Notes under the pieces: model-generated | Database searches by the model: none | Told to the model about the DNA's origin: nothing | What the model saw: the letters and a program-made list of their open reading frames with translations, nothing else | Shown: one piece after another, positions 1-64,000 of the stretch | Position numbering within the stretch: position 1 is the first letter of the stretch | Layout of the letters: every line of letters starts with the position of its first letter | Made by a program: the position numbers and the translations under genes | Assembly (NCBI RefSeq): GCF_041248615.1 | Contig: NZ_CP158426.1 | Direction: 5' to 3' (one strand) | DNA from: Escherichia coli | GTDB lineage: Bacteria; Pseudomonadota; Gammaproteobacteria; Enterobacterales; Enterobacteriaceae | Length of the DNA: 64,000 nucleotides

Positions 1-1556
1 CCCGGATGACTGGAGATACTCTCTTCAATCTCGCGCGTACCCAGCCGATGTCCGGCAACGTTAATCACATCGTCAGTACGCCCGAGAATAAAGTGATAAC
101 CGTCAGCATCGCGGATGCCCCAGTCAAAGGTGGCATACACCGGACGGGAAAACAGCGACCAGTACGTCTTCACAAAGCGGTCGTCGTCGCCCCAAATGGT
201 CTGAATACACCCCGGCGGCAGCGGCCCTTCCACCACCAGCATCCCTTTCTCGTTGACCCCGCACGGTTCGCCGGTGACTTCATTGAGCAACTGCACGTTA
301 TAGCCATACATCGGCACGCCGGGGCTTCCCAGACGCGTCGGCCTGTCGTCCAGACCGCGGGCAATCGCCATAATCGGCCAGCCGGATTCGGTCTGCCAGT
401 AATTGTCGATCACCGGCACATCCAGCGTATTGCTCACCCAACTGGCGGTTGGCTCGTCCAGCGGCTCCCCCGCCAGATAGAGCACTTCCAGCGACGAGAG
501 ATCGTGTTTGCGAATTTCGGCGGTAGGGAATTTTTTCAGCACGCGAATGGCGGTTGGCGCTGAGAACATTCGGCTCACCTGATATTTCTCGACGATTTTC
601 CACCACACGCCGCAGTCCGGCCAGGTCGGCAATCCTTCGTAAACGATAGTCGCCATCCCCGCCAGCAGCGGCGCGTAGACGATATACGAATGCCCCACCA
701 CCCAGCCGATATCCGAGGCACAGAAGAACACGCCGCCCGCTTTGCCGCCAAAAATGGTGTCCATCGAGGTCGCCAGCGCCACCGCATATCCGCCAACGTC
801 ACGCTGCACGCCTTTAGGTTTGCCGGTCGTGCCGGAGGTGTAGAGAATGCAGGAGGTTTCGTTGGATTCCAGCCACGCCACCGGTACCCGCGCGCCGATG
901 TGTTGATGGCGCAACGACGCGAAATCGACATCCCGCCCGCTGACGCGTGCCATTTTCGCCAGCCCGCGATCCACCAGTAAAACGTGGCGCGGCTGATGCT
1001 GCGCCTGACTTATCGCATCGTCGAGCAATTTTTTATACGGAATAATTTTGCCACCGCGCGCTCCGGCATCTGCCGAGACAATCAGCACCGGTTTAGCGTC
1101 ATCAATTCGCGCCGCCACGCTGTGCGAGGCAAATCCCCCAAACACCACCGAGTGAATAGCGCCAATGCGCGCGCAAGCCAGCAGAGTAATATGTGCTTCG
1201 GCAATCATCGGCATATACACCAGCACCCGATCGCCGCGCTGCACACCCAGCGAGCGCAGCATTGAGGCCACCGCATTCACTTCGTCATGTAACTGGCGGA
1301 AGGTAAAGGTGCGCTCTTCTTCTGTTTCCGAAGAGACGGCAATCAGCGCCAGCGCCTCTGGCTGTTTCTCCAGCCAGCGGTCGATAGCGTTGTGGCACAA
1401 GTTGGTTCGGCCTTCACAAAACCAACGGGCAAACGGCGGGTTGCTGTGGTCGAGCGTTTGCGTAAAGGGCGTCTGCCAGTCAATACGCCGGGCCTGCTCG
1501 GCCCAGAACTGCTCCGGTTCGTTAATCGAACGCTGATAAAATTCGCTAAAAGACAT
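1..1556 (-). CDS. prpE: propionyl-CoA synthetase (propionate--CoA ligase), N-terminal part; 3' end runs off the window
   Basis: Reverse-strand ATG at 1554-1556 with AGGAG-like SD upstream; N-terminus reads MSFSEFYQRSINEPEQFWA; last gene of prpBCDE order; not in ORF track because no stop inside window. Confidence 0.88.
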   Translation of the reverse strand, partial: MSFSEFYQRSINEPEQFWAEQARRIDWQTPFTQTLDHSNPPFARWFCEGRTNLCHNAIDRWLEKQPEALALIAVSSETEEERTFTFRQLHDEVNAVASMLRSLGVQRGDRVLVYMPMIAEAHITLLACARIGAIHSVVFGGFASHSVAARIDDAKPVLIVSADAGARGGKIIPYKKLLDDAISQAQHQPRHVLLVDRGLAKMARVSGRDVDFASLRHQHIGARVPVAWLESNETSCILYTSGTTGKPKGVQRDVGGYAVALATSMDTIFGGKAGGVFFCASDIGWVVGHSYIVYAPLLAGMATIVYEGLPTWPDCGVWWKIVEKYQVSRMFSAPTAIRVLKKFPTAEIRKHDLSSLEVLYLAGEPLDEPTASWVSNTLDVPVIDNYWQTESGWPIMAIARGLDDRPTRLGSPGVPMYGYNVQLLNEVTGEPCGVNEKGMLVVEGPLPPGCIQTIWGDDDRFVKTYWSLFSRPVYATFDWGIRDADGYHFILGRTDDVINVAGHRLGTREIEESISSHP

Positions 1557-1595
1557 AATGCTCTCCTGTTGAACTTACGCCTTACCGCTGTTTGC

Positions 1596-3047
1596 TTAAA
1601 TGACGTACAGGTCGAGATACTCATTGACCGGCATCTGTTCCAGGCGAGCTCTGTCGAGAGAAACCTCCAGAATGCGCTGTTGCTGGCGAGTCGGGAACTG
1701 GCGCGCGAGATTGATTTTGAATTTATCGACCAGTTTCGGAATGCCATCCTGACGGCGGCGAGCATGACCAATGGGGTACTCCACCACCACTTCTTCAAAG
1801 CGCGTGCCGTCGGTGAACTCAAGGGTTATGGCATTGGCGATGGCACGTTTTTCCGGGTCGTGGTAGTCAGCGGTAAATGCCGGATCTTCAAAGCAATTGA
1901 TCTTCTCGCGCAGGGCGTCGATGCGTTTATCTTGCGCAACGTTGTCCTCGTAATCTGCCGCCGTTAAGCGTCCGAACAGCAGCGGGATCGCCACCATGTA
2001 CTGAATGCAGTGGTCGCGGTCAGCCGGGTTATTGAGCGGCCCTTTTTTGTCGATGATGCGAATACAGGCTTCGTGGGTGCGAATGGTCACTTTTTCGATA
2101 TCCGCCGCCGTTTTGCCTGCTGCCTGCATCTGTTCATAGAGCATCATCGCCGCTTCAACTGCCGTCTGGGAGTGGAACTCCGCCGGGAAGGAGATTTTGA
2201 ACAGCACATTTTCCATCACGTAAGAACCGTACGGACGCTGGAAGCGGAACGACTCACCTTTAAAGGAGACGTCGTAGAAGCCCCATACTGGCGCAGTCAG
2301 GGCTGACGGATAACCCATTTCGCCCGTTTTTGCCATCAATGCCAGACGTACCGCGCGGGAAGTGGCATCGCCCGCCGCCCAGGATTTACGCGTGCCGGTG
2401 TTCGGCGCATGGCGATAGGTGCGCAACGACTGACCGTCCACCCACGCCAGCGAAACGGCGTTGAGAATTTCCTCGCGGGTCAGGCCGAGCATTTCTGCAA
2501 CCACGGCGGTGGAAGCCACTTTCACTAACAGAACGTGGTCGAGGCCGACGCGGTTAAAGGAGTTTTCCAGCGCGATGCAGCCCTGAATTTCATGGGCTTT
2601 GATCATTCCGGTCAGCACCTGCTTCATGGTCAACGGCGCTTTGCCGCTAGCGACCGCGTTGCGCGAAAGCCAGTCCGCCGTTGCCAGAATGCCGCCGAGG
2701 TTGTCGGAAGGATGGCCCCACTCCGCCGCCAGCCAGGTATCGTTGAAATCGAGCCAACGGATCATCGCGCCGATGTTAAATGCCGCCTGGACGGGGTCGA
2801 GCTGGAACTGAGTTCCGGGGACGCGCACGCCGTTGGGTACGACGGTGCCAGGGACAATTGGCCCCAGCAGTTTTTTACAGGCCGGGTATTCGAGAGCTTC
2901 CAGACCGCAGCCGAGCGTGTCGAGCAGGCAGTAATGTGCGGTCTCGTAGGCCACTCTGGAGCTGATTTCGTAGTTCATCACGTAATCGACGATATCAACG
3001 ATTTCACGATCAAATTCCGGGCGGATGTTGTTGATTTGAGCTGACAT
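1596..3047 (-). CDS. prpD: 2-methylcitrate dehydratase
   Basis: 483-aa ORF, MmgE/PrpD-family sequence, position between prpC and prpE. Confidence 0.92.
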
Positions 3048-3080
3048 TGGGTACGTTTCCTTATTGTTATTCGTAGAGGT

Positions 3081-4250
3081 TTACTGGCGCTTATCCAGCG
3101 CGACAAACTGGCGGTCTTCCGGTCCAACATAATTGGCGGAAGGACGGATAATTTTGTTGTCCTGACGTTGTTCGATAATGTGCGCCGCCCAGCCGGTGAC
3201 GCGGGCGATAACAAACAGTGGGGTGAACATCTCGGTAGGAACGCCCATCATGTTGTAGGAAACAGCGGAGAACCAGTCGAGATTGGGGAACATCTTTTTG
3301 CTCTCCCACATCACTGTTTCCAGGCGATCGGCGATGTTGTACATCTTCAGCGAGCCGCCTTCCTGCGAGAGCTGCTTCGCCACGCGTTTGATCACCTGAT
3401 GACGCGGGTCGGCGATGGTATAAACCGGATGACCAAAACCAATGACCACTTCTTTGTTTTCCACCCGCTTGCGGATATCGGCTTCGGCTTCGTCCGGCGT
3501 TTCGTAGCGTTGCTGGATCTCCAGCGACACTTCATTCGCCCCGCCGTGCTTCGGCCCGCGCAGTGCACCAATCGCGCCAATAATCGCGGAATACATATCA
3601 GAGCCGGTGCCCGCAATCACCCGGCTGGTAAAGGTGGAGGCGTTAAACTCGTGTTCGGCGTACAGCACCAGCGAAATATGCATCGCCTTTTCCCAGCTTT
3701 GCGATGGCTTTTCGCCGTGCAGCAGATGCAGGAAGTGACCGCCGATGGAGTCGTCATCGGTTTCCGGCTGGATGCGTTCGCCGTTGTGGCTGTAGTGATA
3801 CCAGTAGAGAAGAATCGAGCTAAGTGACGCCAGCAGTTTGTCGGCAATATCCCGCGCACCAGATACAGTGTGCCCCTCTTTTTCCGGCAGTGTGCAGCCG
3901 AGCGCGGAAACGCCGGTGCGCATAACATCCATCGGGTGCGACGCCGCTGGTAAGGCTTCCAGCACAGTACGCACGTTAGCCGGTAAACCGCGCAGGGCTT
4001 TCAGTTTCGTTTTGTAGGCGGCGAGTTCGTCACGGGTCGGCAGTTTGCCGTGGATCAGCAGATGCGCCACTTCTTCAAATTCGCAATGTTCCGCCAGATC
4101 AAGAATGTCGTAGCCGCGGTAATGCAAATCATTGCCACTTTTACCCACGGTGCAGAGCGCCGTATTGCCCGCCGGAACGCCAGAAAGTGCCACCGATTTT
4201 TTCGGTTTAATGACATGGGTACTGTTTTGCAGGATCGTTGTGTCGCTCAT
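3081..4250 (-). CDS. prpC: 2-methylcitrate synthase
   Basis: 389-aa ORF, citrate-synthase family, between prpB and prpD. Confidence 0.92.
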
Positions 4251-4294
4251 ATTGTCCTCGTCATTTGTAGGGTCGAGATATTTTTCGTTGTGTT

Positions 4295-5185
4295 TTATTT
4301 CACCTGGCTACGGGCAAACAGGTCGTCGAGCTTCTCTTCGTACTGATAGTAATTGATGCTTTCGTACAGCTCGTTGCGGGTTTGCATGGTGTCGATGACG
4401 CTTTTCTGCGTGCCTTCCTGACGCAGGACGTTGTAGACATGTTCGGCGGCGCGGTTCATGGCGCGAAACGCTGAAAGCGGGTACAGCGCCATTGCAACAT
4501 GGGCACTGCGTAATTCATCGGTAGTAAACAGCGGTGTTGCGCCAAATTCGGTAATATTGGCGAGGATCGGCACCTGCACCGCATCGGCAAACTGGCGGTA
4601 CATGGCGAGTTCGGTAATCGCCTCCGGGAACAACATCTCGGCACCCGCTTCAACATAGGCCTGCGCACGCTCAATCGCCGCATCCAGCCCCTCTACCGCC
4701 AGCGCATCGGTGCGCGCCATGATCACAAAATCAGGATCGGTTTTCGCATCCACCGCCGCGCGGATCCGATCCACCATCTCCTCTTTCGAGACGATCGCTT
4801 TGTTCGGACGATGACCGCAGCGTTTCGCACCAACCTGATCTTCAATATGCAATCCTGCCGCACCGGCTTTAATCATCGATTTCACGGTGCGCGCCACGTT
4901 AAAAGCAGAAGAACCAAAACCGATATCCGCATCCACCAGCAGCGGCAGCGAACAAACGTCGGTGATACGGCGAATATCTGTCAGCACGTCATCAAGAGTA
5001 GAAATACCGAGATCGGGCAGCCCCAGCGACCCTGCCGCCACGCCACCGCCGGAGAGATAAATTGCCTGATATCCGGCACGCTGCGCCAACAGCGCATGGT
5101 TGGCGTTAATGGTGCCAACAATCTGCAATGGATTTTCTTTAGACAGTGCAGCGCGAAACGCTTTACCTGGAGAGTGTAGAGACAT
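4295..5185 (-). CDS. prpB: 2-methylisocitrate lyase
   Basis: 296-aa ORF, isocitrate lyase/PEP mutase family, first gene of prp operon. Confidence 0.92.
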
Positions 5186-5231
5186 AGCCCATCCTTTGTT
5201 ATCAACTTGTTATTTGCGTTGATAAAGACAA

Positions 5232-5247
5232 AGCAAGGGGTGTGCCA
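5232..5247 (-). promoter_or_regulatory. candidate sigma-54 (-24/-12) promoter for prpBCDE
   Basis: Minus strand reads TGGCAC-ACCCC-TTGCT (consensus TGGCAC-N5-TTGCW), about 47 bp upstream of prpB start; divergent prpR is a sigma-54 enhancer-binding protein. Confidence 0.6.
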
Positions 5248-5423
5248 CAATTGACTGAATAAAATTAAATGTTTAATTTCAATTTGTTATAAATAAAGTC
5301 ATGAAGTAATCCGCAAATATGCGTTTCAGTTAACGTTTCAGGCAATGTTTCACCGCGTTTCATTGCAACAATTATGAAACAAGACTAAACCCAATATTCG
5401 GTTTCTTAACTTTGCGGTGCGCT

Positions 5424-7010
5424 ATGGCACATCCACCACGGCTGAATGACGACAAACCGGTGATCTGGACGGTATCTGTAACGCGCCTGTTCGAGCTGTT
5501 TCGCGATATCAGCCTCGAGTTTGATCATCTGGCGAACATTACCCCTATCCAGCTTGGCTTTGAAAAAGCGGTGACCTACATCCGCAAAAAACTGGCAAAC
5601 GAACGCTGTGACGCCATCATCGCTGCTGGCTCTAACGGCGCGTACCTGAAAAGCCGCCTGTCAGTGCCAGTTATTTTGATTAAACCGAGCGGCTACGATG
5701 TGTTACAGGCACTGGCAAAAGCCGGAAAACTCACCTCTTCTATCGGCGTTGTCACTTATCAGGAAACCATTCCAGCGCTGGTGGCGTTTCAAAAAACCTT
5801 TAATTTGCGCCTCGACCAACGTAGCTACATTACCGAGGAAGACGCACGCGGGCAGATTAACGAGCTAAAAGCTAACGGCACCGAAGCGGTGGTCGGCGCG
5901 GGGCTGATTACCGATCTGGCAGAAGAAGCCGGAATGACCGGAATTTTTATCTATTCCGCCGCCACCGTGCGCCAGGCATTCAGCGATGCGCTGGATATGA
6001 CGCGCATGTCGTTACGCCATAACACTCACGATGCCACCCGCAACGCCCTGCGTACTCGTTACGTGCTGGGCGATATGCTCGGTCAATCACCACAGATGGA
6101 ACAGGTACGGCAGACTATTTTGCTGTATGCCCGCTCCAGTGCGGCGGTGTTGATTGAGGGGGAAACGGGGACGGGCAAAGAACTGGCAGCCCAGGCGATT
6201 CATCGGGAATATTTTGCCCGCCACGATGCGCGACAGTGCAAAAAATCGCATCCGTTTGTTGCCGTCAACTGCGGGGCGATTGCCGAATCGCTGCTGGAAG
6301 CAGAGCTGTTTGGCTATGAGGAAGGGGCGTTCACCGGCTCGCGACGTGGAGGTCGCGCCGGGCTGTTCGAAATTGCCCACGGCGGTACGCTGTTTCTGGA
6401 TGAGATTGGCGAAATGCCGCTGCCGTTGCAGACTCGGCTGCTGCGGGTGCTGGAAGAAAAAGAGGTCACCCGCGTCGGCGGGCATCAGCCTGTTCCGGTA
6501 GATGTGCGGGTCATTAGCGCCACTCACTGCAATCTGGAAGAAGATATGCAGCAAGGACGTTTTCGCCGTGATCTGTTTTATCGGCTGAGTATTTTGCGTC
6601 TGCAATTGCCACCACTGCGCGAGCGGGTGGCGGATATTCTGCCGCTGGCGGAAAGCTTTTTGAAAGTGTCTCTGGCGGCGCTCTCCGCCCCGTTTTCTGC
6701 CGCATTACGCCAGGGATTACAGGCAAGCGAAACCGTGCTGGTGCACTACGACTGGCCGGGCAATATTCGTGAACTGCGCAATATGATGGAGCGACTGGCG
6801 CTGTTTTTAAGTGTGGAACCGACGCCGGATTTAACGCCGCAATTTTTGCAGCTGCTACTGCCGGAACTAGCGCGCGAGTCAGCGAAAATTCCCTCCTCAT
6901 CCTTGCTGACACCACAACAGGCACTGGAGAAATTTAATGGCGATAAAACAGCAGCGGCGAATTATTTAGGTATCAGCCGGACGACGTTCTGGCGGCGGCT
7001 GAAAAGCTGA
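5424..7010 (+). CDS. prpR: sigma-54-dependent propionate catabolism activator
   Basis: ORF 5412-7010; likely start [10 protein letters not shown] at 5424 (528 aa); AAA+ sigma-54 interaction motifs ([13 protein letters not shown]), C-terminal HTH. Confidence 0.9.
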
Positions 7011-7110
7011 ACTGCCGAATGCAGCGCGAACGCTTTATCCGGCATAAATTTTAATAGATGATGATCACCGATAAACTTACGCATCGGGGATGTTTACATA
7101 GGTTTCAGAA

Positions 7111-7386
7111 TTACTTCTTCTTATAAATATTTGCCGTGCCGTGAATCTTATTGTCAGTTTGACCAGAGGTCAGCACCAACACATCAGCCCCTTTTTCATC
7201 GGCTTTTTTGATTAAATCTTCTTTTGCATCTGCAGTCGACATTTCATTACTGGTTGAAATATCACCTATTTTTTCATACTGCGATTCAACTTTTTCAAAT
7301 TCCGCTTTGGTCATCAATTCAGCGGCATAGACATTGGTAACGGCAAACGCTAACGCACCGACTAACATTTTAGAGATTATTTTCAT
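7111..7386 (-). CDS. yahO: small periplasmic protein, DUF1471 family
   Basis: 91-aa ORF with signal peptide [21 protein letters not shown]. Confidence 0.8.
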
Positions 7387-7532
7387 ATTACGGCTCCAGA
7401 GTTGTTATCACACTATCACCCACCGACATTATTGGGTTGATTAATAATTAGTTCAGTCAGGGCATAAACGCCAGTAACCGGAAATAAGACACTTTGTGAT
7501 CTCTCTCGCACCCGATTATTTTTGGTAGAAAT

Positions 7533-8204
7533 ATGATGCAGTTAGTTCACTTATTTATGGATGAAATCACTATGGATCCTTTGCATGCCGTTTACCTGAC
7601 CGTAGGACTGTTCGTGATTACTTTTTTTAATCCGGGAGCCAATCTCTTTGTGGTAGTACAAACCAGCCTGGCTTCCGGTCGACGCGCAGGAGTGCTGACC
7701 GGACTGGGCGTGGCGCTGGGCGATGCGTTTTATTCCGGGTTGGGTTTGTTTGGTTTGGCGACGTTAATTACGCAGTGCGAGGAGATTTTTTCGCTTATCA
7801 GAATCGTCGGCGGCGCTTATCTCTTATGGTTTGCGTGGTGCAGCATGCGCCGCCAGTCAACACCGCAAATGAGCACACTACAACAACCGATTAGCGCCCC
7901 CTGGTATGTCTTTTTTCGCCGCGGATTAATTACCGATCTCTCTAACCCGCAAACCGTTTTATTTTTTATCAGTATTTTCTCAGTAACATTAAATGCCGAA
8001 ACACCAACATGGGCACGTTTAATGGCCTGGGCGGGGATTGTGCTCGCATCAATTATCTGGCGAGTCTTTCTTAGTCAGGCGTTTTCTTTGCCCGCAGTGC
8101 GTCGTGCTTATGGGCGTATGCAACGCGTTGCCAGTCGGGTTATTGGTGCAATTATTGGTGTATTCGCGCTACGCCTGATTTACGAAGGGGTGACGCAGCG
8201 GTGA
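7533..8204 (+). CDS. yahN: LysE/RhtB-family amino-acid exporter
   Basis: 223-aa polytopic membrane ORF. Confidence 0.8.
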   Translation: MMQLVHLFMDEITMDPLHAVYLTVGLFVITFFNPGANLFVVVQTSLASGRRAGVLTGLGVALGDAFYSGLGLFGLATLITQCEEIFSLIRIVGGAYLLWFAWCSMRRQSTPQMSTLQQPISAPWYVFFRRGLITDLSNPQTVLFFISIFSVTLNAETPTWARLMAWAGIVLASIIWRVFLSQAFSLPAVRRAYGRMQRVASRVIGAIIGVFALRLIYEGVTQR

Positions 8205-8220
8205 GCAGATAATTTACTCT

Positions 8221-8466
8221 CTACGTAATCAACCTGATTTGCCGAATCCCGACCATCGGCGATGATAGCCCCCGTAATGCGTGGTCCTTATTTCCGATAA
8301 GTTTACTTGAGTCTTTAGCTTCCCATTTCAGCCCACTCTCCCCTGTGTGGGCTTTTTTCATTGCTCTGACCCGTCCTGAATAGCCAAACAATGGCAATGT
8401 TTCACTTTGCAGGGATGATAATAAGGGGATCTGATTCAGAAGAGTTATGAAAAGTTGGACCGCCAT
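8221..8466 (-). CDS. yahM: small hypothetical protein
   Basis: ORF 8221-8496; internal ATG at 8466 gives 81 aa; position between yahN and yahL; weak coding evidence. Confidence 0.4.
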   Translation of the reverse strand: MAVQLFITLLNQIPLLSSLQSETLPLFGYSGRVRAMKKAHTGESGLKWEAKDSSKLIGNKDHALRGLSSPMVGIRQIRLIT

Positions 8467-8878
8467 CGAGGCCTCGAACCCCGTACCATACAACAATCCT
8501 GGTTGTCGTCTGCTCTTCCTGATGAGCTAATGGCGGTTTTTGATATGAGCCTTACAGCATATTTTCTGTCAGGCTTGAGTGCGATGCGTAAGATACAGAA
8601 AAGACCCCACACAAACATGATGGAATTATGATTTTTTTCATATGAATGTCAACCCACACATTCACAAAACATCTGCATGAGATCATTTTTTATACACCGT
8701 ATAGCTGCGAAACCACTGCTGATGCTTTTTTAAGCGAAGCGTCGCCGATCACAACAAAATATCGGCGAAAAAGGCGGTGGAATGCCATTTGGCATACGGA
8801 TATACAGATGAAATGATTACCTGCTTTGCGATTCACTCTCTGGTGGAATAACAACTCGCAGGTGGAACCCTTTCTGAA

Positions 8879-9694
8879 CTAAAGAGTGTAGCGGATTTTA
8901 ACGTGCTTATTTACAGGATAATATCTGTCACCTAATTCCTGGACTCTATTAGATATCCATTGATTTAATCGCGCATCATCTCTGTATGTTTTTACGTCCA
9001 GAACAGAGAGCAATAACATCACCAGTGATTCAGGAAAAACAGGGTAGATATTTTTTAAGTGTAATAATAATCCATGCGCAAGCGCCTGCTTAATGGGTGC
9101 GTCGGTCTCCGGAATAGACGACATTTCGCGAAGCCATTTTTCCACATGCATACACTCTTTCCCTTTAGGGAAAAGTCTCAGCAAAGGCATATGGTGTTCA
9201 AGAAGAATACATTTGCAATCTGTTCGCACTGAATCGATAAACTGCACTAATTTCTTAAGCCCGGTAAAGCGTCCAGCCTGCACGTTTGCTTTAATATCAA
9301 GAAACGCATCGTCCTGGTCATATACCCAAACTGTCCCTTTTTGATTTTCAAGTATGCGAAAAACAAACTTAACCGGGTGATCAGGGTAATCCATCCAGTC
9401 ATAAAATCCAGGGAAATCATTAAACTGCACATTTATAGTGAGTGCGTTATCGTCTGACCACTCACAGTCTCGTACAGCAGCCATGAGATGAATGAGTTTG
9501 TCGTCATCGACTAAATCATCACGACAATCATAAGGATAATCATAATATTGTTTAATCAAAACCTTGAATATATCGACACAGGAGACCAGGGAGCTTTTGA
9601 TATCCTCTGGTAACTGATTGTTTTTTACTGTATTAAGTATGCTTTGTTGCGTATATGGCATCAAATTATTGTGCGGAGCTTTTAATGATATCAT
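8879..9694 (-). CDS. yahL: hypothetical protein
   Basis: 271-aa ORF in conserved position. Confidence 0.7.
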   Translation of the reverse strand: MISLKAPHNNLMPYTQQSILNTVKNNQLPEDIKSSLVSCVDIFKVLIKQYYDYPYDCRDDLVDDDKLIHLMAAVRDCEWSDDNALTINVQFNDFPGFYDWMDYPDHPVKFVFRILENQKGTVWVYDQDDAFLDIKANVQAGRFTGLKKLVQFIDSVRTDCKCILLEHHMPLLRLFPKGKECMHVEKWLREMSSIPETDAPIKQALAHGLLLHLKNIYPVFPESLVMLLLSVLDVKTYRDDARLNQWISNRVQELGDRYYPVNKHVKIRYTL

Positions 9695-9861
9695 CGCGAT
9701 CTCTCTTAAATAAAAATAAACGTCGCAGATAATAAAGCCCTGATTAAACCAGGCACTATCAGAAATCGCTCATAACTAACGTGTGAAGTATTGTGTACTG
9801 GAGGGAGTTAATTTAACAATTTGAATTTACGTTATAGGTTTTACTGCTACTTTGATATTAT

Positions 9862-9899
9862 TTCGCTCTCCTTAACTAAAAAGTTAAGTGGAGAGCGAA
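9862..9899. terminator. strong hairpin immediately downstream of yahK stop (candidate terminator or RNA stabiliser)
   Basis: TTCGCTCTCCTTAACT-AAAA-AGTTAAGTGGAGAGCGAA: 16 bp stem with 2-nt bulge; no clear U-tract on either strand. Confidence 0.35.
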
Positions 9900-9936
9900 G
9901 TTAATATGTTAAACCACAGGGTATTTATTAATTTTT

Positions 9937-10986
9937 TCAGTCTGTTAGTGTGCGATTATCGATAACAAAACGATATTTCACATCACCACGCAGCATTCGC
10001 TCATAGGCTTCATTAATTTGATCGGCCCGAATCATCTCTATATCAGCCACGATGCCATGTTCGGCGCAAAAATCGAGCATCTCCTGAGTTTCTGGAATGC
10101 CGCCAATCATAGAACCGGCTATCGCACGGCGTTTCATGATCAGGTTGAAAACTTCCGGCGATTTATGCGGTGTCGCAGGCGCACCAACCAGCGTCATGGT
10201 GCCATCACGCTTCAGCAAGGTGGTAAAATCGTCGAGATTATGTGGCGCAGCTACTGTATTCAAAATGAAATCGAAACTCTTGAGATGAGCCGCCATCTCA
10301 TCGGCATTGCGTGAGTTAACAACTTCATCGGCCCCCAGGGCTTTTGCCGCTTCGCGTTTTGACTCAGAAGTGGTAAATGCCACCACATGCGCCCCCATCG
10401 CGTGGGCCAGCTTAATCCCCATATGTCCCAGACCGCCGATGCCGACCACGCCCACTTTTTTACCCGGCCCGGCCTGCCAGTGACGTAGCGGCGAATACGT
10501 GGTGATCCCTGCACACAACAAAGGAGCCACCGCCGCCAGCTGCTCTTGCGGGTGACGAATACGCAGAACATATCGCTCATGAACGACGATCTGTTGTGAG
10601 TAGCCGCCCAGAGTATGGCCCGGTTCGTCCGGCGTCGGCGAGTTATAGGTGCCGGTCATGTGATCACAGTAGTTTTCCAGCCCGTCTTCACACTCTTCGC
10701 AATGTTTACAACTGTCGACAATGCAGCCGACACCGACCAGATCGCCCGGCGCATGTTTTTCTACCTGATCACCAACGGCTACCACACGCCCCACAATTTC
10801 ATGACCCGGCACGCAGGGGTAAACCGTCCCCGCCCACTCGGAACGGACCTGGTGGAGATCGGAATGGCAAACGCCACAGTAAGCGATTTCAATTTTGACA
10901 TCATGCGGTCCCGGTTCACGCCGGGTGATATCCATCGATTCAAGTGGTTGTTTAGCGGAATATGCACCAACAGCTTTGATCTTCAT
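9937..10986 (-). CDS. yahK: Zn-dependent NADPH aldehyde reductase / alcohol dehydrogenase (MDR family)
   Basis: 349-aa ORF; zinc ADH motif GHEIVGRV; Rossmann GVVGIGGLGH. Confidence 0.88.
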   Translation of the reverse strand: MKIKAVGAYSAKQPLESMDITRREPGPHDVKIEIAYCGVCHSDLHQVRSEWAGTVYPCVPGHEIVGRVVAVGDQVEKHAPGDLVGVGCIVDSCKHCEECEDGLENYCDHMTGTYNSPTPDEPGHTLGGYSQQIVVHERYVLRIRHPQEQLAAVAPLLCAGITTYSPLRHWQAGPGKKVGVVGIGGLGHMGIKLAHAMGAHVVAFTTSESKREAAKALGADEVVNSRNADEMAAHLKSFDFILNTVAAPHNLDDFTTLLKRDGTMTLVGAPATPHKSPEVFNLIMKRRAIAGSMIGGIPETQEMLDFCAEHGIVADIEMIRADQINEAYERMLRGDVKYRFVIDNRTLTD

Positions 10987-11072
10987 TGTGTTTACTCCTG
11001 ATTAGCTATGTGTATTTGGCGATGCCTGATATGTCATCGCGGCAAAACGCGTCCATTGAATATAGCCAATAT

Positions 11073-12029
11073 TTAAACCACCCGATCCAGCCCCAACATG
11101 CCGCGAGCCTGAATGAAACAGAGCAGCAACGTTCCCCATAAGGCCATCGTCAGGTAGGGGCTTATACCGAGAATATTGAAGCCGCTTTCAATAATTTGCA
11201 GAAGAAACAGCGCCAGCACCATACCAATTATCCGCCCGCTGCCGCCGTCCGGATTAACCCCGCCGAGTACTGCCGCGAGGATTGACACCAGCAAGTACGA
11301 TTCGCCATAAGAGGCCTTAGCCGAGTTGAGTTTCGACATCATCAAAAATGCCGCTACCGCACAAAGCAAGGCGGAAATGACATACACCCAAATCAGCACC
11401 CGACGAGTGTTAATGCCGGAGTAAAGTGTTGCTCGTTCGTTAGAACCAATCAGATAAATGGATTTACCGAGCGGCGTTTTCTCCAGCAATATCCACAGCC
11501 CTAGCGACACTGCGGTAAACAACCACATCGGTAGCGGAATACCGAACCACTGTGCATGATTCAACCACAGCACCCATGAGGGATAATTGGCAATGGCGCT
11601 ACCGCCTGTCACCAGAATATTTACCCCTTTGAGCAACGTCATCATCCCAAGCGTTGCAAGAATTGGCGACACTCGAATACCAGCAATCAATACGCCGTTA
11701 CATAAACCGATTATCACCGCCGCGCCAGCGCCCGCCAGCAGCGTAGCGACAACCGTAGCAATACCCGGTGGATACTGAGTCGCCACCCACGCCATCACCA
11801 GTGAACAGGCGTTAGCAGTGGCTATAATTGACAAGTTAATGCCACCGCAAAGCATGGTCACCGCCATAGCCAACGCCAGAATGCCCAGCACGGGCATTTG
11901 CGAAGCGACGGACTGGAAATTACTTATCGACCAGAAAATCTCCGGCATAGTAATGCTGAAGGCTGCAACAGTTAGCACCAGCAGGCCGATCAAGTAAAAC
12001 TCAACGTTGTTACGCCACGATTTTTTCAT
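11073..12029 (-). CDS. ABC transporter permease (CUT2 sugar-type)
   Basis: ORF 11073-12059; internal start MKKSWRNN at 12029 forms ATGA overlap with stop of upstream permease; polytopic membrane protein. Confidence 0.8.
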   Translation of the reverse strand: MKKSWRNNVEFYLIGLLVLTVAAFSITMPEIFWSISNFQSVASQMPVLGILALAMAVTMLCGGINLSIIATANACSLVMAWVATQYPPGIATVVATLLAGAGAAVIIGLCNGVLIAGIRVSPILATLGMMTLLKGVNILVTGGSAIANYPSWVLWLNHAQWFGIPLPMWLFTAVSLGLWILLEKTPLGKSIYLIGSNERATLYSGINTRRVLIWVYVISALLCAVAAFLMMSKLNSAKASYGESYLLVSILAAVLGGVNPDGGSGRIIGMVLALFLLQIIESGFNILGISPYLTMALWGTLLLCFIQARGMLGLDRVV

Positions 12030-12997
12030 AGCAGACTCCGGTTCTGATGCTGACTCCACGCCGTGGCACTAATGCTGGCAACGATGATGATGCCGGTGAT
12101 CAATGTTTGCCAGTAAGACGAGACTCCCAATAAATTTAGCCCGTTTTGCATCACTGCCAACAACACCACGCCGAGCAAAGTACCGGTTAACGTGCCGCGC
12201 CCGCCGAGCAAACTAGTGCCGCCAAGCACCACCGCAGCCAGTACTGTCAGCTCATAACCCAGAAGAGAATCGGGGGCGACAGTCATCACCGTCCACGACT
12301 GCACTACACCCGCAGCACCAGACATCAATCCCATATAGCCGTAGACGAAAAGTTGCAGTTTCAGCACGCTAAAGCCGATGCGACTGGCTGATTCGCGGTT
12401 CCCGCCAAGGGCATAAATTTTGCGCCCTACACTGGTGAAATTCATGATAAACGCTGTTAGCAGCACCACCGTAATCATGGCGATCAGCGGCAGACCAAGG
12501 CCATAGTCATAGCCATCAGCATCGGTGTACTTGAACAACATAACCCCCTGCTCAAACCACGGCGGAAAGTCGTACAGCCACACACCTTTACTCAACCATA
12601 ACAGCAGGCCATAGAAAATATTCAGCGTCGAGATAGTGATGATGATAGACGGCACCCGTAGGCGATTAACCAGTAAGGCGTTTATTAAGCCAAGTAAAAT
12701 GCCGATGCCGCCCGCCAGGGCAAACGCGACAGCAAAGTTGCCACCAATTTTTTGCAGCAACAGCACCATGCCGTATTGCGCAATGATGGTCATTGCCGGA
12801 AACGAAATATCAATCCCACCGGAAATTAACACCACAAACAAACCACAGGCGAGAATAGTCAACATGGCATAGTTATTGGCGAGATCGTACAAATTACCGA
12901 ATGTCAGAAACTCGTCGCTGCGCCAGGCAAGGCCAACAAACAGCACCACAATCAGTAATGCCAGCCAGAATTCATGGCGTTTTTTCAGTTCAGCCAT
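12026..12997 (-). CDS. ABC transporter permease (CUT2 sugar-type)
   Basis: 323-aa membrane ORF; start overlaps ATPase stop by 8 nt. Confidence 0.8.
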   Translation of the reverse strand: MAELKKRHEFWLALLIVVLFVGLAWRSDEFLTFGNLYDLANNYAMLTILACGLFVVLISGGIDISFPAMTIIAQYGMVLLLQKIGGNFAVAFALAGGIGILLGLINALLVNRLRVPSIIITISTLNIFYGLLLWLSKGVWLYDFPPWFEQGVMLFKYTDADGYDYGLGLPLIAMITVVLLTAFIMNFTSVGRKIYALGGNRESASRIGFSVLKLQLFVYGYMGLMSGAAGVVQSWTVMTVAPDSLLGYELTVLAAVVLGGTSLLGGRGTLTGTLLGVVLLAVMQNGLNLLGVSSYWQTLITGIIIVASISATAWSQHQNRSLL

Positions 12998-14489
12998 TTA
13001 CCACCTCCGCAATCCTGGCCTGAGAACTGCTGTCAGGCAGGAAGCTATGGGTGATCTGACCTTTTTGCATTACCAAAATCCGGTGGCTTTGATACCACGC
13101 TTCTTCAATTTCATCGCAGATCATCAATACCGCAATGCCATGAGCCGCCAGATCGCTGATAATGCCGTATATTCCTGCTTTGTTGGCGATATCAACACCG
13201 ACAGTCGGGCTATCGAGAATCAACAGTCGTGGCCCAATCGCCAGCCATTTGGCGATCGATACTCGCTGCGCGTTACCCCCGGAAAGCGTATTCACCGGGA
13301 GATGTGGGTCAGAGACTTTGATGGTCAATGCCTTGATTAGCCTGTCCACCAGGTCACGCACTTTAGCTTCACTCAGAAAGCCGAAGCGATCTTTTACCTT
13401 GTGAAAAACAGTGCTAATGATGTTGTCTTCAATAGATTGCGCCATCACCAAACCGCGCGACATGCGATCTTCCGAAACATAACCAATACCGTGGCGGATG
13501 GCGTCCTGGTTACTATGCAGTGTAACCGGCTGACCGTTGATGAGGATCTCACCAGCATCCGGTCGGGTCATACCAAACAGACTCAGACATAATTCCGTGC
13601 GCCCCGCACCAAGCAGGCCAACAATCGACACCACTTCGCCCGCTTCCACCCGCAAGTTAATATTTTGATATTCCCCATGACGACTTAAATTACGCACCTC
13701 CAGCACCGGGGGGCTGGATTTTCCCTGCCACAACTCTCGTACCTGATATTCGAACTCCTGGCCGGTCATCAGAAAACTGAGTTGTTTTGTGGTCATCTCT
13801 GCGGCCGGAAAGGTCCCGACCAGCTCACCATCTTTCAGCACTGAAATACGGTCGGAAACTTCCATCACTTCTTCCAGACGATGACTGACGAAGACCACGC
13901 AGATCCCGCGTTCCCGCAATTGATGCACCACCTGTAATAACCCTTGCACTTCCTGATGGGTCAGCGAAGCGGTTGGTTCATCCATCACGATCAACCGTGC
14001 GTCCTGCGCCAGTGCACGGCAAATTGCCACCAGCTGACAGCGGGCAATTGAAAGCTCAGAAACGAGCGTATCCAGTGGCAATGTGACGTTAATACTGGTC
14101 ATTGCCGCCTGCGCCACCTCACGCAGACGACGGCGGTTAACAAACAGACCGTGGTGATAGTGGTTCACGGCGATATTCTCCCAGACACTCAGGTTAGGAA
14201 ATAAAGAGAGGTCCTGATAAATCACCTGAATCCCCTGCGCCACCGAAGCGGCGGGTGTCAGCTTTGACCAGTTTTTCCCACCAAGCGTAATTTCCGCCCC
14301 CTCATCCGGGCGATAAACACCGGACATAATTTTAATCAACGTCGATTTACCACAGCCGTTTTGCCCGGCAAGGCAGTGCACCTCACCCGACATAAAGTCG
14401 AGAGAAACATCGCGCAGCGCTCGCGTGGCATGAAACGTTTTGTTGATATGACGAAGGGAAAGGAAGGTTTCCATAGCATCCCCTGGCAA
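12990..14489 (-). CDS. ABC transporter ATP-binding protein with two fused ABC domains
   Basis: 499 aa; Walker A GQNGCGKST and second P-loop GLLGAGRTE; signature LSGGNAQRV; alternative start METFLSL at 14474. Confidence 0.85.
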   Translation of the reverse strand: MPGDAMETFLSLRHINKTFHATRALRDVSLDFMSGEVHCLAGQNGCGKSTLIKIMSGVYRPDEGAEITLGGKNWSKLTPAASVAQGIQVIYQDLSLFPNLSVWENIAVNHYHHGLFVNRRRLREVAQAAMTSINVTLPLDTLVSELSIARCQLVAICRALAQDARLIVMDEPTASLTHQEVQGLLQVVHQLRERGICVVFVSHRLEEVMEVSDRISVLKDGELVGTFPAAEMTTKQLSFLMTGQEFEYQVRELWQGKSSPPVLEVRNLSRHGEYQNINLRVEAGEVVSIVGLLGAGRTELCLSLFGMTRPDAGEILINGQPVTLHSNQDAIRHGIGYVSEDRMSRGLVMAQSIEDNIISTVFHKVKDRFGFLSEAKVRDLVDRLIKALTIKVSDPHLPVNTLSGGNAQRVSIAKWLAIGPRLLILDSPTVGVDIANKAGIYGIISDLAAHGIAVLMICDEIEEAWYQSHRILVMQKGQITHSFLPDSSSQARIAEVVNG

Positions 14490-14522
14490 TAAGAATCGGG
14501 GCTTTCGCCCCGAAGAAATGGA

Positions 14523-15509
14523 TTAATAAAGTGAGTCGATATTGTCTTTGTTGACCAGTAATACCTTATGGAAACGGATAATTCGCTTATCCATATCTAC
14601 GTCGGCCTTACCGAGATTCTCCATTTCTAATCCAGGTTTGATCTCTTCACCCTTCAGCAACGTGCTGGCGACGGCCGCGAGTGCGTAACCTGCAGAGGCC
14701 GGATCGTAAGTAATCCCTTCGGTGATATCACCACTTTTAATCAGTGATGCCGCCTGTGAAGGGATCATCATGCCATAGACTGCGACTTTATTTTTCGCCC
14801 GTTTCTCTTTCACTGCACGTCCCGCGCCAATCGGACCGTTTGAACCAAAGGAGACAACCGCTTTCAAGTCAGGATAGGTTTTCATGAGGTCCAGTGTGGT
14901 ACGACGTGAGTCATCCACACTCTCGGCAACCGGCATGCGGCGGGTAACTTCATGCATATCCGGGTAATGCTCTTTCTGGTATTTCACCAGCAAGTCAGCC
15001 CATAAGTTATGCTGCGGCACGGTCAAACTACCCACGTAAATCACATAGCCGCCCTTGCCACCCATGCGTTTCGCCATATGCTCAACATATTCAGCGGCAA
15101 ATTTTTCGTTATCAATGATTTCGATATCCCAGTTAGCACTTGGCTGACCGGGGGATTCGTTGGTCAGAACCACAATTCCGGCATCTCGCGCTTTTTTGAA
15201 TACCGGTTCCAGCACGTTGGCATCGTTTGGCACAATTGTAATTGCATTAACCTTACGGGCGATTAAATCCTCAATAATTTTAACCTGTTGCGGAGCATCA
15301 GTACTTGAAGGCCCCACCTGTGACGCATTAACACCAAAGGCTTTACCCGCCTCAACCACACCTTCGCCCATGCGATTAAACCACGGCATACCATCGACTT
15401 TAGAGATATTCACCACGACTTTTTCCGCTGCCTGGAGCGGCGCAGAAATTAGCGCAGCGCCTAATAACAGCGAAGACACCATATTGATAACAAAACGTTT
15501 ATTCATCAT
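14523..15509 (-). CDS. periplasmic solute-binding protein, LsrB-like
   Basis: 328 aa with signal peptide (ending LQA-AEK); resembles recalled LsrB along its length including C-terminal KDNID motif. Confidence 0.75.
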   Translation of the reverse strand: MMNKRFVINMVSSLLLGAALISAPLQAAEKVVVNISKVDGMPWFNRMGEGVVEAGKAFGVNASQVGPSSTDAPQQVKIIEDLIARKVNAITIVPNDANVLEPVFKKARDAGIVVLTNESPGQPSANWDIEIIDNEKFAAEYVEHMAKRMGGKGGYVIYVGSLTVPQHNLWADLLVKYQKEHYPDMHEVTRRMPVAESVDDSRRTTLDLMKTYPDLKAVVSFGSNGPIGAGRAVKEKRAKNKVAVYGMMIPSQAASLIKSGDITEGITYDPASAGYALAAVASTLLKGEEIKPGLEMENLGKADVDMDKRIIRFHKVLLVNKDNIDSLY

Positions 15510-15759
15510 TTCAGCCTCATTGCAGGGTAGTCAGGAAGTGTTCGCCCAAATTAGCGCGCTGGAGAGAATAAGAATTTTCGAATATTTTTATGCAGAATAA
15601 ACAGCCCTATTTCAGGCAGCTATTAAAAATTTGGTTATAAATATGGACAAAACGGGCAGTAACAATAAGTGTGACAATCATCACGTAAAAAATAGCAAAA
15701 TAAACAAAATTAGCGATACTTTATGTTTGTGAGCTTATTTCGCGTAGAAAAATAGTTAT

Positions 15760-16170
15760 CTACACAACGTCAATAAGGGCATATTCTTCAAAGATAACGT
15801 CCATTTCGGGTGAATAGCATCCTTCTGCCTGGAAAAAACGACGGTGTTCATTACGCCAATATTCAAGACTGAGGTCACCTTCACCTTCCTTACGGGCAAG
15901 CTCCGCGGTGACATCAGAAAAGCGCAGTAAATGCAGGCCAATCACTCTGATAACACAGACAGGCTCACCACGGCTATTTTCTACAATCTTATACTCACCA
16001 ATCAGCGGAAATGCGTTGTCTTCAATACATCCCGCCAGCGAACCACAGGAAGCTGTTTTAACACCAGTCGCAATCAACGTTGCGAGGTGATCGGCCAACG
16101 CTGCTGAATCGCCAAAAGTACAAAAGGAAGCATGGGGATATTTTTGTGAGATTTTTTCTTTTATGGTCAT
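15760..16170 (-). CDS. ASCH-domain (PUA-like) protein
   Basis: ORF 15760-16200; likely start MTIKEK at 16170; GxKT motif (ATGVKTAS) typical of ASCH domains. Confidence 0.55.
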   Translation of the reverse strand: MTIKEKISQKYPHASFCTFGDSAALADHLATLIATGVKTASCGSLAGCIEDNAFPLIGEYKIVENSRGEPVCVIRVIGLHLLRFSDVTAELARKEGEGDLSLEYWRNEHRRFFQAEGCYSPEMDVIFEEYALIDVV

Positions 16171-16468
16171 GAGAATATTTTCGCGATTACGGAAAAACAA
16201 ATCACATCTTAATTACTGTTGATAACCATCAGCAAGAGTATCATTGGTTTTTCGATACTGAATCTTTTTTATCCGAAGCAGGTCACATTTATGGCCTGAT
16301 AAATACCTTTGTTAAAACTCACTTTTGTGTATTTCTCTCAAATAATCCCCTGGAAATTATGCCGGGAGATTATAAAGTTCAGGATCATTCATTAACAAAC
16401 CATTCCCGCCCCACTCCCTGGGGCTTAAATCTCTTACGATTCACCGTTGCAGACATATCAAATGCGCA

Positions 16469-17851
16469 TCAACCTGCCACACTCCCCCACACCAGTTGCC
16501 CTTTATGGAACGTCGCCGTTCTCGGCGAGATACGCGCCACCGCCTCGGCGGAACAGGAGGCGTCCACCAGCACAAAGCTGGCGTCATCCTGCGCTTTGGG
16601 CCAGACGCGCTCGCCTTTTTCGTTGAGCGGCAATACATCGCCAGTGGCTAAAAACAGCGAACGGGACAAATTCTGTTCGTTAGGACGAATATAGAGCTGC
16701 GCGTAGAGATTGGCTTTTTCCAGCATGTCGCCCAGGCCGTAAGGCGACCAGTGGTCGATAACGCTGTCGGTGCCGGTCATCACTTTTACGCCTTTGTCGT
16801 GCAGTTGTTTAAGCGGCATATGTAGCGTGCCAATCGGCACCGTCGAGGCGATAGAAATTTGCTGCGCCGCCATCCGGTGCGCCAGTTCATCTACCTGTTG
16901 CTCATTGAGCGTTGCCAGCGCAAAGGCGTGGCTGATGGTCAGCTTGCCCTTCAGTTGCGGCGTTTTCTCCACCGTTTCAACCATATAATTGATGGCTGCC
17001 ACGCCTGCCGGAGTGGTTTCGTGCAGGTGAATATCAACGCCTTTGTCGTAGTCCAGCGCAATCTGGAACATGGTGTCGAGGGATTTTTCCATCGCGCCAT
17101 CAACACTGGTCGGGTCCAGCCCGCCGACGTAATGCGCCCCCGCCTGCATCGCTTCGCGCATTAAGGGTTCTGATTTCGACAGCAGCAAACCGTGCTGCGG
17201 GAAGGCGACAATTTCACACTCGAAGCCCGCCTGACGTCGCGCCAGAACCGCCTGCAAATTTTGCAGATTTTTCAGGCCGGAAACCGGTTCGATATTGCAG
17301 TGGCTGCGGGCAATGGTGGTGCCTTTCGATTGCAATAAATCGATCAGTTTTTCCGCCCGCTCCTGAGTATACGGTTGCAGTTCCGGCAGCATTTTCTGCT
17401 CAAGCTTAATCATGTCCTGGATGGTGGTGCCTGCCGGACGATTGAGCGAGCGCCACGGCCCGCCGTAAAAGGTTTTGTCGAGATGAATATGCATGTCGCG
17501 GGTAGTGGGCAGCATCAGCTTACCGCCAGCGTCATAGTGCGGCAGCGTGGCGTCCGGATGCTGCTTGTTCTCGCGCAGGGCAACAATTTTGCCGTTCTGA
17601 ATCTCTACGGTCTGGTGCGCCGTGCGGGTCTGTACTGCCACACCGTTTTCGTAGTCAAAACCGGTTTCCAGCAGCACGTTGTCGAGATAGTAGTGCGGGT
17701 CAGTGATTTTCATGGTGTTATTCGCGTCGCAATGGATTGTGCCAGAGACTGCCGCATGGGCGAGCGGCACAGAGGTACCAAACAGCGCGGCGGCGGTGAC
17801 CATCTTACCGCTCTGGCTCAGAAACTCACGGCGGCTATTGTTTTCTTTCAT
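16469..17851 (-). CDS. yahJ: metal-dependent amidohydrolase/deaminase with twin-arginine signal peptide
   Basis: 460 aa; N-terminus MKENNSRREFLSQSG...AHA (Tat motif SRREFL); amidohydrolase-superfamily HxH-type sequence. Confidence 0.85.
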   Translation of the reverse strand: MKENNSRREFLSQSGKMVTAAALFGTSVPLAHAAVSGTIHCDANNTMKITDPHYYLDNVLLETGFDYENGVAVQTRTAHQTVEIQNGKIVALRENKQHPDATLPHYDAGGKLMLPTTRDMHIHLDKTFYGGPWRSLNRPAGTTIQDMIKLEQKMLPELQPYTQERAEKLIDLLQSKGTTIARSHCNIEPVSGLKNLQNLQAVLARRQAGFECEIVAFPQHGLLLSKSEPLMREAMQAGAHYVGGLDPTSVDGAMEKSLDTMFQIALDYDKGVDIHLHETTPAGVAAINYMVETVEKTPQLKGKLTISHAFALATLNEQQVDELAHRMAAQQISIASTVPIGTLHMPLKQLHDKGVKVMTGTDSVIDHWSPYGLGDMLEKANLYAQLYIRPNEQNLSRSLFLATGDVLPLNEKGERVWPKAQDDASFVLVDASCSAEAVARISPRTATFHKGQLVWGSVAG

Positions 17852-17860
17852 CTTACGTCC

Positions 17861-18811
17861 TTACGTTTTAATAATATGGGTGCCCGTTTCACCACGCAGC
17901 GCCGCAGGCAGGCATTCCGGCGTGGTGATAATCACTTCTTTACCGCCCTGCTCCAGGAACGTCAGGCTGGCGATGATTTTTGGCAACATGCTGCCGGGTG
18001 GGAAATGCCCTTCCTGCATATAGCGGGTCATGGTGGCAATATCCACCCGATCCAGCGCCTGCTGCTGCGGCTTGCCAAAGTGAATACACACTTTTTCCAC
18101 GCCCGTGGTGATCACCAGAATGTCGGCGTGAATTTCGCGAGCCAGTAGCGCGGTAGAGAGATCTTTGTCGATAACCGCGTCCACGCTTTGGTAATCCCCC
18201 GCTTCAGTACGCACTACCGGAATTCCACCGCCGCCCGCGCCAATCACCACAAAGCCTTGCTGGATCAGCGCCTTAATGGCAGGTGCTTCGACAATACGTT
18301 TCGGTTCCGGCGAGGCGACCACGCGGCGATAGCCCCGTCCGGCATCTTCAACAAAACGCCAGTCAGGATTTGCCTTTTGTAATTCGTCACGCTGGCTGTC
18401 ACTAAAGAATGCGCCGATGGGCTTGGTGGGATGAGCAAATCCCGGATCGTTTTTATCCACTTCCACCTGAGTCACCACGGTGACGGCTTTTTTCTCGCCG
18501 TGACGCGCCAGCCGGTTGTTCAGCGCCTGCTGGATCAGATAGCCAATGCCGCCTTGCGTATCCGCCACACAGTTCGCCAGCGGCGTTAAGGGCAGCCCTT
18601 CGCGCTCGTGGGCAATCTCCGCGCGGCGTAAATCCAGCCCGACCTGCGGCCCGTTGCCGTGGGTCAGCACAATGTCGTAATCGGAAGCCAGCATTTCCAG
18701 CACCGTATCGGCGACGGCCTTCACCGCCTCCGCCTGATGCTCAATCGACTGGCTGGCGTTATCTTTGATAATGCTGTTGCCACCAATGGCAACGACCACA
18801 AGCTCTTTCAT
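17861..18811 (-). CDS. yahI: carbamate kinase-like protein
   Basis: ORF 17861-18985; conserved start MKELVVVAIGGNS at 18811 gives 316 aa; amino-acid kinase fold motifs. Confidence 0.85.
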   Translation of the reverse strand: MKELVVVAIGGNSIIKDNASQSIEHQAEAVKAVADTVLEMLASDYDIVLTHGNGPQVGLDLRRAEIAHEREGLPLTPLANCVADTQGGIGYLIQQALNNRLARHGEKKAVTVVTQVEVDKNDPGFAHPTKPIGAFFSDSQRDELQKANPDWRFVEDAGRGYRRVVASPEPKRIVEAPAIKALIQQGFVVIGAGGGGIPVVRTEAGDYQSVDAVIDKDLSTALLAREIHADILVITTGVEKVCIHFGKPQQQALDRVDIATMTRYMQEGHFPPGSMLPKIIASLTFLEQGGKEVIITTPECLPAALRGETGTHIIKT

Positions 18812-18905
18812 GTTGTTATGTCCGCTACAGAGGGTGATGGGGTTATGAGAGTGAGGTTGCCCCTCTCCCCAGAAGGGAGAAGGGATCGTAAGGTGCGTTT
18901 GCAGG

Positions 18906-20324
18906 TCAGACGCCGTAACGTTCGCACCAGCCGAGAATGGCTTTCTCGAAGCAGGCGAATGGTGGATGCACAATGCCCGCACCAATCATGCCGACGCCCG
19001 CATCTTTATGGGCGATGGCGGTGTTGATCACCGGCAGAATGCCGCTGCTGCCCACGCGGGTGATGTCGATTGCCGACGGCACGCCCATAAAACCGAGCAG
19101 CGGAATGGTGACGTTGGGGTTTTCACCGAGAGTGATTTCACGCATCTGGCGGGAGAAATCGATAGCCTCTTCCACCGTACCGCCCACCAGCGCGACGATC
19201 GCGGGCGCGGTCGCCATGGCAAATCCGCCAATGCCGTAGGTTTCAGTGATGGCGCTGTCGCCGATATCCAGCCCCGAATCTTCCGGCTTATAACCGGCAA
19301 ACATCGGCCCGATCACCTGCTGCGCCGGACCGGTAAACCATTGCCCCGGTAATCCGCTGACCCGCAGGCCGAACTCGACGCCGTTACGCGCCATGGTGGT
19401 GACCACGGTGCTGTATTCGATGCCGTGCGCCGCATCCATCGCCGCTTTACACATCGCCATCCACGTCGGGCCGGAGAAGTAGTCGCTGCTGGCGACAAAC
19501 TCAAACACTTCGCGCTGTTGCTCGACGGAATAACCCGCCTGAATAATCCCCTGCGTCAGCGCCTGAATCAGCAACGTCGTCCCGGCGTTATTGCGGTTAT
19601 GGCATTCATCGCCCATATGCAGCGCCTGCGCCAGCATTAAGCGCAGATCGATTTCGCCGATAATTTTCATCGCGTCGCGCAGCATTGGCCCCTGCACATC
19701 GCGCATCCAGTTGAGGCGGTCAATCACGCTCTGGTCGTTAGCGCCCATACGCAAAATCTTCGCCATCTGCTCGCTCATATTGGTGTAAGCGATGTTGCCG
19801 TAGGTTTTGTTTTTTACGATGTGCATAAACATCGAGGCCGAGGTAACACCCGCCATCGAACCCACGCAGTCGTGCTCGTGGCACGGCGAGAAGGTGATCT
19901 CCCCGGAGGCCGCCAGTTCAGCCGCCTCATCGAGATCTTTCGCCAGCCCTTCGAACACCAGCGCTCCGGTGACCGCGCCTTTCATCGCGCCACACATTTT
20001 TTCCCAGGTGATCGGCGGTCCGGCGTGAAGAATGGTTTTCGGCGTCATACCCGGCACCACGTTAATCGCCTGATCAAAACCAATCAGCACCGGATGCGAC
20101 TGGATAATGCGCTCCAAAGCCTGCTGGTTAGCGGCGGCGATTTTGTCTGCCAGCGGCGAATCGGCAATGTTATCCAGCGCCTGCACCACCTGCATATTGC
20201 CCTGCCCCGGCGGCGTCCAGTCGAGTTGAGTCACTTCTACATGCTGCTTTTTCAGGTCATCGCTAAACATGGCGATGCCGACGTTAATAACGTTCAATGG
20301 TTGGCTAAACAGTGACTGGCTCAT
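18906..20324 (-). CDS. yahG: DUF1116 protein (YlbE paralog)
   Basis: 472-aa ORF; start shares one nt with yahF stop. Confidence 0.8.
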   Translation of the reverse strand: MSQSLFSQPLNVINVGIAMFSDDLKKQHVEVTQLDWTPPGQGNMQVVQALDNIADSPLADKIAAANQQALERIIQSHPVLIGFDQAINVVPGMTPKTILHAGPPITWEKMCGAMKGAVTGALVFEGLAKDLDEAAELAASGEITFSPCHEHDCVGSMAGVTSASMFMHIVKNKTYGNIAYTNMSEQMAKILRMGANDQSVIDRLNWMRDVQGPMLRDAMKIIGEIDLRLMLAQALHMGDECHNRNNAGTTLLIQALTQGIIQAGYSVEQQREVFEFVASSDYFSGPTWMAMCKAAMDAAHGIEYSTVVTTMARNGVEFGLRVSGLPGQWFTGPAQQVIGPMFAGYKPEDSGLDIGDSAITETYGIGGFAMATAPAIVALVGGTVEEAIDFSRQMREITLGENPNVTIPLLGFMGVPSAIDITRVGSSGILPVINTAIAHKDAGVGMIGAGIVHPPFACFEKAILGWCERYGV

Positions 20325-21871
20325 CAGGCTTCCTCCCCTTTGCAGATAAATTCACGCGCCAGCAATCCGGTATTGGTGCTGCTGCTGGCCAGAATCACTC
20401 CGGCATCAAGCAACATCTGGCTTTGTTGTTCTAACGATGGCGTATCAAGATCGGTACCCAGCACATAGGCGAGAATGATCAACTCACGTCCTTCGGCAGC
20501 GGCGATCGCTTTCGCCTCTTTGATCGCCTCGATGGTGGAACCGACCGGATCTTCATGCGATCCAAACCCGAGCACAAAATCCATCACGATCACCGCCACT
20601 TCTGGATCGCGCGCCTCTTCGATCAAGCGGCTGATACGGTTGGTGGGGTCAATCATTGGATGCGGCTTGCCGTTGGTGAAGTCGTCATCGCCAAAGTCGA
20701 GGAAGGTGTGTTTGATGCTGCGGTTGATATCTTGCAGGCGGAATTCAGGATCGGGCTGAATGTTGCTGTAGACATCGCCATGTTTTTCCATCACCGCGAA
20801 CATGGTTTCGTCACACAGCGTGCCGCCGCAGAACAGGCCACGAATGTATTTCTGCTGCGGTTGCAGACGCGCACGCACATCCGCAATCAACGGCTGGTTC
20901 AGGGTATGCAAGTCGAGATGTTCTTGTTTCACACCGGAGAGCATCACCGCTTTTAGTGCCGCCTCTTTGGTGCCGCGAGCAAACTGTAGCCCCTGCTCAT
21001 CCACTGGCGTTTCGCCACGACCGAGGAAGCAGACCACCACTGGCTTACGGCAGGCGCGTGCGCGTTCCAGCACTTTGCGGGCCACCGCAGGCGCTGGCGG
21101 TTTGGAGATAAGCACAATGATTTCAGTTTGCGGATCGTTTTCCAGCATCCCGATAGCGTCGAGCATCATCAGGCCGCCGATTTTCTCGCTCAGGTCGCGC
21201 CCGCCGGTGCCAATCAGTTGCGAAACGCCGCCGCCAAATTCATGAATGCGGACGCTCAGTTCCTGGCTACCGGTGCCGGATGCGCCAACAATACCGATGT
21301 TGCCACGACGCACGGCGTTACCAAAGCAGAGCGCCGCGCCGTTGATAATCGCCGTACCGCAGTCTGGCCCCATCATCAGCAGCCCTTTTTCGTGGGCCAA
21401 CTGTTTGAGCGCCAGTTCATCTTCAACTGAGACGTTATCGGAAAACAGCATCACGTTAAGATCGTTTTGCAGCGCCTGACGCGCTTCGCGAGCGGCAAAC
21501 AGACCGTTGACCGAAATCACCGCCAGGTTACTTTCCGGGATATGCTTTTTGGCGCTGGCAATAGTGGCATAGCGTGCTTCATGTGAACCAGTTTGAGCTT
21601 TGGTGTTGAACAGTTCTTCAATCTCCACCAGCAACTGCTCGTTGTCTGCGCCCGCTTTGCCGTTGATGACAATCATCAGGTCGCCGTTTTTCGCCTGCTC
21701 CAGTTCCGGCGTCAGCAGCCCTAAATTCTTCAGCACGCCTTTGTTCATTTCGGTCGCCATCGCCACAAATGCCTGCTCGACGCCGTCGAGTTTATTTGCA
21801 CGCGTGGAGATAGACATCAGCGAGACAGAATCAAAATAGGTATTCGGTTTAATGACTATTTTAACTGACAT
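20324..21871 (-). CDS. yahF: FdrA-like protein (succinyl-CoA synthetase alpha / CoA-binding fold)
   Basis: 515-aa ORF; glycine-rich CoA-binding-like segments; overlaps yahE by 11 nt. Confidence 0.8.
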   Translation of the reverse strand: MSVKIVIKPNTYFDSVSLMSISTRANKLDGVEQAFVAMATEMNKGVLKNLGLLTPELEQAKNGDLMIVINGKAGADNEQLLVEIEELFNTKAQTGSHEARYATIASAKKHIPESNLAVISVNGLFAAREARQALQNDLNVMLFSDNVSVEDELALKQLAHEKGLLMMGPDCGTAIINGAALCFGNAVRRGNIGIVGASGTGSQELSVRIHEFGGGVSQLIGTGGRDLSEKIGGLMMLDAIGMLENDPQTEIIVLISKPPAPAVARKVLERARACRKPVVVCFLGRGETPVDEQGLQFARGTKEAALKAVMLSGVKQEHLDLHTLNQPLIADVRARLQPQQKYIRGLFCGGTLCDETMFAVMEKHGDVYSNIQPDPEFRLQDINRSIKHTFLDFGDDDFTNGKPHPMIDPTNRISRLIEEARDPEVAVIVMDFVLGFGSHEDPVGSTIEAIKEAKAIAAAEGRELIILAYVLGTDLDTPSLEQQSQMLLDAGVILASSSTNTGLLAREFICKGEEA

Positions 21872-22724
21872 AATTCCCTCCGTAGGTTTGGCTCAGCGCA
21901 CAACCATCGGCCATGCCATACAGCATGTCGCAGCCGGAACTGGAGCCAATATGTTTAATTTTTTCTATTGCCTGAGTTGCGTTCCCAGGGACACCATAAA
22001 TAATGTTATGAATAAAACGATGAATATTTTCCCGGCAGCGTTGTTGTAATGCGGCTTCCAGCGTTATGGCACTTAATAACGTGGTATTATTTCTGCCGCG
22101 TTGCAGACCGAGATAAAATTCCTCTTTGTATTTTTCCGCCGGATGTCCGGAAATAAATAAAATAAGCGCCAGACCTGTTAAATAATCGTCGGCTGATGGC
22201 GTAAGGCCAATCCCTAAGCCCATCATACTGGCGACTGCTGAGGCGATATTTTGTTTATCGTTTACGGCCTGAATAACTGCCCGTCGTTTAATATGTAATT
22301 CTTTATTTAACGCCTGATAAAACGGATTATCGCCGCAATAATTAAACAGGGTTTCATTTTCCCCCAGGTGCTGATGAATAATGTCATGCCACTGTTGCCA
22401 GGCGATAAGGTGAAAATTCACAGCGGTCATTTGCAAGGTTGGGGACAGCCAACGCCGACAACGACTCATCTCTATATGAAGATGTTGACCAACCGTAATG
22501 CCTTGATCGTCAAACTGAACCTTATCACCATGCCGGAACAGACCATCAAAGTGAGTGAGTGCCAACCGACAACTGTTTGGCGCATTGTCGTACTCTTCAC
22601 AAAGCAGCGTCAGCAACTGCTGGCGGGCCGGAAGTGCGATATTTACCGCTCTGGCAAAGACCTGTTCAACCTGTCCTTGCCCCCGCTGCGCCAGAAAATC
22701 AGCATCCGCAGTTAGCGCCCACAC
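21861..22724 (-). CDS. yahE: DUF2877 protein (YlbF paralog)
   Basis: 287-aa ORF upstream of and overlapping yahF. Confidence 0.75.
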   Translation of the reverse strand: MWALTADADFLAQRGQGQVEQVFARAVNIALPARQQLLTLLCEEYDNAPNSCRLALTHFDGLFRHGDKVQFDDQGITVGQHLHIEMSRCRRWLSPTLQMTAVNFHLIAWQQWHDIIHQHLGENETLFNYCGDNPFYQALNKELHIKRRAVIQAVNDKQNIASAVASMMGLGIGLTPSADDYLTGLALILFISGHPAEKYKEEFYLGLQRGRNNTTLLSAITLEAALQQRCRENIHRFIHNIIYGVPGNATQAIEKIKHIGSSSGCDMLYGMADGCALSQTYGGNYVS

Positions 22725-22763
22725 ACACCGTCTTTCTGGTGTGTTGATAGCAAGCCTCCCGGT

Positions 22764-23369
22764 TTATGCACCTGCGGCAATCAGTAACTGTGCAATCTCT
22801 TCAAAGCCTCGTTCCCGCGCCAGTTCCAGCGGCGTTTTGCCATATTTATCCGTCATGTGCGGGCTGGCACCGTGTTCCAGCAATAACTGGACAATCGCCT
22901 GCTGTTTAATCCCGCCATCATTAAGCACAATTGCTTCCAGTAGCGGCGTCCAGCCAACATGGTTGGTCTGGTTAACGTTAATCTCCGTATGCGCCAAAAG
23001 CTCTTTTACAATACTTAAATGGCCTTTTTCACAGGCAGGCGTCAGGCCGACACCGCCAAAACGGGTGACGCAATTAAGATCGGGTTTAGCCGGTAAAATA
23101 ATCCGTAACAGGGTTAAATCGCCGGTCAGGCAGCTAATTAAAAAAGGATTTGAACATATTTGATCTTGCTTATTAATATCTGCTCCGGCATCAATTAATG
23201 CCTGAACGCAAGCATATTGCTGATATAAACTTGCCAGCGTAATTGCCGTTTTCCCCTGACGATCGCAGGTATTAATATCGACACCCAGCGCAAGGCATGT
23301 TTTTACTTTATCGATATCACCCTGTTGCGCAGCCAATAAATAGTCGGCAGGTAGATTTTTTATAGTCAT
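22764..23369 (-). CDS. yahD: ankyrin-repeat protein
   Basis: 201 aa; repeated motifs of the type GKTAITLASLYQQYACVQALIDAGADIN. Confidence 0.8.
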   Translation of the reverse strand: MTIKNLPADYLLAAQQGDIDKVKTCLALGVDINTCDRQGKTAITLASLYQQYACVQALIDAGADINKQDQICSNPFLISCLTGDLTLLRIILPAKPDLNCVTRFGGVGLTPACEKGHLSIVKELLAHTEINVNQTNHVGWTPLLEAIVLNDGGIKQQAIVQLLLEHGASPHMTDKYGKTPLELARERGFEEIAQLLIAAGA

Positions 23370-23626
23370 TCACATTCCCCTGATTTTTGTGGCTGTTTTC
23401 GATGAATTGAGAATAGCAACGATAATCTGATAAAAGAACCCGCTTAAATTTAATTCGCCGTATTTCGCCTTTTTGTTGAATGATGTTCAACAATCTTTTC
23501 GCAGTGTGCGGTAGTGCAATATTTGTTTCTTTGACCCGATACCCTTTCACTCAATCAGGTTTTATTTCTCTATAGTCTGCACATGTAAGAGTAGCTTTCG
23601 TCCATGTCTAACCAGAGGGGAACAAG

Positions 23627-24124
23627 ATGAACGGACTCACGGCAACGGGTGTCACCGTCGGTATTTGTGCAGGGCTTTGGCAGTTAGTGTCTTCACATGT
23701 CGGGCTCTCTCAGGGATGGGAATTATTAGGAACTATTGGCTTCGTCGCCTTTTGCAGTTTTTATGCCGCAGGCGGCGGTAAATCGGGGTTTATCAGAAGC
23801 CTGGCGGTTAATTATTCCGGGATGGTGTGGGCGTTTTTCGCCGCGCTGGCTGCCGGTTGGCTGGCCTCGGTGAGTGGATTGTCCACGTTCTGGGCGAGCG
23901 TGATTATGACTGTACCCTTCTCGGCGGTGGTGGTCTGGCAAGGACGTTTCGGTTTACTGTCTTTTATTCCCGGAGGCTTTCTCGGCATGACGCTATTTTT
24001 TGCCAGCGGGATGAACTGGACGGTGACATTACTGGGTTTTCTGGCGGGTAACTGCGTGGGGATAATTTCAGAATATGGCGGACAAAAATTAAGCGAAGCG
24101 ACGACTAAACGCGACGGGTATTAA
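23627..24124 (+). CDS. yahC: small inner-membrane protein
   Basis: 165-aa hydrophobic ORF. Confidence 0.7.
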   Translation: MNGLTATGVTVGICAGLWQLVSSHVGLSQGWELLGTIGFVAFCSFYAAGGGKSGFIRSLAVNYSGMVWAFFAALAAGWLASVSGLSTFWASVIMTVPFSAVVVWQGRFGLLSFIPGGFLGMTLFFASGMNWTVTLLGFLAGNCVGIISEYGGQKLSEATTKRDGY

Positions 24125-24215
24125 AAGTTATTCAAAAATGATTATCTATCTTTAACCGATACCTCTACAGTCATAGCTGGAGAAATTCATAGTAGATAAT
24201 GGCGGGAATGGTTTA

Positions 24216-25148
24216 ATGAACTCAATTTTTACCGAAGAGAATCTGTTGGCATTTACTACCGCTGCGCGTTTTGGCAGTTTCAGTAAAGCCGCAGAAGAGT
24301 TGGGTTTAACCACTTCCGCCATTAGCTACACCATCAAGCGAATGGAAACAGGGCTGGATGTGGTGCTGTTCACTCGCAGTACCCGCAGCATTGAGTTAAC
24401 GGAGTCCGGGCGTTATTTTTTCCGCAAAGCTACCGACCTGCTGAATGATTTTCACGCCATCAAACGCAGCATCGATACTATTTCGCAGGGTATAGAAGCA
24501 CGGGTGCGCATTTGTATTAACCAACTGCTTTATACGCCCAAACACACCGCACGCTTATTACAGGTACTGAAAAAGCAGTTTCCAACCTGCCAGATTACCG
24601 TGACGACCGAAGTGTATAACGGCGTCTGGGATGCGATTATTAATAATCAGGCGAATATTGCTATCGGCGCGCCCGACACACTGCTGGACGGCGGCGGCAT
24701 TGATTACACGGAGATTGGCGCAATTCGCTGGGCTTTTGCTATCGCCCCGGATCACCCATTAGCCTTTGTGCCGGAACCCATCGCCGAAAGCCAACTGCGT
24801 CTCTATCCTAATATCATGGTGGAGGACACCGCGCATACGATTAATAAAAAAGTGGGCTGGTTGCTGCATGGGCAGGAGTCGATTCTGGTGCCAGATTTCA
24901 ACACCAAATGTCAGTGCCAGATTTTAGGTGAAGGGATTGGTTTTTTGCCGGATTACATGGTCCGTGAGGCGATGGCGCAATCCCTGCTGGTTACCCGACA
25001 AATCCATAATCCGCGCCAGGATTCACGCATGTTACTCGCAACTCAGCATTCTGCTACGGGTCAGGTGACGCAGTGGATTAAAAAACAATTTTCGCCAAAT
25101 GGCATATTAACGGGGATCTATCAGGATTTACTGCATCGGGAGAATTAA
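24216..25148 (+). CDS. yahB: LysR-family transcriptional regulator
   Basis: 310 aa; N-terminal HTH (FSKAAEELGLTTSAISYTIKRME). Confidence 0.85.
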   Translation: MNSIFTEENLLAFTTAARFGSFSKAAEELGLTTSAISYTIKRMETGLDVVLFTRSTRSIELTESGRYFFRKATDLLNDFHAIKRSIDTISQGIEARVRICINQLLYTPKHTARLLQVLKKQFPTCQITVTTEVYNGVWDAIINNQANIAIGAPDTLLDGGGIDYTEIGAIRWAFAIAPDHPLAFVPEPIAESQLRLYPNIMVEDTAHTINKKVGWLLHGQESILVPDFNTKCQCQILGEGIGFLPDYMVREAMAQSLLVTRQIHNPRQDSRMLLATQHSATGQVTQWIKKQFSPNGILTGIYQDLLHREN

Positions 25149-25189
25149 TCGCTGCCAACCTCCCGATGCGCTGTGAATAGCGGTTTACA

Positions 25190-26278
25190 TCAACCACCTG
25201 CTTTCATTACCCATTCAGAGATAAATTTATTACCCGGTACTGGCGGAGAGTACAAATAGCCCTGCAAAAAGTGAACGCCTTTGCCGATCATTAAATCCGC
25301 CTGCTCCTGGGTTTCTACCCCTTCCGCCACGATACTCAGACCAGGCTTACGCGCCAGTTCGACAATATTGTCCACAATATGACCGGATATTTCGTCCACG
25401 CTCGCCATTTGCACAAATGACTTATCGATCTTAATAAAATCGACCGGAAACGCCTGCAGATAACGATAGGTCGCATAACCCGTACCAAAGTCATCCAGCG
25501 CAAAGGTAATGTTGTGCTGATGAAGGCTGTCAAATATCGCTCTGGCTTCTGGCGTTACCGGAATAGGGTTACGTTCCGTTAGCTCGAGAACCAGTTTGAT
25601 TTTATCGTTACCTAATTTCTTAACCAGGTTCAGACACTCTTTTTCAAATCCCGCAGCCAAAAAACAACCCGCCGAGACGTTGATGCCAATATGGAAATTG
25701 TCCGGCAGCAAATGTTTTACCGGCATCAGAATATCCGCAGTCTGTTTCATCAACTGGCGAGTCATTATGACGATAAGACCAGATGACTCCGCCAGAGGAA
25801 TAAACTGATCCGGTGGGATAATTCCCGTTTGTGGATGTTCCCAGCGGACAAGCACCTCACAGCCCGTCAGTACCCCAGTCTGCGCGCAGAAAACCGGTTG
25901 GATCCACGGTTTAAATTCATGGTTTTCCAACGCCAGACTGATGGCTTCAGGCGTGACGATATGGTGATAGTGATTATCATTAATATATTTGTGACTATTA
26001 TTACCCGTGGCGGATATGATCTCCGGATTGTACTGAAAGAAAATATCCCGCCAGAAAGTAATATCGCTCTGAATCCCCAGTTTCTCAAAGAGCTGTTTCT
26101 TTTGATGTGAAATGGTCTTTGCACTGCGATTTCTGTACTGTGATATTTCTGTTACAGACATTCCCTGCATCAGCAGCTTGAGTAGCAGTCGTTCTTTCTC
26201 GGATACGCTACCAGGCAATGACAAATGAACCGTTGTACCGAACTCTTGCAGAAAAACACGAAAATCACATGAATTCAT
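25190..26278 (-). CDS. pdeL: c-di-GMP phosphodiesterase with LuxR-type HTH and EAL domain
   Basis: ORF 25190-26284; start MNSCDF at 26278 gives 362 aa; EAL-domain motifs (ELTER, DDFGTGY). Confidence 0.88.
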   Translation of the reverse strand: MNSCDFRVFLQEFGTTVHLSLPGSVSEKERLLLKLLMQGMSVTEISQYRNRSAKTISHQKKQLFEKLGIQSDITFWRDIFFQYNPEIISATGNNSHKYINDNHYHHIVTPEAISLALENHEFKPWIQPVFCAQTGVLTGCEVLVRWEHPQTGIIPPDQFIPLAESSGLIVIMTRQLMKQTADILMPVKHLLPDNFHIGINVSAGCFLAAGFEKECLNLVKKLGNDKIKLVLELTERNPIPVTPEARAIFDSLHQHNITFALDDFGTGYATYRYLQAFPVDFIKIDKSFVQMASVDEISGHIVDNIVELARKPGLSIVAEGVETQEQADLMIGKGVHFLQGYLYSPPVPGNKFISEWVMKAGG

Positions 26279-27112
26279 GAACACACCTTTTATCTTTTAT
26301 CGCTGTTCAGTATGAGTGATTACCTGTGGATTCCTGAGCACACATAAGGGGTAACCATAAACATCAGCGATGCCATACGCATAACATCCCACATCACTAT
26401 CAAAAAGATTATCTTTACCTCTGATGCTCGCTCAAAAACAGTTACGCTAAATACCTTAAAAAGGTAATCACAAGTCAAACTCAGGAGATAATCACGCAAG
26501 AATGCAATATTAAAATTCAGATACTCATTTTTGGTAATAAAGAAGTAGTTGGACTATTTCAATATTTATAATTTCCCACTACGTATTGACGCCCATTCAT
26601 GAGTAAAGGCGCATTATATGAATTTAACAATCCAGATCAACTGAAAATACCTCAACCTCATAAACACATAGCGTCAACATTCAATGACATAATGAGTAAA
26701 GATGTTGGTTATGCATACACGTCATTACTCTATGCCTATCCCTTAACAACCTGCTTTTTAAGGCTGAATCCATTCAGCAATAGATAACCAACATTATAAC
26801 AATGACAATAAAAACAATATTTAAAACAATCAATAAAATATCAGACACAGACAATTAAACCTTAAACAACAAACAGTTACATTGATTTTAGTTGATTTGC
26901 GCTACGCGTTTCCCATGAATAAAGCGTCATTTCAAATTAGCACCAATATTTACATTAAATAAGACTAAGCTTATTGAACATTCACAACAGTCCAAGCGTA
27001 GGTTTTGGGCTTCAATAGTTCTTTTCTTTTTTATTATCTGTTGCCTGGCAATCATCAATCGATACTAAGGGCTTAACTGTACACAGATATAACGTATCAA
27101 GAGGTAAGAGAA

Positions 27113-27146
27113 ACCGCGCCATATGCAGACATGGCGCGGTTTTATG
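27113..27146. terminator. hairpin downstream of betT (candidate bidirectional terminator)
   Basis: ACCGCGCCAT-ATGCAGAC-ATGGCGCGGT, perfect 10-bp stem, T-run on plus strand and UUCUCUU on minus strand. Confidence 0.5.
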
Positions 27147-27155
27147 CAATAACAA

Positions 27156-29189
27156 TCACGCGTCCGGGAACATCACGCTATGGCCCGGCGCTTCACGATG
27201 GAGATGGATAAAGTTAAGGTGCCGCTCGTACTGATCGAGAATATCGGTGATCACCTGCTCTTTGCTGTAGTCCATCAGGTCGTTGCCCTGGCTGCCTTCT
27301 AACAGGAAAGTTTCCAGCCGGTAGTAGGTCGATTTACCGCTACGTGCGCGGTAGGTAAAGCCCGGCACCGAATATTGCTGCGGCCAAATCTGATAGACAA
27401 AGTTTTGCTCTTCGCCCATATGCACCAACAAATCCAGATGCCCCAACTGTTGTCCCTCTTCCGGCGGCAGGCTTTTTAGCTCCACGTACGCGCCGCGCAA
27501 CCGCAGCTCCTGCGCCACTTCTTCCATTGCCGGGTAACAGACCGTCTCCATCATCTGTTTAGTGTAACGCGTGCCCGGATAATTCATCAGGCGCGAGAGA
27601 CGTTTTTTCCAGCTCAGGCGATCCTGAAGCCCCAGCGGTCGCGGCGCGGTATCACGGTTGGCACTTTCACGGCGGTAATCTTCTACCTTCAGAGATTTAT
27701 ACAACCCCGCCATCACGAAGAAAATCACAAAGCTGAACGGCAGCCCCATGATTACCGTGGTGTTTTGCAGCGCGGATATCCCGTTGGTCATCAGCATGCC
27801 GAGCGTCAGCAGGCCAATCGCCACCGACCAGAAGACGCGCAGCCAGCCGGGGGCGTCGCTGTTGATATCTTTAAGCTGCGAGGTGAAATTCCCCAGCACC
27901 AGCGCCCCGGAGTCCGCCGAGGTCACATAAAACAGCAGGCCAGTAATGGTGGCGACGGAGGCGCTAAAGGTAAACGCCGGATACTGCGCCAGCAGGCTGT
28001 AGAAGCCGCGCTCCGGATGGACCATCGCTTCCTCGGCAAATGCCGCGCCGCCGTGGATGATTTCATACAGCGCGCTATTGCCGAACACCGAGAGCCATAA
28101 CAGCGTGAAGGTAAACGGAATAATCAACGTGCCCAGCACGAACTGGCGAATGGTACGCCCACGCGAGATACGCGCCAGGAACAGGCCGACAAACGGCGAC
28201 CATGCCACCCACCATGCCCAGAAGAAGAGCGTCCAGTTATTCATCCACTCAACCGGACGGTCGAAGGCAAAACTGTTGAGCGTCATGCCCATAAAGCGAT
28301 TCACATAGTCGCCAACGTTCAGCACCAGCGCATTAAGCAGGAACGAGGTGTCGCCCATAAACAGCACGAACAGGATCAACCCCAGCGCCAGCGCAACGTT
28401 GAGTTCCGATAACACACGAATGCCCTTATCGACACCGGAGGTGACAGAGATCGTGGCGATGATCACCGACAAGGCGATCAGTGCCGCTTTCGCCGCCATT
28501 GAATCGGGAATATCAAACAGTACGCTCAAGCCATAGTTAAGCTGCACCACACCGATACCGAGCGTAGTGGCAATACCGAAGATGGTGCCGATTACCGCTG
28601 CAATATCCACTGAATGACCAATCGGCCCGTTAATCCGTTTACCGAAGATCGGGTACAGCGCCGAGCGGATGGTGAGCGGCAAATTATAACGATAGCTAAA
28701 GTATCCGAGCGCCATGCCCATCAGCGCATACATCGACCAGCCGGTTAAGCCGTAGTGAAACAGCGTCCAGACCATCGCCTGACGCGCGGCCTCAATCGTC
28801 TGACCCGCGCCTTCCGGCGGCTGCATATACTGCGTTACCGGTTCGGCTACGGAGAAGAACATCAGGTCGATACCGATCCCGGCAGCAAACAGCATCGCCG
28901 CCCAGCTCAGCAGGCTGAATTCCGGTTTGGATTGTTCTGGCCCGAGCTTCACCGAACCAAAACGCGAACAAGCGATGCAGACCACAAAGACAATATAGAG
29001 CGTTGCCGCCAGCAGATAGTACCAACCGAAGGTTTTAGAAACCCAGTCCAGCGTGCGGCCAATCCACAGGGCCGAGAAGTCGCGAAACAGGATCGTTGTC
29101 AGGGAAAACAACAAAATCAGTCCGGCGGAAGTGTAAAACACCACCGGATTGATTTTGTCCTTTTCCCTGCTGTGTGAAAGGTCTGTCAT
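27156..29189 (-). CDS. betT: choline transporter (BCCT family)
   Basis: 677-aa polytopic ORF; divergent from betIBA. Confidence 0.9.
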   Translation of the reverse strand: MTDLSHSREKDKINPVVFYTSAGLILLFSLTTILFRDFSALWIGRTLDWVSKTFGWYYLLAATLYIVFVVCIACSRFGSVKLGPEQSKPEFSLLSWAAMLFAAGIGIDLMFFSVAEPVTQYMQPPEGAGQTIEAARQAMVWTLFHYGLTGWSMYALMGMALGYFSYRYNLPLTIRSALYPIFGKRINGPIGHSVDIAAVIGTIFGIATTLGIGVVQLNYGLSVLFDIPDSMAAKAALIALSVIIATISVTSGVDKGIRVLSELNVALALGLILFVLFMGDTSFLLNALVLNVGDYVNRFMGMTLNSFAFDRPVEWMNNWTLFFWAWWVAWSPFVGLFLARISRGRTIRQFVLGTLIIPFTFTLLWLSVFGNSALYEIIHGGAAFAEEAMVHPERGFYSLLAQYPAFTFSASVATITGLLFYVTSADSGALVLGNFTSQLKDINSDAPGWLRVFWSVAIGLLTLGMLMTNGISALQNTTVIMGLPFSFVIFFVMAGLYKSLKVEDYRRESANRDTAPRPLGLQDRLSWKKRLSRLMNYPGTRYTKQMMETVCYPAMEEVAQELRLRGAYVELKSLPPEEGQQLGHLDLLVHMGEEQNFVYQIWPQQYSVPGFTYRARSGKSTYYRLETFLLEGSQGNDLMDYSKEQVITDILDQYERHLNFIHLHREAPGHSVMFPDA

Positions 29190-29253
29190 CCAGTATCCCC
29201 ACTGTTATTGTTACCATTTAAAATCAAATTCGTAACAATTAAGACACATTTTA

Positions 29254-29273
29254 TATTGAACGTCCAATCAATA
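29254..29273. promoter_or_regulatory. candidate BetI (TetR-family) operator in betT-betI divergent promoter region
   Basis: TATTGA-N8-TCAATA inverted repeat about 45 bp upstream of betI start. Confidence 0.3.
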
Positions 29274-29317
29274 ACCGCTTTAATAGATAAACAACGCTGA
29301 TGAATGGAGTGGCGAAA

Positions 29318-29905
29318 ATGCCCAAATTGGGGATGCAGTCGATCCGGCGCAGACAACTGATCGACGCCACGCTGGAAGCAATAAATGAAGTGGGCATGCA
29401 CGATGCAACGATCGCGCAGATCGCCCGCCGTGCAGGCGTTTCTACGGGGATCATCAGCCACTATTTCAGGGACAAAAATGGTCTGCTGGAAGCAACCATG
29501 CGCGATATCACCAGTCAGCTGCGTGACGCGGTTTTGAATCGATTACATGCACTTCCGCAGGGCAGTGCAGAGCAGCGATTACAGGCGATTGTTGACGGGA
29601 ATTTCGATGAAACGCAGGTCAGTAATGCTGCGATGAAAGCCTGGTTGGCGTTTTGGGCCAGCAGTATGCATCAGCCGATGCTTTACCGTTTGCAGCAGGT
29701 GAGCAGCCGCCGCTTGTTGTCGAATCTGGTGAGCGAATTTCACCGCGAGTTACCGCGCCAACAGGCACAGGAAGCGGGCTACGGCCTTGCCGCGCTGATT
29801 GACGGATTATGGCTGCGCGCGGCACTGAGCGGCAAACCGCTGGATAAACCTCTCGCACACTCGCTGACCCGTCACTTTATTACTCAGCATTTACCCACCG
29901 ATTAA
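29318..29905 (+). CDS. betI: TetR-family repressor of choline-glycine betaine genes
   Basis: ORF 29300-29905; start MPKLGMQ at 29318 gives 195 aa; TetR HTH. Confidence 0.88.
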
Positions 29906-29918
29906 CCGAGGAGACGTG

Positions 29919-31391
29919 ATGTCCCGAATGGCAGAACAGCAGCTTTATATACATGGTGGTTATACCTCCGCCACCAGCGGTCGCACCTTCGAGACCATTA
30001 ACCCGGCCAACGGTAACGTGCTGGCGACCGTGCAGGCCGCCGGGCGTGAGGATGTCGATCGCGCCGTGAAGAGTGCCCAACAGGGGCAAAAAATCTGGGC
30101 GGCGATGACCGCTATGGAACGCTCGCGTATTCTGCGTCGGGCCGTTGATATTCTGCGTGAACGCAATAACGAACTCGCAAAACTGGAAACCCTCGACACC
30201 GGAAAAGCGTATTCGGAAACCTCAACCGTCGATATCGTTACCGGCGCGGACGTGCTCGAGTACTACGCCGGGCTGATCCCGTCGCTGGAAGGCAGCCAGA
30301 TCCCATTGCGTGAGACGTCATTTGTCTATACCCGCCGCGAACCGCTGGGCGTAGTGGCAGGGATTGGCGCATGGAACTACCCGATCCAGATTGCCCTGTG
30401 GAAATCCGCCCCGGCGCTGGCGGCAGGCAACGCGATGATTTTCAAACCGAGCGAAGTCACCCCGCTTACCGCGTTAAAGCTGGCCGAAATTTACAGCGAA
30501 GCGGGCCTGCCGGACGGCGTATTTAACGTGCTGCCGGGCGTAGGTGCGGAAACCGGGCAGTATCTGACCGAGCATCCGGGCATTGCCAAAGTGTCATTTA
30601 CCGGCGGTGTCGCCAGCGGCAAAAAAGTGATGGCTAACTCGGCGGCTTCCTCCCTGAAAGAAGTGACCATGGAGCTGGGCGGTAAATCACCGCTGATCGT
30701 TTTCGACGATGCGGATCTCGATCTCGCCGCTGATATCGCCATGATGGCGAACTTCTTCAGCTCCGGTCAGGTGTGTACCAACGGCACCCGCGTGTTTATT
30801 CCGGCGAAATGCAAAGCCGCATTTGAACAAAAGATTCTGGCGCGCGTTGAGCGCATTCGCGCGGGCGACGTTTTCGATCCGCAAACTAACTTCGGCCCGC
30901 TGGTCAGCTTCCCGCATCGCGATAACGTGCTGCGTTACATCGCCAAAGGCAAAGAGGAAGGCGCGCGCGTACTGTGCGGCGGCGATGTATTGAAAGGCGA
31001 TGGCTTCGATAACGGCGCATGGGTTGCACCGACCGTGTTCACCGATTGCCGCGACGAAATGACCATCGTGCGCGAAGAGATCTTCGGTCCGGTGATGTCG
31101 CTTCTCACTTATGAATCTGAGGACGAAGTGATTCGCCGCGCCAATGATACCGACTACGGCCTGGCGGCGGGCATCGTGACGGCGGACCTGAACCGCGCGC
31201 ATCGCGTCATTCATCAGCTGGAAGCGGGTATTTGCTGGATCAACACCTGGGGCGAATCCCCGGCAGAGATGCCCGTTGGCGGCTACAAACACTCCGGCAT
31301 TGGTCGCGAGAACGGCGTGATGACGCTCCAGAGTTACACCCAGGTGAAGTCCATCCAGGTTGAGATGGCTAAATTCCAGTCCATATTCTAA
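29919..31391 (+). CDS. betB: betaine aldehyde dehydrogenase
   Basis: 490 aa; aldehyde dehydrogenase motifs (catalytic Cys in [20 protein letters not shown]). Confidence 0.92.
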
Positions 31392-31404
31392 CCAGGAGGT
31401 TTAT

Positions 31405-33075
31405 TTGCAATTTGACTACATCATTATTGGTGCCGGCTCAGCCGGCAACGTTCTCGCTACCCGTCTGACTGAAGATCCGAATACCTCCGTGCTGCTGCTT
31501 GAAGCGGGCGGCCCGGACTATCGCTTTGACTTCCGCACCCAGATGCCCGCAGCGCTGGCGTTCCCGCTACAGGGTAAACGCTACAACTGGGCCTATGAAA
31601 CGGAACCTGAACCGTTTATGAATAACCGCCGCATGGAGTGCGGACGCGGTAAAGGTCTGGGTGGATCGTCGCTGATCAACGGCATGTGTTACATCCGTGG
31701 CAATGCGCTGGATCTCGATAACTGGGCGAAAGAACCCGGCCTGGAACACTGGAGCTACCTCGATTGCCTGCCCTACTATCGGAAGGCCGAGACGCGCGAT
31801 ATTGGTGAAAACGACTACCACGGCGGCGACGGCCCGGTGAGCGTCACCACCTCCAAACCCGGCGTCAATCCGCTGTTTGAGGCGATGATTGAAGCGGGCG
31901 TGCAGGCAGGCTACCCGCGCACGGACGATCTCAACGGCTATCAGCAGGAAGGTTTTGGCCCGATGGATCGCACCGTCACGCCGCAGGGTCGTCGCGCCAG
32001 TACCGCGCGCGGTTATCTCGATCAGGCCAAATCGCGCCCTAACCTGACCATTCGTACTCACGCCATGACCGATCATATCATTTTTGACGGCAAACGCGCG
32101 GTGGGCGTCGAGTGGCTGGAAGGCGACAGCACCATTCCAACCCGCGCGACAGCGAATAAAGAGGTGCTGTTATGTGCAGGTGCGATCGCCTCTCCGCAGA
32201 TCCTGCAACGTTCCGGCGTGGGTAGCGCTGAACTGCTGGCGGAGTTTGATATTCCGCTGGTGCATGATTTACCCGGCGTCGGCGAAAATCTTCAGGATCA
32301 CCTGGAGATGTACCTGCAATATGAGTGCAAAGAACCGGTTTCCCTCTACCCTGCCCTGCAGTGGTGGAATCAGCCGAAAATCGGTGCGGAGTGGCTGTTT
32401 GGCGGCACCGGCGTTGGTGCCAGCAACCACTTTGAAGCAGGCGGATTTATTCGCAGCCGTGAGGAATTTGCGTGGCCGAATATTCAGTACCATTTCCTGC
32501 CAGTGGCGATTAACTATAACGGCTCGAACGCAGTGAAAGAGCACGGCTTCCAGTGCCACGTCGGATCGATGCGCTCGCCAAGCCGTGGGCATGTGCGGAT
32601 TAAATCCCGCGACCCGCACCAGCATCCAGCGATTCTGTTTAACTACATGTCGCACGAGCAGGACTGGCAGGAGTTCCGCGACGCAATTCGCATCACCCGG
32701 GAGATCATGCATCAACCGGCGCTGGATCAGTATCGTGGCCGCGAAATCAGCCCCGGTGTCGAATGCCAGACGGATGAGCAGCTCGATGAGTTCGTGCGTA
32801 ACCACGCCGAAACCGCCTTCCACCCGTGCGGTACCTGCAAAATGGGTTATGACGAGATGGCAGTGGTTGACGCCGAAGGCCGCGTACACGGGCTGGAAGG
32901 CCTGCGCGTGGTAGATGCGTCAATTATGCCGCAGATTATCACCGGCAATTTGAACGCCACGACTATTATGATTGGCGAGAAAATGGCGGATATGATTCGC
33001 GGGAAGGATGCGTTGCCGAGGAGCACGGCGGGATATTATGTGGCAAATGGGATGCCGGTGAGAGCGAAAAAATGA
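31405..33075 (+). CDS. betA: choline dehydrogenase (GMC oxidoreductase)
   Basis: TTG start at 31405 with AGGAGG SD 6 nt upstream; N-terminal FAD fold [11 protein letters not shown]; 556 aa. Confidence 0.9.
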
Positions 33076-33287
33076 GTCGTGATGTGAACTGACTCAGGAA
33101 CCTATCAGATTGAGAGTTACCGTTCTACTATGAGGACCGAATCCTTATATAAAACACTGAGGTAACTCTCATGCTTCATATCCAGTATTCATGATGCTGG
33201 CTTTTTGCTGATATTTACCCTGAACATTCCTGATACAGACTATTAATACAATCTTATCTGCGACAGATTTTATTTTCTGGATATATT

Positions 33288-33838
33288 ATGAGTGAACAAA
33301 TCAAACAGGATATCGATCTGATTGAGATTTTATTTTATCTGAAGAAAAAGATTCGTGTTATCCTTTTTATTATAGCTATCTGTATGGCAATGGTGCTGTT
33401 GTTTCTGTATATCAATAAAGATAATATAAAAGTGACTTACAGTCTAAAAATAAACCAAACAACACCAGGCATACTTGTTAGCTGTGATAGCAATAATAAC
33501 TTTGCCTGTCAGACCACAATGACTGAAGATGTTATTCAGCGAATTACTACATTTTTTCACACCAGCCCAGATGTCAAGAACAGAGAAATAAAACTGGAAT
33601 GGTCAGGAGATAAGAGAGATTTACCAACTGCTGTACAAAAATGATATACCTGACCAGGAACTGGTCATTGTATCCGAACGGTGATGGCTGTGTCACTATA
33701 AGCTCACCAGAAATAAAAAATAAATATCCTGCTGCCATTTGCCTGGCTCTGGGATTTTTTCTAAGCATTGTGATTTCTGTAATGTTTTGCCTTGTCAAAA
33801 AAATGGTAGATGAATACCAACAAAACTCTGGGCAGTAA
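33288..33838 (+). pseudogene. membrane-protein gene region at the ykgH position, split across reading frames (possibly decayed)
   Basis: ORFs 33288-33644, 33641-33838 and 33810-34007 in frames 0/2/0, each with hydrophobic stretches; junction ATGA at 33641. Confidence 0.3.
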
Positions 33839-34080
33839 TAAACAGCATTCTGATAGAGAGTGCCTGTATATAGCTGAAGTGACAATGACTGGGAAGGGAA
33901 CCCGTTTTCAGGAATGGATGCCTGTCTTTTTCACTGTAAATATCCTGGCATTACTAATGCCAGGATATTTAAAGAAGAGGAGCATAACCATGACAGAACG
34001 GGGTTAAGTCAGGTTGTCCTTAACGCTATTCACAACCTCGTATGCCGACTTCAGGTTTATGTCCAGACTTCATATCTCTC

Positions 34081-34776
34081 TCAGCAATCCTCAATAATCA
34101 GATACACCGCTTTCACCGGACCATGAACCCCAACGACTTTGATAAGCTCAATATCCGCCGTTGAACTAGGGCCGCTAATGATGTTAATGCAGGACGGCAT
34201 TCGTTCACCGGCCTGCGCTTTCTGATGCAATTTTTCTGCGAGTTGCGCTACACGCGGCAGGATTGTGCTTTTACGCAGGATAAAAAGAGAAGATTCCGGG
34301 AGCAGGCTCAATGAACGCCCGCGCCCGGCGGCGGAAAAAAGAACCACTCCTCCCGATTCGGTTAAACCATATTCAGCATACACTACGCCAACTTTAGCCT
34401 GCTCTGCTTGTGATATGTTCTCAATACCTTTCGCCGGATCCCAAACAACGGCATTGCATTCCTGCTGCAAACGTTCGCTAATCCCCAATTCCTCCAGCCT
34501 CGTGTCATCGCTAATCACGACCGACTGATCTCCCAGCTCTTTACACAGTCGTATTGCAGCTTCTGCCGCCTTCGCCTCGCTGGTCAGTTCACAGCGCGTC
34601 AACATAACATCGCTGGCAAACTGGATAAACGCGTCACAGCGCTGCTGTTGGTTAAGTGCGGTAAGCCGCTCGTTAGCATAGTTGTTAAGCGGCGCATCTT
34701 CTGCTTGCGGTTCAAGTCGCAGCGGGCGACCCAGTGCCTGAGCAACGTTATTCAAAAATTCGCTCCGATTATCCAT
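34081..34776 (-). CDS. ykgG: LutC-like lactate-utilisation protein
   Basis: ORF 34081-34923; start MDNRSEF at 34776 gives 231 aa and an 8-nt overlap with ykgF. Confidence 0.85.
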   Translation of the reverse strand: MDNRSEFLNNVAQALGRPLRLEPQAEDAPLNNYANERLTALNQQQRCDAFIQFASDVMLTRCELTSEAKAAEAAIRLCKELGDQSVVISDDTRLEELGISERLQQECNAVVWDPAKGIENISQAEQAKVGVVYAEYGLTESGGVVLFSAAGRGRSLSLLPESSLFILRKSTILPRVAQLAEKLHQKAQAGERMPSCINIISGPSSTADIELIKVVGVHGPVKAVYLIIEDC

Positions 34777-36196
34777 TCTTTTTCTCCTGCGCCTGATGTT
34801 TCTTAAACCAACTACGGAAACTCTCTCCGTCAGCTTCAGGAAGATCGCGTGCTTCCATCCAGTCGCTAATCGCGCCAAATTTGAGTGGTGTTTTGCCGCC
34901 ATTGATAAACCAGCTTGCCGCATGAGCGCCGGCCATCATCCCGACTTTCCACAATCCTGGATGACTATTGGCATAAGCGAACATTTTTATCGCCCGTTGC
35001 TCTGCTTTTGCGGTGATCCCTTTTTCAGCCATCACCCGACGATGACGCAAAATCAGTTTTGACAGCGGAATACGCACCGGACACACGTTGTCACAAGCAG
35101 TGCATAAAGAGCAGGCGTAGGGTAAATCTTTAAAATCTTTATAGCCGCCAAGTAGCGGAGAAATCACCGCACCAATTGGCCCTGGATAAATAGAGCCATA
35201 TCCATGACCGCCAATATGGCGATATGCCGGACAAGTATTCATACAAGCCCCGCAGCGAATACAGCGCAGCACATCCCGAAATTCAGAGGCCAGCACCTCA
35301 GAACGCCCGTTATCGACAATAACCAGATGAAACTCTTCAGGACCATCAACGTGCCCCGCTTCGCGCGGTCCTGTCAGCCAGGTGTTGTATCCCGTCAAAC
35401 GTGCACCAACGGCACTGCGCGCCAGCATGGTGATCAATACATCTACCTCGGCAAACGTGGGGGCAATACGCTCCATTCCCATCACTGCAATATGCGTTTT
35501 AGGCAGCGTGGTACACATTCGCGCATTACCTTCATTGGTCACCAGGCATACCGAACCGGTCTCTGCCACCGCGAAATTACAGCCGGTAATACCTATTTCA
35601 GCACTGAGGAAATCTTCGCGGATTTTTTGCCGGATGAATAAGGTCATTGCTTCAGGCGTTTCCGACCCCTCATAGCCCAGACGTTCGTGTAGCACCCGAC
35701 GGATCTGATGGCGATCTTTATGAATTGCCGGGACCACAACATGAGAGGGCGGATCTTGATCCAGCTGGAGAATGTATTCACCCAGATCGGTTTCAATCAC
35801 CTGAATGCCAGCATCCTGCAACACATGATTGACACCAATCTCTTCGGTCACCATCGATTTAGATTTCACCACCTTCCGGGCATTTTTGCGTTGGGCAACC
35901 TGTAAAATGTAGCGAGTGGCGTCTTCTTTAGTTTTTGCAAAATAGACGTGACCGCCGTTTTGCGTCACTTTTTCTGAGAGCTGGTACAGATAAGCGTCGA
36001 GATTACTCAGAACATGATCACGTATCTGGGCGGCCCGATCGCGCCACTCCTCCCAGTGCCCCAATTCATCGACCATTTTTTGCCGATTTGCCCCGATACG
36101 CTGCTGCGCGTTTGCCACCGCTTTGCGCATGATCGGATCTTCAATTTGCTGACGGATGCGTGTCTTAAAATCTGTATTACTGGTTTTGATCGACAT
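34769..36196 (-). CDS. ykgF: LutB-like iron-sulfur protein
   Basis: 475 aa; two ferredoxin-like Cys clusters (CIRCGACMNTCP, CSLCTACDNVCP). Confidence 0.88.
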   Translation of the reverse strand: MSIKTSNTDFKTRIRQQIEDPIMRKAVANAQQRIGANRQKMVDELGHWEEWRDRAAQIRDHVLSNLDAYLYQLSEKVTQNGGHVYFAKTKEDATRYILQVAQRKNARKVVKSKSMVTEEIGVNHVLQDAGIQVIETDLGEYILQLDQDPPSHVVVPAIHKDRHQIRRVLHERLGYEGSETPEAMTLFIRQKIREDFLSAEIGITGCNFAVAETGSVCLVTNEGNARMCTTLPKTHIAVMGMERIAPTFAEVDVLITMLARSAVGARLTGYNTWLTGPREAGHVDGPEEFHLVIVDNGRSEVLASEFRDVLRCIRCGACMNTCPAYRHIGGHGYGSIYPGPIGAVISPLLGGYKDFKDLPYACSLCTACDNVCPVRIPLSKLILRHRRVMAEKGITAKAEQRAIKMFAYANSHPGLWKVGMMAGAHAASWFINGGKTPLKFGAISDWMEARDLPEADGESFRSWFKKHQAQEKKNG

Positions 36197-36206
36197 CTTT
36201 ATATCC

Positions 36207-36926
36207 TCAGCGGCTCATCAGCACTTCAGCAATATGCATTACTTTGACTTTCTGCCCTTCCCGTTGTAATCGCCCACTGATGTTCAGCAGGCAACTCACG
36301 TCAGCACCAATTAAATACTCAGGGCGGACTTCCATCAGGTGCGCAACCTTTTCTTTCACCATCTCGCCGGATATTTCGGCCATTTTGACCGAGAACGTGC
36401 CGCCAAATCCGCAGCAGGTATCCTGTTCAGCAAAGGTCAACAGCTCCAGTCCACGCACATTTTTCAGCAGCATAAGTGGCTCGTCCTTCACCCCCAGCTT
36501 ACGGGCCAGGCTACAAGATGGGTGATACACCGCTCTCCCTTGCAAACTGGCACCTACATCGACTACCCCTAATGTATTAACAATAAAAGAGGTGAGATCC
36601 TGCATACGCGCGGCAACCTTTTCGGCACGTGATGCCCATTCAGGCTCATCCGCCAGATACGTTGGGTAACTTTTTACGGCATAGGTACAGGAGCCAGCCG
36701 GTGAAATAATGGGATCGTCGTTATCCTCCAGTGCGGCGATCAGATTTTTCATCCCTGGAATCGCTTCTTTGATATAACCACTATTGATCGCAGGCTGACC
36801 GCAGCATCCCTGTTTCTCCGGGAAATTTACGCGACAGCCGAGTTTTTCCAGTAGCAGCACGGAGTCTCGTGCCATTCTTGATTTCAGGGCGTCACCAATA
36901 CAGGTGACAAAGAAATTGACATTCAC
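36207..36926 (-). CDS. ykgE: LutA-like cysteine-rich (CCG-domain) oxidoreductase subunit
   Basis: 239-aa ORF with CCG motifs. Confidence 0.85.
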   Translation of the reverse strand: MNVNFFVTCIGDALKSRMARDSVLLLEKLGCRVNFPEKQGCCGQPAINSGYIKEAIPGMKNLIAALEDNDDPIISPAGSCTYAVKSYPTYLADEPEWASRAEKVAARMQDLTSFIVNTLGVVDVGASLQGRAVYHPSCSLARKLGVKDEPLMLLKNVRGLELLTFAEQDTCCGFGGTFSVKMAEISGEMVKEKVAHLMEVRPEYLIGADVSCLLNISGRLQREGQKVKVMHIAEVLMSR

Positions 36927-37453
36927 AACTAATACTCCATTACTTCATGCCCATTTATGCCCGATGGTTCCCCCCTTCCGGGGGATCAATCATCAATAAA
37001 TATGGCGTTCTTTTTTAATTGGCTAGCAACATACCACCCCTCATTTGTATGACAAATGATAATCTTTCATCCAAACTTCAAATGCAATAACTAATTTTAT
37101 TTCTTTCGGCATCGCTCACATTTTATAGGGAAATCGACGATCATTTTTGGCATAAGAAATCCATTTAAAAAGGCTACATCCCTTATACCTATTCAGTGCT
37201 ACTTATTCAGGGGTTATTGAGATATACACTGATGGTGTACAAACAAAATCACCAACAATAATTACGTATCAAGTAATAATCGGCATTTTATTTAATTGAA
37301 GCAATTTAGTTTGCATTTTTATTTAAAAACTGAGCTAGAGTCCATCAGAAAAAAATATATAAAGCCCAAACCACCGTTGGAAATAGAAATAGTTGAAAGG
37401 CTCACAACTCCCGGAATGCGGATTATCTTTGACCTGATTTCTGGCGGTTTTAT

Positions 37454-38308
37454 TCAGGGTGCAAGCTGTCTGACCCTTTCCCGATATTCTCCCGGAGTAC
37501 AACCAAACTCGCGGACAAACGCCTTGTGAAAAGATGATTCACTGGCATAGCCTACTGACTCAGCGATCACCACAACAGGGAGCATTTCCCGGGAAAACAT
37601 CTGGGCCGCTATTTGTAGACGCAACTTTGTTAATACAGCTAGCGGCGTGGTTCCGGAAACATCACGGAAAAGCTGGGCAAAACTTGCCCGGGACATGTGG
37701 GCGATGCTGGCCAGCGATTCGACGGTCCAGGCGTGTCCTGGCATTTCCAGCATTTGCTGTATTACCGCACCAAGACGTGGATGCAGAAGCAAACTGAGAA
37801 TGTTTTTCTCTGTATTAACCTGTGCAATCCACTCACGCACCGCGAGGGTAAAGAATGTAGCGCAGATCTGGCTACACAGAGCATCCACTCCCGGCATTGC
37901 CGATCTGGATTCCTGTTGTAAAAACGGGATCGCCTCCCTCAGCCAGTTATATTCCACGCTATGGTTCACTGGTGCTACAAACAGCGTTTCCGGCAAAGAC
38001 GTTAAAAAATAACGCGCCGAATGTTGCAGCCGAAGAGTGCCACAGACAATACAGGTCGATTCATTATCGACATGACTCAGGCGATGAGCTGAATTTTGTG
38101 GTAGCAGGACCACATTTCCCGGGCGTAATGTAAAAATCTCTCCCGTCGGCATTTCCAGCTTCGCCGCTCCTTGCGTTAACGCATGCCAACGAATAACCGA
38201 CAATTCCCCGGCACCATGTGGAAGTTGCCAGTCACTTCCTAACACGCAATTCTTATCGATCGTTCCTTGTGGAGCGTTAAGCATCAACAAACGGCTAAGA
38301 GCATCCAT
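37454..38308 (-). CDS. rclR: AraC-family redox-sensing activator of reactive-chlorine response
   Basis: ORF 37454-38359; start MDALSRLL at 38308 gives 284 aa; C-terminal AraC HTH; divergent from rclA. Confidence 0.85.
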   Translation of the reverse strand: MDALSRLLMLNAPQGTIDKNCVLGSDWQLPHGAGELSVIRWHALTQGAAKLEMPTGEIFTLRPGNVVLLPQNSAHRLSHVDNESTCIVCGTLRLQHSARYFLTSLPETLFVAPVNHSVEYNWLREAIPFLQQESRSAMPGVDALCSQICATFFTLAVREWIAQVNTEKNILSLLLHPRLGAVIQQMLEMPGHAWTVESLASIAHMSRASFAQLFRDVSGTTPLAVLTKLRLQIAAQMFSREMLPVVVIAESVGYASESSFHKAFVREFGCTPGEYRERVRQLAP

Positions 38309-38534
38309 ATCAGACTCCTGAGTAGTTTTTTGATTACAAACACCAACTATCTTAGTCAATAATTAATCTAATACCATCAAATAGTTAATCATGATTTTTG
38401 TTTTATGATTCTGATTAAGAAAAAGAAAATACCAGACGATAAGACAAAATATCAAGCGTTGTGAAGAAATGTTATTTGCTCTTTTGCGTCTATAGTCATG
38501 ATGTCAAATGAACGCGTTTCGACAGGAAATCATC

Positions 38535-39860
38535 ATGAATAAATATCAGGCAGTTATTATTGGTTTTGGCAAGGCTGGAAAAACATTAGCCGTCACGCTG
38601 GCAAAAGCAGGTTGGCGTGTGGCTCTCATCGAACAATCAAATGCAATGTATGGCGGGACCTGTATTAATATCGGCTGTATCCCAACCAAAACATTGGTTC
38701 ATGACGCACAGCAGCACACAGATTTTGTCCGTGCCATACAGCGTAAAAATGAAGTGGTTAATTTTTTACGTAATAAGAATTTTCATAATCTTGCGGATAT
38801 GCCCAATATCGACGTGATCGACGGCCAGGCGGAGTTTATCAATAATCATAGCCTGCGTGTTCATCGGCCTGAGGGAAATCTGGAAATTCATGGCGAGAAA
38901 ATTTTTATTAATACCGGTGCACAAACCGTGGTTCCGCCAATTCCTGGAATTACCACCACGCCAGGAGTATATGACAGCACCGGATTACTTAATCTAAAAG
39001 AATTGCCTGGGCATTTAGGTATTTTAGGCGGCGGATATATTGGCGTTGAGTTCGCCTCTATGTTCGCTAATTTTGGCAGCAAGGTAACCATTTTAGAAGC
39101 AGCTTCGCTGTTTTTGCCTCGGGAAGATCGGGATATTGCTGATAATATCGCGACGATTTTACGCGATCAGGGCGTCGATATTATCCTCAATGCCCATGTG
39201 GAGCGAATCAGTCACCATGAAAATCAAGTGCAAGTGCATAGCGAGCACGCCCAACTGGCGGTGGATGCACTGTTAATAGCTTCCGGTCGTCAACCGGCTA
39301 CCGCTTCGTTACATCCAGAAAATGCCAGTATCGCAGTAAACGAGCGCGGGGCAATTGTCGTTGACAAGCGATTACATACCACCGCAGACAATATTTGGGC
39401 GATGGGAGATGTTACCGGCGGGCTGCAATTTACTTATATTTCACTGGATGATTACCGCATTGTACGTGATGAGTTACTGGGTGAAGGCAAACGTAGTACT
39501 GATGATCGGAAAAATGTGCCTTATTCCGTATTTATGACACCGCCCCTGTCCAGGGTTGGTATGACAGAAGAACAAGCCAGAGAGAGTGGTGCTGATATTC
39601 AGGTGGTGACATTGCCTGTAGCTGCAATTCCGCGTGCCAGAGTGATGAATGATACTCGTGGGGTATTAAAAGCGATTGTTGATAATAAAACCCAACGTAT
39701 ATTAGGGGCATCACTGCTGTGTGTTGACTCCCACGAGATGATTAATATAGTGAAAATGGTGATGGATGCCGGGCTGCCTTATAGCATATTACGCGATCAG
39801 ATATTTACTCATCCGTCGATGAGCGAATCACTCAATGATCTATTTTCATTAGTCAAATAA
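38535..39860 (+). CDS. rclA: pyridine nucleotide-disulfide oxidoreductase (flavoprotein)
   Basis: Start MNKYQAVIIGFGKAGK at 38535 gives 441 aa; redox-active CINIGC motif. Confidence 0.9.
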   Translation: MNKYQAVIIGFGKAGKTLAVTLAKAGWRVALIEQSNAMYGGTCINIGCIPTKTLVHDAQQHTDFVRAIQRKNEVVNFLRNKNFHNLADMPNIDVIDGQAEFINNHSLRVHRPEGNLEIHGEKIFINTGAQTVVPPIPGITTTPGVYDSTGLLNLKELPGHLGILGGGYIGVEFASMFANFGSKVTILEAASLFLPREDRDIADNIATILRDQGVDIILNAHVERISHHENQVQVHSEHAQLAVDALLIASGRQPATASLHPENASIAVNERGAIVVDKRLHTTADNIWAMGDVTGGLQFTYISLDDYRIVRDELLGEGKRSTDDRKNVPYSVFMTPPLSRVGMTEEQARESGADIQVVTLPVAAIPRARVMNDTRGVLKAIVDNKTQRILGASLLCVDSHEMINIVKMVMDAGLPYSILRDQIFTHPSMSESLNDLFSLVK

Positions 39861-39956
39861 ACTCAAAATCAGACGCCAGAACAAATATTCTGGCGTCTCA
39901 GAGAAAAGAATCTTATTAATTCTCTGTAACTCTATAAACTCTTAATCACTTCATTG

Positions 39957-40205
39957 ATGGTATTTTATATATTTAAAAAATCCGTTTTATTTGCAACACT
40001 ATTATCTGGCGTTATGGCATTTTCCACCAATGCAGATGATAAAATAATTCTGAAACATATCAGCGTCTCGTCAGTATCAGCATCACCGACAGTTCTGGAG
40101 GATGCCATTGCTGATATAGCCAGAAAATATAATGCTTCATCCTGGAAAGTCACATCGATGCGAATTGATAATAATTCAACCGCAACAGCAGTATTGTATA
40201 AATAA
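39957..40205 (+). CDS. rclB: small periplasmic protein (DUF1471)
   Basis: ORF track begins at TTG 39954; first ATG 39957; signal peptide then DUF1471-like sequence. Confidence 0.75.
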   Translation: MVFYIFKKSVLFATLLSGVMAFSTNADDKIILKHISVSSVSASPTVLEDAIADIARKYNASSWKVTSMRIDNNSTATAVLYK

Positions 40206-40216
40206 GGATGTTCACA

Positions 40217-40810
40217 ATGGAAAAATACCTGCATCTGTTAAGTCGGGGAGATAAAATTGGCCTGACATTGATTCGTCTGAGTATTGCGATTGTTTTTATG
40301 TGGATTGGGTTATTAAAGTTTGTCCCTTACGAGGCAGACAGCATTACACCATTCGTCGCAAACAGTCCACTAATGTCGTTCTTTTATGAACACCCGGAAG
40401 ACTATAAACAGTATCTGACTCACGAAGGCGAATACAAACCAGAAGCAAGGGCATGGCAATCGGCCAATAATACCTATGGTTTTTCCAACGGTCTTGGCGT
40501 CGTGGAGGTGATTATTGCTCTGCTGGTTTTGGCTAATCCTGTCAATCGCTGGTTAGGTTTATTGGGAGGGCTGATGGCATTTACCACACCGTTGGTAACA
40601 CTCTCATTTTTAATCACCACCCCGGAGGCATGGGTACCCGCATTGGGTGACGCTCATCATGGTTTCCCTTATTTATCCGGTGCTGGTCGCCTGGTATTGA
40701 AAGATACTCTGATGCTGGCAGGTGCTGTCATGATAATGGCAGATTCGGCGCGGGAAATTCTTAAACAACGCAGTAATGAATCCAGTTCAACGTTAAAAAC
40801 TGAATATTGA
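40217..40810 (+). CDS. rclC: inner-membrane protein (DUF417)
   Basis: Start MEKYLHLL at 40217 gives 197 aa; hydrophobic. Confidence 0.8.
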   Translation: MEKYLHLLSRGDKIGLTLIRLSIAIVFMWIGLLKFVPYEADSITPFVANSPLMSFFYEHPEDYKQYLTHEGEYKPEARAWQSANNTYGFSNGLGVVEVIIALLVLANPVNRWLGLLGGLMAFTTPLVTLSFLITTPEAWVPALGDAHHGFPYLSGAGRLVLKDTLMLAGAVMIMADSAREILKQRSNESSSTLKTEY

Positions 40811-40842
40811 TAATCCGAACACTGTCTGTTGTTCACTTTTTC

Positions 40843-40882
40843 AGGCGTCAGGCCCCCTTTCTGATGATGAAGCCTGACGCCA
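40843..40882. terminator. hairpin between convergent rclC and aldo-keto reductase gene
   Basis: GGCGTCAGGC ... GCCTGACGCC perfect 10-bp arms with about 18-nt loop. Confidence 0.35.
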
Positions 40883-40969
40883 TATTACCGGAGATATGAC
40901 AGAGTGAAGATCAATATCACTCCCCTGTTAAAAGATTCTTGTCGTCTCAGGTAAAATACATGATTAATA

Positions 40970-41854
40970 TCAATCATGTATTTTTACAGCAAGACAACCA
41001 CGAACAAATTCAGGATTAAAATGTTTTACCGACTCCCCAACATAACCCAAATCAAGCGAACTAATTTGTGCCATTTCTTTCTCTGTCAGTGAGAAATCCC
41101 AGATAGCAAAATTTTCTTCGATACGCTGTTGATGTGTCGATTTCGGAATAACGACCACTCCCCGTTGAATATTCCAACGCAGAATGACTTGAGAAATCGA
41201 TTTTTGATGGGCATCTGCAATACTCTGAAGCAGATTATTTTCAAAGGGTTTATGTCGTCCACCACCTAACGGAGCCCATGCTTCAGGCTGCACGTTATAA
41301 TACTTCATGGTTGCCAGCGCCTCTGGTTGGGCAAAATAGGGATGCAACTCGACCTGGTTGACCATCGGTTTAACTCTTACCGTTTCACAAAAGTTCGCCA
41401 GAACATGAGGATAGAAATTGGAAACCCCAATTGCTTTTAATTTGCCCTCTTCATAGGCATCTTCGAGTGCACGCCACGCACTGAAATAATCGCGCATAGC
41501 CTGGTGCAATAAATAGAGGTCGAAGTATTCTAGTCCCGATTTTTTTAATGATGCTTCAATACCTGCTTTTGCCGTATCCTGATTCAACATATCCTGCACC
41601 CACAATTTAGACGTTATAAATAACTCATCTCGGGTACATAAACCTTCAGATATAGCTTCACGAACGGCTTCACCGACGGCATCTTCATTACCGTATACCG
41701 CTGCAGTGTCGATGAGTCGATAACCCGTGCGGATAGCATTCAACACTGACTGTTTGCACACGTCTTTATCGGTAACCTGAAAAACACCAAATCCCATCAT
41801 CGGCATTTTCAGATTGTTACTTAATACGGAAAATTCCACTGTCAGTCCCTCCAT
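40970..41854 (-). CDS. aldo-keto reductase
   Basis: 294-aa ORF; AKR N-terminal pattern MPMMGFGVFQV, LIDTAAVYGNE. Confidence 0.85.
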   Translation of the reverse strand: MEGLTVEFSVLSNNLKMPMMGFGVFQVTDKDVCKQSVLNAIRTGYRLIDTAAVYGNEDAVGEAVREAISEGLCTRDELFITSKLWVQDMLNQDTAKAGIEASLKKSGLEYFDLYLLHQAMRDYFSAWRALEDAYEEGKLKAIGVSNFYPHVLANFCETVRVKPMVNQVELHPYFAQPEALATMKYYNVQPEAWAPLGGGRHKPFENNLLQSIADAHQKSISQVILRWNIQRGVVVIPKSTHQQRIEENFAIWDFSLTEKEMAQISSLDLGYVGESVKHFNPEFVRGCLAVKIHD

Positions 41855-42053
41855 TAGGTATGAACAATGAGTCTACGTTAAAACGTAACCTCAAATTAGT
41901 ATGTGGATTTTGATATCACTTATGCAAAAAATTCATTAATAATGTAGGACTGAAACCTCTCTATTTTTGGGGCAATGAAGCAGACGCTATCAGTGCTTTT
42001 GCCTTGGGACTTGCTGTTTTTGATACACTTAAGGCCCAGGACATAACGAAAAT

Positions 42054-42467
42054 GTGCGATATTACAAAGAATTAACGGAGAATGTGATGATCAGGCAGAA
42101 GATTCTACAGCAGCTCCTGGAGTGGATTGAGTGCAATCTTGAGCACCCTATTTCAATCGAAGATATCGCACAGAAATCTGGCTACAGCAGACGCAACATC
42201 CAGCTTCTGTTCCGAAATTTCATGCATGTGCCTTTGGGAGAATACATTCGCAAACGAAGGCTTTGTCGTGCCGCCATTCTTGTCCGACTCACCGCGAAAT
42301 CTATGCTTGATATTGCACTCTCTTTACATTTTGACTCACAGCAGTCATTCAGCCGCGAATTTAAAAAGTTATTCGGCTGCTCTCCCCGTGAATACCGCCA
42401 CCGTGATTATTGGGATCTCGCAAATATCTTCCCTTCTTTTTTAATACGTCAACAGCAAAAGACGGAG
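42054..42467 (+). pseudogene. Rob-like AraC-family regulator, N-terminal HTH fragment, interrupted by IS2
   Basis: AraC HTH (ISIEDIAQKSGYSRRNIQLLFR ... FDSQQSFSREFKKLFGCSPREYR); ORF reads into the IS2 terminal repeat at 42468; occupies the ykgA position. Confidence 0.8.
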
Positions 42468-42478
42468 TGGATTTGCCC

Positions 42479-43384
42479 CTATATTTCCAGACACCTGTTA
42501 TCACTTAACCCATTACTGGCCTGCTGCCGCAGATATTCCCGTGGCGAGCGATAACCCAGTGCACTATGCGGATGCCATTCGTTATAATGCTCGAACGCCT
42601 CTGCAAGGTTCTTTGCTGCCGTTAACCCGTCTGGTTTAGGCATGATACTGATGTAGTCACGCTTTATCGTTTTCACGAAGCTCTCTGCTATGCCGTTACT
42701 CTCCGGACTCCGCACCGCCGTGTTCTTCGGTTCAAGCCCCAATATCCGGGCAAACTGCCGTGTTTCATTAGCCCGGTAGCATGAACCATTATCCGTCAGC
42801 CACTCTACTGGAGACGCCGGAAGCTCGTTGCCGAAGCGGCGTTCCACCGCTCCCAGCATGACGTCCTGTACTGTTTCACTGTCGAAGCCGCCCGTAGTGA
42901 CTGCCCAGTGCAGTGCCTCACGGTCACAGCAGTCCAGCGCGAACGTGACTCGCAGTTTTTCTCCGTTATCACAGCGGAACTCGAACCCGTCAGAGCACCA
43001 TCGTTGATTGCTTTCTTTCACGGCCACTTTGCCAGTATGTGCCCGTTTCGATGGCGGTACAGCGGTTTTTCGCTCAAGCAACAGCGCATTCTGGCGCATG
43101 ATCCGGTAAACACGTTTGGCATTGATCGCAGGCGTACCATCAAGTTCGGCCTGTCTGCGAAGCAGCGCCCATACCCGACGATAACCATACGTGGGCAGCT
43201 CTCCGATAACATGGTGTATACGGAGAAGCACATCCGTATCATCTGAGTGACGGCTGCGGCGACCATCTTTCCAGTCATCGGTTCGTCTGAGAATTACGTG
43301 CAACTGCGCACGCGACACCCGGAGACAACGGCTGACTAAGCTTACTCCCCATCCCCGGGCAATAAGGGCGCGTGCGCTATCCAC
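42479..43384 (-). CDS. insD: IS2 transposase OrfB (InsD)
   Basis: 301 aa, recognised IS2 InsD sequence ([30 protein letters not shown]...). Confidence 0.9.
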
Positions 43385-43707
43385 TTTTTTGCACGCCCGT
43401 ATTCAACGGCTTCTTTAAGGAGTTCATTTTCCATCGTTTTTTTGCCGAGCAGGCGCTGGAGTTCTTTAATCTGCTTCATGGCAGCAGCAAGTTCAGAGGC
43501 AGGAACGACCTGCTCTCCTGCGGCCACAGCAGTAAGACTTCCCTCCTGGTATTGCTTGCGCCAGAGAAATAACTGGCTGGCTGCCACACCGTGTTGCCGG
43601 GCAACAAGGGAGACCTTCATTCCCGGTTCAAAACTCTGCTGAACAATAGCGATCTTTTCCTGTGTAGTACGCCGTCTGCGTTTCTCCGGTCCTAAGACAT
43701 CAATCAT
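43342..43707 (-). CDS. insC: IS2 OrfA (InsC)
   Basis: ORF 43342-43752; conserved start [13 protein letters not shown] at 43707 gives 121 aa; overlaps insD as in IS3-family frameshift arrangement. Confidence 0.88.
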
Positions 43708-43798
43708 CTGCTCTCCAATGACTAGTCTAAAAACTAGTATTAAGACTATCACTTATTTAAGTGATATTGGTTGTCTGGAGATTCATGGGGCCAGTCTA

Positions 43799-64000: not shown

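Follow-up and report, generated by a model that had tools for sequence, protein, structure and literature searches.

The prp system in E. coli and Salmonella

Control of prpBCDE by PrpR is a textbook case of regulation by sigma-54 and an enhancer-binding protein. The arrangement resembles that of Pu/XylR and nifH/NifA, an enhancer located 100-160 bp upstream being separated from the -24/-12 core by a bendable, AT-rich spacer that includes an IHF-like site. PrpR is unlike the activators of XylR/NifA-type systems in its 2-methylcitrate-responsive PrpR_N sensor domain and in the half-site that it uses.

The sigma-54 ChIP-seq peak OS01 of E. coli K-12 contains the motif GTGGCACACCCCTTGCT, has a FAT occupancy score of 17 and is listed with prpB as its downstream gene (Bonocora 2015, PMC4591121); the status of the prpB promoter in EcoCyc in 2015 was 'predicted' (PMC4591121). 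A gSELEX peak of RpoN holoenzyme was also obtained in vitro between prpR and prpB (Shimada 2021, PMC8743547). In Salmonella, prpR is likewise divergent from the operon, the homologous position holds a sigma-54 promoter, TGGCATAGCCTTTGCTTT, and GTTTCAT/ATGAAAC half-sites are present (PMC3844500; PMC4987338). That Salmonella site gave a sigma-54 ChIP-chip ratio of 11, and when a promiscuous activator was supplied, expression of prpBCDE in the wild type was 45-fold over that in the delta-rpoN strain (Samuels 2013, PMC3844500). Two reviews name PrpR, sigma-54, IHF and the co-activator 2-methylcitrate as requirements for prpBCDE expression, and state that CRP activates both divergent prp promoters (PMC5566544; PMC9452892). 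A CRP site in the intergenic region is attributed to Lee et al. 2005. The first of these reviews also describes IHF and 2-methylcitrate dependence of Salmonella prp, citing Palacios and Escalante-Semerena 2000 for the IHF requirement and for the dependence of expression on rpoN and PrpR (PMC5566544). The prp system has been put to use in propionate-inducible pPro vectors and propionate biosensors (PMC5566544; PMC9452892).

We analysed a 64,000-nucleotide stretch of the E. coli chromosome, hereafter called the window. Its prp locus is the K-12 prpBp locus (b0331-b0335; PrpR, b0330) in another E. coli strain, with the identical 17-mer GTGGCACACCCCTTGCT, the same predicted 36-nt leader, the same gene order and the divergent prpR. 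Compared with other E. coli, the locus exhibits strain-level polymorphism only, and in the alleles sampled most of the variation is in the AT-rich spacer and beside the -24 element. The finding of a prpBCDE promoter here is correct and ordinary; it was already known and nothing about it is new. As a discovery it has little importance, and what the present check provides is confirmation that a genuine -24/-12 promoter was recognised from raw sequence, together with the coordinates of the parts in the window (Table 1).

Table 1. Positions of the prp genes and control elements in the 64-kb window
Feature	Position	Strand	Basis or detail
prpE, runs off the window start	about 1-1556	-	Collinear E. 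coli RefSeq annotation
prpD, 2-methylcitrate dehydratase	1596-3047	-	NCBIfam equivalog
prpC, 2-methylcitrate synthase	3081-4250	-	NCBIfam equivalog
prpB, methylisocitrate lyase	4295-5185	-	NCBIfam equivalog
Regulated operon prpBCDE	1-5185	-	NCBIfam equivalogs (PrpB, PrpC, PrpD) and RefSeq annotation
prpB ribosome-binding site and start codon	5183-5196	-	AAGGA 5196-5192 and ATG 5185-5183, read from sequence
Predicted prpB transcription start	5221 (+/-2 nt)	-	Predicted by the rule of Bonocora et al.
Sigma-54 core promoter of prpBCDE	5232-5248	-	-24 GG 5246-5245; -12 GC 5234-5233
AT-rich spacer between promoter and enhancer, with IHF-like sites	5249-5316		Consensus scan
Three direct GTTTCA half-sites, probable extra PrpR contacts	5323-5352		Starts at 5323, 5335 and 5347, 12 bp apart
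Probable PrpR enhancer site 1	5357-5380		Inverted repeat GTTTCAT-N10-ATGAAAC; half-sites match CGTTTCATGAAACG
prpR, 2-methylcitrate-responsive sigma-54 enhancer-binding protein, 528 aa	5424-7010	+	NCBIfam NF011953 equivalog

The -24/-12 element and its flanking genes

PrpB, PrpC, PrpD and PrpR all scored far over their NCBIfam equivalog cut-offs, with PrpR reaching 1009.6 bits against NF011953 (cut-off 703). The Pfam domains of PrpR are PrpR_N, Sigma54_activat (E = 1.4e-65), AAA_lid_14 and HTH_8, and the protein also has a Walker A motif, GETGTGK, and a GAFTGS loop, at residues 246 and 301 respectively. The initial annotation, which was made from the sequence, had described the divergent gene as encoding a sigma-54 enhancer-binding protein, and this is borne out by the PrpR equivalog hit, the Sigma54_activat domain and the GAFTGS loop. 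Its statement that the arrangement agrees with known prp regulation also holds, given the equivalog genes, the same layout in E. coli RefSeq annotation and the published sigma-54 data. The divergent control region that it placed at 5186-5411 is real, although its end coordinate had to be corrected. According to RefSeq annotation, the family profiles and the orthologues, prpR starts at ATG 5424 and not at TTG 5412, so the intergenic region extends from 5186 to 5423; the earlier end at 5411 arose because TTG 5412 opens the mechanical prpR open reading frame.

The minus-strand reading TGGCAC-ACCCC-TTGCT, reported previously for 5247-5232, was reproduced: the plus strand at 5232-5247 is AGCAAGGGGTGTGCCA, and its reverse complement is identical to that reading. 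Including the preceding base, the 17-mer on the minus strand at 5248-5232 is GTGGCACACCCCTTGCT. The motif at 5247-5232 matches the sigma-54 consensus TGGCAC-N5-TTGCW at 11/11 specified positions, and the spacing from the -24 GG to the -12 GC is exactly 10 bp. It lies within the 238-bp prpB-prpR intergenic region, pointing to prpB, and is the sole exact match to TGGCACNNNNNTTGCW on both strands of the window, where 0.09 exact-consensus matches would be expected by chance according to dinucleotide-preserving shuffles. All other GG-N10-GC sites in the window (GG and GC fixed) scored 9/11 or less. Bonocora et al. derive a transcription start by counting 19 bp downstream from the centre of the motif (PMC4591121). 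The motif centre is at 5240, and therefore the predicted start is 5221, giving a leader of 36 nt to the prpB start; this length equals the 'distance 36' of Table 1 in Bonocora et al. (PMC4591121).

Conservation was examined at two scales. A segment of 401 bases around the region was matched in 5219 of 5426 complete E. coli genomes, always with the annotation prpB and prpR on its two sides, and the 238-bp intergenic region alone was matched in 5218 of the 5426, mostly with 95-99% identity. We aligned the window with six other E. coli alleles taken from the divergent end of the match list, E. albertii and two Citrobacter loci (alignment A1). No sequence in this alignment, whether from the seven E. 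coli alleles, E. albertii or the two Citrobacter, departs from the -24 GG and -12 GC, and this includes E. coli alleles that differ by up to about 4% over the intergenic region. The core in A1 reads TGGCA[C/T]ACCC[C/A]TTGCT, while the neighbouring AT-rich spacer varies freely. At the sixth position of the -24 element the window has C, and T is found in E. albertii, in Citrobacter and in the published Salmonella motif.

For more distant comparisons, PrpR was used as the query in an ortholog search with one genome per species. At least 80 loci were listed, mostly unrelated bEBPs matching in the AAA+ domain only, and a locus was kept if it encoded a full-length PrpR with prpB divergent from it. 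Ten such loci were present among the matches listed: E. albertii, two Citrobacter, two Photorhabdus, Xanthomonas massiliensis and four Burkholderiales. Those left out were L006, L008, L009 and L012, with prpB absent from the 3 kb upstream, and L007, with prpB about 2.5 kb away; the Salmonella prp locus was not among the matches listed in this search. A 10-11/11 match to the motif, oriented to prpB and situated 39-58 nt before its start, was found at 10/10 of the kept loci among the matches listed. Across these ten loci (64,256 bp, both strands, 128 kb of strand) there were eleven matches of at least 10/11, ten of which are the prpB-proximal element. The eleventh, TGGCTCTGGCATTGCT, is a 10/11 match on the minus strand downstream of prpR in Photorhabdus caribbeanensis (L013:5132) and may be due to chance.

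The gene identities, the K-12 ChIP-seq 17-mer and the cross-genus footprint all support the earlier proposal of a -24/-12 promoter oriented to prpB. From these data we conclude, with very little doubt, that the minus-strand motif at 5248-5232 is the sigma-54 (RpoN) promoter of prpBCDE in its native divergent control region; no observation speaks against this assignment. Sigma-54 is usually found in transcriptionally inactive complexes (Bonocora et al., PMC4591121), and the two prp promoters share one short region in which they have been termed overlapping divergent promoters (PMC9452892); both observations would suit a holoenzyme that acts mainly as a non-transcribing roadblock or occluder modulating the prpR promoter, and not primarily at a prpB promoter. 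We consider this role highly improbable. With about 175 bp between it and the start codon of prpR, and on the far side of the enhancer, the motif is too distant to occlude the prpR promoter, and its orientation and 36-nt distance to prpB suit a working promoter. The 45-fold, rpoN-dependent increase of Salmonella prpBCDE with an active bEBP (PMC3844500) also argues against it. Less credible still, to the point of being negligible, is a chance motif with prpBCDE transcribed from an unrecognised sigma-70 promoter and PrpR serving as a conventional activator: a 16-nt consensus match did occur somewhere in 64 kb in 9/100 shuffles, and CRP dependence is more typical of sigma-70 promoters, but this match falls within the expected 238-bp region, faces the expected way, is conserved at 10/10 orthologous loci among the matches listed versus one background match, and coincides with sigma-54 occupancy in vivo and in vitro (PMC4591121; PMC8743547), while no sigma-70-like promoter was found at 5100-5500 and PrpR contains the sigma-54 interaction domain. 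In Salmonella, prpB is reported to be induced in an rpoN-dependent way and to lose expression when the GG/GC are mutated.

Enhancer half-sites, spacer and other control sites

For Salmonella, CGTTTCATGAAACG has been published as the consensus of PrpR enhancers (PMC4987338 Table 1). The half-sites of the E. coli enhancer fit this consensus, although the contiguous palindrome itself is absent. The inverted repeat of the probable enhancer site 1 has its centre about 147 bp before the predicted prpB start; its sequence is the same in E. coli, E. albertii and Citrobacter, except for two spacer positions and one half-site base in one Citrobacter. The half-site group at 5323-5380 is the densest GTTTCA/TGAAAC cluster in the 64 kb, with five hexamers in 58 bp where the window as a whole averages 0.07 per 100 bp; its distance upstream from the predicted start is about 100-160 bp. 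Arrays of 3-6 half-sites, spaced by about one helical turn, occupy the same relative place in Citrobacter, in Photorhabdus and at 3/4 Burkholderiales loci. From the sequence we infer which of these half-sites PrpR would occupy in E. coli.

The two Citrobacter loci (L003 and L004) contain a contiguous palindrome, GTTTCATGAAAC, as a second enhancer site that fits the published Salmonella consensus and is absent in E. coli. Alignment of this palindrome (GGTTTCATGAAACG, A1 columns about 117-150) with window positions 5323-5352 indicated that its left half is lost in E. coli and E. albertii. In its place E. coli has three direct TGAAAC repeats 12 bp apart, the first of which is TGAAAT in E. albertii. 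The E. coli pPro system is roughly threefold weaker than the Salmonella one (PMC5566544), and it is tempting to speculate that the lost palindrome half is linked to this weakness.

The spacer was scanned with the IHF consensus WATCAANNNNTTR. All of the spacer matches contain 1 mismatch (5263-5289), and the best-placed of them is TTTCAATTTGTTA at 5277-5289, centred near -62; the sole perfect match to the consensus is at 5200-5212, on the other side of the promoter. The exact IHF site in the spacer is a candidate assignment based on this consensus.

These elements are consistent with the following mechanism. RNA polymerase containing sigma-54 would bind the -24 GG and -12 GC as a closed complex that is unable to open alone, and the divergently encoded PrpR would bind the GTTTCA/TGAAAC half-site array. 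Binding of 2-methylcitrate, formed from propionate via PrpE and PrpC, to the N-terminal domain of PrpR would render its AAA+ domain active, and IHF-mediated bending of the AT-rich spacer would bring PrpR to the polymerase. ATP hydrolysis by PrpR would then lead to an open complex and to transcription from near 5221, which is 36 nt ahead of the ATG of prpB. cAMP-CRP would add catabolite control of both divergent promoters.

No convincing CRP site (TGTGA-N6-TCACA) was found in the intergenic region; the best matches, at 7/10, are at 5418-5433 and overlapping the -24 element, both implausible places. A simple scan of 5100-5500 detected no sigma-70 promoter for prpR. Between 20 and 37 bp ahead of the prpR ATG, at 5387-5404, is the near-palindrome AAACCCAATATTCGGTTT, most of which Citrobacter shares. 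It may belong to the promoter or leader of prpR, or serve as an operator.

The prpB leader and the surrounding window

The predicted prpB leader contains a palindrome at 5199-5225 (minus strand), a perfect 8-bp inverted repeat of the form TTATCAAC-N11-GTTGATAA that begins at about the predicted start. The right half of the palindrome together with the following bases makes up ATAACAAGTTGATAACAA, immediately downstream of the predicted start. This block is unchanged in the seven E. coli alleles, E. albertii and the two Citrobacter, and it is the best-conserved non-coding block of the region. The left arm of the palindrome has a C to T change in one E. coli allele, which in RNA would allow a G-U pair to persist. 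Folding of the leader predicted an 8-bp hairpin of unremarkable energy (z = -1.28), and a search of the whole window with Rfam yielded no known RNA families. The perfect IHF consensus match at window positions 5200-5212, TATCAACTTGTTA, lies inside this conserved block and the leader palindrome, downstream of the predicted start.

It is doubtful, though conceivable, that ATAACAAGTTGATAACAA is an undescribed regulatory element of prpBCDE. The block could be a second, downstream site for IHF or another protein that modulates the sigma-54 complex. Alternatively, it could form a 5'-terminal RNA hairpin or an Hfq-type A-rich site affecting mRNA stability or translation.

The window is collinear with E. 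coli strain E300010, at about 98.6%, over the prp-yah-bet-ykg-rcl-ecp region. Relative to E300010 it contains a 1.33-kb insertion at about 42470-43797, far from the prp region, which is a copy of IS2. Both IS2 genes are on the minus strand (TnpA, 43342-43752; TnpB, 42479-43384), and the imperfect terminal inverted repeats are at 42476-42508 and 43757-43789. The insertion interrupts a gene annotated in E300010 as encoding a helix-turn-helix domain protein.

Follow-up and report, generated by a model that had tools for sequence, protein, structure and literature searches.

Four probably independent gene units make up the co-directional yahD-yahK run of Escherichia coli

Results

Composition of the gene run

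The 12 co-directional genes that extend from yahD to yahK in the E. coli strain analysed here are very probably four separate units that lie side by side, each with its own inheritance and regulation, rather than one system. The proposed units are yahDEFGIJ with the divergent yahC-yahB; a solitary YhfF-type ASCH gene that would use its own promoter-like site; aauABCD, which would be expressed from its own AraC-dependent promoter and whose substrate would go to AraB rather than to the Yah enzymes; and yahK, which appears to have its own conserved upstream region. The features identified in the 64-kb stretch of DNA that was analysed (the window) are listed in Table 1.

Table 1. Features of the yahB-yahK region, with positions counted from the first nucleotide of the window
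Feature	Position	Strand	Basis
Hairpin 3' of yahK	9862..9899	-	10 bp, 2-nt bulge, 6 bp, UUUU loop
yahK, NADPH-dependent aldehyde reductase	9937..10986	-	RefSeq annotation; Zn-ADH domains
aauABCD	11073..15506	-	CUT2-type four-gene layout
aau permease, BPD_transp_2	11073..12029	-	Domain profiles
aau permease, BPD_transp_2	12026..12997	-	Domain profiles
aau ATPase, tandem-ABC (fused double)	12990..14474	-	Domain profiles
aauA, binding protein	14523..15506	-	PDB 9I1M match
aau promoter region	15507..15759	-	Published AraC-/L-arabinose-dependent ~300-bp reporter fragment (EHEC)
ASCH-domain (YhfF-type) gene	15760..16170	-	Pfam ASCH
yahJ, amidohydrolase related to cytosine deaminases, last operon gene	16469..17851	-	NCBIfam PRK06846 716 bits
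yahI, carbamate kinase	17861..18811	-	NCBIfam PRK12352 649 bits; 38% identity to YbcF/AllK
yahG-yahI spacer	18812..18905	-	11-bp G+C-rich hairpin at ~18860-18884
yahG, AllG-like (PF06545) subunit	18906..20324	-	Pfam AllG 2e-88; 45% identity to K-12 YlbE/AllG
yahF, FdrA/AllF-like subunit	20324..21871	-	NCBIfam FdrA 491 bits; 39% identity to K-12 FdrA
yahE, AllH-like (PF11392) subunit	21861..22724	-	Pfam AllH 2e-28; 25% identity to K-12 YlbF/AllH
yahD, ankyrin-repeat protein, first operon gene	22764..23369	-	Pfam Ank families
Putative shared yahC/yahD control region	23370..23626	.	Alignment of 17 upstream regions, Escherichia to Aeromonas
yahC, DUF1097 membrane protein	23627..24124	+	Pfam DUF1097
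yahB, LysR-type regulator	24216..25148	+	Pfam HTH_1 + LysR_substrate; 74-98% identity across genera

As in a single operon, all 12 genes lie on one strand, the minus strand, as described previously; they occupy positions 9937-23369. The preliminary description of this DNA counted 13 genes, although its own list names 12, the number found here; yahH is missing from this strain. The short gaps or overlaps reported for the run hold at most junctions, with spacings of 39 bp (yahD-yahE), -11 bp (yahE/yahF), -1 bp (yahF/yahG), 94 bp (yahG-yahI), 9 bp (yahI-yahJ), 48 bp (aauA-ATPase), -8 bp (ATPase/permease), -4 bp (permease/permease) and 86 bp (permease-yahK), but not at the yahJ-ASCH and ASCH-aauA junctions, which span 298 and 253 bp, respectively. 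Spacing is thus not uniformly short, and the published aau promoter and the promoter-like site of the ASCH gene both fall inside the run. Nor does the run stop at yahK, as had been proposed, since the same strand goes on with yahL, a small hypothetical gene and yahM. The G+C content forms a mosaic, at 55-61% in yahF-J, 41% in the ASCH region and 49-54% in aau. A terminator scan and folding identified no canonical intrinsic terminator 3' of yahJ, the ASCH gene or aauD, and some read-through across the unit borders is therefore possible.

The neighbourhood of the 12-gene run is not conserved across taxa. In a comparison of 80 species-level loci from ~15 genera, found with YahG, the constant part comprises yahB in one orientation followed by yahD-E-F-G-I-J in the other, and none of the loci outside Escherichia that extend past yahJ carries the ASCH gene, aau or yahK at that position; the gene 3' of yahJ varies between genera and is often convergent. 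The cluster occurs in Enterobacterales and Aeromonas, while its core is also present in Janthinobacterium and in Brevibacillus, where a CDA-fold deaminase takes the place of YahJ. In most genera a gene for a ~515-residue purine-permease-like protein, a family that matches no Pfam or NCBIfam model, lies between yahG and yahI, a position held in K-12 by a REP array annotated as yahH. Escherichia lacks this permease and has yahC instead. The two genes are mutually exclusive, with yahC only in 16 loci, the permease only in 55, and both or neither in none, a split that may reflect one evolutionary event.

The yahDEFGIJ enzyme operon

The operon encodes subunits of the FdrA/AllF, AllG (PF06545) and AllH (PF11392) families together, with an adjoining catabolic carbamate kinase, YahI. 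The same three protein families and kinase are encoded by allFGHK (fdrA-ylbE-ylbF-ybcF), the E. coli operon for oxamic transcarbamylase and catabolic carbamate kinase, whose activity is already published (PMC11326118, PMC9843812); the identities between the corresponding proteins are given in Table 1. The yah operon differs in that the AllH-like gene comes first, in its extra genes for the ankyrin protein YahD and for YahJ with its twin-arginine (Tat) signal, in the purine-permease-like gene that the cluster carries in most genera, and in its LysR-type regulator, YahB, and lack of allantoin-pathway context. The allantoin-pathway genes allECD are absent from the vicinity of the yah operon, and the genome carries the genuine allFGHK operon at a different locus. 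We therefore class the Yah enzymes as paralogues of oxamic transcarbamylase rather than as that enzyme itself.

YahJ gives, in addition to its principal NCBIfam match, weaker matches to cytosine-deaminase models, and its leader, SRREFLSQSGK...AYA, is conserved across genera and predicted to direct Tat export. YahD, previously taken for a regulatory-type ankyrin protein, has no obvious regulatory role: its gene heads the enzyme cluster in every locus, those of Brevibacillus and Janthinobacterium included. From these protein families we infer a route in which a nucleobase-like ureide, deaminated first in the periplasm if YahJ is present, would be imported and undergo phosphorolysis to carbamoyl phosphate, which YahI would turn into ATP, CO2 and NH3. 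A metabolic link of the Yah enzymes to yahK or to the ASCH protein is formally conceivable.

Control of the yah operon

The preliminary description called yahB divergent; the gene immediately divergent from yahD is yahC, and yahB follows it on the same strand. In the Escherichia variant, where yahC is thus interposed, the regulator gene comes second in the divergent transcript. The divergence of yahB from yahD-J is seen in all informative loci and also in a second E. coli copy of the cluster (L091). In the alignment of 17 upstream regions, which spans Escherichia to Aeromonas, the conserved elements include the motif TGCAC-N5-GCACA and a palindrome, located at 23472-23494, that is a candidate operator for YahB. 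The conserved palindrome, ATTGTTGAA-N5-TTCAACAAT, is dyad-symmetric, fits the T-N11-A pattern of LysR-type regulators and is unique in the window, where none would be expected by chance. The region also contains a conserved block, GAAT.A..TTTAAGCGG, and a conserved -10-like TATTCT at 23410-23415.

This arrangement resembles classical LysR-type divergent regulator-operon pairs such as CynR/cynTSX, both in the regulator gene being transcribed divergently from its target operon and in the T-N11-A dyad having its centre ~80 bp 5' of a -10 box whose -35 is poor. It differs in that yahC is interposed in the Escherichia variant, and the box is a putative binding site for YahB. YahB probably switches on yahDEFGIJ from this palindrome. 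A literature search found no data on YahB targets. The conserved divergence and the palindrome make a good case that YahB controls yahDEFGIJ, and probably yahC too, while the proposed extension of that control to the rest of the 12-gene run does not hold. In the published data, aau answers to AraC and not to YahB.

The aauABCD importer and the ASCH gene

The binding protein is identical to chain A of PDB 9I1M (AauA) at 325 of 327 residues, and its gene is followed by those for a tandem-ABC ATPase and two BPD_transp_2 permeases, identifying the cassette as aauABCD. Its gene order (binding protein, fused double ATPase, two permeases) is that of the published system, from which the cassette shows no difference. 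The presence pattern also fits: aau is carried by 41% of complete E. coli genomes, and K-12 and 83972 are without it. AauABCD (Z0415-Z0419) is the accessory L-arabinose uptake/D-ribulose ABC importer of EHEC (Cottam et al., Nat Commun 2024, 2025). A reporter fused to the ~300-bp upstream fragment was induced by L-arabinose only and was dead in a ΔaraC background, and AauA prefers D-ribulose >200-fold, the sugar being phosphorylated by AraB (PMC11127945, PMC12307932).

In the corresponding region of the present strain, AraC-like tandem half-sites at 15642-15658 and 15621-15637 adopt an araBAD-like geometry, upstream of a -10-like TATTCT at 15594-15599. A half-site alone is no better than chance (41 matches in the window vs 45 expected). 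Similar AraC-like sites occur upstream of the Yersinia and Atlantibacter orthologues, and a G+C-rich hairpin with a U-rich tail lies 3' of aauA (14496-14513). Orthologues of aau form self-contained four-gene cassettes of identical layout in Providencia (beside araC-araBA), Atlantibacter and Yersinia, with binding proteins that are 75-79% identical.

The ASCH gene is preceded by a sigma-70-like site, TTGTTA-18-TATAAT, at 16369-16398, a predicted promoter, and its homologues are solitary in Yersinia and Kosakonia. The searched text of the Cottam et al. papers makes no mention of this gene between yahJ and aauA; its presence there and the deletion remnants in aau-lacking genomes described below are additions to the published aau work.

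Allelic states in Escherichia

In about 52% of E. coli genomes, K-12 included, the ASCH gene and aauD are reduced to remnants. The aau-lacking genomes still have 70 nt from the 3' end of the ASCH gene as well as the final 72 nt of aauD, and the absence of the intervening genes from K-12-type genomes is therefore a deletion. Three allelic states are found in Escherichia, namely the full segment, the ASCH gene without aau (Escherichia sp. E2593) and both deleted (K-12), and yahD-J is kept throughout. In E. albertii the deletion has removed aau, yahK and yahL, again with yahD-J kept. The aauD remnant encodes the family-conserved motif ALWGxLLLxFI, and the same remnant is present in E2593, a lineage with an intact ASCH gene.

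yahK and its downstream hairpin

YahK is 99% identical to the K-12 protein and occupies the same flanking position, with no difference between the two. The spacing of 376 bp between yahJ and yahK in K-12 results solely from the deletion of aau and of most of the ASCH gene. The protein is reportedly a broad-range NADPH aldehyde reductase, an activity that is already published. About 158 bp of the sequence 5' of yahK survives in all aau-deleted alleles.

The 16-bp-stem hairpin reported after yahK is real, its stem being interrupted by a 2-nt bulge. In its 92-nt context it has a folding energy of -23.6 kcal/mol (z = -4.9), and 0 of 200 shuffled sequences were as stable, making it a stable stem-loop. 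There is no U-tract 3' of the stem, the sequence that follows being AAUAAUAUCAAAG. The hairpin escaped the terminator scan because it lacks a U-tract and has only 7 G-C pairs out of 16. It is single-copy, is found in 5079 of 5426 E. coli genomes, and is kept in E. albertii despite the deletion of yahK there.

Discussion

The preliminary description read the genes as one import-and-catabolism unit, possibly controlled by YahB. In this model all 12 genes would form one operon or regulon that serves a single substrate and answers to YahB. The co-directional genes, several of them overlapping or closely spaced, the lack of a canonical terminator between the blocks and the common design in which an importer sits beside enzymes all lend this model some appeal. 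It is nevertheless highly improbable: aau has its own published AraC-dependent promoter, the kind of evidence that the description had itself named as refuting a single unit, and the sugars it imports are handled by AraB; the arrangement is confined to Escherichia; aau, the ASCH gene or yahK has been deleted independently of yahD-J; and the yah cluster in its ancestral form has a permease of its own that belongs to another type. A weaker form of coupling, in which the units are unrelated but read-through from PyahD or the ASCH promoter extends into aau and yahK, with the hairpin as a common 3' end, is also unlikely, if less so. In its favour, the hairpins after yahJ, the ASCH gene and aauD are short or have no U-tract (z from -0.7 to -1.7), leaving the one after yahK as the single statistically strong hairpin. 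That hairpin, however, itself lacks a U-tract, and Rho could terminate transcription within the long A+T-rich gaps of 298 and 253 bp. The aau reporter, moreover, was silent without L-arabinose, though the assay is blind to read-through from upstream.

The four-unit reading leaves the origin of the ASCH-aau segment to be considered. The authors of the aau work call it horizontally acquired, on O-island 17; beyond Escherichia this position is without it, and other genera have the cassette in a variety of contexts, all of which would fit a recently acquired island in B1/E-type strains. The remnants of both ends in aau-lacking genomes, with the conserved motif encoded by the aauD fragment and the identity of that fragment in E2593, where the ASCH gene is intact, argue instead for an ancestral segment lost from A/B2-type strains, so that recent acquisition has only a small chance of being correct. 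Acquisition by an early Escherichia ancestor is possible.

Set apart from its Escherichia neighbours, yahB-yahD-E-F-G-(permease)-I-J may represent a widespread, still uncharacterised ATP-yielding pathway, with YahC replacing the permease in some genera, a proposal that we consider plausible but put at somewhat below an even chance. A nucleobase-like compound would be deaminated outside the cytoplasm by the Tat-exported YahJ, or in Brevibacillus by the CDA-fold deaminase, and the product imported by the purine-permease-like protein. The AllFGH-like enzyme and the ankyrin protein YahD would then cleave this product to yield carbamoyl phosphate, from which YahI would make ATP. In the Escherichia-Kluyvera-Raoultella variant the permease would have been lost and its transport role taken over by YahC, a DUF1097 protein that shares its putatively YahB-controlled region with the yahD operon. 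If this is true, transport by YahC would be the first function for DUF1097.

Organization of the yahD-yahK run

Positions 9000-24000 are the counterpart, in reversed orientation, of the betT-pdeL-yahB...yahO-prpR region of K-12. Both the ORF listing and the RefSeq annotation place yahD, yahE, yahF (annotated fdrA), yahG, yahI, yahJ, an ASCH gene, the genes for a binding protein, a double ABC ATPase and two permeases, and yahK on the minus strand (Table). The co-directional arrangement in the preliminary description is thus confirmed, although there are twelve genes, as it names them, and not the thirteen it counted. The short gaps and overlaps it reported apply within three blocks. In the first, yahD and yahE are 39 bp apart, yahE/yahF and yahF/yahG overlap by 11 and 1 bp, and gaps of 94 and 9 bp precede yahI and yahJ, respectively; in the second, 48 bp separate the binding protein gene from the ATPase gene, followed by overlaps of 8 and 4 bp; in the third, 86 bp lie between permease and yahK. 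The ASCH gene, by contrast, is flanked by 298 and 253 bp. G+C content is equally mosaic, at 55-61% in yahF-J, 41% in the ASCH region, 49-54% in aau and 40% in yahL.

The strong hairpin after yahK, proposed as the end of the run, is real (z = -4.9 against shuffled sequence), single-copy and found in 5079 of 5426 E. coli genomes, but it lacks a U-tract and was not called by the terminator scan, and the same strand continues through yahL, a small hypothetical gene and yahM. Pfam gave no match for yahL. Hairpins with a U-rich tail are common after binding-protein genes. The hairpins after yahJ, after aauA (the binding protein gene) and within the yahG-yahI spacer showed no significant gain in fold stability over shuffled sequence, so some read-through across unit borders may occur. 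In the long gaps, an Rfam scan of positions 7000-26000 (E ≤ 1) revealed neither riboswitches nor leaders nor sRNAs; its sole match, outside the region and just after prpR, is to the REP-derived naRNA4 family (E = 0.34, below the gathering score) and is probably an ordinary REP element. Consensus scans returned no excess over shuffled sequence, with 13 sigma-70 sites (19.9 expected) and 22 terminator sites (18.6 expected), and their hits serve as pointers only.

Table. Coordinates of features in the window and in comparison loci
Feature	Source	Position	Remark
yahD to yahK	window	9937-23369	minus strand
yahL, small hypothetical gene, yahM	window	8221-9694	~40% G+C; minus-strand run past yahK
naRNA4-like match	window	7009-7044	
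Hairpin 3' of yahK	window	9862-9899	10 bp, 2-nt bulge, 6 bp, UUUU loop
Hairpin after aauA	window	14496-14513	U-rich tail; local feature
Hairpin after yahJ	window	16408-16424	local feature
Hairpin in yahG-yahI spacer	window	18860-18884	local feature
yahG-yahI spacer	window	18812-18905	94 bp
yahG-yahI spacer	K-12 (L002)	9745-10165	~420-bp REP array annotated yahH
TGCCCGTTTTGTCCATA	window	15658-15642	ASCH-aauA gap
TATTCT upstream of yahD	window	23415-23410	41-46 nt upstream of ATG
Palindrome ATTGTTGAA-N5-TTCAACAAT	window	23472-23494	
yahC	window	23627-24124	DUF1097
K-12 spacer piece 1	window	16537-16408	
K-12 spacer piece 2			24 unmatched nt
K-12 spacer piece 3	window	15807-15738	ASCH gene last 48 nt + 22 nt
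K-12 spacer piece 4			63 diverged nt
K-12 spacer piece 5	window	11144-10971	aauD last 72 nt + yahK leader
Permease gene, example	L043	11422-13002	
aau orthologue	Providencia (L083)	7034-18934	region with the cassette between cytosine-permease/amidohydrolase pair and divergent araC, then araB, araA
yahJ, last few yahK codons + hairpin, yahM/yahN region	E. albertii NBRC 107761 (L005)	11243-11470	

The importer is AauABCD

The binding protein is identical at 325 of 327 residues to PDB 9I1M, which is AauA of the EHEC accessory L-arabinose uptake system Z0415-Z0419; the importer of the run is therefore the already known AauABCD. A reporter carrying ~300 bp upstream of aauA was induced by L-arabinose only, and induction was abolished in a ΔaraC strain (PMC11127945). 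AauA binds D-ribulose >200-fold better than L-arabinose, and the sugar imported via Aau is phosphorylated by AraB (PMC12307932). The AraC-dependent promoter and the phosphorylation by AraB put the importer in the ara regulon and not in a yah pathway. In the 253-bp ASCH-aauA gap TGCCCGTTTTGTCCATA is followed after 4 nt by TAACCAAATTTTTAATA and, 21 nt further on, by TATTCT, a geometry that resembles araI1-araI2 and the subsequent -10 box of araBAD. The match in an AraC half-site pattern search was not above chance by itself; similar ...C-N7-TCCATA sites lie upstream of the Yersinia and Atlantibacter aau orthologues. The nearest relatives of AauA outside Escherichia (75-79% identity) are encoded by self-contained four-gene cassettes in Providencia, Atlantibacter and Yersinia, located in unrelated neighbourhoods devoid of ASCH or yah genes. 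In Providencia the cassette adjoins araC-araBA, an arrangement that fits an old tie between the Aau-type transporter and the arabinose regulon.

Loss of the ASCH-aau segment

Comparison of the yahJ-yahK spacer of K-12 with the window by short-word BLASTN resolved its 376 bp into five pieces (Table). The peptide encoded by the aauD remnant, ALWGTLLLCFIQARG, can be aligned with residues that are invariant among AauD orthologues, and the remnant is thus real coding sequence left by a deletion. While 2211 of 5426 complete E. coli genomes contain the full ASCH-aau segment, ~2800, including K-12 and strain 83972, retain only the 70-nt ASCH remnant. A third allele, in Escherichia sp. E2593, comprises an intact ASCH gene followed directly by the K-12-type aauD 3' remnant and then yahK, indicating that loss of aau preceded that of the 5' part of the ASCH gene. 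The aau deletion junction is common to different Escherichia lineages. E2593 also lacks yahL and yahM. In the E. albertii type strain the whole stretch from immediately behind yahJ up to the final few codons of yahK is missing, as is yahL, with the hairpin retained. As yahD-J are kept at 92-99% protein identity in all deletion lineages, the downstream genes are dispensable for the yah operon. The literature label for aau is a 'horizontally acquired island'; in view of the deletion scars in E. coli strains lacking aau, the locus is better read as an ancestral Escherichia trait that was subsequently lost than as an island that EHEC acquired.

YahK is a known NADPH-dependent aldehyde reductase. 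The ~158 bp upstream of its gene are nearly unchanged in all aau-deleted alleles, beside a strongly diverged spacer, a contrast that fits a promoter of its own. On exposure to vanillin, YahK protein reportedly increased 3.6-fold along with other aldehyde reductases (PMC6561319).

A conserved yahDEFGIJ operon

A scan with YahG, using one genome per species, yielded 80 loci in Escherichia, Pseudocitrobacter, Kluyvera, Citrobacter, Klebsiella, Raoultella, Enterobacter, Leclercia, Lelliottia, Serratia, Buttiauxella, Atlantibacter, Providencia, Proteus, Zophobihabitans and Aeromonas. When all window proteins were searched against these loci by TBLASTN, every locus of sufficient length had yahB followed on the opposite strand by yahD-E-F-G-I-J. 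At these loci the ASCH gene, aau and yahK were never found downstream of yahJ outside Escherichia; the 3' neighbour of yahJ varies by genus and is often convergent. The ASCH protein is a member of the YhfF-type family, and its homologues are encoded by solitary genes. In two Pseudocitrobacter loci YahF, YahG, YahI and YahJ match their E. coli counterparts at 96-99% identity, compared with 73% for YahD and 55-58% for YahE, a mosaic that suggests recent inter-genus exchange of part of the operon.

The proposal of a single import-and-catabolism unit is not upheld by these data, since the published AraC- and L-arabinose-dependent aauA reporter reveals an independent promoter within the run, and the ASCH gene, aau and yahK do not follow yahJ in other genera. 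Along the stretch, the conserved yahDEFGIJ operon, associated with YahB, is succeeded by a lone ASCH gene, by the published AauABCD under AraC control, and by yahK. The gene run itself is ordinary or already explained, and the yah core is the part that deserves more work. One EHEC study already names the 'operon yahDEFGIJ'.

Control region of the operon

The immediate divergent neighbour of yahD is yahC; yahB, described as the divergent regulator, does have the opposite orientation but lies behind yahC, such that in Escherichia the gene layout provides a yahC-yahB transcript diverging from the yahD control region. An alignment covering ~260 bp of yahD upstream sequence at 17 loci, ranging from Escherichia to Aeromonas, displayed the conserved blocks TGCAC-N5-GCACA, the palindrome ATTGTTGAA-N5-TTCAACAAT, GAAT.A..TTTAAGCGG and GTTGCTATTCT. 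The palindrome is unique in the 64-kb window and contains a T-N11-A dyad. The position of TATTCT, which has a poor -35 (TTCTTT) 17 nt further upstream, puts the dyad near -80, as expected at a LysR-activated promoter. The divergence of yahB at every locus and the conserved candidate site support the view that YahB would control yahD-J, and probably also yahC; the suggestion that it governs the whole twelve-gene run does not carry over. The papers searched held no target or binding data for YahB.

Of 71 informative species loci, 55 encode a ~515-residue membrane protein between yahG and yahI. The family comprises >1000 homologues (P0121-P0240 among them) at 64-98% identity, including proteins of Bacillales and Betaproteobacteria. 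Pfam, NCBIfam and PDB sequence searches gave no usable match for it, and its 'xanthine/AGZA permease' label derives from source-database names only. The DUF1097 gene yahC lies between yahB and yahD in exactly the 16 loci lacking the permease, which include Escherichia, Pseudocitrobacter, Kluyvera, C. amalonaticus, Klebsiella spallanzanii and Raoultella; no locus has both or neither. This distribution suggests that YahC replaces the permease, and the split may reflect a single evolutionary event. The yahG-yahI spacer is highly variable, being short with a G+C-rich hairpin here and a REP array in K-12. As a search of the Escherichia spacers found no permease remnants, loss versus original absence of the gene in this genus is judged from its distribution across genera only.

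Predicted function of the Yah enzymes

YahE and YahG match the Pfam families AllH and AllG, respectively, and YahF the FdrA subfamily, while profile searches identify YahI as a carbamate kinase and YahJ as an amidohydrolase that also resembles cytosine deaminases, though less strongly. YahF, YahG, YahE and YahI share 39%, 45%, 25% and 38% identity with AllF, AllG, AllH and AllK of K-12. AllFGH was shown experimentally to be an oxamic transcarbamylase, forming carbamoyl phosphate and oxamate from oxalurate and phosphate, and its genes are co-transcribed with that of the carbamate kinase AllK (PMC11326118). By analogy, YahEFG would act on a different ureide to free carbamoyl phosphate, from which YahI would make ATP. 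The twin-arginine leader of YahJ (SRREFLSQSGK...AYA) is conserved from Escherichia to Aeromonas, and the enzyme is thus likely to act in the periplasm.

The core also occurs in distant taxa. In Brevibacillus a PucR-type regulator precedes an ankyrin-AllH-AllF-AllG-(permease)-carbamate kinase cluster, and an NCS1 permease and a CDA-fold deaminase stand where YahJ would be; in Janthinobacterium the core is present without YahJ. Some E. coli have a second-copy cluster; in GCA_002918075.1 a second LysR/ankyrin-AllH-AllF-AllG-permease-carbamate kinase cluster, without yahJ, lies beside the aerobactin (iuc) genes. The presence of the ankyrin gene in the distant cores argues that YahD, initially viewed as a regulatory-type protein, belongs invariably to the enzyme set and is not evidently a regulator. 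A nucleobase-like substrate is suggested by the permeases and deaminases of nucleobase type; literature searches on the function and substrate of yahD-J found no experimental data.

Reading the run as one unit would wrongly attach the virulence-associated Aau importer, together with a general aldehyde reductase, to an operon of unrelated enzymes, an annotation error averted by separating the units. The deletion alleles suggest that Aau was lost from lineages that include K-12 and B2. The yah operon itself is a sharply bounded and strongly conserved target within the y-ome, in which the clear candidate regulator site, the predicted periplasmic first enzyme and the dedicated permease present in most genera make the hunt for its substrate tractable.

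Follow-up and report, generated by a model that had tools for sequence, protein, structure and literature searches.

The five-gene block between yahK and yahJ of Escherichia coli: the Aau importer, its P_BAD-like candidate promoter and a separate ASCH-domain gene

In the 64,000-nucleotide stretch of Escherichia coli DNA analysed here (the window), yahK and yahJ enclose four transporter genes that are already known: they encode the published Aau sugar importer of this species. The best explanation of the whole is that positions 11073-15509 (minus strand) form the aau operon, encoding a CUT2-family importer, that the ASCH-domain gene beside it is separate and that the block is probably ancestral; we place the probability of this reading at roughly 0.93. 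Aau (for 'accessory L-arabinose uptake'), a CUT2-family ABC importer encoded on O-island 17 (OI-17), matters as a gut fitness factor of EHEC, and publications already cover its ligand and structure, its regulator and its phenotype in vivo. The present analysis adds that a candidate P_BAD-like promoter sequence, kept across genera, would account for its control by arabinose, and that the yahJ-yahK junction of K-12 is the scar of a deletion, which makes it probable that strains with the block show the older state. The naming, promoter and scar results open no long-standing question.

The ORF list of the window holds five co-directional reading frames between yahK and yahJ, all on the minus strand and in the orientation of both flanking genes (Table 1; gene starts are those of RefSeq/PGAP, from a 100% identical record). 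This arrangement had been reported in a preliminary description of the locus, which also correctly held yahJ and yahK to be adjacent in K-12: in MG1655 they are neighbours and the block is absent. The ATPase stop and the start of the first permease gene overlap by 8 bases (ATGGCTGA), and the two permease genes overlap at ATGA, the stop/start arrangement remarked on earlier; translation of ATPase and permeases would be coupled through these overlapping codons. The hairpin between aauA and the ATPase gene may serve as an intra-operon attenuator or as an mRNA stabiliser favouring surplus binding protein. No Rfam family of structured RNA was found within 9000-18000.

Table 1. Features of the aau block and its surroundings, in positions of the window
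Feature	Position	Strand	Basis or remark
yahK	9937-10986		flank of block
Second Aau permease, 318 aa	11073..12029	-	RbsC/LsrD-like (NCBIfam)
First Aau permease, 323 aa	12026..12997	-	AraH/RbsC-like (NCBIfam)
Tandem-NBD ATPase of Aau, 494 aa, intact	12990..14474	-	PGAP coordinates
G+C-rich hairpin TCGGGGCGAAAGCCCCGA between aauA and ATPase gene	14496..14513	-	terminator-like scan
aauA, periplasmic D-ribulose-binding protein, 328 aa	14523..15509	-	ATG at 15509 follows the published numbering; PGAP start 15506
Candidate -10 hexamer TATTCT, 21 nt downstream of I2	15594..15599	-	inferred
Candidate AraC I1-I2 direct repeat TGCCCGTTTTGTCCATA-ttta-TAACCAAATTTTTAATA	15621..15658	-	
Candidate CRP site CGTGA-tgattg-TCACA, directly upstream of I1	15670..15685	-	
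Stand-alone ASCH-domain gene, 136 aa, YhfF/COG4405-like	15760..16170	-	outside aau operon
Sigma-70-like promoter TTGTTA-18-TATAAT, 10/12, upstream of ASCH gene	16369..16398	-	consensus match alone
yahJ	16469-17851		flank of block
K-12 deletion 1: aauABCD and promoter	11145..15737	.	junction alignment
K-12 deletion 2: most of the ASCH gene plus the region before it	15808..16407	.	junction alignment

The identity of the importer follows from its binding protein (Peripla_BP_4 in Pfam, E = 5.6e-63). The protein searches proposed in the preliminary description matched it to PDB 9I1M with two substitutions in 328 residues (326/328 identical, 711.9 bits, E = 1e-213); this entry is the crystal structure of AauA from EHEC O-island 17 in complex with D-ribulose (PMC12307932). 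Crystallography and ITC established alpha-D-ribulose as the ligand of the EHEC protein, with a KD of 1.98 µM for D-ribulose and an approximately 300-fold weaker one of 598 µM for L-arabinose (PMC12307932). All six residues that contact D-ribulose (K37, W43, E118, H167, E196 and S223) are kept in the AauA of the window and are invariant across 75 orthologues. Binding and transport of D-ribulose by the window's allele would carry over from the EHEC locus, with which it is 98-99% identical. Among NCBIfam models RhaS scored highest, but its 136.9 bits fall far short of the cut-off, 342, and a rhamnose, ribose or allose binder was rejected because every equivalog score lay far under its cut-off. 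According to published work, Aau takes D-ribulose and, weakly, L-arabinose, is induced through AraC and depends on AraB for phosphorylation (PMC11127945, PMC12307932); once imported, D-ribulose is phosphorylated by the L-ribulokinase AraB and enters the pentose phosphate pathway. The earlier expectation of an LsrB-like importer serving a ligand other than AI-2 is borne out in part: the system is a CUT2-family importer, distantly LsrB-like, with D-ribulose as the published ligand. Its ligand and regulation had, however, already been characterised (PMC11127945, PMC12307932), a circumstance that the preliminary description itself had named as refuting its reading.

The likeness to the AI-2 receptor LsrB, on which the preliminary description had built its 'Lsr-type' label, is real at the level of the family and no closer. 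AauA is 28% identical to E. coli LsrB and shares its C-terminal NK[DE]NI, but its NCBIfam LsrB score (111 bits, cut-off 384) lies below that for RhaS. Alignment of the LsrB residues that contact AI-2 (K35, D116, D166, Q167, P220 and A222), also proposed there, found only K35 kept (K37 in AauA); the other five are replaced (D116E, D166Q, Q167H, P220F and A222S). The Pereira criteria, as summarised in PMC3386761, require that identity to S. Typhimurium LsrB exceed 63%, and the 28% to the E. coli protein falls short of this. With the K-12 lsr operon used for comparison, none of lsrK, lsrR, lsrF or lsrG was found within the yahN-yahG neighbourhood, as had been noted before. An AI-2 receptor is ruled out by the low identity, the single retained contact and the absent lsr genes. 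In a search of 5426 complete E. coli genomes, all full-length matches listed bear the RefSeq product name 'autoinducer 2 ABC transporter substrate-binding protein', which is misleading for AauA.

A reporter carrying ~300 bp upstream of the EHEC gene is AraC-dependent and induced exclusively by L-arabinose (PMC11127945), and the aauA promoter of the window is 96% identical to the EHEC promoter. We located a candidate AraC site and a candidate CRP site there. The I1 half-site departs from TAGC-N7-TCCATA at two positions, and matches to a single half-site are not enriched across the window (41 found versus 45 expected from shuffles); a lone half-site match was accordingly rejected as evidence for an AraC site. 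It is the composite motif and its conservation across genera, not the match itself, that make these sites credible candidates. Of 57 Aau-type loci, 36 have the arrangement of CRP site, I1-I2 and -10 upstream of the binding-protein gene; all 21 Rbl-type loci lack it. In Klebsiella and Franconibacter the candidate -10 is conserved, as TTTATTCT / TTTACTCT, and the position of the candidate CRP site is taken by TGTGA-N6-TCACA-like sequences there as well as in Yersinia and Pasteurellaceae. Moreover, araC adjoins the orthologue in 26 loci (NCBIfam 491 bits, cut-off 208), and araBAD or araFGH does so in several. In the spacer between the ASCH gene and aauA, a P_BAD-like promoter built of CRP site, I1-I2 and a weak -10 would start transcription. 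Others have shown that aau is transcribed solely while AraC senses L-arabinose.

This regulation raises the question of whether L-arabinose, after which the system was named in 2024, or another pentose or pentulose of the arabinose pathway is the physiological substrate, with D-ribulose binding incidental. Induction solely by L-arabinose through AraC (PMC11127945) speaks for such a substrate, as do orthologues inside ara clusters (araC with araBAD in Providencia, araC with an FGGY kinase in Pasteurellaceae) and the partial restoration of growth on arabinose when Aau is overexpressed in an araE mutant (PMC12307932). We nevertheless regard it as improbable. The difference in affinity stands against it, and so do the Budviciaceae loci, where araFGH and an Aau orthologue are immediate neighbours, an arrangement that points to non-redundant substrates; Rbl-type relatives, with the same six contacts, use D-ribulose for growth via a dedicated kinase.

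The history of the block can be read at the K-12 junction, which aligns to positions 10987-11144, 15738-15807 and 16408-16468 of the window. Two gene remnants survive in K-12, the final 72 bp of the second (last) permease gene and a 48 bp piece of the ASCH gene, and they mark the yahJ-yahK junction as a deletion scar. The 63 and 24 bp that fill the junction showed no homology to the block or the window beyond that of shuffled controls. A divergent Escherichia (locus L032; genome ~90% identical) carries aau beside yahK at the same site, with 91-93% identity to the window in the aau genes and 86-89% in the flanks. Together, scar and shared site suggest that the block is probably ancestral to Escherichia, not a recent insertion, and that K-12-like strains lost it by deletion. 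The aau genes have a G+C content of 0.48-0.54, typical of E. coli, so composition gives no clear sign of a foreign origin for aau, and the ASCH region alone is lower (about 0.40-0.43). Comparison of the junction across E. coli, another check suggested earlier, found the full block in 2210 of the 5426 complete genomes, with the ASCH gene in 2212 and the transporter in 2210, indicating that they are gained or lost together. The fuller proposal, that OI-17, described as horizontally acquired, is ancestral to Escherichia and was lost from K-12-like lineages (phylogroups A and B2) by two deletions that left gene fragments, and that the Aau-type D-ribulose binding-protein family is an old member of the arabinose regulon, directly AraC/CRP-controlled, in Enterobacterales and Pasteurellaceae, seems to us slightly favoured. 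If OI-17 is ancestral and AraC control old, there was no 'hijacking' of AraC by EHEC upon gaining the locus.

The ASCH domain had been correctly recognized in the preliminary description (Pfam PF04266, E = 1.3e-21, model positions 5-102 of 103), which went on to make its protein a partner of the transporter. The protein is of the YhfF/COG4405 type, aligning over nearly its full length, EGEGD-SL-W motif included, with PDB 1t62 and 3s9x (1e-19 and 1e-17); a 2026 ASCH preprint makes no mention of 1T62, 3S9X or YhfF. It differs from the N4-acetylcytidine amidohydrolase YqfB of E. coli, with which BLASTP gave no alignment at E <= 100, a weak test, and a YqfB-type N4-acylcytosine amidohydrolase was rejected on this basis.

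Could the ASCH gene be the first of a five-gene operon, acting on the imported sugar or its conjugate? It is co-directional with the transporter genes and lost with them in E. coli, and a terminator-like scan of the 250 bp spacer before aauA found no terminator, so read-through co-transcription may occur. However, the gene sits upstream of the candidate aauA promoter, the fully AraC-dependent 300 bp reporter fragment lies downstream of it, it has a sigma-70-like promoter of its own by consensus match, and its region is lower in G+C than the aau genes (about 0.40-0.43 versus 0.50-0.53). Furthermore, L032 retains aau with most of the ASCH gene lost, and no ASCH gene adjoins an Aau orthologue outside Escherichia among 80 loci examined. 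These results make a five-gene operon very unlikely. The four ASCH homologue contexts were unrelated, with no common neighbour, and with no linked copy outside Escherichia a transporter partner was rejected. We consider the ASCH gene a separate, probably monocistronic unit that in E. coli has only the insertion/deletion history of the block in common with aau; a smaller possibility is that this co-deleted YhfF-type protein has an undiscovered role at the locus. Two unlinked matches were recorded during the search, an ASCH gene ~10 kb from the transporter on the opposite strand (L083) and a weak YahK-like match of 27% identity (L061).

Finally, that an Lsr-type importer carries some other small ligand, such as a carbamoylated or acylated sugar or nucleoside, as substrate of the yah enzymes and/or the ASCH protein is largely refuted: the transporter genes do lie between yahK and yahJ in one direction with both, the ASCH gene shares their fate (2212 versus 2210 genomes) and PGAP labels the binding protein for AI-2, but the ligand is D-ribulose by crystallography and ITC (PMC12307932), the regulator is AraC and not a yah-linked one (PMC11127945), five of six AI-2 contacts are gone, ASCH homologues occur elsewhere, and yahJ, yahK or ASCH adjoins the transporter in none of 79 loci outside E. 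coli apart from yahK in L032, the one linked match in our search of 80 orthologous loci for these neighbours. Nothing ties the transporter to the yah enzymes, a link that the preliminary description had raised as possible.

The aau locus of the window is the same locus, with the same flanks and gene order, as Aau of EHEC O157:H7 (Z0415-Z0419, O-island 17; Cottam et al., Nat Commun 2024 and 2025), and an O157:H7 genome has identical gene order between yahK and yahJ at 98-99% DNA identity. Differences are allelic only. O157 strains of the EDL933/TUV93-0 type carry TAG at codon 87 of the ATPase gene (PMC11127945), whereas the window has no stop there and its ATPase is intact, as in strain ZAP193. 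LsrACDB of E. coli and Salmonella shares with Aau the CUT2 ABC architecture and the type-I periplasmic-binding-protein fold family, but its binding-protein gene comes last where that of aau comes first, and its regulator is LsrR, not AraC. Rbl, the D-ribulose utilisation locus of Citrobacter rodentium (ROD_24811-61), has a homologous four-gene transporter of ~60% identity, and in the ~60%-identical clade all six ligand-contact residues are identical to those of AauA. What sets Rbl-type loci apart is a downstream FGGY pentulose kinase with a KpsF-like isomerase, and the lack of the AraC/CRP motif; Aau has no dedicated kinase and depends on AraC and AraB. With AraFGH and P_BAD, Aau shares AraC as regulator and what appears to be the same layout of CRP site, I1, I2 and weak -10. 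AraG is the best-scoring NCBIfam model for its ATPase (425.9 bits, ahead of YtfR at 415.6 and XylG at 413.6, each under its cut-off). AraF belongs to another binding-protein lineage and binds L-arabinose tightly, whereas AauA prefers D-ribulose.

The minus strand between yahK and yahJ carries five co-directional genes in the six-frame ORF list, encoding an ASCH-domain protein (Pfam, E = 1.3e-21), a substrate-binding protein (Peripla_BP_4, E = 5.6e-63), an ATP-binding protein and two permeases. The stop of the first permease gene overlaps the start of the second within an ATGA sequence, and the ATPase gene stop overlaps the first permease gene start by 8 bases. Given that the ORFs, domains, ATGA overlap and the adjacency of yahK and yahJ in MG1655 (K-12) are all as stated in the preliminary description, its account of the layout is accurate.

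Features of the aau region (window coordinates unless stated otherwise)
Feature	Coordinates	Strand	Basis or remark
yahK	9937-10986		flank
Second permease gene	11073-12029	minus	curated start, 100% identical RefSeq record NZ_LT599825
First permease gene	12026-12997	minus	curated start, NZ_LT599825
ATP-binding protein gene	12990-14474	minus	curated start, NZ_LT599825
Substrate-binding protein gene (aauA)	14523-15506	minus	curated start, NZ_LT599825
Candidate TATTCT	15599-15594	coding strand of aau	21 nt downstream of I2-like site
AraC I2-like candidate TAACCAAATTTTTAATA	15637-15621	coding strand of aau	4 bp spacer after I1
AraC I1-like candidate TGCCCGTTTTGTCCATA	15658-15642	coding strand of aau	sequence
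CRP-like candidate CGTGA-tgattg-TCACA	15685-15670	coding strand of aau	sequence
ASCH-domain protein gene	15760-16170	minus	curated start, NZ_LT599825
yahJ	16469-17851		flank
MG1655 junction piece 1	10987-11144		includes last 72 bp of second permease gene
MG1655 junction piece 2	15738-15807		includes last 48 bp of ASCH gene
MG1655 junction piece 3	16408-16468
Pasteurellaceae FGGY kinase gene	about 14300-15950 in locus L042

A PDB sequence search with the binding protein returned 9I1M_A (711.9 bits, two substitutions in 328 residues). This chain is AauA from enterohaemorrhagic E. coli, in a crystal structure with bound alpha-D-ribulose (Cottam et al., Nat Commun 2025, PMC12307932). AauA binds D-ribulose with a KD of 1.98 µM and L-arabinose with a KD of 598 µM, and its ligand contacts are K37, W43, E118, H167, E196 and S223; uptake of D-ribulose requires the presence of L-arabinose, and the imported sugar is phosphorylated by AraB (PMC12307932). 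All six contacts are present in the window protein and are kept in 75/75 orthologous binding proteins. The locus was defined as Z0415-Z0419 on O-island 17 (Nat Commun 2024, PMC11127945); a reporter of ~300 bp upstream of Z0415 was induced by L-arabinose only and was dead in an araC mutant, and a locus deletion mutant had a competitive defect in mice (PMC11127945). The window transporter is therefore the already published Aau, whose ligand, regulator and in vivo role were established for the enterohaemorrhagic locus (PMC11127945, PMC12307932). The expectation of a ligand other than AI-2 holds, D-ribulose being that ligand by the published structure and KD; the proposed tie to a substrate of the yah enzymes is unsupported.

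The gene order yahK-permease-permease-ATPase-binding protein-ASCH-yahJ is also found in an O157:H7 genome, at 98-99% DNA identity across the block. In O157:H7 strain Z1825 (L091 3791-5275), codon 87 of the ATPase gene, at the Q-loop glutamine, is TAG and the gene is flagged as a pseudogene, unlike the intact window gene. This is the same SNP as that reported at ATPase-gene nucleotide 259 in TUV93-0 (PMC11127945). A 4.7 kb contig of a 'Bacteroidales bacterium' MAG (L004, SFEK01000152.1) encodes proteins 99-100% identical to those of the E. coli aau genes, and almost certainly reflects contamination by E. coli or mis-binning.

The resemblance to LsrB stands at the family level only. AauA and E. 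coli LsrB share 28% identity and a C-terminal NK[DE]NI motif; among the AI-2 contacts of LsrB (K35, D116, D166, Q167, P220 and A222) AauA keeps K35 only, the other five being E, Q, H, F and S. Conversely, LsrB has KFDQNA at the six D-ribulose contact positions. AI-2 receptors are recognized by >63% identity, all six residues and a full lsr gene set, whereas proteins that show <36% identity and carry substitutions at D166 and A222 do not count as AI-2 receptors (Pereira et al., summarised in PMC3386761); AauA falls in the latter group, and we rejected it as an AI-2 receptor. The NCBIfam scores, RhaS at 136.9 bits and LsrB at 111.1 bits, are both far below their cut-offs. Every full-length match listed in the E. 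coli genome search bears the RefSeq/PGAP name 'autoinducer 2 ABC transporter substrate-binding protein'. Given the low identity, the single retained contact and the sub-cut-off scores, this name is a family-level misnomer.

The ASCH protein had been regarded as a partner of the transporter, a role disfavoured by five observations: its gene has a predicted sigma-70-like promoter of its own, lies in a region of lower G+C content, is upstream of the fragment sufficient for AraC-dependent expression, and has no homologue adjoining Aau or Rbl orthologues outside Escherichia (tblastn, 80 loci fetched); in addition, homologues of 50-65% identity ('YhfF') from Yersinia, Pseudenterobacter, Kosakonia and Erwinia occupy four unrelated contexts. 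Two uncharacterised structures, 1t62 and 3s9x, align with the protein; in a weak test, BLASTP gave no alignment with YqfB. The aau block occurs in 2210 of 5426 complete E. coli genomes and the ASCH gene in 2212, the two being present or absent together, which reflects shared deletion history, not shared function. As no terminator was found between the ASCH gene and aauA, read-through from one into the other is possible.

The MG1655 yahK-yahJ junction (L001 3174-3463) matches the window in three separate pieces and also contains fillers of 63 bp and 24 bp, for which no homology in the block was detected. PGAP annotates its 72 bp permease remnant as an N-terminally truncated pseudogene, and the 70 bp ASCH remnant recurs in about 2800 further E. 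coli genomes. Because permease and ASCH coding fragments persist there, this 'empty' site is a two-deletion scar and not a virgin site, K-12 having lost the block by deletion. A divergent Escherichia (L032, labelled E. coli SCPM-O-B-8794; ~90% DNA identity) also has aau next to yahK. Identity to the window is 91-93% in the aau genes and 86-89% in the flanks, which fits vertical inheritance of aau. Comparison of L032 (1-10000) with window 15859-25090 found the stretch from mid-ASCH gene to ~25090 missing, including yahJ, yahI, yahG and further genes. The K-12 scar and the L032 identities make the published label 'horizontally acquired' questionable, a refinement rather than a discovery.

The yahJ and yahI genes (16469-18811) are only 94.7-95.4% identical to O157:H7 (L091), against 98-99% for yahK, aau and the ASCH gene; this contrast hints at a breakpoint of recombination close to the ASCH/yahJ boundary. 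YahJ, a cytosine-deaminase-like amidohydrolase, begins with a twin-arginine-type signal (MKENNSRREFLSQSG...AHAA) and is therefore probably exported. A G+C-rich hairpin without a strong T-run, TCGGGGCGAAAGCCCCGA (14496-14513, minus strand), lies between the binding-protein and ATPase genes, where it may serve as an intra-operon attenuator or RNA-stability element.

The 250 bp ASCH-aauA spacer contains CRP-like, I1-like, I2-like and TATTCT candidates in an order that we take to be the P_BAD arrangement. The I1 match alone is not significant. In 80 orthologous loci, fetched from species-representative genomes, we searched the region upstream of the binding-protein gene for the in-register composite motif T[CT]CAT[AG]-N4-TA[AG]C. 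It occurs in 36/57 Aau-type loci (~64-99% identity), usually preceded by TGTGA-N6-TCACA, and in 0/21 Rbl-type loci (~57-60% identity). Pasteurellaceae Aau-type operons (L042, L047, L049, L051-L053, L055, L057-L061 and L080) comprise araC and then the four transporter genes; downstream of them comes a 534 aa FGGY kinase, followed in L080 by araA. The kinase has no NCBIfam name (XylB, 99.6 bits against a cut-off of 380) and could be a non-orthologous ribulokinase. By gene-neighbour clustering, araC adjoins 26 Aau-type loci (NCBIfam AraC 491 bits, cut-off 208), araBAD adjoins those of Providencia, and araFGH with araB those of Budviciaceae. Direct AraC/CRP control thus probably dates far back in the Aau clade; Rbl-type loci, related to the D-ribulose utilisation locus of Citrobacter rodentium, instead have an FGGY pentulose kinase and a KpsF-like isomerase in place of the ara neighbours.

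Follow-up and report, generated by a model that had tools for sequence, protein, structure and literature searches.

AtzC (N-isopropylammelide isopropylaminohydrolase) and cytosine deaminase (CodA) are mononuclear-metal enzymes that act in the cytoplasm. They have the fold and the HxH, H, H and D motifs in common with YahJ of Escherichia coli, at an identity of only 21–29%, and YahJ differs from both in having a signal peptide as an N-terminal addition. The products of the genes beside yahJ also have described relatives: YahEFG and YahI are paralogues of the AllFGH oxamate carbamoyltransferase and of the carbamate kinase of the allantoin pathway, respectively. To our knowledge, the all cluster contains neither an exported amidohydrolase nor an ankyrin partner. 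In the phoD-tatAd-tatCd cluster of Bacillus subtilis, the gene of a Tat substrate is followed by the genes of a dedicated translocase. The gene of the YahJ homologue in Priestia and the tatA and tatC genes behind it are arranged alike, which is a feature of Priestia and not of E. coli.

With respect to export, YahJ compares best with the cleavable Tat substrates of E. coli (SufI, CueO, AmiA/AmiC and EfeB/YcdB), with which it has in common an S/T-R-R-x-F-L motif, a moderate h-region and an A-x-A site. It differs from consensus Tat substrates in that Ser rather than Lys follows F-L and that the c-region is without a basic residue. It also differs from the other E. coli Tat substrates in that its signal is reported to be promiscuous: according to PMC6788121 (citing Tullman-Ercek 2007 and Fisher 2008), the isolated YahJ signal (ssYahJ) exports reporter proteins to the periplasm, and both Tat and Sec recognise it.

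That YahJ has a Tat signal is already published, and the finding itself is not new. The gene (b0324) appears in a TATFIND-based table (PMC3027627), YahJ with an identical 33-residue signal is listed for an ExPEC strain among 25 Tat substrates predicted by TatP (PMC7549933, Table 2), and ssYahJ has been employed to tag proteins for secretion in E. coli and Vibrio natriegens (PMC6788121). The siting of YahJ in the periplasm is the published reading (PMC7549933; PMC3027627; PMC6788121). Deletion of yahJ caused a mild competitive defect (CI 0.70, p 0.02) (PMC7549933), and in a survey from 2024 yahJ and its operon neighbours are still listed as uncharacterised (PMC11551758). Our search of the literature yielded no report on the localisation or the export route of native YahJ.

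The signal peptide of YahJ and the start of its gene

The yahJ coding sequence (460 codons plus stop) occupies positions 16469..17851 on the minus strand of the window, by which we mean the whole 64-kb stretch of DNA that was analysed, and predicts the precursor of a metal-dependent amidohydrolase of the AtzC/CodA type. The first-pass annotation had the coordinates right and left the strand unstated: translated on the plus strand, 16469–17851 contains many stops, whereas the minus strand holds an open reading frame of 460 amino acids. The product begins MKENNSRREFLSQSGKMVTAAALFGTSVPLAHA/AVSGTIHCDANNTMKITDPHYYLDNV (signal/mature part), which agrees exactly with the N-terminus quoted in that annotation (MKENNSRREFLSQSGKMVTAAALFGTSVPLAHA, then AVSGTIHC...). 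A 1.9-kb stretch with yahJ is 100% identical in three complete E. coli genomes, where the gene is annotated as yahJ, and yahJ was found in 5,033 of 5,426 complete E. coli genomes (93%; at least 80% coverage).

The predicted signal peptide is encoded by codons 1–33 (MKENNSRREFLSQSGKMVTAAALFGTSVPLAHA; 17753..17851, minus strand), as delimited from the translation and from an alignment of the model TIGR01409 to residues 6–33. Its twin-arginine motif, read from the translation, is S6-R7-R8-E9-F10-L11 (codons 6–11; 17819..17836, minus strand), the final K of the consensus being replaced by S12. After the motif come 25 uncharged residues and then A31-H32-A33, read from the sequence as the predicted signal peptidase I site (codons 31–33; 17753..17761, minus strand) with cleavage before A34; the 33-residue YahJ signal of PMC7549933, Table 2, is identical. 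The h-region, M17–L30, is short (about 14 residues) and contains Gly, Thr and Ser. A lipoprotein, for which Cys41 was considered, was rejected: there is no lipobox, and the A-x-A site precedes A34.

The motif is more than a chance occurrence. When the first ~35 residues of all 1,538 candidate N-termini in the window (every in-frame start of open reading frames of at least 60 amino acids, in six frames) were searched for [ST]RRxF[LIV], the only hit was YahJ; the expectation by chance, calculated from amino-acid composition, is about 1e-4 per protein. The Tat-type signal claimed in the first-pass annotation, with S-R-R-x-F-L, an h-region and AxA, is real, since it is present as described and conserved in orthologues. 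The TAT_signal_seq HMM of NCBIfam (TIGR01409) aligned end to end, residues 6–33 of YahJ matching positions 2–29 of the 29 in the profile, but the score of 14.9 bits is 1.8 bits under the cut-off of 16.7. The Sec signal of AauA, used as a control, gave no match to TIGR01409, and a Pfam scan of the first 45 residues of YahJ gave no match.

How the signal is distributed was seen in a homologue search of 1.84 billion representative proteins. Full-length forms with at least ~47% identity have 448–470 amino acids and align from about residue 5 of the query; most other family members have 395–415 amino acids, are leaderless and start at the equivalent of YahJ residue ~50–55. Because the NCBIfam family model PRK06846 starts only at YahJ residue 49, and the NCBIfam models of the family as a whole at residues 49–77, the signal can be regarded as an N-terminal addition to the catalytic domain. 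No full-length homologue with 47% identity or more is without it, several that are more distant, down to about 36%, have it as well, and all the long homologues have the complete signal architecture. RRxF[LI] is found in homologues from Serratia, Raoultella, Aeromonas, Pragia, Shewanella, Priestia, Caulobacter and metagenomes; the long forms with it include those from a soil metagenome (62% identity), Priestia (51%; SRRRFI) and Caulobacter (51%) and two further metagenomic ones (48% and 36%). In Serratia and Raoultella S-R-R-E-F-L is unchanged despite synonymous codon differences. The Bacteroidota homologues have S/T-R-K-x-F-I/L, with R-K for R-R in 80 of 80 loci of a genome-wide scan whose matches were confined to Bacteroidota, that is, to relatives of the sequence placed first in the query.

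These data bear on whether native YahJ might instead cross the membrane unfolded via SecYEG and be loaded with metal on the periplasmic side, the twin arginines being tolerated rather than required. We consider this quite unlikely. The R-K of the Bacteroidota homologues would be compatible with it, as the second Arg could be dispensable, and so would a c-region without a basic 'Sec-avoidance' residue. But S-R-R-x-F-L is strictly conserved in Enterobacterales, Aeromonas, Shewanella, Priestia and others, the h-region of YahJ is less hydrophobic than that of the AauA Sec signal (mean Kyte-Doolittle value 1.56 versus 1.93), and the gene of the Priestia homologue appears to share an operon with tatA and tatC. 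Export via Tat thus remains the preferred reading of the signal.

A start codon 3′ of the RR motif, which the first-pass annotation had itself named as one of two observations that would refute its proposal, would make YahJ a cytoplasmic enzyme translated from M17 or M47 and the motif part of an untranslated leader. M47 lies just before the conserved YYLDNV start, and a late start would also agree with the leaderless majority of the family and with the beginning of the NCBIfam model at residue 49. The annotated ATG (17851–17849) is, however, located 9 nt past the stop codon of yahI and is preceded at a distance of 6 nt by the Shine-Dalgarno sequence AAGGA (17858..17862, minus strand), which overlaps that stop codon (17861–17863), and in each of the four genera examined the orthologue has its own Shine-Dalgarno sequence before the equivalent ATG. 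Upstream of M17, in codons 1–16, there are six synonymous and three non-synonymous changes relative to Serratia and the same numbers relative to Raoultella; judged by these substitutions, codons 1–16 are under purifying selection, and residues 1–33 as a whole are conserved as amino acids. The Aeromonas orthologue has no Met where M17 aligns, and every long homologue possesses the complete signal. A downstream start is very unlikely because codons 1–16 are conserved, because the Shine-Dalgarno sequence stands before the first ATG in four genera and because Aeromonas lacks the Met of M17.

Some Tat substrates are membrane-anchored. That the YahJ signal stays uncleaved and tethers a periplasmic enzyme to the inner membrane is nevertheless the least probable of the readings considered, since the search for cleavage data on native YahJ, which yielded none, is outweighed by the canonical A-x-A at −3/−1, by an h-region of only ~14 residues with Gly, Thr and Ser and by the smaller periplasmic product of ssYahJ fusions, which is consistent with cleavage (PMC6788121).

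The mature enzyme and its proposed route

The predicted mature YahJ consists of residues 34–460 (16469..17752, minus strand, stop included), beginning with a linker of 14 residues (AVSGTIHCDANNTM), after which comes the catalytic domain. The metal-binding and catalytic motifs start at residues 121 (HIHLDK), 217 (FPQHG), 273 (DIHLHE), 306 (ISHAF) and 360 (GTDS), and the His and Asp residues of the motif HxH...H...H...D are invariant in an alignment of 15 homologous sequences. YahJ scores 716 bits against the NCBIfam model PRK06846 (NF005312; cut-off 447) and 68.9 bits against Pfam Amidohydro_3 (cut-off 29.7); Pfam Amidohydro_1 was also matched. The closest solved structures by sequence are those of AtzC (6nbo; E 3.8e-44) and, at about 1e-16, of cytosine deaminases (CodA). 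An AF2 model of YahJ with pLDDT >90 gave TM values of 0.85–0.89 to AtzC (0.89 for 6nbo) and of 0.75 to CodA. Judged from sequence, mature YahJ belongs with the metal-dependent amidohydrolases of the AtzC/cytosine-deaminase type.

As a cytosine deaminase proper YahJ was tried and rejected: against the three NCBIfam cytosine deaminase models it obtained 103, 83 and 70 bits, where the cut-offs are 438, 483 and 403. Because it is so far under the cut-offs of these models, the name cytosine deaminase should not be given to YahJ.

Given a genuine and conserved Tat-type signal, partners without signals and a mature part that is a metal-dependent amidohydrolase, a periplasmic YahJ is the best reading, and the enzyme very probably works in the periplasm. 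Residues 1–33 being a twin-arginine-type signal, native YahJ being exported via Tat and acting in the periplasm together make up a proposal that, taken as a whole, we regard as highly probable. Export of a folded, metal-loaded YahJ is a reasonable inference. The amidohydrolase would fold in the cytoplasm with a single metal ion bound; TatBC would recognise S-R-R-E-F-L, and TatA-dependent translocation would follow; signal peptidase I would cut after A31-H32-A33; and the enzyme of 427 residues would then act in the periplasm on a small N-heterocycle, whose amino or amide substituent it would hydrolyse. The product may be imported and fed to the cytoplasmic YahEFG, an AllFGH-like carbamoyltransferase, and to the carbamate kinase YahI; this link between periplasmic YahJ and cytoplasmic YahEFGI, for which operon structure is the basis, may exist.

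A periplasmic site would place limits on what YahJ can do: its substrate must reach the periplasm, and neither ATP nor cytoplasmic cofactors would be at its disposal.

The yahDEFGIJ operon and the adjacent Aau importer

Upstream of yahJ and, like it, on the minus strand are found, in this order, yahD for an ankyrin protein (22764–23369), yahE (AllH-like; 21861–22724), yahF (fdrA; AllF/FdrA-like; 20324–21871), yahG (AllG-like; 18906–20324) and yahI (carbamate kinase-like; 17861–18811). The gaps or overlaps between the genes from 17861..23369 and yahJ are at most 95 nt, so that yahD-yahE-yahF-yahG-yahI-yahJ appear to form one operon; in the direction of transcription it is followed by an ASCH-domain gene, an ABC transporter and yahK. 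Pfam assigns YahE to AllH, YahF to the CoA-ligase/AllF type and YahG to AllG, and YahI is a carbamate kinase with the amino-acid-kinase fold. YahB, also adjacent, is a LysR regulator. The first-pass annotation had stated that YahI and YahEFG lack signal peptides, and this was borne out: the N-termini of YahD, YahE, YahF, YahG and YahI are not signal-like. If YahJ is periplasmic, the yahDEFGIJ operon spans two compartments.

The cluster yahD-(E)-F-G-I-J is conserved in Serratia, Raoultella and Aeromonas. In Serratia and Aeromonas a gene for a membrane protein of 516 amino acids with at least 10 hydrophobic segments lies between yahG and yahI. Searches of Pfam, NCBIfam and the PDB with this protein gave no match, it bears no similarity to the xanthine/uracil permease of Priestia, and no trace of it was detected in E. 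coli.

Behind yahJ follows an accessory island (11073..16170, minus strand; annotation, Pfam) that is not part of the YahJ system. It comprises the ASCH-domain gene (15760–16170) and aauABCD, namely aauA for the binding protein (14523–15509), the gene of the ATPase (12990–14393) and those of the two permeases (12026–12997 and 11073–12029), all on the minus strand. The binding protein, which here has a classical Sec signal, is identical in 326 of 328 residues to AauA of PDB 9I1M; the importer adjoining yahJ is the Aau system known from EHEC (AauABCD) and is unrelated to YahJ. When the gap between yahJ and the ASCH-domain gene was scanned for promoters and terminators, one promoter-like site was found (16398 to 16369, minus strand; 10 of 12 matches), which is no better than what shuffled sequence gives, and no terminator.

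The Aau transporter of EHEC, an accessory system of the ABC type encoded on a genomic island, takes up D-ribulose and L-arabinose (PMC12307932). AauA binds D-ribulose with a Kd of ~2 µM and L-arabinose ~300-fold more weakly, aau is induced only via AraC plus L-arabinose, and the sugar, once imported, is channelled through AraB into the pentose phosphate pathway (PMC12307932). The segment with the ASCH-domain gene and aauABCD is present in 2,213 of 5,426 E. coli genomes (41%; at least 80% coverage) compared with 5,033 for yahJ, and the yah clusters of Serratia, Raoultella and Aeromonas do not contain the island. The proposal in the first-pass annotation that YahJ performs its hydrolysis before transport by the adjacent importer therefore finds no support: Aau is an AraC-controlled pentose importer on an accessory island, rarer than yahJ and with poor co-occurrence. 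This is a point of correction, and Aau should not be used to infer the pathway of YahJ.

Possible ankyrin partners and neighbourhoods of distant homologues

Genes for YahD-like ankyrin proteins adjoin those of exported YahJ homologues in distant phyla, where yahEFGI genes are lacking. Over their full length, the YahD-like proteins beside YahJ homologues are 33–41% identical to YahD. For example, in the proteobacterial soil metagenome locus with the 62%-identity homologue (L002) the YahD-like gene follows that of the YahJ homologue; its product shares 40% identity with YahD and, when read from an upstream ATG, has MRGSLASLVVALVMTVHPTMS. The YahD-like protein encoded next to the metagenomic homologue P0124 has MKTLLLLSLMGLFPSC. 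In 34 of the 80 Bacteroidota genomes the YahD-like gene comes 100–150 nt after that of the YahJ homologue, on the same strand, and its product nearly always has a hydrophobic stretch that ends in Cys. The YahD-like ankyrin protein thus has a Sec or lipoprotein signal of its own at soil locus L002, at the 34 Bacteroidota loci and at locus L010. YahD from E. coli and its enterobacterial relatives have 201 amino acids and no signal peptide, and the 120 matches listed in the search with YahD were all leaderless enterobacterial forms of 201 amino acids.

YahJ could work in the periplasm together with YahD if YahD, itself leaderless, associates with folded YahJ before export and leaves the cytoplasm in its company, as a Tat 'hitch-hiker'. 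We give this a small but appreciable probability; if YahD does hitch-hike, this would account for the retention of the Tat over the Sec route. Another option is that YahD acts on pre-YahJ in the cytoplasm, as a chaperone or as an inhibitor. An AF2 prediction for mature YahJ fused to YahD through a Gly/Ser linker of 30 residues (shallow pairing with 19 paired and 30 unpaired rows; no PAE) had a mean pLDDT of 92.6 and a pTM of 0.66. Since this pTM is about that expected for the larger domain alone (415/646 = 0.64), the prediction gives no confident YahJ-YahD complex. The pairing of amidohydrolase and ankyrin protein and the tatA-tatC context in Priestia are small new leads on the function of YahJ and YahD.

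In Priestia flexa/aryabhattai the gene of the YahJ homologue is followed after 29 nt by tatA and then by tatC, all on one strand. Upstream, in divergent orientation, is a gene for a xanthine/uracil permease, and the N-terminus of the Priestia homologue is weakly like that of PhoD. In Caulobacter sp. RHG1 the homologue is encoded 29 nt after the gene of a TonB-dependent outer-membrane receptor. The tatA-tatC context in Priestia and the TonB-receptor context in Caulobacter provide independent support for the export of YahJ.

The C-terminus of the homologue from Caulobacter sp. RHG1 looks frameshifted. In the Bacteroidota the exported YahJ homologue belongs to a module with an AraC-type regulator (73 of 80 loci), and in 25 of the 80 loci a leaderless paralogue, ~60% identical, is found within 3 kb.

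Twin-arginine-type signals of YahJ homologues in other bacteria

The exported YahJ homologues of Bacteroidota carry the motif S/T-R-K-x-F-[IL]-[KR], which was found by regular expression in 74 of the 80 genomes (loci L013-L092, about positions 10001-10100 in each) and which, judged from sequence, is a conserved twin-arginine variant with Arg-Lys in place of Arg-Arg. The remaining Bacteroidota homologues, which fall outside the expression, are variants or come from truncated or extended ORF calls. In 25 of the 80 loci a leaderless paralogue of 405-427 amino acids and 55-67% identity is encoded within 3 kb of the exported homologue (e.g., L019 12475-13713; L017 11339-12583; L014 8548-9777, minus strand). 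Such a pair may therefore encode the same chemistry for both sides of the membrane. A gene for an AraC-type regulator adjoins in 73 of the 80 loci.

In Caulobacter sp. RHG1 (L009 4672-9458) the gene for a TonB-dependent receptor is followed, after 29 nt, by that for a YahJ homologue with the signal LSRRALL, an arrangement that fits a periplasmic enzyme. In its C-terminal third this homologue loses register with the rest of the family, and the gene is therefore probably frameshifted or a pseudogene.

The homologue from Priestia flexa/aryabhattai is 51% identical to YahJ and carries the signal SRRRFI (L004 10001-12438; also L005 and L006); the divergent gene upstream encodes a permease of the xanthine/uracil family. 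On the same strand, tatA begins 29 nt after the homologue and is followed by tatC. This order recalls phoD-tatAd-tatCd of B. subtilis, by analogy with which the Priestia homologue would be a substrate encoded together with its own translocase.

YahD-like ankyrin proteins as neighbours

In genomes that are unrelated to one another, a gene for a YahD-like ankyrin protein recurrently adjoins the gene of an exported YahJ homologue: in the soil metagenome locus L002 (2938-3611), in locus L010 (7135-7803, minus strand) and in 34 of the Bacteroidota loci L013-L092 (at about 11.4-12.0 kb). Over their full length these proteins are 33-41% identical to YahD from E. coli (window 22764-23369, minus strand), and they carry a Sec or lipoprotein signal, whereas the E. 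coli ankyrin protein has none. When the pair was modelled with AF2 as a fusion of YahJ and YahD, no complex was predicted with confidence (pTM 0.66).

Variation within the yah cluster

Only 9 nt, in frame, separate the yahI stop codon from the yahJ ATG (window 17849-17863, minus strand). In a few assemblies the two are fused to a protein of 779-780 amino acids (P0001-P0003, P0008), which would place the signal peptide in the protein interior. Several E. coli assemblies have in-frame internal yahJ deletions, with products of 400-434 amino acids (P0009, P0011, P0014, P0016, P0034, P0041).

Between yahG and yahI, Serratia oryzae (L011 6942-8492) and Aeromonas cavernicola (L003 7300-8847) have a gene for a membrane protein of 516 amino acids and 10 or more hydrophobic segments, which is 88% identical between the two species and matches nothing in Pfam, NCBIfam or PDB. 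The E. coli window contains no remnant of this gene, its yahG-yahI gap being about 95 nt. The protein is a candidate for a yah-pathway transporter that was lost in E. coli.

Between yahJ and yahK lies an accessory island composed of an ASCH-domain gene and aauABCD, the genes of the Aau ABC pentose importer (window 11073-16170, minus strand). Its binding protein AauA differs from PDB 9I1M in two residues (D201V and E297Q). Of the complete E. coli genomes, 41% have the island; in the rest, no more than about 3% of its sequence is left, at its ends.

Follow-up and report, generated by a model that had tools for sequence, protein, structure and literature searches.

The yahDEFGIJ operon of Escherichia coli: a candidate acyl-ureide catabolic module paralogous to allFGHK

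Judged from its sequence and genomic context, the yahDEFGIJ operon of E. coli appears, on balance, to be a catabolic module of the allFGHK class, which would phosphorolyse an imported acyl-ureide, with exogenous oxalurate or parabanate as the leading guess for the substrate. The sister enzyme AllFGH splits oxalurate, and the substrate of the yah system is now open to testing. The window analyzed here (the whole stretch of 64,000 nucleotides) carries yahE, yahF, yahG and yahI on the minus strand at 17861-22724, an interval to which a previous sequence-only reading had confined the unit. These genes are indeed present, but the transcription unit extends to yahD and yahJ, and the full unit comprises yahD-E-F-G-I-J together with yahC and the divergent yahB, which encodes an AllS-like regulator:

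yahB, 24216..25148, plus strand: LysR-type regulator, divergent from the operon; AllS paralogue
yahC, 23627..24124, plus strand: small DUF1097 membrane protein (RefSeq name)
yahD, 22764..23369, minus strand: ankyrin-repeat protein; first gene of the operon
yahE, 21861..22724, minus strand: 287 aa; AllH-family (DUF2877) subunit
yahF, 20324..21871, minus strand: 515 aa; AllF/FdrA-family subunit
yahG, 18906..20324, minus strand: 472 aa; AllG-family (DUF1116) subunit
yahG-yahI spacer, 18812..18905, minus strand: 94 nt
yahI, 17861..18811, minus strand: 316 aa from ATG (MKELVV); carbamate kinase family
yahJ, 16469..17851, minus strand: amidohydrolase with Tat signal; last gene of the operon

From yahD to yahJ, the junctions consist of 39 nt (yahD lying upstream of yahE), an 11-nt overlap, a 1-nt overlap, 94 nt and 9 nt (yahJ starting downstream of yahI). 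Both overlaps, ATGTCAGTTAA between yahE and yahF and the single common nucleotide in TGATG between yahF and yahG, were read directly in the sequence and agree with those given earlier. The trio is followed by a kinase homolog of the carbamate kinase family, as had been claimed, but the tight coupling does not reach it: yahG and yahI do not overlap, and the spacer between them holds a short hairpin (TCTCCC-TTCT-GGGGAGA). The TTG start of yahI at 18985, called in a mechanical ORF search, extends the gene spuriously; its RefSeq annotation has 951 nt. In K-12 the yahG-yahI interval measures 421 nt and is annotated as yahH; REP23 sites are said to fill it, and in EHEC it is reported to contain REP sequences. 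Searches for terminator-like or promoter-like sites on the coding strand within the operon, and for a riboswitch or other ligand clue at the locus, found none. A yahDEFGIJ operon has also been proposed from ribosome profiling, and ribosome footprints in the operon were reported in EHEC. All six ORFs are intact in the present sequence, which over this region matches E. coli chromosomes at 100 % identity; of 5426 complete E. coli genomes, 4977 contain 80 % or more of the region.

The enzymatic part of the unit is related to the FdrA/YlbE/YlbF trio and its kinase, as the sequence-only reading had it. In pairwise alignments with the K-12 proteins, YahF is 39 % identical to AllF (FdrA; E 2e-102), YahG 45 % to AllG (YlbE; E 4e-118), YahE 25 % to AllH (YlbF; E 2e-10) and YahI 38 % to AllK (E 1e-57); on these comparisons the yah products are paralogues, not orthologues, of AllH/F/G/K. 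The trio had been described as a proposed carbamoyltransferase, which was correct in direction, but the activity of AllFGH has since been shown: purified AllF-AllG-AllH has oxamate carbamoyltransferase activity, demonstrated biochemically and genetically, and converts oxalurate to carbamoyl phosphate, while full activity of the all system needs allH (Kim & Kim 2024, PMC11326118). With this 2024 demonstration, the yah paralogy is already contained in current annotation. A K-12 allFGH deletion forms no oxamate from allantoin (PMC11326118), so that the chromosomal yahEFG is either unexpressed in those conditions or inactive on oxalurate. The yah substrate is not the allantoin-derived oxalurate pool, under the conditions tested so far. 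In the literature searched, no functional assignment was found for yahE, yahF, yahG, yahI or yahJ, in keeping with the earlier reading, which named no substrate.

The subunit assignments made earlier were borne out by profile searches. YahF matches the NCBIfam FdrA model (491 bits, cut-off 433), the solved FdrA structure 3DMY (2e-82) and the Pfam domains CoA_binding and Ligase_CoA, and it shares the motif G(K/R)PHPMIDP with AllF. Its fold is that of succinyl-CoA-synthetase alpha without the phosphohistidine loop, the histidine of 'MGHAGA' in the alpha subunit 2YV2 being aligned opposite a gap. YahG (Pfam AllG, formerly DUF1116; 3e-88) is the most conserved component of the set, with identities of 78 % in Janthinobacterium, 76 % in Brevibacillus and 70 % to the Enterococcus faecalis structure 3CLQ; its cross-phylum orthologues are 76-79 % identical to it, versus 45 % for AllG. 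The N-terminal ~55 aa of YahG correspond to the C-terminal tail of AllF, as residues 12-53 align with AllF 513-554 (E 1e-4) and residues 8-52 with positions 509-553 of the FdrA profile (E 1.6e-4). YahE (Pfam AllH, formerly DUF2877; 4e-28) is the fastest-evolving and least constrained component, and is missing from 25 of 75 loci; a natural fusion of YahE with YahF, met once, speaks for coupling of the two. YahI, by its sequence, is a carbamate kinase family protein, scoring 649 bits against NCBIfam PRK12352 (cut-off 266), slightly below the cut-off of the arcC equivalog TIGR00746 (346.4 versus 358.25 bits), and matching the solved carbamate kinases 1E19 (2e-82) and 1B7B (7.5e-73) with the motifs GGN, HGNGPQVG, TKPIG, GGGGIPV, VIDKDL and GSMxPK all aligned. 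The sequence-only reading had been staked on homology to DUF2877/DUF1116 proteins and on carbamate kinase motifs in YahI, and both were found. A carbamate kinase lies within the cluster in all 65 loci with enough downstream sequence.

That reading also called the locus a paralogous set, which applies to the enzymes and extends to the regulator YahB, but it left out YahD, YahJ, YahB and the position of a carrier gene, all of them conserved in the unit. YahJ matches the amidohydrolase subfamily model PRK06846 (NCBIfam; 716 bits, cut-off 447) and falls below the cut-off of every NCBIfam cytosine deaminase model. Its nearest solved relatives are N-isopropylammelide isopropylaminohydrolases (AtzC; 6NBO, 4e-44, and 2QT3, 3e-30), followed by CodA (~1e-16). 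The N-terminus reads SRREFLSQSG...PLAHA, and the twin-arginine motif RRxF occurs in 76 of 76 YahJ orthologues (65 by the strict pattern, the other 11 by eye), so that YahJ works outside the cytoplasm in Enterobacterales. The protein has been listed as a Tat substrate with function unassigned, and a yahJ deletion mutant had a competitive index of 0.70 in mice, a small fitness cost (PMC7549933). YahJ probably converts an external precursor. Members of the subfamily that adjoin the cluster in Trichococcus and Peribacillus have no signal peptide. In Oceanobacillus, three unscanned Amidohydro_3 genes were observed beside the cluster.

YahB shares 38 % identity with AllS of K-12 (E 4e-73); among the NCBIfam models it scores best with AllS (268 bits) and PunR (239 bits), in each case under the equivalog cut-off. 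An orthologue flanks the cluster in all Enterobacterales and Aeromonas loci with the upstream flank covered, and is found at the cluster in Janthinobacterium as well. YahD, which gave only ankyrin-type matches in the profile search, is encoded in every one of the 75 loci whose upstream side was covered, and clusters from Janthinobacterium, Aeromonas, Brevibacillus, Trichococcus, Neobacillus, Paenibacillus and Peribacillus likewise contain an ankyrin or ankyrin-plus-TPR protein. YahD is probably a protein-binding partner of the enzyme. Between yahG and yahI, 55 of 70 related loci with both flanks covered encode a multi-span membrane protein of 514-519 aa (517 aa), whose low-confidence structural model matches solely UraA-fold anion and nucleobase carriers; the Brevibacillus and Paenibacillus clusters have an allantoin-permease-like NCS1 protein (434-457 bits) as carrier. 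Escherichia has yahC and no carrier in the yahG-yahI interval. Among the 70 loci, 55 have the carrier only and 15 YahC only, with none having both or neither; since YahC is confined to lineages without the 517-aa carrier, it may be a replacement carrier.

The yah set forms a separate orthologous group found across phyla. The order ankyrin-AllH-AllF-AllG-carrier-carbamate kinase, accompanied by a regulator of the AllS-like or PucR kind, is found again in Bacilli as well as in Beta- and Gammaproteobacteria, and the E. faecalis homologue (PDB 3CLQ) belongs to the Yah type. Within the carrier-less clade, dN/dS is 0.02-0.08 for yahG, yahF, yahI and yahJ, while yahC gives 0.07-0.12; purifying selection is strong also where the carrier is missing. 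The yahF gene of Escherichia albertii NBRC 107761 is broken into two ORFs. The Bacilli clusters encode, in addition, a 150-aa CDA-fold deaminase, ATZ/TRZ-like amidohydrolases, two to three YahJ-family enzymes, RidA proteins, an M20 carbamoylase/allantoate-amidohydrolase-like protein and an esterase. The presence of extra deaminases, the M20 enzyme and the esterase in several of these clusters suggests a precursor more elaborate than parabanate.

In the proposed pathway, YahJ, which carries a Tat signal and whose export is accepted in the literature, would hydrolyse or deaminate an external nitrogen heterocycle in the periplasm. The product would enter by the 517-aa carrier in most genera and by another route, possibly YahC, in Escherichia, where the pathway may be incomplete for want of a dedicated carrier. 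YahF-YahG with accessory YahE, probably bound by YahD, would then convert the acyl-ureide and phosphate to carbamoyl phosphate and the de-carbamoylated amide, a cleavage that we infer from homology to AllFGH with its demonstrated reaction. YahI, assigned to its family as above, would run in the direction of carbamoyl phosphate + ADP to ATP, ammonia and CO2, and YahB, as a paralogue of AllS, would activate the operon in the presence of the substrate. The leading guess for the latter is oxalurate, taken from outside or made from parabanic acid, although the nearest solved relative of YahJ acts on a triazine and not on an imidazolidine, which counts against parabanate; other acyl-ureas (biuret-, triuret- or ureidomalonate-like) are alternatives.

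A tentative variant, to which we give appreciably less weight, retains the enzyme class and differs in substrate alone, being a sub-case of the main mechanism: YahEFG would phosphorolyse an acyl-urea or ureide other than oxalurate, prepared by YahJ and related deaminases. Biuret, triuret or formylbiuret from a triazine-like ring, ureidomalonate, and an N-carbamoyl product of creatinine or a pyrimidine are candidates. The ranking of AtzC before the cytosine deaminases among solved YahJ relatives, the accessory enzymes of the Bacilli clusters, and the greater similarity of YahG to its cross-phylum orthologues than to AllG are all consistent with such a substrate. In nitrifiers, AllFGHK-like genes adjoin biuret and triuret hydrolase genes (PMC12625717). 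An avian E. coli strain has a third set of FdrA, DUF1116 and carbamate kinase genes, accompanied by a CodB-like carrier and a RutB-like hydrolase (PMC12928451), so that the family is modular as to substrate. However, neither an AtzD/barbiturase-type ring-opening enzyme nor a hydantoinase was seen in the clusters examined, and the accessory genes vary by lineage without indicating a single compound.

It is unlikely that the Escherichia locus is a cryptic or decaying remnant, deprived of a physiological role by carrier loss. The carrier is missing in Escherichia and its close relatives, REP elements fill the K-12 gap annotated as yahH, yahF is split in E. albertii, all yah genes are counted in uncharacterised 'y-ome' clusters, and the chromosomal yah copy does not rescue the allFGH deletion (PMC11326118). 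Against decay stand the six intact ORFs and their wide occurrence in E. coli, the low dN/dS values within the carrier-less clade, the occurrence of yahC exactly in carrier-less lineages, the small mouse fitness cost of yahJ deletion (PMC7549933) and the EHEC ribosome footprints. Least credible, and very improbable, is the older annotation of YahF as an NDP-forming acyl-CoA synthetase, by which the locus would activate or cleave acyl-CoA without carbamoyl transfer. The RefSeq product name is still 'acyl-CoA synthetase FdrA', and the Pfam domains and the similarity to succinyl-CoA synthetase alpha (1e-18 to 1e-10) fit it; yet the phosphohistidine loop is deleted, the locus has no ATP-grasp (beta-type) subunit, a carbamate kinase always accompanies the cluster, and the characterised paralogue is a carbamoyltransferase that requires AllG and AllH (PMC11326118).

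The favored reading, a module of the allFGHK class, draws on likeness to the all system, in which the same three families and a carbamate kinase are encoded in a single operon under a paralogous LysR activator (AllS for all, YahB for yah). It also draws on the operon structure, the conserved gene context, the purifying selection, the YahE-YahF fusion and, for the substrate, the enterococcal link described below. The earlier suggestion that yah mirrors the allantoin locus holds for the families and the kinase but not for the gene order, which is F-G-H-K in all and H-F-G-K in yah; moreover, the last ~45 residues of AllF align with the first ~55 aa of YahG. The yah locus lies apart from the allantoin genes and adds yahD, the all locus having no ankyrin gene, the Tat-signal amidohydrolase gene yahJ and, in most genera, a carrier gene. 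YahE is absent from a third of the related clusters, whereas allH is required for full all activity, and chromosomal yah does not replace allFGH (PMC11326118). With regard to the AtzC/cytosine deaminase branch of the amidohydrolase superfamily, YahJ finds its best solved matches there but differs by its conserved Tat signal and sub-cut-off cytosine deaminase scores.

The logic proposed for yah, from external acyl-ureide through carbamoyl phosphate to ATP, matches that of the enterococcal oxalurate/parabanate pathway. Tigier and Grisolia (1965) and Vander Wauven et al. (1986) reportedly dealt with this pathway, its oxamate transcarbamylase and a 'third' carbamate kinase. Going by the titles of references 78 and 79 in PMC6022934, the oxamate transcarbamylase that oxalurate or parabanic acid induces, and that has a carbamate kinase dedicated to it, is classically an enterococcal system. 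The FdrA/DUF1116/DUF2877 genes of E. faecalis are of the Yah type, with a G subunit 70 % identical to YahG, and we infer a tie between such genes and this enzyme. They are accompanied by a PucR-type regulator and a membrane protein; in the locus examined, the AllG gene is frameshifted and neither a kinase nor an ankyrin gene is adjacent.

In the arginine and agmatine deiminase pathways and in YgeW-YqeA of E. coli, similarly, a ureido compound is phosphorolysed to carbamoyl phosphate, from which carbamate kinase forms ATP, and the system also comprises a carrier of its own and, upstream, a hydrolase or deiminase (PMC6022934). In contrast, the AllFGH-type transferase shows no relation to the ATCase/OTCase family in either sequence or fold (PMC11326118); the classical transcarbamylases are homotrimers, while the AllFGH/Yah type consists of two or three different subunits.

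The yah locus consists of six genes on one strand (yahD to yahJ) and two divergent genes, as delineated by the ORFs and the annotation:

22764-23369, minus strand: yahD, ankyrin protein
21861-22724, minus strand: yahE, AllH-type subunit
20324-21871, minus strand: yahF, FdrA (AllF-type) subunit
18906-20324, minus strand: yahG, AllG-type subunit
17861-18811, minus strand: yahI, carbamate kinase homologue
16469-17851, minus strand: yahJ, amidohydrolase
23627-24124, opposite to the operon: yahC, DUF1097 protein
24216-25148, opposite to the operon: yahB, regulator

The tight coupling described in the sequence-only reading was borne out by the sequence itself: yahE and yahF overlap by 11 nt (common sequence ATGTCAGTTAA) and yahF and yahG by 1 nt (TGATG). 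yahD lies 39 nt before yahE, and yahJ 9 nt after yahI. The intervening yahG and yahI, on the same strand, are separated by a 94-nt spacer with one small hairpin (window 18812-18905), compared with 421 nt, annotated as yahH, in K-12 (8745-9165 of the K-12 locus, L092). yahH has been described as REP23-filled (PMC11551758) and was reported to be translated in EHEC (PMC4765031); a yahDEFGIJ operon was proposed in the same organism by ribosome profiling (PMC4765031). Scanning of the coding strand for promoters and terminators gave no site inside the operon and no promoter-like site 5' of yahD; its counts did not exceed those expected from shuffling, and the scan is thus uninformative. No riboswitch or other RNA clue to a ligand was detected in window 15500-26500 or in seven related loci.

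The E. coli chromosome segment lies reversed in the window, with the yah locus flanked by the bet genes/pdeL on one side and yahK on the other. Three complete E. coli genomes match window 15500-24200 at 100% identity, and at least 80% of this stretch was found in 4977 of 5426 complete genomes (~92%). The yahJ-yahK interval (window 12990-16200) holds four genes for an ABC transporter of the sugar/AI-2 type and, on the minus strand, a gene with an ASCH domain (15760-16170); K-12 lacks all of these, yahK directly following yahJ there. The GC content falls to ~0.41 around window 15500-16500. The gene fdrA was originally found as a multicopy suppressor of an ftsH mutant. In strain UTI89, the yahD-yahE-yahF region was a strong hit in an over-expression screen of cloned fragments for filamentation (PMC6206680).

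In terms of protein families, YahF exceeded the cut-off of the NCBIfam FdrA model (NF004760; 491.5 bits versus 433) and matched the FdrA structure 3DMY at 2e-82. Its CoA_binding and Ligase_CoA domains represent the two-domain core of succinyl-CoA synthetase (SCS) alpha, together with an additional Ligase_CoA domain. YahG matched the full Pfam AllG model (PF06545, formerly DUF1116; positions 1-215, 2.8e-88), and YahE matched Pfam AllH (PF11392, formerly DUF2877; 4.2e-28) over model positions 1-108 of 109, such that the proposed homology to the DUF1116 and DUF2877 families is indeed present. The locus thereby exhibits all four features of the AllFGH-type carbamoyltransferase class, namely FdrA, AllG and AllH subunits and a carbamate kinase gene in the same operon. 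RefSeq product names already read "AllH family", "YlbE family", "FdrA" and "carbamate kinase family". A role for YahF as an NDP-forming acyl-CoA synthetase was considered and rejected: in the alignment with 2YV2, the segment containing the histidine of the SCS-alpha phosphohistidine loop (MGHAGA) is absent from YahF, and no ORF or annotated gene for an ATP-grasp (beta) partner was detected in the yah locus or its flanks. The deletion of this loop and the lack of such a partner render a CoA ligase reaction unlikely.

The designation of YahI as a carbamate kinase homologue was likewise upheld. The protein scored 649 bits against the carbamate kinase subfamily model NF009007 (cut-off, 266), just missed the arcC equivalog TIGR00746 (346.4 bits; cut-off, 358.25) and aligned over its full length to solved carbamate kinases (2e-82). 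Alignment to 1E19 revealed that the conserved motifs of the family, GGN, HGNGPQVG, TKPxG, GGGGxPV, VIDKDL and GSMxPK, are all retained. An alternative TTG-initiated yahI ORF of 374 aa, overlapping yahG, was discarded; the annotated start at 18811 yields a product of 316 aa, whose alignment with the carbamate kinase models begins at model residue 1. Among the matches listed, the kinase was found in all 65 related loci with enough downstream sequence.

The distribution of the cluster was analyzed among the 80 closest loci of a genome-collection scan, all from other species of Enterobacterales or Aeromonas, and in a small sample of nine single look-ups of more distant contexts. The recurring order is a divergent regulator (AllS-like LysR in Proteobacteria, PucR-type in Bacilli) followed by an ankyrin protein, AllH, AllF, AllG, a carrier and carbamate kinase; YahJ is the last gene in Enterobacterales and in one of the two Aeromonas loci. 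YahG shares 88% identity with its counterpart in Aeromonas, 78% in Janthinobacterium and 76% in Brevibacillus and Psychrobacillus, and 70% with the Enterococcus faecalis protein of PDB 3CLQ, compared to 45% with AllG. This degree of conservation (70-88% versus 45%) places the Yah type in a separate orthologous group, and the 76-79% identity of YahG in Bacilli and Betaproteobacteria suggests an important natural substrate common to these groups. YahD is a member of the unit: yahD was present in all 75 loci with upstream cover, among the matches listed, and ankyrin or ankyrin+TPR proteins were found in most of the Bacilli clusters looked up. An ankyrin partner of the enzyme would constitute new, albeit unproven, working material. 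In Peribacillus simplex (locus L091, 501-3196), the PucR regulator gene and the Yah-type cluster are closely preceded by genes for carbonic anhydrase, cyanase (CynS) and an NCS2 permease. Comparison of Pseudocitrobacter faecalis (locus L010) with window 16469-25148 gave synonymous divergences of 0.19-0.33 for yahF, yahG, yahI and yahJ, as opposed to values above 1.4 for yahE, yahD and yahC and saturation for yahB; this mosaic suggests that Escherichia and Pseudocitrobacter have recently exchanged the yahFGIJ half.

The yahG-yahI gap marks the position at which other genera encode a multi-span membrane protein of 514-519 aa, termed here the carrier. Among the matches listed, 55 of the 70 loci with both flanks covered possess this gene, the other 15 lack it and possess yahC, and none has both or neither; these loci are related, and the pattern may reflect a single evolutionary event. 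The loci with yahC only belong to Escherichia, Kluyvera, Pseudocitrobacter, Raoultella, some Klebsiella and Citrobacter amalonaticus. The presence of the carrier in Janthinobacterium, Aeromonas, Providencia and a Neobacillus as well makes the carrier-bearing state probably the older one, with the gene lost in Escherichia. The 517-aa protein had no Pfam or NCBIfam match, and its hhalign comparison with GhxQ and XanQ was not significant (E 0.03), though the TM10 region was aligned. Its AlphaFold model is poor (pLDDT 55), and Foldseek matched it only to UraA-fold carriers (BicA, SLC26, SVCT1, UraA, UapA and AZG2; E 7e-6 to 1e-3), a fold-level hint that it may be an anion or nucleobase carrier. 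In place of this protein, an NCS1 carrier, closest to allantoin permease (434-457 bits, below the cut-off of 620), is encoded in Brevibacillus and Paenibacillus. A membrane protein of ~393 aa follows the AllG-type gene in Enterococcus (locus L086, 11198-12379) and Trichococcus (locus L087, 11485-12669), in the same position as the carriers elsewhere; Pfam gave nothing significant for the E. faecalis copy (best i-Evalue 0.16), and NCBIfam gave no match for either copy.

YahE is the soft component of the set and can be lost or fused. Its gene shows a dN/dS of 0.15-0.29, compared to 0.02-0.05 for yahG and 0.03-0.08 for yahF, yahI and yahJ, and, among the matches listed, 25 of 75 related clusters lack it, the yahD-yahF gap in these being only ~55 nt. 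In Zophobihabitans entericus (CP050253, locus L064), YahE and YahF form a single ORF of 817 aa (7536-9989), with YahE-like residues 12-297 and YahF-like residues 302-817; this fusion argues for their physical association. The YahE model is confident (pLDDT 93), and no solved relative was found for it. Low dN/dS was also observed within the clade that lost the carrier, which argues that the genes are under selection and that the yah locus is not simply decaying. In Escherichia albertii NBRC 107761 (locus L008, 5616-7169), yahF is divided into two ORFs (5616-6266 and 6318-7169), probably a pseudogene or an assembly error.

The N-terminus of YahJ, SRREFLSQSGKMVTAAALFGTSVPLAHA, contains a twin-arginine motif, a hydrophobic stretch and an AxA cleavage site, and an RRxF motif followed by a hydrophobic stretch was present in all 76 YahJ orthologues among the matches listed. 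YahJ is thus predicted to be exported by the Tat pathway and to act outside the cytoplasm; a published list of Tat substrates includes it without a known function (PMC7549933). Among solved structures, AtzC-type triazine amidohydrolases are closest to YahJ (4e-44 to 3e-30), followed by cytosine deaminase, whose models it did not reach (103, 83 and 70 bits; cut-offs, 438, 483 and 403). Members of the same subfamily as YahJ (PRK06846), but without a signal peptide, adjoin the cluster in Trichococcus and Peribacillus, and three Amidohydro_3 genes of similar size lie beside it in Oceanobacillus.

Family assignments and gene linkage are matters of observation, and beside them we infer the following reaction. 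By homology to AllFGH, YahEFG would most likely catalyze phosphorolysis of a carbamoyl-nitrogen bond to form carbamoyl phosphate, which YahI would convert to ATP, ammonia and CO2, both the reaction and its direction being presumed. In this scheme, preparation of the substrate in the periplasm would fall to YahJ, its import to a carrier and induction of the operon to YahB. A literature search covering the yah genes, the YahB regulator, the FdrA and DUF1116 families in combination with carbamate kinase, and oxalurate in faecalis yielded no functional study of yahE, yahF, yahG, yahI or yahJ; the yah genes have been listed in clusters of uncharacterised genes (PMC11551758).

The best single guess for the substrate is oxalurate, either imported from the surroundings or derived from parabanic acid. 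To judge from the titles of references 78 and 79 in PMC6022934, enterococci were reported to possess an oxamate transcarbamylase for which parabanic acid or oxalurate acts as inducer, and a dedicated third carbamate kinase; this report, the Yah-type genes of E. faecalis, the AllS-like regulator and the resemblance of the carrier to anion carriers together favor oxalurate or parabanate. Oxalurate derived from allantoin seems excluded as a working substrate under the conditions tested, since a K-12 allFGH deletion, in which the yah locus is intact, made no oxamate (PMC11326118). The same deletion supplied with allGH made 16% oxamate (Kim & Kim, PMC11326118); the authors are silent on the source of the missing subunit, which in our view might have been supplied by YahF or YahE.

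A different acyl-urea is nearly as likely, and several findings speak against the oxalurate guess. In E. faecalis (L086, 9751-11155), the AllG-type gene is divided in frameshift-like manner into ORFs of 77 and 384 aa, with no kinase beside it on the contig examined; the 77-aa ORF corresponds to an N-terminal segment homologous to that of YahG, and the crystallised 3CLQ (421 aa) lacks this segment. Moreover, YahJ is similar to a triazine amidohydrolase, not to a hydrolase acting on an imidazolidine ring, and the Bacilli clusters include extra deaminases, an M20 carbamoylase-like enzyme, an esterase and RidA proteins. AllFGHK-like genes are found beside biuret and triuret hydrolase genes in nitrifiers (PMC12625717), and a third FdrA/DUF1116/kinase set occurs in an avian E. 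coli strain (PMC12928451). These observations indicate that the family is modular.

A broader proposal, which we consider possible though rather doubtful, is that the Yah-type cluster (ankyrin protein, AllH, AllF, AllG, carrier, carbamate kinase and AtzC-like amidohydrolases) might form a distinct cross-phylum catabolic system for a natural nitrogen heterocycle of undescribed breakdown, such as an oxidised purine product (e.g., parabanate), a compound resembling triazines, or a ring originating from creatinine or a pyrimidine. Its four-component FdrA-type enzyme would then perform a new carbamoyl-phosphate-forming cleavage with a gain of ATP; the 517-aa protein would represent a new family of UraA-fold carriers, with YahC (DUF1097) as its functional replacement. 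Identification of the substrate would shorten the E. coli "y-ome" by six to eight genes, add a route to ATP and ammonia from a ureide in gut and soil bacteria and provide a role for the third E. coli carbamate kinase; it might also give genes to the enterococcal oxalurate/parabanate pathway of the 1960s-80s. For such work, a genus that has kept the carrier (Citrobacter or Enterobacter) is a better study organism than K-12, and YahD belongs with YahE, YahF and YahG in co-expression.

The closest known system is the allantoin locus. Its AllF-AllG-AllH proteins were established in 2024 as the oxamate carbamoyltransferase (oxalurate + phosphate <-> oxamate + carbamoyl phosphate), with AllK as the partner kinase (PMC11326118, PMC9843812). 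This new multi-subunit transcarbamylase class was thus revealed only recently, and yahDEFGIJ, whose genes are not mentioned in PMC11326118, is its uncharacterised sister. Pairwise alignment with the K-12 proteins gave identities of 39% for YahF/AllF, 45% for YahG/AllG, 25% for YahE/AllH and 38% for YahI/AllK; the regulator is paralogous too (YahB/AllS, 38%). The sequence-only reading was therefore right to interpret the yah set as a paralogue of FdrA/YlbE/YlbF and the kinase, a relationship that is already known and is essentially the content of the current annotation. At identities of 39, 45 and 25%, YahF, YahG and YahE are not orthologues of AllF, AllG and AllH, which constitute the actual oxamate carbamoyltransferase (EC 2.1.3.5). 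E. coli contains both sets, and the yah genes are not located next to allDCE, the all locus being ~200 kb away in K-12. New, as yet unproven, working material comprises the six-gene operon with divergent yahB and yahC, the ankyrin partner, the lost carrier with yahC in its stead, the exported AtzC-like enzyme, the shifted F/G boundary and a YahE that can be lost or fused. The boundary shift is evident from YahG residues 12-53, which align to AllF 513-554 (E 1e-4), and from the match of the YahG N-terminal segment to the FdrA profile (E 1.6e-4); accordingly, YahF is 40 residues shorter than AllF, and YahG is 53 longer than AllG. In contrast to the F-G-H-K order of the all locus, the yah genes are arranged H-F-G-K, and they include genes for an ankyrin protein and a Tat-exported amidohydrolase, neither of which has a counterpart in the all locus.

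Follow-up and report, generated by a model that had tools for sequence, protein, structure and literature searches.

The window, i.e., the whole 64-kb stretch of Escherichia coli DNA that was analysed, carries betT (27156-29189) and pdeL (25190-26278) on the minus strand, separated by an intergenic gap of 877 bp (26279-27155). The GC content of the gap is 34.7%, compared with 55.7% for betT, 45.5% for pdeL and 49.6% for the whole window, and only 0.6% of the 877-nt windows within the 64 kb are equally AT-rich. An earlier sequence-only reading had described a long AT-rich gap between these two genes, which was confirmed except for its limits; the reading had implied a pdeL start at GTG 26284, whereas the RefSeq start is the ATG at 26278. 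The gap sequence was 100% identical to that of E. coli strain A10, where it is also flanked by betT and pdeL, and it showed 93% identity over 877 bp to the betT-pdeL (yahA) spacer of K-12 MG1655 (331497-332370), which has the same flanking genes in the same orientation. The window spacer is 3 nt longer than the MG1655 spacer, and the two sequences diverge by 12-16% across 26700-27000, in the betT-proximal half. Published K-12 elements were placed on the window through this pairwise alignment (A1). Conservation was assessed in a footprint alignment of nine sequences, comprising seven E. coli haplotypes and two divergent Escherichia (E1V33 and SCPM-O-B-8794). The spacers of the latter two are only 71-75% identical to that of the window, and their PdeL proteins are 97-99% identical. 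An Rfam 15 scan of both strands of 25000-29500, with c-di-GMP riboswitches and known sRNAs among its families, found nothing at E ≤ 1.

Downstream of betT, a perfect 12-bp inverted repeat (arms 27111-27122 and 27131-27142, 8 nt apart) begins 14 nt past the stop codon and is predicted to form the intrinsic terminator of betT (27111-27142, minus strand). The RNA of the betT strand folded into a 14-bp stem with -23.9 kcal/mol (z = -4.6), and none of 200 shuffled sequences was as stable; the plus-strand RNA folded with -22.7 kcal/mol (z = -5.1). This hairpin had already been noticed, albeit at 27113-27146 with 10 pairs instead of 27111-27142 with 12-14 pairs. Past the hairpin, the minus strand reads UUUCUCUU and the plus strand UUUUAU. 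On the minus strand, UUU closes the stem and CUCUU comes next; a consensus terminator scan, which asks for 5 or more T within 8 nt, missed the hairpin because of the interrupted T-run. The K-12 hairpin differs from that of the window by one substitution in the 3' arm (G to T, A1 column 41). The 42 nt at 27114-27155 are the sole part of the gap common to genomes with ehaA between betT and pdeL (described below), and some match was found in 5183 of 5426 genomes.

Cra, PdeL (at two sites, CIB and CDB) and H-NS act on the K-12 spacer (Reinders et al., bioRxiv 10.1101/2021.10.01.462762), and the corresponding sequences were present in the window, in agreement with the earlier suggestion of multiple regulator sites. 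The proposed motif search for Cra and PdeL sites indeed found the Cra palindrome and an exact CIB palindrome in the gap. The predicted Cra-independent PdeL box (CIB), AATAAG-N6-CTTATT at 26958-26975, is the sole zero-mismatch match in the 64 kb and falls inside the K-12 CIB EMSA fragment (oligos 4991/4997, A1 columns 168-235). Its palindrome arms are those of K-12, and one spacer base differs. The predicted Cra (FruR) box, GCTGAATGGATTCAG at 26764-26778, is an imperfect palindrome of the TGAA-N6-TTCA type. The K-12 version contained in the Cra/CDB EMSA oligo 4695 has the same sequence and was bound by purified Cra with a Kd of 49 nM (bioRxiv 10.1101/2021.10.01.462762). In the entire 64 kb there is a single CTGAAT-NN-ATTCAG palindrome, where 0.13 would be expected. 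The putative Cra-dependent PdeL site (CDB) was placed at 26750-26763 from the position of oligo 4695 and alignment A1. This block reads CCTTAAAAAGCAGG in the window as opposed to TCTTAATGAGTGGG in K-12, with differences at 5 of 14 positions, and the half-site abutting the Cra box is CTTAAA in the window and starts with CTTAAT in K-12. The E. coli haplotypes agree only in CTTAA, and the divergent Escherichia do not preserve the block. Since the CDB differs from K-12 and is not conserved in these lineages, PdeL binding at this site may differ from that in K-12. An 11-nt perfect inverted repeat around the Cra box (26702-26712 and 26784-26794) was also considered and rejected, because K-12 has it only in imperfect form and the divergent lineages lack it; the chance expectation for such pairs was estimated as about 0.1.

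The ORF at 26599-26787 had been taken for the only one in the gap, but we found 12 ORFs of at least 20 aa lying wholly or partly within it, including a counterpart of K-12 yahV (b4730). Codon-for-codon alignment with b4730 placed the yahV homologue at 26774-26848 on the minus strand; the ORF list gives it from an upstream TTG (26774-26854). The window copy has a GTG start and 24 codons and encodes a hydrophobic peptide, MSDILLIVLNIVFIVIVIMLVIYC. K-12 yahV, whose product is a 24-aa predicted single-pass membrane protein, shares the locus, frame, GTG start, length and stop codon and is just as uniformly hydrophobic, with 6 of 24 residues different (75% amino-acid identity). The stop codon, TGA, falls inside the Cra box, and the gene lies between the two PdeL sites, a location that is unmentioned in the pdeL preprint (bioRxiv 10.1101/2021.10.01.462762). 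Mutating the PdeL or Cra sites also changes yahV, and vice versa. The gap had been regarded as non-coding. This view holds for the 62-aa ORF at 26599-26787, which looks spurious, but fails for yahV, which is intact in the window and whose K-12 product was seen by SPA-tag immunoblot (PMC6001520); yahV, however, is not conserved beyond E. coli. Its start is lost in Escherichia sp. E1V33, which also has a premature stop, and its N-terminus is frameshifted in SCPM-O-B-8794.

Identity in the yahV segment among E. coli records ranged from 80 to 100%. Eight haplotypes showed 12 non-synonymous to 1 synonymous variable sites, and no purifying selection at the protein level was seen among them. The exact YahV sequence of the window had no entry in the protein collection, and Pfam and NCBIfam searches with both YahV variants and the 62-aa ORF gave nothing but a sub-threshold hit to DUF6978 (E 0.069). 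PGAP leaves yahV unannotated in this lineage, including the identical strain A10. The literature lists yahV among the accessory genes of phylogroups A/B1/C (PMC9976479). In our sample, every copy of the window type had the ORF open, and this haplogroup was found in about 1700 genomes in which automated annotation omits the gene, so the phylogroup restriction is probably an annotation artefact. Judged from these comparisons, yahV is a real ORF that behaves like a young lineage-restricted microprotein within regulatory DNA. Just upstream of it, the block TAAGGTTTAATT (26853-26864, minus strand) was invariant in all nine aligned sequences and holds AAGG, a candidate ribosome-binding site for yahV. 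The block is kept even in both lineages with a broken yahV, and translation of yahV alone therefore fails to explain its conservation.

A motif scan and the published yahA promoter placed the predicted sigma-70 promoter of pdeL at 26613-26640 on the minus strand, with the -35 element TTGATC (26640-26635), a 16-nt spacer and the -10 element TATAAT (26618-26613), matching the consensus at 10 of 12 positions. The same TTGATC-16-TATAAT was reported as an H-NS-marked RpoD promoter for yahA (= pdeL) in the betT>yahA spacer (Shimada 2014, PMC3946193). The -35/-10 promoter and the Cra box of K-12 are identical to those of the window, and the leader is nearly identical. The promoter also lies inside the K-12 RNA polymerase recruitment fragment (oligos 4695-4283, A1 columns 377-555). 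From the position of the -10 element, transcription of pdeL would start near 26606; a literature text search, conducted without Reinders 2015/16, Rangarajan & Schnetz 2018 and Yilmaz 2020, returned no mapped pdeL start. A second promoter-like site (TTGAGC-16-GATAAT, 26435-26408) was discarded because its -10 element is not kept in the divergent lineages; promoter-like sites in general were not above the shuffle expectation (3 vs 4.1). The Cra box is centred about 165 bp upstream of the predicted start, which is far for a simple activator and counts against the activation scheme set out below.

The promoter position implies a 5' leader of pdeL that is probably about 328 nt long (26279-26606, minus strand), with AAGG (26286-26289) at its end, 7 nt ahead of the pdeL start codon (ATG, 26278). 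The earlier suggestion of an untranslated RNA survives only in the form of this probable leader, as there was neither an Rfam match nor covariation support for anything else. Of 3779 matching E. coli records, 3772 carried the leader with an identity of 95% or more. A paralogue search with it found at most two copies per genome, usually one. The matches in plasmids all came from Escherichia and consisted of K-12 laboratory plasmids, one 68.5-kb plasmid of a human isolate and two records of several megabases that are filed as plasmids.

The conservation analysis that had been proposed as a check showed that the CIB, the Cra box and the core promoter were invariant across the seven E. coli haplotypes and the two divergent Escherichia. 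The CIB lies in a 22-nt invariant island (26957-26978) and the promoter in one of 45 nt (26605-26649), and the Cra box core was unchanged in 9 of 9 aligned sequences. Between the Cra box and the promoter, two further invariant blocks, CATCTTTACTCATTATGT and GAATGTTGACGC, were found at 26671-26704; they are not kept in the ehaA-type spacer of O157. Beyond the published elements, invariant blocks were also found at 26553-26566 and 26442-26454 and in the last 100 nt of the leader. This last part (about 100 nt, 26279-26377) was 90-92% identical to the divergent Escherichia, compared with 56-70% for the spacer upstream of it. Such conserved blocks outside the known sites, chiefly the last 100 nt of the leader, are targets for dissection.

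The betT-pdeL gap is thus the already-studied control region of pdeL, and most of what it holds is ordinary and known. We are confident that the interval is the E. coli betT-pdeL spacer acting as an H-NS-silenced, Cra- and PdeL-activated control region of pdeL. The window has the K-12 elements at the equivalent positions, and in the footprint alignment most of them form islands of unchanged sequence. De-repression of pdeL in an hns mutant has been reported for K-12 (bioRxiv 10.1101/2021.10.01.462762), as has an H-NS mark in the spacer (PMC3946193). By analogy, we infer that the elements work in the same way in this lineage, that transcription starts at the predicted position and that the leader is transcribed. 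Along the minus strand, transcription of betT would end at the hairpin at 27111-27142; the CIB, presumably a low-affinity site in an AT-rich stretch, would come next, followed by yahV, the Cra box with the CDB, the promoter about 130 bp past the Cra box and the leader, which would run to the pdeL start at 26278. According to the model for K-12, the AT-rich DNA is coated by H-NS, so that the pdeL promoter stays off, and Cra at its box recruits PdeL. At low c-di-GMP, PdeL tetramers then bridge the CDB and the CIB, displace H-NS and recruit RNA polymerase, and the outcome is a bistable switch.

A different arrangement was found in 26% of E. coli genomes, including O157:H7, in which ehaA lies between betT and pdeL; the arrangement of K-12 and the window, with no ehaA between them, accounts for about 69%. 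In O157:H7, ehaA is 3984 nt long and pdeL follows 141 nt further downstream. The O157:H7 betT-ehaA spacer (573 bp) carries the 42-nt betT terminator and a Cra box (169-183 of that spacer), both identical to those of the window, and a promoter TTGATT-16-TATAAT followed by GCGC, of which the -35 element is one base off the TTGATC of the window and the -10 element and the spacing are the same. The distance from the Cra box to the promoter is about 130 bp, as in the window. The O157:H7 spacer also carries a PdeL-type palindrome, AATAAGACGATTCTTAT (207-223 of that spacer), which is located 24 nt downstream of the Cra box, as opposed to about 190 nt upstream in the window. Neither yahV nor a leader of the K-12 type is present, and the remaining spacer shows only about 59% identity to that of the window. 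Retention of the Cra box and promoter amid such divergence independently favours the reading of these elements as control sites. We consider it plausible, although we would not yet favour it, that E. coli has two long-standing alleles downstream of betT, which exclude each other but have one Cra/PdeL-controlled promoter module in common. In the 69% allele, the module would drive pdeL through the conserved leader of about 330 nt and would have gained yahV; in the 26% allele, it would precede the autotransporter adhesin gene ehaA. If the module works alike in both alleles, ehaA-type strains would couple an adhesin/biofilm factor to the Cra- and c-di-GMP-responsive PdeL switch, and pdeL autoregulation would be wired differently in EHEC than in K-12. 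Our literature search found no paper linking ehaA and pdeL regulation, and the promoter module upstream of ehaA in O157-type strains offers the testable hypothesis that the adhesin is controlled by Cra and PdeL.

The same comparison raises the question of whether gene loss left the spacer mainly as a scar, with ehaA of an ancestral betT-ehaA-pdeL order replaced by a non-functional AT-rich filler in K-12-type genomes. The occurrence of ehaA between betT and pdeL in O157:H7, in E. whittamii and in a MAG contig, together with a decayed ehaA remnant in E. albertii, is consistent with such a loss, as are the Cra box and promoter common to both arrangements and the divergence of the betT-proximal half between the window and K-12. 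However, searches for an origin of the K-12-type leader and upstream segment in ehaA or its flanks (word-7 blastn, tblastx) aligned only the segment from the Cra box to the promoter, at 59%, and the leader and the betT-proximal segment had no similarity to these sequences. Furthermore, the footprints are strong and the leader is better conserved than the genes on either side, both of which point to function, and the K-12-type spacer is itself old, being present, with 25-29% divergence, in two other Escherichia lineages. A scar is therefore unlikely as the main explanation.

We also weighed whether the pdeL leader (about 328 nt) acts in cis as a structured RNA, riboswitch-like or protein-binding, to control the translation or stability of pdeL. 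This would explain why the leader is the best-conserved part of the spacer, both in almost all E. coli and, for its last 100 nt, in the divergent Escherichia. RNA folding predicted a long imperfect hairpin of about 110 nt (26330-26439, minus strand) in three diverged lineages, with -35.8 kcal/mol and z = -2.6 in the window, -45.3 kcal/mol and z = -5.6 in E1V33, and -36.1 kcal/mol and z = -1.9 in SCPM-O-B-8794. In addition, CAUACU could form a small stem with GGUGUG in the ribosome-binding region. However, the fold of the whole leader was not significant (z = -1.45, with 9 of 100 shuffles folding as well), and a consensus fold of five sequences showed no compensatory changes in the long hairpin, with an unfavourable covariation term of +1.24. 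The Rfam scan, which covered c-di-GMP riboswitches, matched nothing here, and the conservation could equally reflect sites at the DNA level, e.g., for H-NS nucleation downstream of the promoter. We consider a structured regulatory leader quite improbable and treat the predicted hairpin as a lead only.

The spacer might instead encode a free-standing sRNA or a cis-antisense RNA regulating yahV or pdeL, one candidate being a plus-strand transcript that ends at the bidirectional hairpin at 27111-27146. Transcription of the K-12 spacer against the direction of yahA has been seen in vitro, with a preference for the sigma-S holoenzyme (PMC3141248). The plus-strand fold of the hairpin with its UUUUAU tail and a weak plus-strand promoter-like site at 26802-26830 are compatible with such a transcript. 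However, this site matches the consensus at only 9 of 12 positions and is weaker in K-12 (alignment A1), and sites of this kind were no more numerous than in shuffled sequence. AT-rich, H-NS-bound DNA is also known for spurious initiation in vitro, which counts against an antisense RNA, as does the empty Rfam result even at E ≤ 1. A regulatory RNA of this type appears very unlikely.

The 62-aa ORF (26599-26787, plus strand) is antisense to the pdeL promoter, the Cra box and the 3' end of yahV; it exists as earlier read from the sequence, lacking a Shine-Dalgarno motif. It was open in 15 of 15 full-length E. coli copies sampled, the sole other copy being cut by IS1. In many GenBank submissions, all of E. 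coli, it is entered as a "hypothetical protein", and the antisense transcription in vitro would suit a gene transcribed divergently from pdeL. However, its substitutions (18 non-synonymous to 7 synonymous, where about 80% non-synonymous is expected) are neutral-like, and its invariant N-terminal part coincides with the footprint of the pdeL promoter. In E1V33 the start is ACG and several internal stops occur, SCPM-O-B-8794 has internal stops too, no Pfam or NCBIfam family matched, and the ORF is absent from the current RefSeq annotation at every locus examined. The ORF is most likely not a gene, and we regard an overlooked protein gene here as extremely improbable.

Read as the silenced and activated control region of pdeL, the spacer owes its length to the elements it holds, namely the terminator, yahV, the promoter with its long leader and two distant activator sites. 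The E. coli loci bgl and proU are silenced by H-NS through upstream and downstream silencing regions. The pdeL locus would resemble them in the H-NS mark and the hns de-repression reported for K-12 and in combining an AT-rich region over the promoter with a long transcribed leader, the latter being a predicted one in pdeL.

With the ATG of pdeL (yahA, minus strand) placed at 26278 by RefSeq, the gap between its upstream side and the downstream side of betT (27156-29189, minus strand) spans 26279-27155. This 877-bp interval has a GC content of 34.7% versus 49.6% for the whole window, and only 0.6% of windows of the same length have GC this low, confirming the long AT-rich intergenic region described by the sequence-only reading. 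Other AT-rich stretches (GC below 38% in 877-nt windows) lie at about 9035-10114, 32932-34157 and 56899-58622, and the most AT-rich 877-nt window of the 64 kb (32.7% GC) starts at 57357. The interval is 100% identical to that of E. coli strain A10, and of the 5426 complete E. coli genomes 5183 carry a full or partial match to it. This is a known region: its K-12 counterpart (331497-332370, 874 bp) shows 93% identity, with a divergence of 12 to 16% in the CIB/yahV/CDB segment and 0 to 5% in most of the flanking genes. Patches of betI (29550-29950) and betT (28300-28450) are 8 to 12% diverged from K-12 in genes that otherwise differ by 0 to 3%, which suggests a recombination mosaic around the bet locus.

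We mapped published K-12 reagents onto the window through the K-12 alignment columns. [quoted passage not shown] The oligo for Cra and the abutting Cra-dependent PdeL site (CDB) covers columns 377-406. The Cra box GCTGAATGGATTCAG (26778-26764) is identical to that of K-12, whereas the CDB is unlike K-12 at 5 of 14 positions. The pdeL promoter TTGATC-16-TATAAT lies at 26640-26613 on the minus strand, and the K-12 fragment showing RNA-polymerase recruitment ends just beyond it, at column 555 (26601). An identical promoter was given for yahA by Shimada et al. (2014), who flagged the betT>yahA spacer as H-NS-bound (PMC3946193). The promoter position leads us to infer that transcription begins near 26606, giving a leader of about 328 nt. 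The proposal of several regulator sites thus holds, as the Cra box, CIB palindrome and promoter match published K-12 elements. Reinders et al. (bioRxiv 10.1101/2021.10.01.462762) reported a KD of 49 nM for Cra, recruitment of PdeL by Cra to the CDB (76 nM), weak PdeL binding to the CIB (573 nM) and silencing of the promoter by H-NS. They proposed that at low c-di-GMP a PdeL tetramer bridges CDB and CIB and counters H-NS, resulting in bistable expression. IS1 or IS3 was observed inside the spacer, at differing positions, in three sampled strains (L007, NZ_CM173951.1; L063, NZ_CP133913.1; L064, NZ_CM149861.1), which fits an insertion hot spot in AT-rich, H-NS-bound DNA and could change pdeL expression. 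A perfect 11-nt inverted repeat, ATGTTGGTTAT / ATAACCAACAT (26702-26712 and 26784-26794), flanks a stretch holding the yahV 3' end and the Cra box; K-12 has an imperfect version, and the divergent lineages lack it.

A PdeL scan of species-representative genomes yielded two such lineages, Escherichia sp. E1V33 (PdeL 99% and spacer 75% identical) and SCPM-O-B-8794 (97% and 71%). Islands constant across these two and seven E. coli haplotypes coincide with the CIB (26957-26978), the Cra box (26762-26778) and the promoter, where a 45-nt block (26605-26649) spans the -35, the -10 and the start region; the experimentally defined sites, except the CDB, therefore emerge from comparison alone. Further invariant islands are TAAGGTTTAATT (26853-26864), two unexplained blocks (26687-26704 and 26671-26682), two short leader blocks (26553-26566 and 26442-26454) and nearly all of the final 100 nt ahead of pdeL. 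Of 3779 E. coli records, 3772 carry a leader with 95% or higher identity, and the 26279-26377 segment of the leader is 90 to 92% identical to Escherichia lineages with only 56 to 70% identity in the upstream spacer.

The gap is not purely non-coding, as had been supposed. The K-12 annotation has a 24-aa gene, yahV (b4730), in the spacer on the strand shared with betT and pdeL, and VanOrsdel et al. (2018; PMC6001520) detected its product in MG1655 on immunoblots after SPA-tagging of the chromosomal gene. Alignment to K-12 placed an intact yahV at 26848-26774 on the minus strand, with a GTG start, 24 codons and a TGA stop within the Cra box. The encoded peptide, MSDILLIVLNIVFIVIVIMLVIYC, carries six substitutions in 24 residues relative to K-12, and this exact variant was not found in a collection of 15 billion proteins. 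PGAP treats this one ORF in three ways by haplotype: it is mostly "protein YahV" in the 1655 K-12-like genomes (segment 80 to 90% identical to the window), "hypothetical protein" in 353 intermediate ones (90 to 95%) and unannotated in the approximately 1722 of the window's haplogroup (at least 95%), for which reason pangenome analyses count yahV among the accessory genes. Its published status as accessory to phylogroups A/B1/C (PMC9976479) probably reflects this missing label rather than a missing ORF; we regard the annotation gap as a modest extra result. Among eight haplotypes, from 15 E. coli copies with a readable yahV frame, variable sites were 12 non-synonymous and 1 synonymous (chance expectation about 76% non-synonymous), and hydrophobicity was retained but sequence was not. 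Since about 4% of single-base changes create a stop, selection for an open frame is not demonstrable in this small sample. In E1V33 the start is GTA with a stop at codon 9, and in SCPM-O-B-8794 a 1-nt deletion frameshifts the N-terminus, a shorter frame reaching the same TGA. Our reading is that yahV is a young microprotein confined to E. coli.

An untranslated RNA had also been suggested. Rfam gave no family match in the gap, and the whole leader folded no better than shuffles (z -1.45). An imperfect hairpin of ~110 nt (26330-26439, minus strand) was predicted, with z of -2.6 in the window, -5.6 in E1V33 and -1.9 in SCPM-O-B-8794; the alignment fold contained no compensatory changes in it, and its overall covariation term was unfavourable. 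This putative structured element is a lead. Antisense transcription is possible because the K-12 spacer is transcribed both ways in vitro, the forward direction preferring sigma-70 and the reverse sigma-S holoenzyme (Maciag et al. 2011, PMC3141248); a promoter scan and the K-12 alignment located no convincing conserved plus-strand promoter in the spacer. The 62-aa ORF (26599-26787, plus strand), antisense to the pdeL start region, promoter, Cra box and yahV 3' end, is present, although the gap holds other ORFs as well. It is uninterrupted in 15 sampled full-length E. coli copies, its invariant N-terminus falls on the promoter footprint, and its sole database entries are E. coli "hypothetical protein" calls from older submissions. 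We consider it spurious, given neutral-like substitutions (18 non-synonymous, 7 synonymous), disruption in both divergent lineages and no Pfam/NCBIfam match.

The hairpin after betT is present, although its position and stem differ slightly from those first read (27113-27146, 10 bp): a perfect inverted repeat with 12-bp arms (27111-27122 / 27131-27142, minus strand) is predicted to form a 14-bp stem in betT-strand RNA (-23.9 kcal/mol, z -4.6). About 1400 genomes share with the spacer solely the 42-nt betT terminator segment, typified by the O157:H7 order betT - 573 bp - ehaA (autotransporter adhesin gene, 3984 nt) - 141 bp - pdeL (L058, NZ_CP038380.1 4327500-4336100). That O157:H7 strain also has, downstream of pdeL, copies of yahC and yahB that its annotation marks as pseudogenes with frameshifts (L058 1205-2735). 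The ehaA-type (1402 of 5426 E. coli genomes) and K-12/window-type (3726) spacers make up nearly all terminator-carrying genomes. E1V33 and SCPM-O-B-8794 (L014 and L015, about 3000-3200) have a K-12-type spacer without bet genes, adjoined by ykgEFG. The E1V33 junction apparently keeps the 3' arm of the hairpin plus the next TTTCT..ACCTCT, so the terminator may mark a deletion or insertion boundary. In E. whittamii and one MAG contig ehaA lies directly upstream of pdeL, and in E. albertii the same promoter precedes a decayed remnant of ehaA. In the literature searched, we found no paper connecting ehaA with pdeL regulation.

Comparison of the two spacer types showed that the ehaA-type carries a Cra box identical to that of the window. 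A PdeL-type palindrome (AATAAGACGATTCTTAT) follows 24 nt further downstream, and at about 130 bp from the box lies the same promoter (TTGATT-16-TATAAT, then GCGC). Outside these elements, however, identity to the window's spacer is only 59%. Being common to ehaA-type and K-12-type spacers, the Cra/PdeL promoter module predates either arrangement, and it is positioned to drive ehaA in a quarter of E. coli. This shared module is a further modest result.

Follow-up and report, generated by a model that had tools for sequence, protein, structure and literature searches.

A TTG codon behind betB as the almost certain start of betA in a non-K-12 Escherichia coli chromosome

The closest described counterpart of the gene considered here is betA of E. 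coli K-12 MG1655 (b0311, NP_414845.1). It is annotated at 325577..327247 on the complement strand, has a length of 1,671 nt and belongs to the arrangement betT / betI-betB-betA, in which the operon is divergent from betT. The DNA analyzed in this work, referred to as the window, is a 64-kb segment of a non-K-12 E. coli chromosome that includes betT-betIBA. The K-12 arrangement is reproduced there by the open reading frames (ORFs) 27156..29189 (minus strand), 29300..29905, 29916..31391 and 31360..33075. The K-12 gene opens on caggaggtttatTTGcaattt and its start reads caggaggtttatTTGcaatttgac, and the window is identical in both. Also shared are the betB-betA junction TAA-CC-AGGAGG-TTTAT-TTG-CAATTTGAC, the TTG start, the 13-nt gap and the length of 1,671 nt. 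The window nevertheless carries a different allele, with 134 differences in the 3,157 nt of betB-betA, of which 117 affect third codon positions and none the start site. Simple collinearity of the window with K-12 was rejected, as three additional segments and one small deletion were found. The TTG start of betA is already known and ordinary, being the existing E. coli reference annotation. TTG, which belongs with ATG and GTG to the canonical bacterial start codons, opens about 3% of E. coli genes and is read as methionine; in reporter assays AUG, GUG and UUG initiate at 10-100% of AUG (bioRxiv 10.1101/063800).

A second close counterpart is the betA gene of Klebsiella pneumoniae (WP_004142489.1, plasmid pKLP00155_2). 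Its annotated start is a TTG at the homologous codon, its intergenic gap is again 13 nt, and the N-terminus that follows the initiator is the same. It differs from the E. coli gene in the Shine-Dalgarno (SD) sequence, which is GGGAGG instead of AGGAGG, and in the spacer, which is TTTTT instead of TTTAT.

The features of the junction in the window all lie on the plus strand. The betB coding sequence (betaine-aldehyde dehydrogenase) was mapped from the RefSeq betB of strain H2, at locus positions 1670-3142, to 29919..31391, and its tail consists of the codons GTT GAG ATG GCT AAA TTC CAG TCC ATA TTC TAA, with the TAA stop read directly at 31389-31391. The stop is followed by CC, AGGAGG (31394-31399), TTTAT and TTG (31405-31407). 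The SD sequence AGGAGG(T) at 31394..31400, identified by reading and by duplex energy, offers 7 nt of complementarity to the 3' end of 16S rRNA. It begins 2 nt past the betB stop and is separated from the TTG by a spacer of 4-5 nt (the 5 nt TTTAT when counted from AGGAGG). An initial annotation made from the sequence had placed AGGAGG 6 nt upstream of the TTG. The motif is present as described, but the spacer is 5 nt, and a value of six is obtained only as 31405 minus 31399.

The TTG initiation codon of betA was assigned to 31405..31407 from annotation, from INRI-seq and from homologous codons elsewhere. The coding sequence for choline dehydrogenase that it opens extends over 31405..33075, as indicated by family profiles and a database match. 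Its 1,671 nt encode 556 amino acids followed by a TGA stop, and the gap that separates it from betB comprises the 13 nt 31392-31404; the protein length and the gap given in the initial annotation were both confirmed by reading. The codons 3' of the TTG are CAA TTT GAC TAC ATC ATT ATT GGT GCC GGC TCA GCC GGC. They lead into the dinucleotide-binding motif GAGSAG (GxGxxG) of the FAD Rossmann fold, read directly at residues 9-14 (31429..31446). The codon walk agrees in this respect with the earlier statement that the FAD-binding N-terminus follows directly after TTG 31405. The BetA protein of the window presumably oxidizes choline to betaine aldehyde, given its near-identity to the characterized K-12 enzyme.

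The reading frame of betA is open for some distance 5' of this codon. It is closed on that side by an in-frame TGA at 31345-31347 (direct reading). The first NTG codon past this stop is a TTG at 31360..31362, found by the codon walk and in the ORF list. This codon defines the longest ORF in the betA frame of the mechanical list (31360..33075, 571 amino acids, TTG as first codon), which shares 32 nt with the 3' end of betB. The observation that the ORF track opens at 31360 inside betB was borne out by direct reading. The description of that codon as an upstream ATG overlapping betB was not: 31360 is a TTG, and the sole nearby ATG, located at 31365..31367 by the codon walk, belongs to betB, where it encodes methionine, and is in frame +2 with respect to betA.

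Translation of betA starts almost certainly at TTG 31405, giving a 556-residue choline dehydrogenase, and 31360-31404 is not betA coding sequence. This start, which the initial annotation had favored, is supported by annotation, by comparison among genera, by family profiles, by the pattern of substitutions, by SD energy and by in vitro INRI-seq. In the proposed mechanism the near-perfect SD sequence AGGAGGT (31394-31400) would place the 30S subunit, and TTG 31405 would be read as formyl-methionine. The 45 nt from 31360 to 31405 represent the betB tail and the 13-nt spacer, seen in another frame. The strong SD sequence probably offsets the weaker TTG start codon, and the 13-nt gap may let ribosomes that finish betB aid initiation on betA. 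A naive longest-ORF call, by comparison, adds 15 spurious residues before the FAD-binding fold and invents a 32-nt overlap between betB and betA. The correct start codon is relevant to proteomics databases, to expression constructs and to counts of overlapping genes. The E. coli reference annotation needs no change; it is the ATG of the initial annotation that is corrected to TTG.

Existing annotation places the start of betA at 31405 consistently. In the RefSeq record of strain H2, the betA start at locus position 3156 corresponds to window position 31405 and the betB end to 31391. The RefSeq betA genes of AST85, Seattle 1946, AZ153, FDAARGOS_1290 and DG341 start at the same TTG, although these RefSeq (PGAP) calls are propagated by models and are mutually non-independent. 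A start at 31360 is used in none of the annotated records inspected. The exact 556-residue protein was found on 555 public contigs under the name "choline dehydrogenase [Escherichia coli]", and 562-residue alleles of the same cluster share its N-terminus and differ at the C-terminus. The 571-residue form that a start at 31360 would produce had no match among about 15 billion public proteins.

The junction is also nearly uniform within the species. A 301-nt query spanning it matched 5,179 of 5,426 complete E. coli genomes, and every match fell under "betB | betA". With a 45-nt query (31383-31427, TTG central), zero internal mismatches were found in 5,149 of 5,183 E. coli records; the remaining 34 records, with an internal mismatch, were counted and their individual junctions left uninspected. 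Versions of this 45-mer in which ATG or GTG replaced TTG had no match in E. coli. On genomes carrying TTG such queries offer megablast no 28-nt word to seed, so that only genuine variants would match; one that had another mismatch close by would be missed.

The boundaries of the protein family fall at the same place. Profile libraries were scanned with the 571-residue translation, in which residue 16 corresponds to TTG 31405. The betA equivalog TIGR01810 scored 1028.1 bits (cut-off 732.1), with profile positions 1-532 of 532 aligned to residues 19-552, and NF002550 scored 1000.2 bits (cut-off 605) over residues 17-570. The match to PF00732 (GMC_oxred_N, E = 3.4e-63) begins with profile position 1 at residue 18 of the 571-residue form, which is residue 3 of the 556-residue form, and PF05199 (GMC_oxred_C) was matched with E = 2.9e-41. 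The profiles begin 1-3 residues after TTG 31405. Residues 1-15 of the translation are matched by no family profile, which counts against 31360 as the start.

Comparison with other genera further separates the two TTG codons. A tblastn search of a plasmid collection with the N-terminal 165 residues found betA in many genera, and eight of these loci, from eight genera, were aligned on the codon homologous to 31405. In Pantoea and Duffyella (Erwiniaceae) and in Proteus (Morganellaceae), betA starts at exactly the homologous codon, with a GAGGA-type SD sequence ahead of it and with EFDYI or VYDYI after it, followed by GAGSAG. These genes differ from that of E. coli in having an ATG start and in carrying in-frame stops ahead of it, on the near side of betB, at -18, -6 and -48; an extension back into betB is therefore impossible there. 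The intergenic gaps in Pantoea and Duffyella are longer than in E. coli, at about 23-28 nt. The betA starts of Caballeronia, Acinetobacter, Methylobacterium and Sphaerotilus lie 3-10 codons further upstream, always past the betB stop.

The comparison with Klebsiella bears on the upstream codon from both sides. A TTG at -45 is present in Klebsiella as well, which at first sight favors a start at 31360. This TTG lies within the conserved betB codons GTT GAG, and it is conserved because of betB coding. Two changes in the Klebsiella betB tail, in addition to those in the SD sequence and the spacer, alter residues of the hypothetical extension. Across 31360-31404 Klebsiella differs from E. coli at four sites, each of them a first or second codon position in the extension frame, and all four changes are non-synonymous (L to V, S to F, Q to R, Y to F). 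All six changes in the first 25 codons of betA, in contrast, are synonymous and at third positions (Fisher exact p = 0.0048 for the contrast across TTG 31405). It is thus at TTG 31405 that non-coding-like change gives way to a coding signature. Within E. coli the betB tail is strongly conserved and its synonymous sites are unusually so; taken alone, a dual-coding overlap would predict the same. That conservation reaches well 5' of the in-frame stop at 31345, however, and Klebsiella alters the residues of the supposed extension.

The ribosome-binding signals differ markedly between the two codons. The duplex of the anti-SD sequence with the region ahead of TTG 31405 has an energy of -11.0 kcal/mol; a pairing at least as strong is found for just 0.3% of the window's 954 TTGs on the plus strand. 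For TTG 31360 the standard 9-nt anti-SD sequence gives just -3.8 kcal/mol, a value matched by 19.5% of the window TTGs. A better pairing is available to this codon in AGGTGA (31342-31347), which reaches -8.4 kcal/mol with an extended anti-SD sequence, but this element is 11-13 nt away from it. With the family profiles, the annotated records and the substitution pattern also set against it, a betA of 571 residues that starts at TTG 31360 and overlaps betB by 32 nt is extremely improbable.

Other candidate start codons and signals near the junction were also considered. The ATC and ATT codons at 31420-31428 were rejected as starts, as a protein begun there would lack the first strand of the Rossmann fold and codons of this type initiate at 1-2% of AUG (bioRxiv 10.1101/063800). 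A structured RNA element was likewise rejected as an explanation. Folding of the junction was no better than that of shuffled sequences (z = -1.27 for 31355-31455 and +0.38 for 31260-31430), giving no sign of regulatory RNA structure, and no Rfam family reached its gathering score anywhere in the 64-kb window.

Experimental data on initiation at betA come from INRI-seq, an in vitro form of retapamulin ribosome profiling that uses a synthetic E. coli transcriptome (PMC9825163). In its Table S2 the betA start (b0311, 327247, minus strand) is listed with 104.8, 89.4, 84.6, 69.7 and 91.3 CPM and "peak identified TRUE" (PMC9825163). To count as a peak there, a signal had to reach 5 CPM or more within 12-18 nt of the start in two or more of five replicates, and the betA peak was present in five of five (PMC9825163). 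The out-of-frame ATT at 31403 was rejected as the source of this peak, as it belongs to the codon class that initiates at 1-2% and opens only a short out-of-frame ORF. The in vivo Ribo-RET entry for betA in the same table is 0/FALSE (PMC9825163); the betA operon was probably not induced under the growth conditions of that experiment. Initiation peaks in ribosome profiling had been proposed in the initial annotation as a check of the start; in vitro such a peak is recorded at the TTG, and in vivo the value is 0. The available TRAINSPOTTER N-terminomics tables contain no entry for b0311 or P17444, and neither the Ribo-RET values nor these tables yielded in vivo evidence for the BetA N-terminus. 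A literature search on the start codon of betA or choline dehydrogenase and on b0311 returned no relevant paper.

The design of INRI-seq leaves room for a model in which both TTG codons are used, the 556-residue protein being the main product and a 571-residue protein from 31360 a minor isoform. The betA transcript of the assay opens 30 nt 5' of the TTG, so that the TTG at -45 is absent from the construct and cannot be excluded by the assay (PMC9825163). Alternative in-frame starts are moreover widespread in E. coli, with 918 putative alternative sites reported by INRI-seq (PMC9825163). In the part of the INRI-seq supplement that was available, betA appears in files 5, 7 and 9 and in none of the others, among which the table of alternative sites would be expected; this argues weakly against a second site. 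All of the evidence against TTG 31360 as the sole start holds equally against its use as a minor one. The extension lacks conservation at the protein level, and ribosomes translating betB would cross 31360 and occlude a weak internal site. The use of both codons is accordingly very improbable, and TTG 31405 is retained as the single start of betA.

Given a start at TTG 31405, the question arises of how ribosomes reach it. It has been considered that initiation there might depend mainly on termination and reinitiation by ribosomes arriving from betB, that is, on obligate translational coupling. Coupling of betB and betA in some degree is plausible because the SD sequence starts only 2 nt after the betB stop, within a gap of 13 nt. 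Same-strand gene pairs spaced by about +10 nt form a class of their own in E. coli (PMC10666635), which likewise favors coupling. Among seven E. coli alleles, moreover, only one invariant tract of betB-betA is longer than the one that contains the junction. Published distance series indicate that reinitiation drops steeply with distance, being variable at +14 nt and nearly lost at +38 nt (PMC10666635). In INRI-seq, strong initiation was observed on a transcript that has only 30 nt ahead of the TTG and on which betB is not translated (PMC9825163), so that coupling is unnecessary in vitro. The z scores of -1.27 and +0.38 also indicate that no stable structure hides the site. A 7-nt SD sequence is sufficient for de novo initiation. 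A start at TTG 31405 that is reached mainly by obligate coupling is therefore considered unlikely, and direct initiation at this codon is preferred.

Variation around the junction was examined among seven E. coli alleles, which have 331 variable sites in the 3,136 nt of betB-betA. TTG 31405 lies inside an invariant tract of 87 nt (31344-31430), the second longest in betB-betA among these alleles. At the 3' end of betB (31270-31404, roughly 135 nt) variation is reduced about 3-fold, both within E. coli and relative to Klebsiella. This reduction would be in line with purifying selection of the kind that acts generally on translation-initiation regions. A more specific proposal is that the weak TTG and the near-perfect SD sequence together form a selected device that sets the level of expression, with 31270-31404 as part of the initiation or regulatory region of betA. 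This proposal is doubtful; if it were true, the region might fix the ratio of BetA to BetB synthesis or be bound by a regulator. The initiation codon was TTG in every E. coli record checked, and it is ATG in the Erwiniaceae and in Proteus. The motif AGGAGG is itself depleted in the 64-kb window, where it occurs seven times on both strands compared with 16.6 expected from shuffled sequences.

Nucleotide variation has been found to be about 3-fold lower across the 3' end of betB and the start of betA (window 31270-31430) than in the rest of the two genes. Among seven E. coli alleles, this interval showed 2-4 variable sites per 90 nt, compared with ~13 elsewhere. The same pattern was observed against Klebsiella, where 3-5 differences per 90 nt were found in the interval and ~15 outside it. 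Of the two longest invariant tracts of betB-betA, one measures 128 nt and the other 87 nt; the betA start lies inside the shorter one. At the betB start, a 128-nt run (29919-30046) is identical between the window and K-12 (the MG1655 reference). Neither a stable RNA fold nor an Rfam family accounts for the reduced variation. A perfect GC hairpin, GCCGGC-UCA-GCCGGC, is present in all folds computed, at 31431-31447 inside betA. This hairpin is simply the codons (GCC GGC TCA GCC GGC) of GAGSAG, the GxGxxG FAD-binding motif at BetA residues 9-14.

The mechanical longest-ORF track of the window places the betA start at 31360, upstream of the TTG at 31405. Its start for betI is 29300 versus the annotated 29318, and for betB it is a GTG at 29916 versus the annotated 29919. 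The over-extension of betI and betB is the same longest-ORF artefact seen at betA. At the other end of the gene, BetA also differs in length among E. coli lineages. The window and K-12 encode a 556-aa form, whereas a 562-aa form was found in strain AST85 and in an O157:H7 record of the protein cluster. The two forms share the same N-terminus, and the longer one carries six additional residues at its C-terminal end. The site of this difference is the betA 3' end (window ~33060-33075); the corresponding betA interval in L019, a retrieved locus, is 1856-3544.

Several other segments of the window differ from K-12. Two have no counterpart in the compared K-12 intervals. The first (~11145-16407), located between the yahK and yahJ regions, encodes on the minus strand an ABC transporter set composed of two BPD_transp_2 permeases, an ABC_tran ATPase and a Peripla_BP_4 binding protein. 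The second (~49207-55438) encodes two aldo/keto reductases, two LysR-type regulators, an alpha/beta hydrolase and an Oxidored_FMN (old-yellow-enzyme-like) oxidoreductase. Conversely, the window strain lacks, at 4265-4290, ~420 bp that lie between prpB and prpC in K-12 (K-12 349578-349996). The region at ~42470-47779 is marked by an intact 1,416-aa ORF (44405..48655, minus strand), whereas K-12 carries at this position the eaeH pseudogene, interrupted by IS3. In E. coli strain H2, the annotation of this region includes fdeC, an inverse autotransporter adhesin, so that the window ORF is a candidate fdeC.

Follow-up and report, generated by a model that had tools for sequence, protein, structure and literature searches.

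Two deletion scars and a putative IS481-family leader remnant between betA and ykgG in Escherichia coli

The betA-ykgG interval holds two deletion scars

The DNA between betA and ykgG in the Escherichia coli sequence analysed here (a stretch of 64,000 nucleotides, called the window below) has two deletion scars that are independent of each other, and it holds no novel genes. One scar lies inside ykgH and the other lies in the spacer between betA and ykgH. As a whole, the region is very likely to consist of a deletion allele of ykgH, a remnant of an IS481-family insertion sequence, a site from which the PAI-X island was lost, and a non-coding open frame, ORF3. It is a case of ordinary genome decay of known kinds, together with some detail that has not been annotated.

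The gene order is betA (+), ykgH (+), the convergent ykgG (-), and ykgF. The stop codon TGA of betA (33073-33075, + strand) overlaps with the first aligned bases of the IS remnant. The right-hand boundary of the region is an intact ykgG gene of the lutC family (34081-34776, - strand), whose PGAP annotation was mapped from E. coli isolate 362 (NZ_OW967178.1). The segment from 33000 to 34200 is 100% identical to that of isolate 362 and about 95-97% identical to those of approximately 5,000 other complete genomes. The G+C content is 55-60% in betA, drops to 30-40% over 33100-34000, and rises again in ykgG, which is consistent with ykgH being part of the same foreign segment as the PAI-X island.

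ykgH is split by a 118-bp deletion

The initial annotation had noticed three hydrophobic ORFs in frames 0, 2, and 0, with an ATGA junction at 33641, and had proposed that they are either a ykgH-like gene with frameshifts or several small proteins. All three ORFs and the junction are indeed present. Alignment to intact ykgH alleles, which had been named as the way to decide, proved to be the right test. When the window was aligned with the alleles of strain HET6 and a K-12-like strain, a single gap of 118 bp was found and the rest was collinear. The ykgH pseudogene (33288-33838, + strand) is 551 bp in length, compared with 669 bp for the intact alleles, which encode 222 amino acids, and its 222-codon frame is interrupted. 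The deletion junction lies at 33633/33634 (+ strand). YkgH residues 116-155 are lost with the deletion, and the frame is shifted, as 118 equals 3 × 39 + 1.

The two halves of the gene can be followed on both sides of the junction. ORF1 (33288-33644, + strand; 118 aa, frame 0) encodes YkgH residues 1-115, followed by an out-of-frame VQK and a stop codon, and contains the N-terminal motif, the first transmembrane segment (TM1), and part of the periplasmic domain of YkgH. ORF2 (33641-33838, + strand; 65 aa, frame 2) encodes YkgH residues M158-Q222 in the native frame, TM2 included; its start is the native Met158 and its end is the native TAA codon of ykgH (33836-33838). Hence, the disruption of ykgH suspected in the initial annotation was borne out for ORF1 and ORF2 and not for ORF3, and its cause is a single internal deletion rather than frameshifts.

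Is the split merely a sequencing or assembly error, such as a homopolymer miscall, in a gene that is really intact? The initial annotation had raised this possibility, and the region is AT-rich (30-40% GC). However, the lesion is a clean 118-bp gap and not an indel of one or two nucleotides, and the junction sequence (...ACTGCTG/TACAAAA...) has neither a homopolymer nor microhomology at the ends. A query spanning the junction was matched in one piece, among the matches listed, by OW967178, LT599825, CP141061 (KE55), and OZ547043 (AF40), and was matched in two pieces, as expected for intact ykgH, in approximately 5,050 genomes. Counted from the best-scoring matches of this query, there are at least four carriers of the deletion. 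The exact junction string is present in all four carriers and absent from the intact strains. The carriers originate from Spain, the USA, and the UK, plus an NRZ isolate, and are independently sequenced complete genomes that have SNPs elsewhere; over 2.6 kb, they show 0, 6, and 43 flanking differences from the window. All of the 43 differences in AF40 lie downstream of 33727, a pattern which suggests a recombination breakpoint. Since independent assemblies share the exact junction, the ykgH lesion is real, and it is exceedingly improbable that an error produced it.

PGAP labels the locus in all four carriers as a 551-bp pseudogene, 'hypothetical protein, frameshifted'. The split ykgH is thus a real, inherited, rare, and lineage-specific null allele that has already been flagged in RefSeq, and not an error. 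In a comparison of 12 strains, a coding signature is seen in the ykgH frame, where 23 synonymous and 20 non-synonymous changes were counted; the two off-frames gave 7:36 and 6:37. Other lesions of ykgH were also encountered. Strain SX48 has an independent lesion with a larger deletion, and PK8277 has another independent lesion, with an IS5 family transposase annotated beside ykgH.

Intact YkgH resembles a small polysaccharide co-polymerase

Word-indexed searches found YkgH in Escherichia only. An exhaustive HMMER search found full-length homologues of about 220 aa with 20-30% identity. The family alignment has an N-terminal EIDLxEL motif with TM1, a Cys pair, a C-terminal TM, and a nearly invariant Trp, which is W129 in YkgH and is the only such residue of the family. 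Against the Pfam Wzz model (PF02706), intact YkgH scores 20 bits, below the threshold of 25.5, and against GNVR (PF13807), it has an E-value of 0.56. Among 14 family members, four reach an E-value of 6e-10 for GNVR, and five have weak, sub-threshold matches to Wzz.

A sequence search of the PDB with YkgH gave no match, and therefore fold comparison was used. An AlphaFold2 model of intact YkgH, built from the family alignment, has a pLDDT of 85.9 and a pTM of 0.67. The modelled protein is bitopic with two TM segments and has a periplasmic alpha/beta base and a long helix. The best PDB matches found by Foldseek were all polysaccharide co-polymerases (PCPs), namely WzzB (6rbg, E 1.2e-4), Wzc, WzzE, and KpsE, with a probability of 1.0, E-values of 1e-4 to 1e-2, and TMq of 0.47-0.53. 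Provisionally, the model places intact YkgH in a miniature PCP-like fold. The assignment is made by fold and not by sequence because the sequence scores are below the Pfam threshold and the TM-scores are moderate.

Distant YkgH homologues have no consistent genomic context; one has an autotransporter neighbour, one is in a Wzy_C/fimbrial neighbourhood, and the others are in unrelated contexts. The first of these lies downstream of a large autotransporter gene, an arrangement reminiscent of the hyxB-ykgH order.

Neither a two-piece YkgH nor ORF3 is a likely product

The 118-bp deletion takes most of the long periplasmic helix (residues 109-143), W129, and a conserved TExY motif, and a functional ykgH product is therefore very unlikely. 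Might ORF1 and ORF2 nevertheless make a functional two-piece YkgH by translational coupling, or might the three ORFs be independent small membrane proteins? The stop and start codons do overlap at 33641-33644, where the ATG of ORF2 lies over the TGA of ORF1 as ATGA, one TM helix is kept in each of ORF1 and ORF2, and all 11 strains examined keep ORF3 open. However, 40 residues are gone, among them the nearly invariant Trp, no Shine-Dalgarno sequence is present upstream of ORF2, and the allele is rare (at least four carriers among about 5,050 genomes). The initial annotation had considered that intact orthologues might match one of the short ORFs; the intact orthologues are instead single 222-aa proteins. 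As for small proteins, ORF3 lacks a coding signature and matches no family. Both forms of this alternative are highly improbable, and the deletion allele without a functional product is the preferred reading. The ATGA overlap is a fortuitous by-product of the shifted frame running into AAAATGA. Programmed ribosomal frameshifting does not explain the arrangement either, as the orthologues are encoded in a single frame and the 40 residues are physically absent.

[quoted passage not shown] It starts 29 nt before the stop codon of ykgH and then runs into the spacer. It lies outside ykgH because intact ykgH stops at TAA 33836-33838, as ORF2 does. Over the 12 strains, the ORF3 frame has 5 synonymous and 16 non-synonymous changes, which is no better than the other frames. 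It has no match in Pfam or NCBIfam, and a PGAP annotation of it was never seen in the genomes examined. ORF3 was considered as a gene and rejected on family match, coding signature, and annotation; it is best read as a non-coding open frame, and the idea of several small proteins found no support.

The hydrophobic stretch of ORF3 is encoded by a near-perfect palindrome (33934-33953/33955-33974) with 20-nt arms that are 95% complementary (z = -6.6). It is a stronger inverted repeat than the one on the betA side and went unmentioned in the initial annotation. The palindrome is kept in the 11 strains examined, and the variants among these strains are not compensatory. It is probably a bidirectional terminator or a 3′-end hairpin between the convergent ykgH and ykgG genes. 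The 3′ UTR of K-12 ykgH has been reported as an sRNA candidate from RIL-seq, where RNA-seq reads accumulate and northern blots were negative (PMC8175672).

The inverted repeat downstream of betA matches an IS481-family leader

A perfect 10-bp inverted repeat with a 39-nt spacer had been reported just downstream of betA. The repeat, its spacer, and its location hold, and its arms are really 11 nt in length (33111-33121 and 33161-33171, + strand; 39 nt apart). No origin had been offered for it in the initial annotation. By sequence homology, it can be identified as the hairpin that is conserved in the 5′ leader of an IS481-family insertion sequence, of which a decayed fragment and not a complete element is left. 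The window has a single occurrence of the inverted-repeat pattern, and none was seen in 100 shuffles. RNA folding of the repeat (33111-33171), a check which had been suggested along with the repeat, gave -28 kcal/mol with z = -5.06. The right arm extends from position -10 to -1 and takes in the A of a vestigial ATG, and a Shine-Dalgarno sequence, GAGG, at 33159-33162 overlaps with the start of the right arm.

I searched one genome per species for the pattern GAGAGTTACC-N25-55-GGTAACTCTC. At least 120 loci were found in diverse bacteria, including Vibrio, Shewanella, Pseudoalteromonas, Photorhabdus, Pantoea, Pluralibacter, E. albertii, Nitrosomonas, and others, and many of these loci are at contig ends or on contigs of about 1.2 kb. 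Of the 120 loci that were read, 94 have the hairpin directly before the ATG-(L/I/F)-H-T... start of an ORF for a 346-aa transposase. This transposase matches the NCBIfam IS481 model NF033577 at 288.8 bits (cut-off 224) and has the Pfam HTH_29 and rve domains. The full IS copies, of which 28 were collected, are 1195-1210 bp in length and have the ends TGTATTAG...CTAATACA and target duplications of 6-7 bp, as read from the flanks. Full copies are present in 77 E. coli genomes and on many plasmids, annotated as 'IS481 family transposase', and IS fragments are present in 5,356 of 5,426 genomes.

The left-end remnant in the window (33073-33180, + strand) aligns to IS positions ~5-114 of the ~1.2-kb element. 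Within it are the terminal inverted-repeat region and the leader hairpin, as well as the opening 10 nt of the transposase ORF. This vestigial transposase start (33171-33180, + strand), ATGCTTCATA, reads M-L-H-... and is identical at 10 of 10 positions to enterobacterial full copies. A profile of the 28 full IS copies found the remnant by nhmmer with an E-value of 5.8e-13, and most of this score is carried by the arms (20 bases) that had served as the search pattern. Once these arms were masked, no match was returned by nhmmer, and therefore the segments outside the arms were examined by an anchored permutation test. Against the Pluralibacter copy, the observed similarity was reached in 0 of 20000 permutations for the upstream 43 bases, in 0 of 20000 for the 39-nt spacer, and in 1 of 20000 for the downstream 10 bases. 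The IS homology of the remnant rests on this test, on the 10/10 match after the arm, and on a longer remnant in strain HS.

Thus, 33073-33180 has homology to the left terminal region and leader of IS481 elements, with the arms themselves having been the search pattern. The remnant has no transposase gene (only 10 nt of the ORF), no right inverted repeat, and no flanking direct repeats. When the whole window was searched with the full-IS profile, the right end (IS positions ~1150-1202) was not found. A resemblance of the type '...TTAATACA' near 33246-33253 had been considered as the right end and was dropped, as the full-IS profile found nothing.

It was also asked whether the inverted repeat could be native to E. 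coli, as a betIBA terminator, a regulatory RNA, or an attachment site for PAI-X. The repeat follows the betA stop codon directly and folds stably as RNA, the island junction is 9 nt from its right arm, and no change is seen in its 11-bp stem among five E. coli haplotypes, which vary at 17 other remnant positions. On the other hand, the arms, their spacing, and the following ATGCTTCATA are those of the IS481-family leader in at least 120 loci of unrelated bacteria. The repeat is not an intrinsic terminator because there is no T-tract after the stem; the stem is followed by ATGCTTCATATCC, which has no T-run, the consensus scan made no call there, and a predicted intrinsic terminator is located downstream, at 33182-33210. 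Searched against Rfam at E<=10, the segment 32900-34300 gave only chance-level matches, far below the gathering scores. In strain HS, the IS homology extends into the island, which would make the junction a deletion end-point and not an integration site. A native origin is thus quite unlikely, and the repeat is best read as an IS481-family leader.

PAI-X was probably lost at 33180/33181

Published descriptions place PAI-X between ykgH and betA (PMC12928451). Strain HS has a 6.74-kb segment containing IS1, ipbA (= fimX), hyxR, hyxA, and hyxB, which is PAI-X, and this island is located exactly at 33180/33181 of the window. The IS homology in HS continues past 33180 to IS position 167 (E 1.6e-20) and is found again at 237-371 (E 9.4e-5). 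Since the island-bearing arrangement keeps a longer decayed IS, the arrangement of the window and K-12 is most simply derived from the island-bearing one by a single deletion with 1 nt of microhomology. The junction at 33180/33181 would then mark the removal of about 6.74 kb. Such a deletion of ~6.7 kb would have taken PAI-X (fimX/ipbA-hyxR-hyxA-hyxB) and what remained of the decayed IS, which would explain why the remnant ends at 33180. It would also have fused the IS leader to a terminator-like hairpin and to the upstream/promoter region of ykgH.

This terminator-like hairpin, CCAGTATTCATGATGCTGG then CTTTTTGCTG (33182-33210, + strand), was detected by the consensus scan and is also found, conserved, at the right-hand border of the HS island. 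It lies 3′ of hyxB in island strains, and it lies 3′ of betA and the IS remnant here. The contiguous scar is present, unannotated, in 3262 of 5426 complete genomes; the deletion is shared with K-12 and approximately 60% of E. coli genomes. The integration of PAI-X at an attachment site formed by the inverted repeat was considered separately and was rejected on account of the IS homology into the HS island.

Possible functions of the leader hairpin

The hairpin was compared over 48 different leader sequences, in which its inner helix shows 91% pairing. Changes on both sides are seen in four of the six pairs of this helix, and its covariation score was reached by none of 500 shuffles. RNAalifold on the 48 leaders gave the outer stem only, which is invariant by ascertainment, and the inner helix was tested with an explicit structure. 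Because of this ascertainment, three more distant relatives were fetched by protein similarity. A Burkholderia copy (74% aa identity) has GGGGTTACC...GGAGTAACCCC directly followed by GTG. Its outer stem has changed from GAGAG/CTCTC to GGGG/CCCC, in which two A-U pairs have become G-C pairs by changes on both sides. In the copies from Roseobacter (74%) and Piscirickettsia (60%), the arms are unrelated in sequence and still pair into a long-range stem whose end is 1-3 nt upstream of the start codon.

Fitting this pattern, the stem may limit the translation of the transposase. The 3′ arm, which extends from the Shine-Dalgarno sequence to position -1, would occlude the ribosome-binding site. Both arms are inside the element, and therefore transcripts entering from outside carry both of them; the limitation may apply especially to such read-in transcripts. 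When a full IS copy was scanned for consensus promoters, none was found on the + strand. Occlusion of the ribosome-binding site would be the most likely role of the IS leader hairpin. A literature search for an IS481 leader stem-loop returned nothing relevant and no experimental report for the family.

Has the remnant been reused in E. coli? The 11-bp stem is invariant in five of five haplotypes, and 17 other positions of the 108-nt remnant have diverged, including those of the apical helix. The chance of finding no variable site in the 22 stem bases is about 0.02, a rough figure that assumes independent sites, which they are not. It is conceivable but unlikely that the hairpin has been retained as a functional 3′-end stem-loop, serving as an exonuclease barrier or stabiliser, of the betIBA transcript. 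Such an exaptation as a 3′ stabiliser of the bet mRNA, if true, would leave the IS origin of the hairpin unchanged.

Comparison with known systems

The ykgH gene of K-12 (b0310) is annotated as 'protein YkgH', a predicted inner-membrane protein. The window shares with K-12 the synteny of betA, ykgH, and the convergent ykgG, about 96% nucleotide identity across both retained parts of ykgH, and the start and stop codons. Unlike K-12 ykgH, the allele of the window lacks 118 bp (residues 116-155) and is shifted in frame, and it is therefore a pseudogene.

Intact YkgH may be compared with the PCPs Wzz, WzzE, Wzc, and KpsE. The model shares with them the N-terminal motif with TM1, the alpha/beta base, the long helix, and the C-terminal TM. 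In contrast, YkgH has about 220 aa, whereas the PCPs have 325-720 aa, and YkgH has no polymerase or flippase partner genes nearby. The comparison gives this uncharacterised K-12 protein a provisional place in the PCP fold class.

PAI-X is found at the betA-ykgH site in UPEC, EHEC, and HS. The site in the window is the same, and 33180/33181 corresponds exactly to both borders of the HS island; in contrast to the PAI-X strains, the window has no island and only the scar is left. The scar implies that PAI-X was probably lost from, and not gained by, approximately 60% of the sequenced strains at this site.

IS481-family elements are about 1.2 kb in length, with a single 346-aa DDE transposase and TGT...ACA ends. 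The remnant aligns with their left end and leader, and its hairpin has the same length (59 nt) as in the enterobacterial copies, but the first four terminal bases are not conserved. The betA-ykgH spacer in most E. coli, K-12 included, is on this reading an unannotated IS481-family fossil fused to a deletion scar.

In IS10, IS50, and IS200, leader or terminal hairpins occlude the ribosome-binding site of the transposase gene. The IS481 stem is alike in that its 3′ arm lies over the region from the Shine-Dalgarno sequence to the start codon and its 5′ arm is inside the element. It differs in that it belongs to another IS family with no sequence similarity to these elements, and its occlusion is proposed from comparison of sequences. 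The start-abutting leader hairpin of this IS481 subgroup is a candidate for the translational control of transposition.

The betA-ykgH spacer as an island scar

The spacer between betA and ykgH, in the window strain as well as in K-12, is a deletion scar of PAI-X, the island carrying fimX/ipbA-hyxRAB, with its junction at 33180|33181. In strain HS (locus L006), the corresponding stretches are 4384-4656 and 4493-11233. Because the IS481 homology runs beyond the breakpoint in HS, the island-bearing state appears to be ancestral at this position. A terminator-like hairpin with a T-run (33182-33210) begins 2 nt after the deletion junction, and the same sequence is found after hyxB in the island-bearing strains. 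Among 5,426 complete E. coli genomes, 3,262 carry the scar, and it is left without annotation.

The left side of the scar is the IS481 remnant. In the alignment, the TGA that ends betA (33073-33075, within the region 33069-33079) falls on positions 5-7 of the left IS end. Insertion of the IS may thus have taken place within the 3′ end of betA or exactly at it, and the IS may be the source of the stop codon that betA now uses. In most E. coli genomes, the IS481-family element has matches at a median of two sites, and identity to the best of them in a genome is often 90-95%. These matches indicate that a second, better-preserved fragment of the element exists elsewhere in the E. coli chromosome. 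In the window, an integrase-core (rve-type) transposase-like coding region on the minus strand (42560-42832) has weak similarity to the IS481-family transposase (27% over 99 aa, E 6e-5). This region is presumably another IS, IS3-like.

Lesions and flanks of ykgH

The ykgH pseudogene of the window (33288-33838) has its intact counterpart at 1787-2455 of locus L002. The junction of the 118-bp ykgH deletion in isolate AF40 (NZ_OZ547043.1) is exactly as in the window. AF40 and the window differ at 43 positions, and all of them fall downstream of 33727 (window 33727-34624), which points to a possible recombination breakpoint shortly after the 3′ side of the ykgH deletion. Independent changes at ykgH were found in three further strains: SX48 has lost most of ykgH, PK8277 has an annotated IS5 family transposase adjoining ykgH, and CP53 matched the query at the betA end only.

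[quoted passage not shown] In K-12, RIL-seq had put forward the ykgH 3′ UTR as an sRNA candidate, but northern blots failed to confirm it (PMC8175672).

YkgH and its distant homologues

For the intact form of YkgH, an uncharacterised protein of K-12, a confident model (pLDDT 85.9) shows the polysaccharide co-polymerase fold in miniature, with WzzB, Wzc, WzzE, and KpsE as its best PDB matches. The Pfam GNVR domain occurs in some distant homologues of about 220 aa. Two distant homologues lie at L137 6001-6678 and L140 6001-6663. One of these two follows fimbrial genes and genes for two further proteins, one Wzy_C/PglL-like and one DsbA-like. The other lies 1.4 kb downstream of a gene for a 1608-aa autotransporter, and this arrangement of an autotransporter followed by a YkgH homologue echoes the hyxB-ykgH order.
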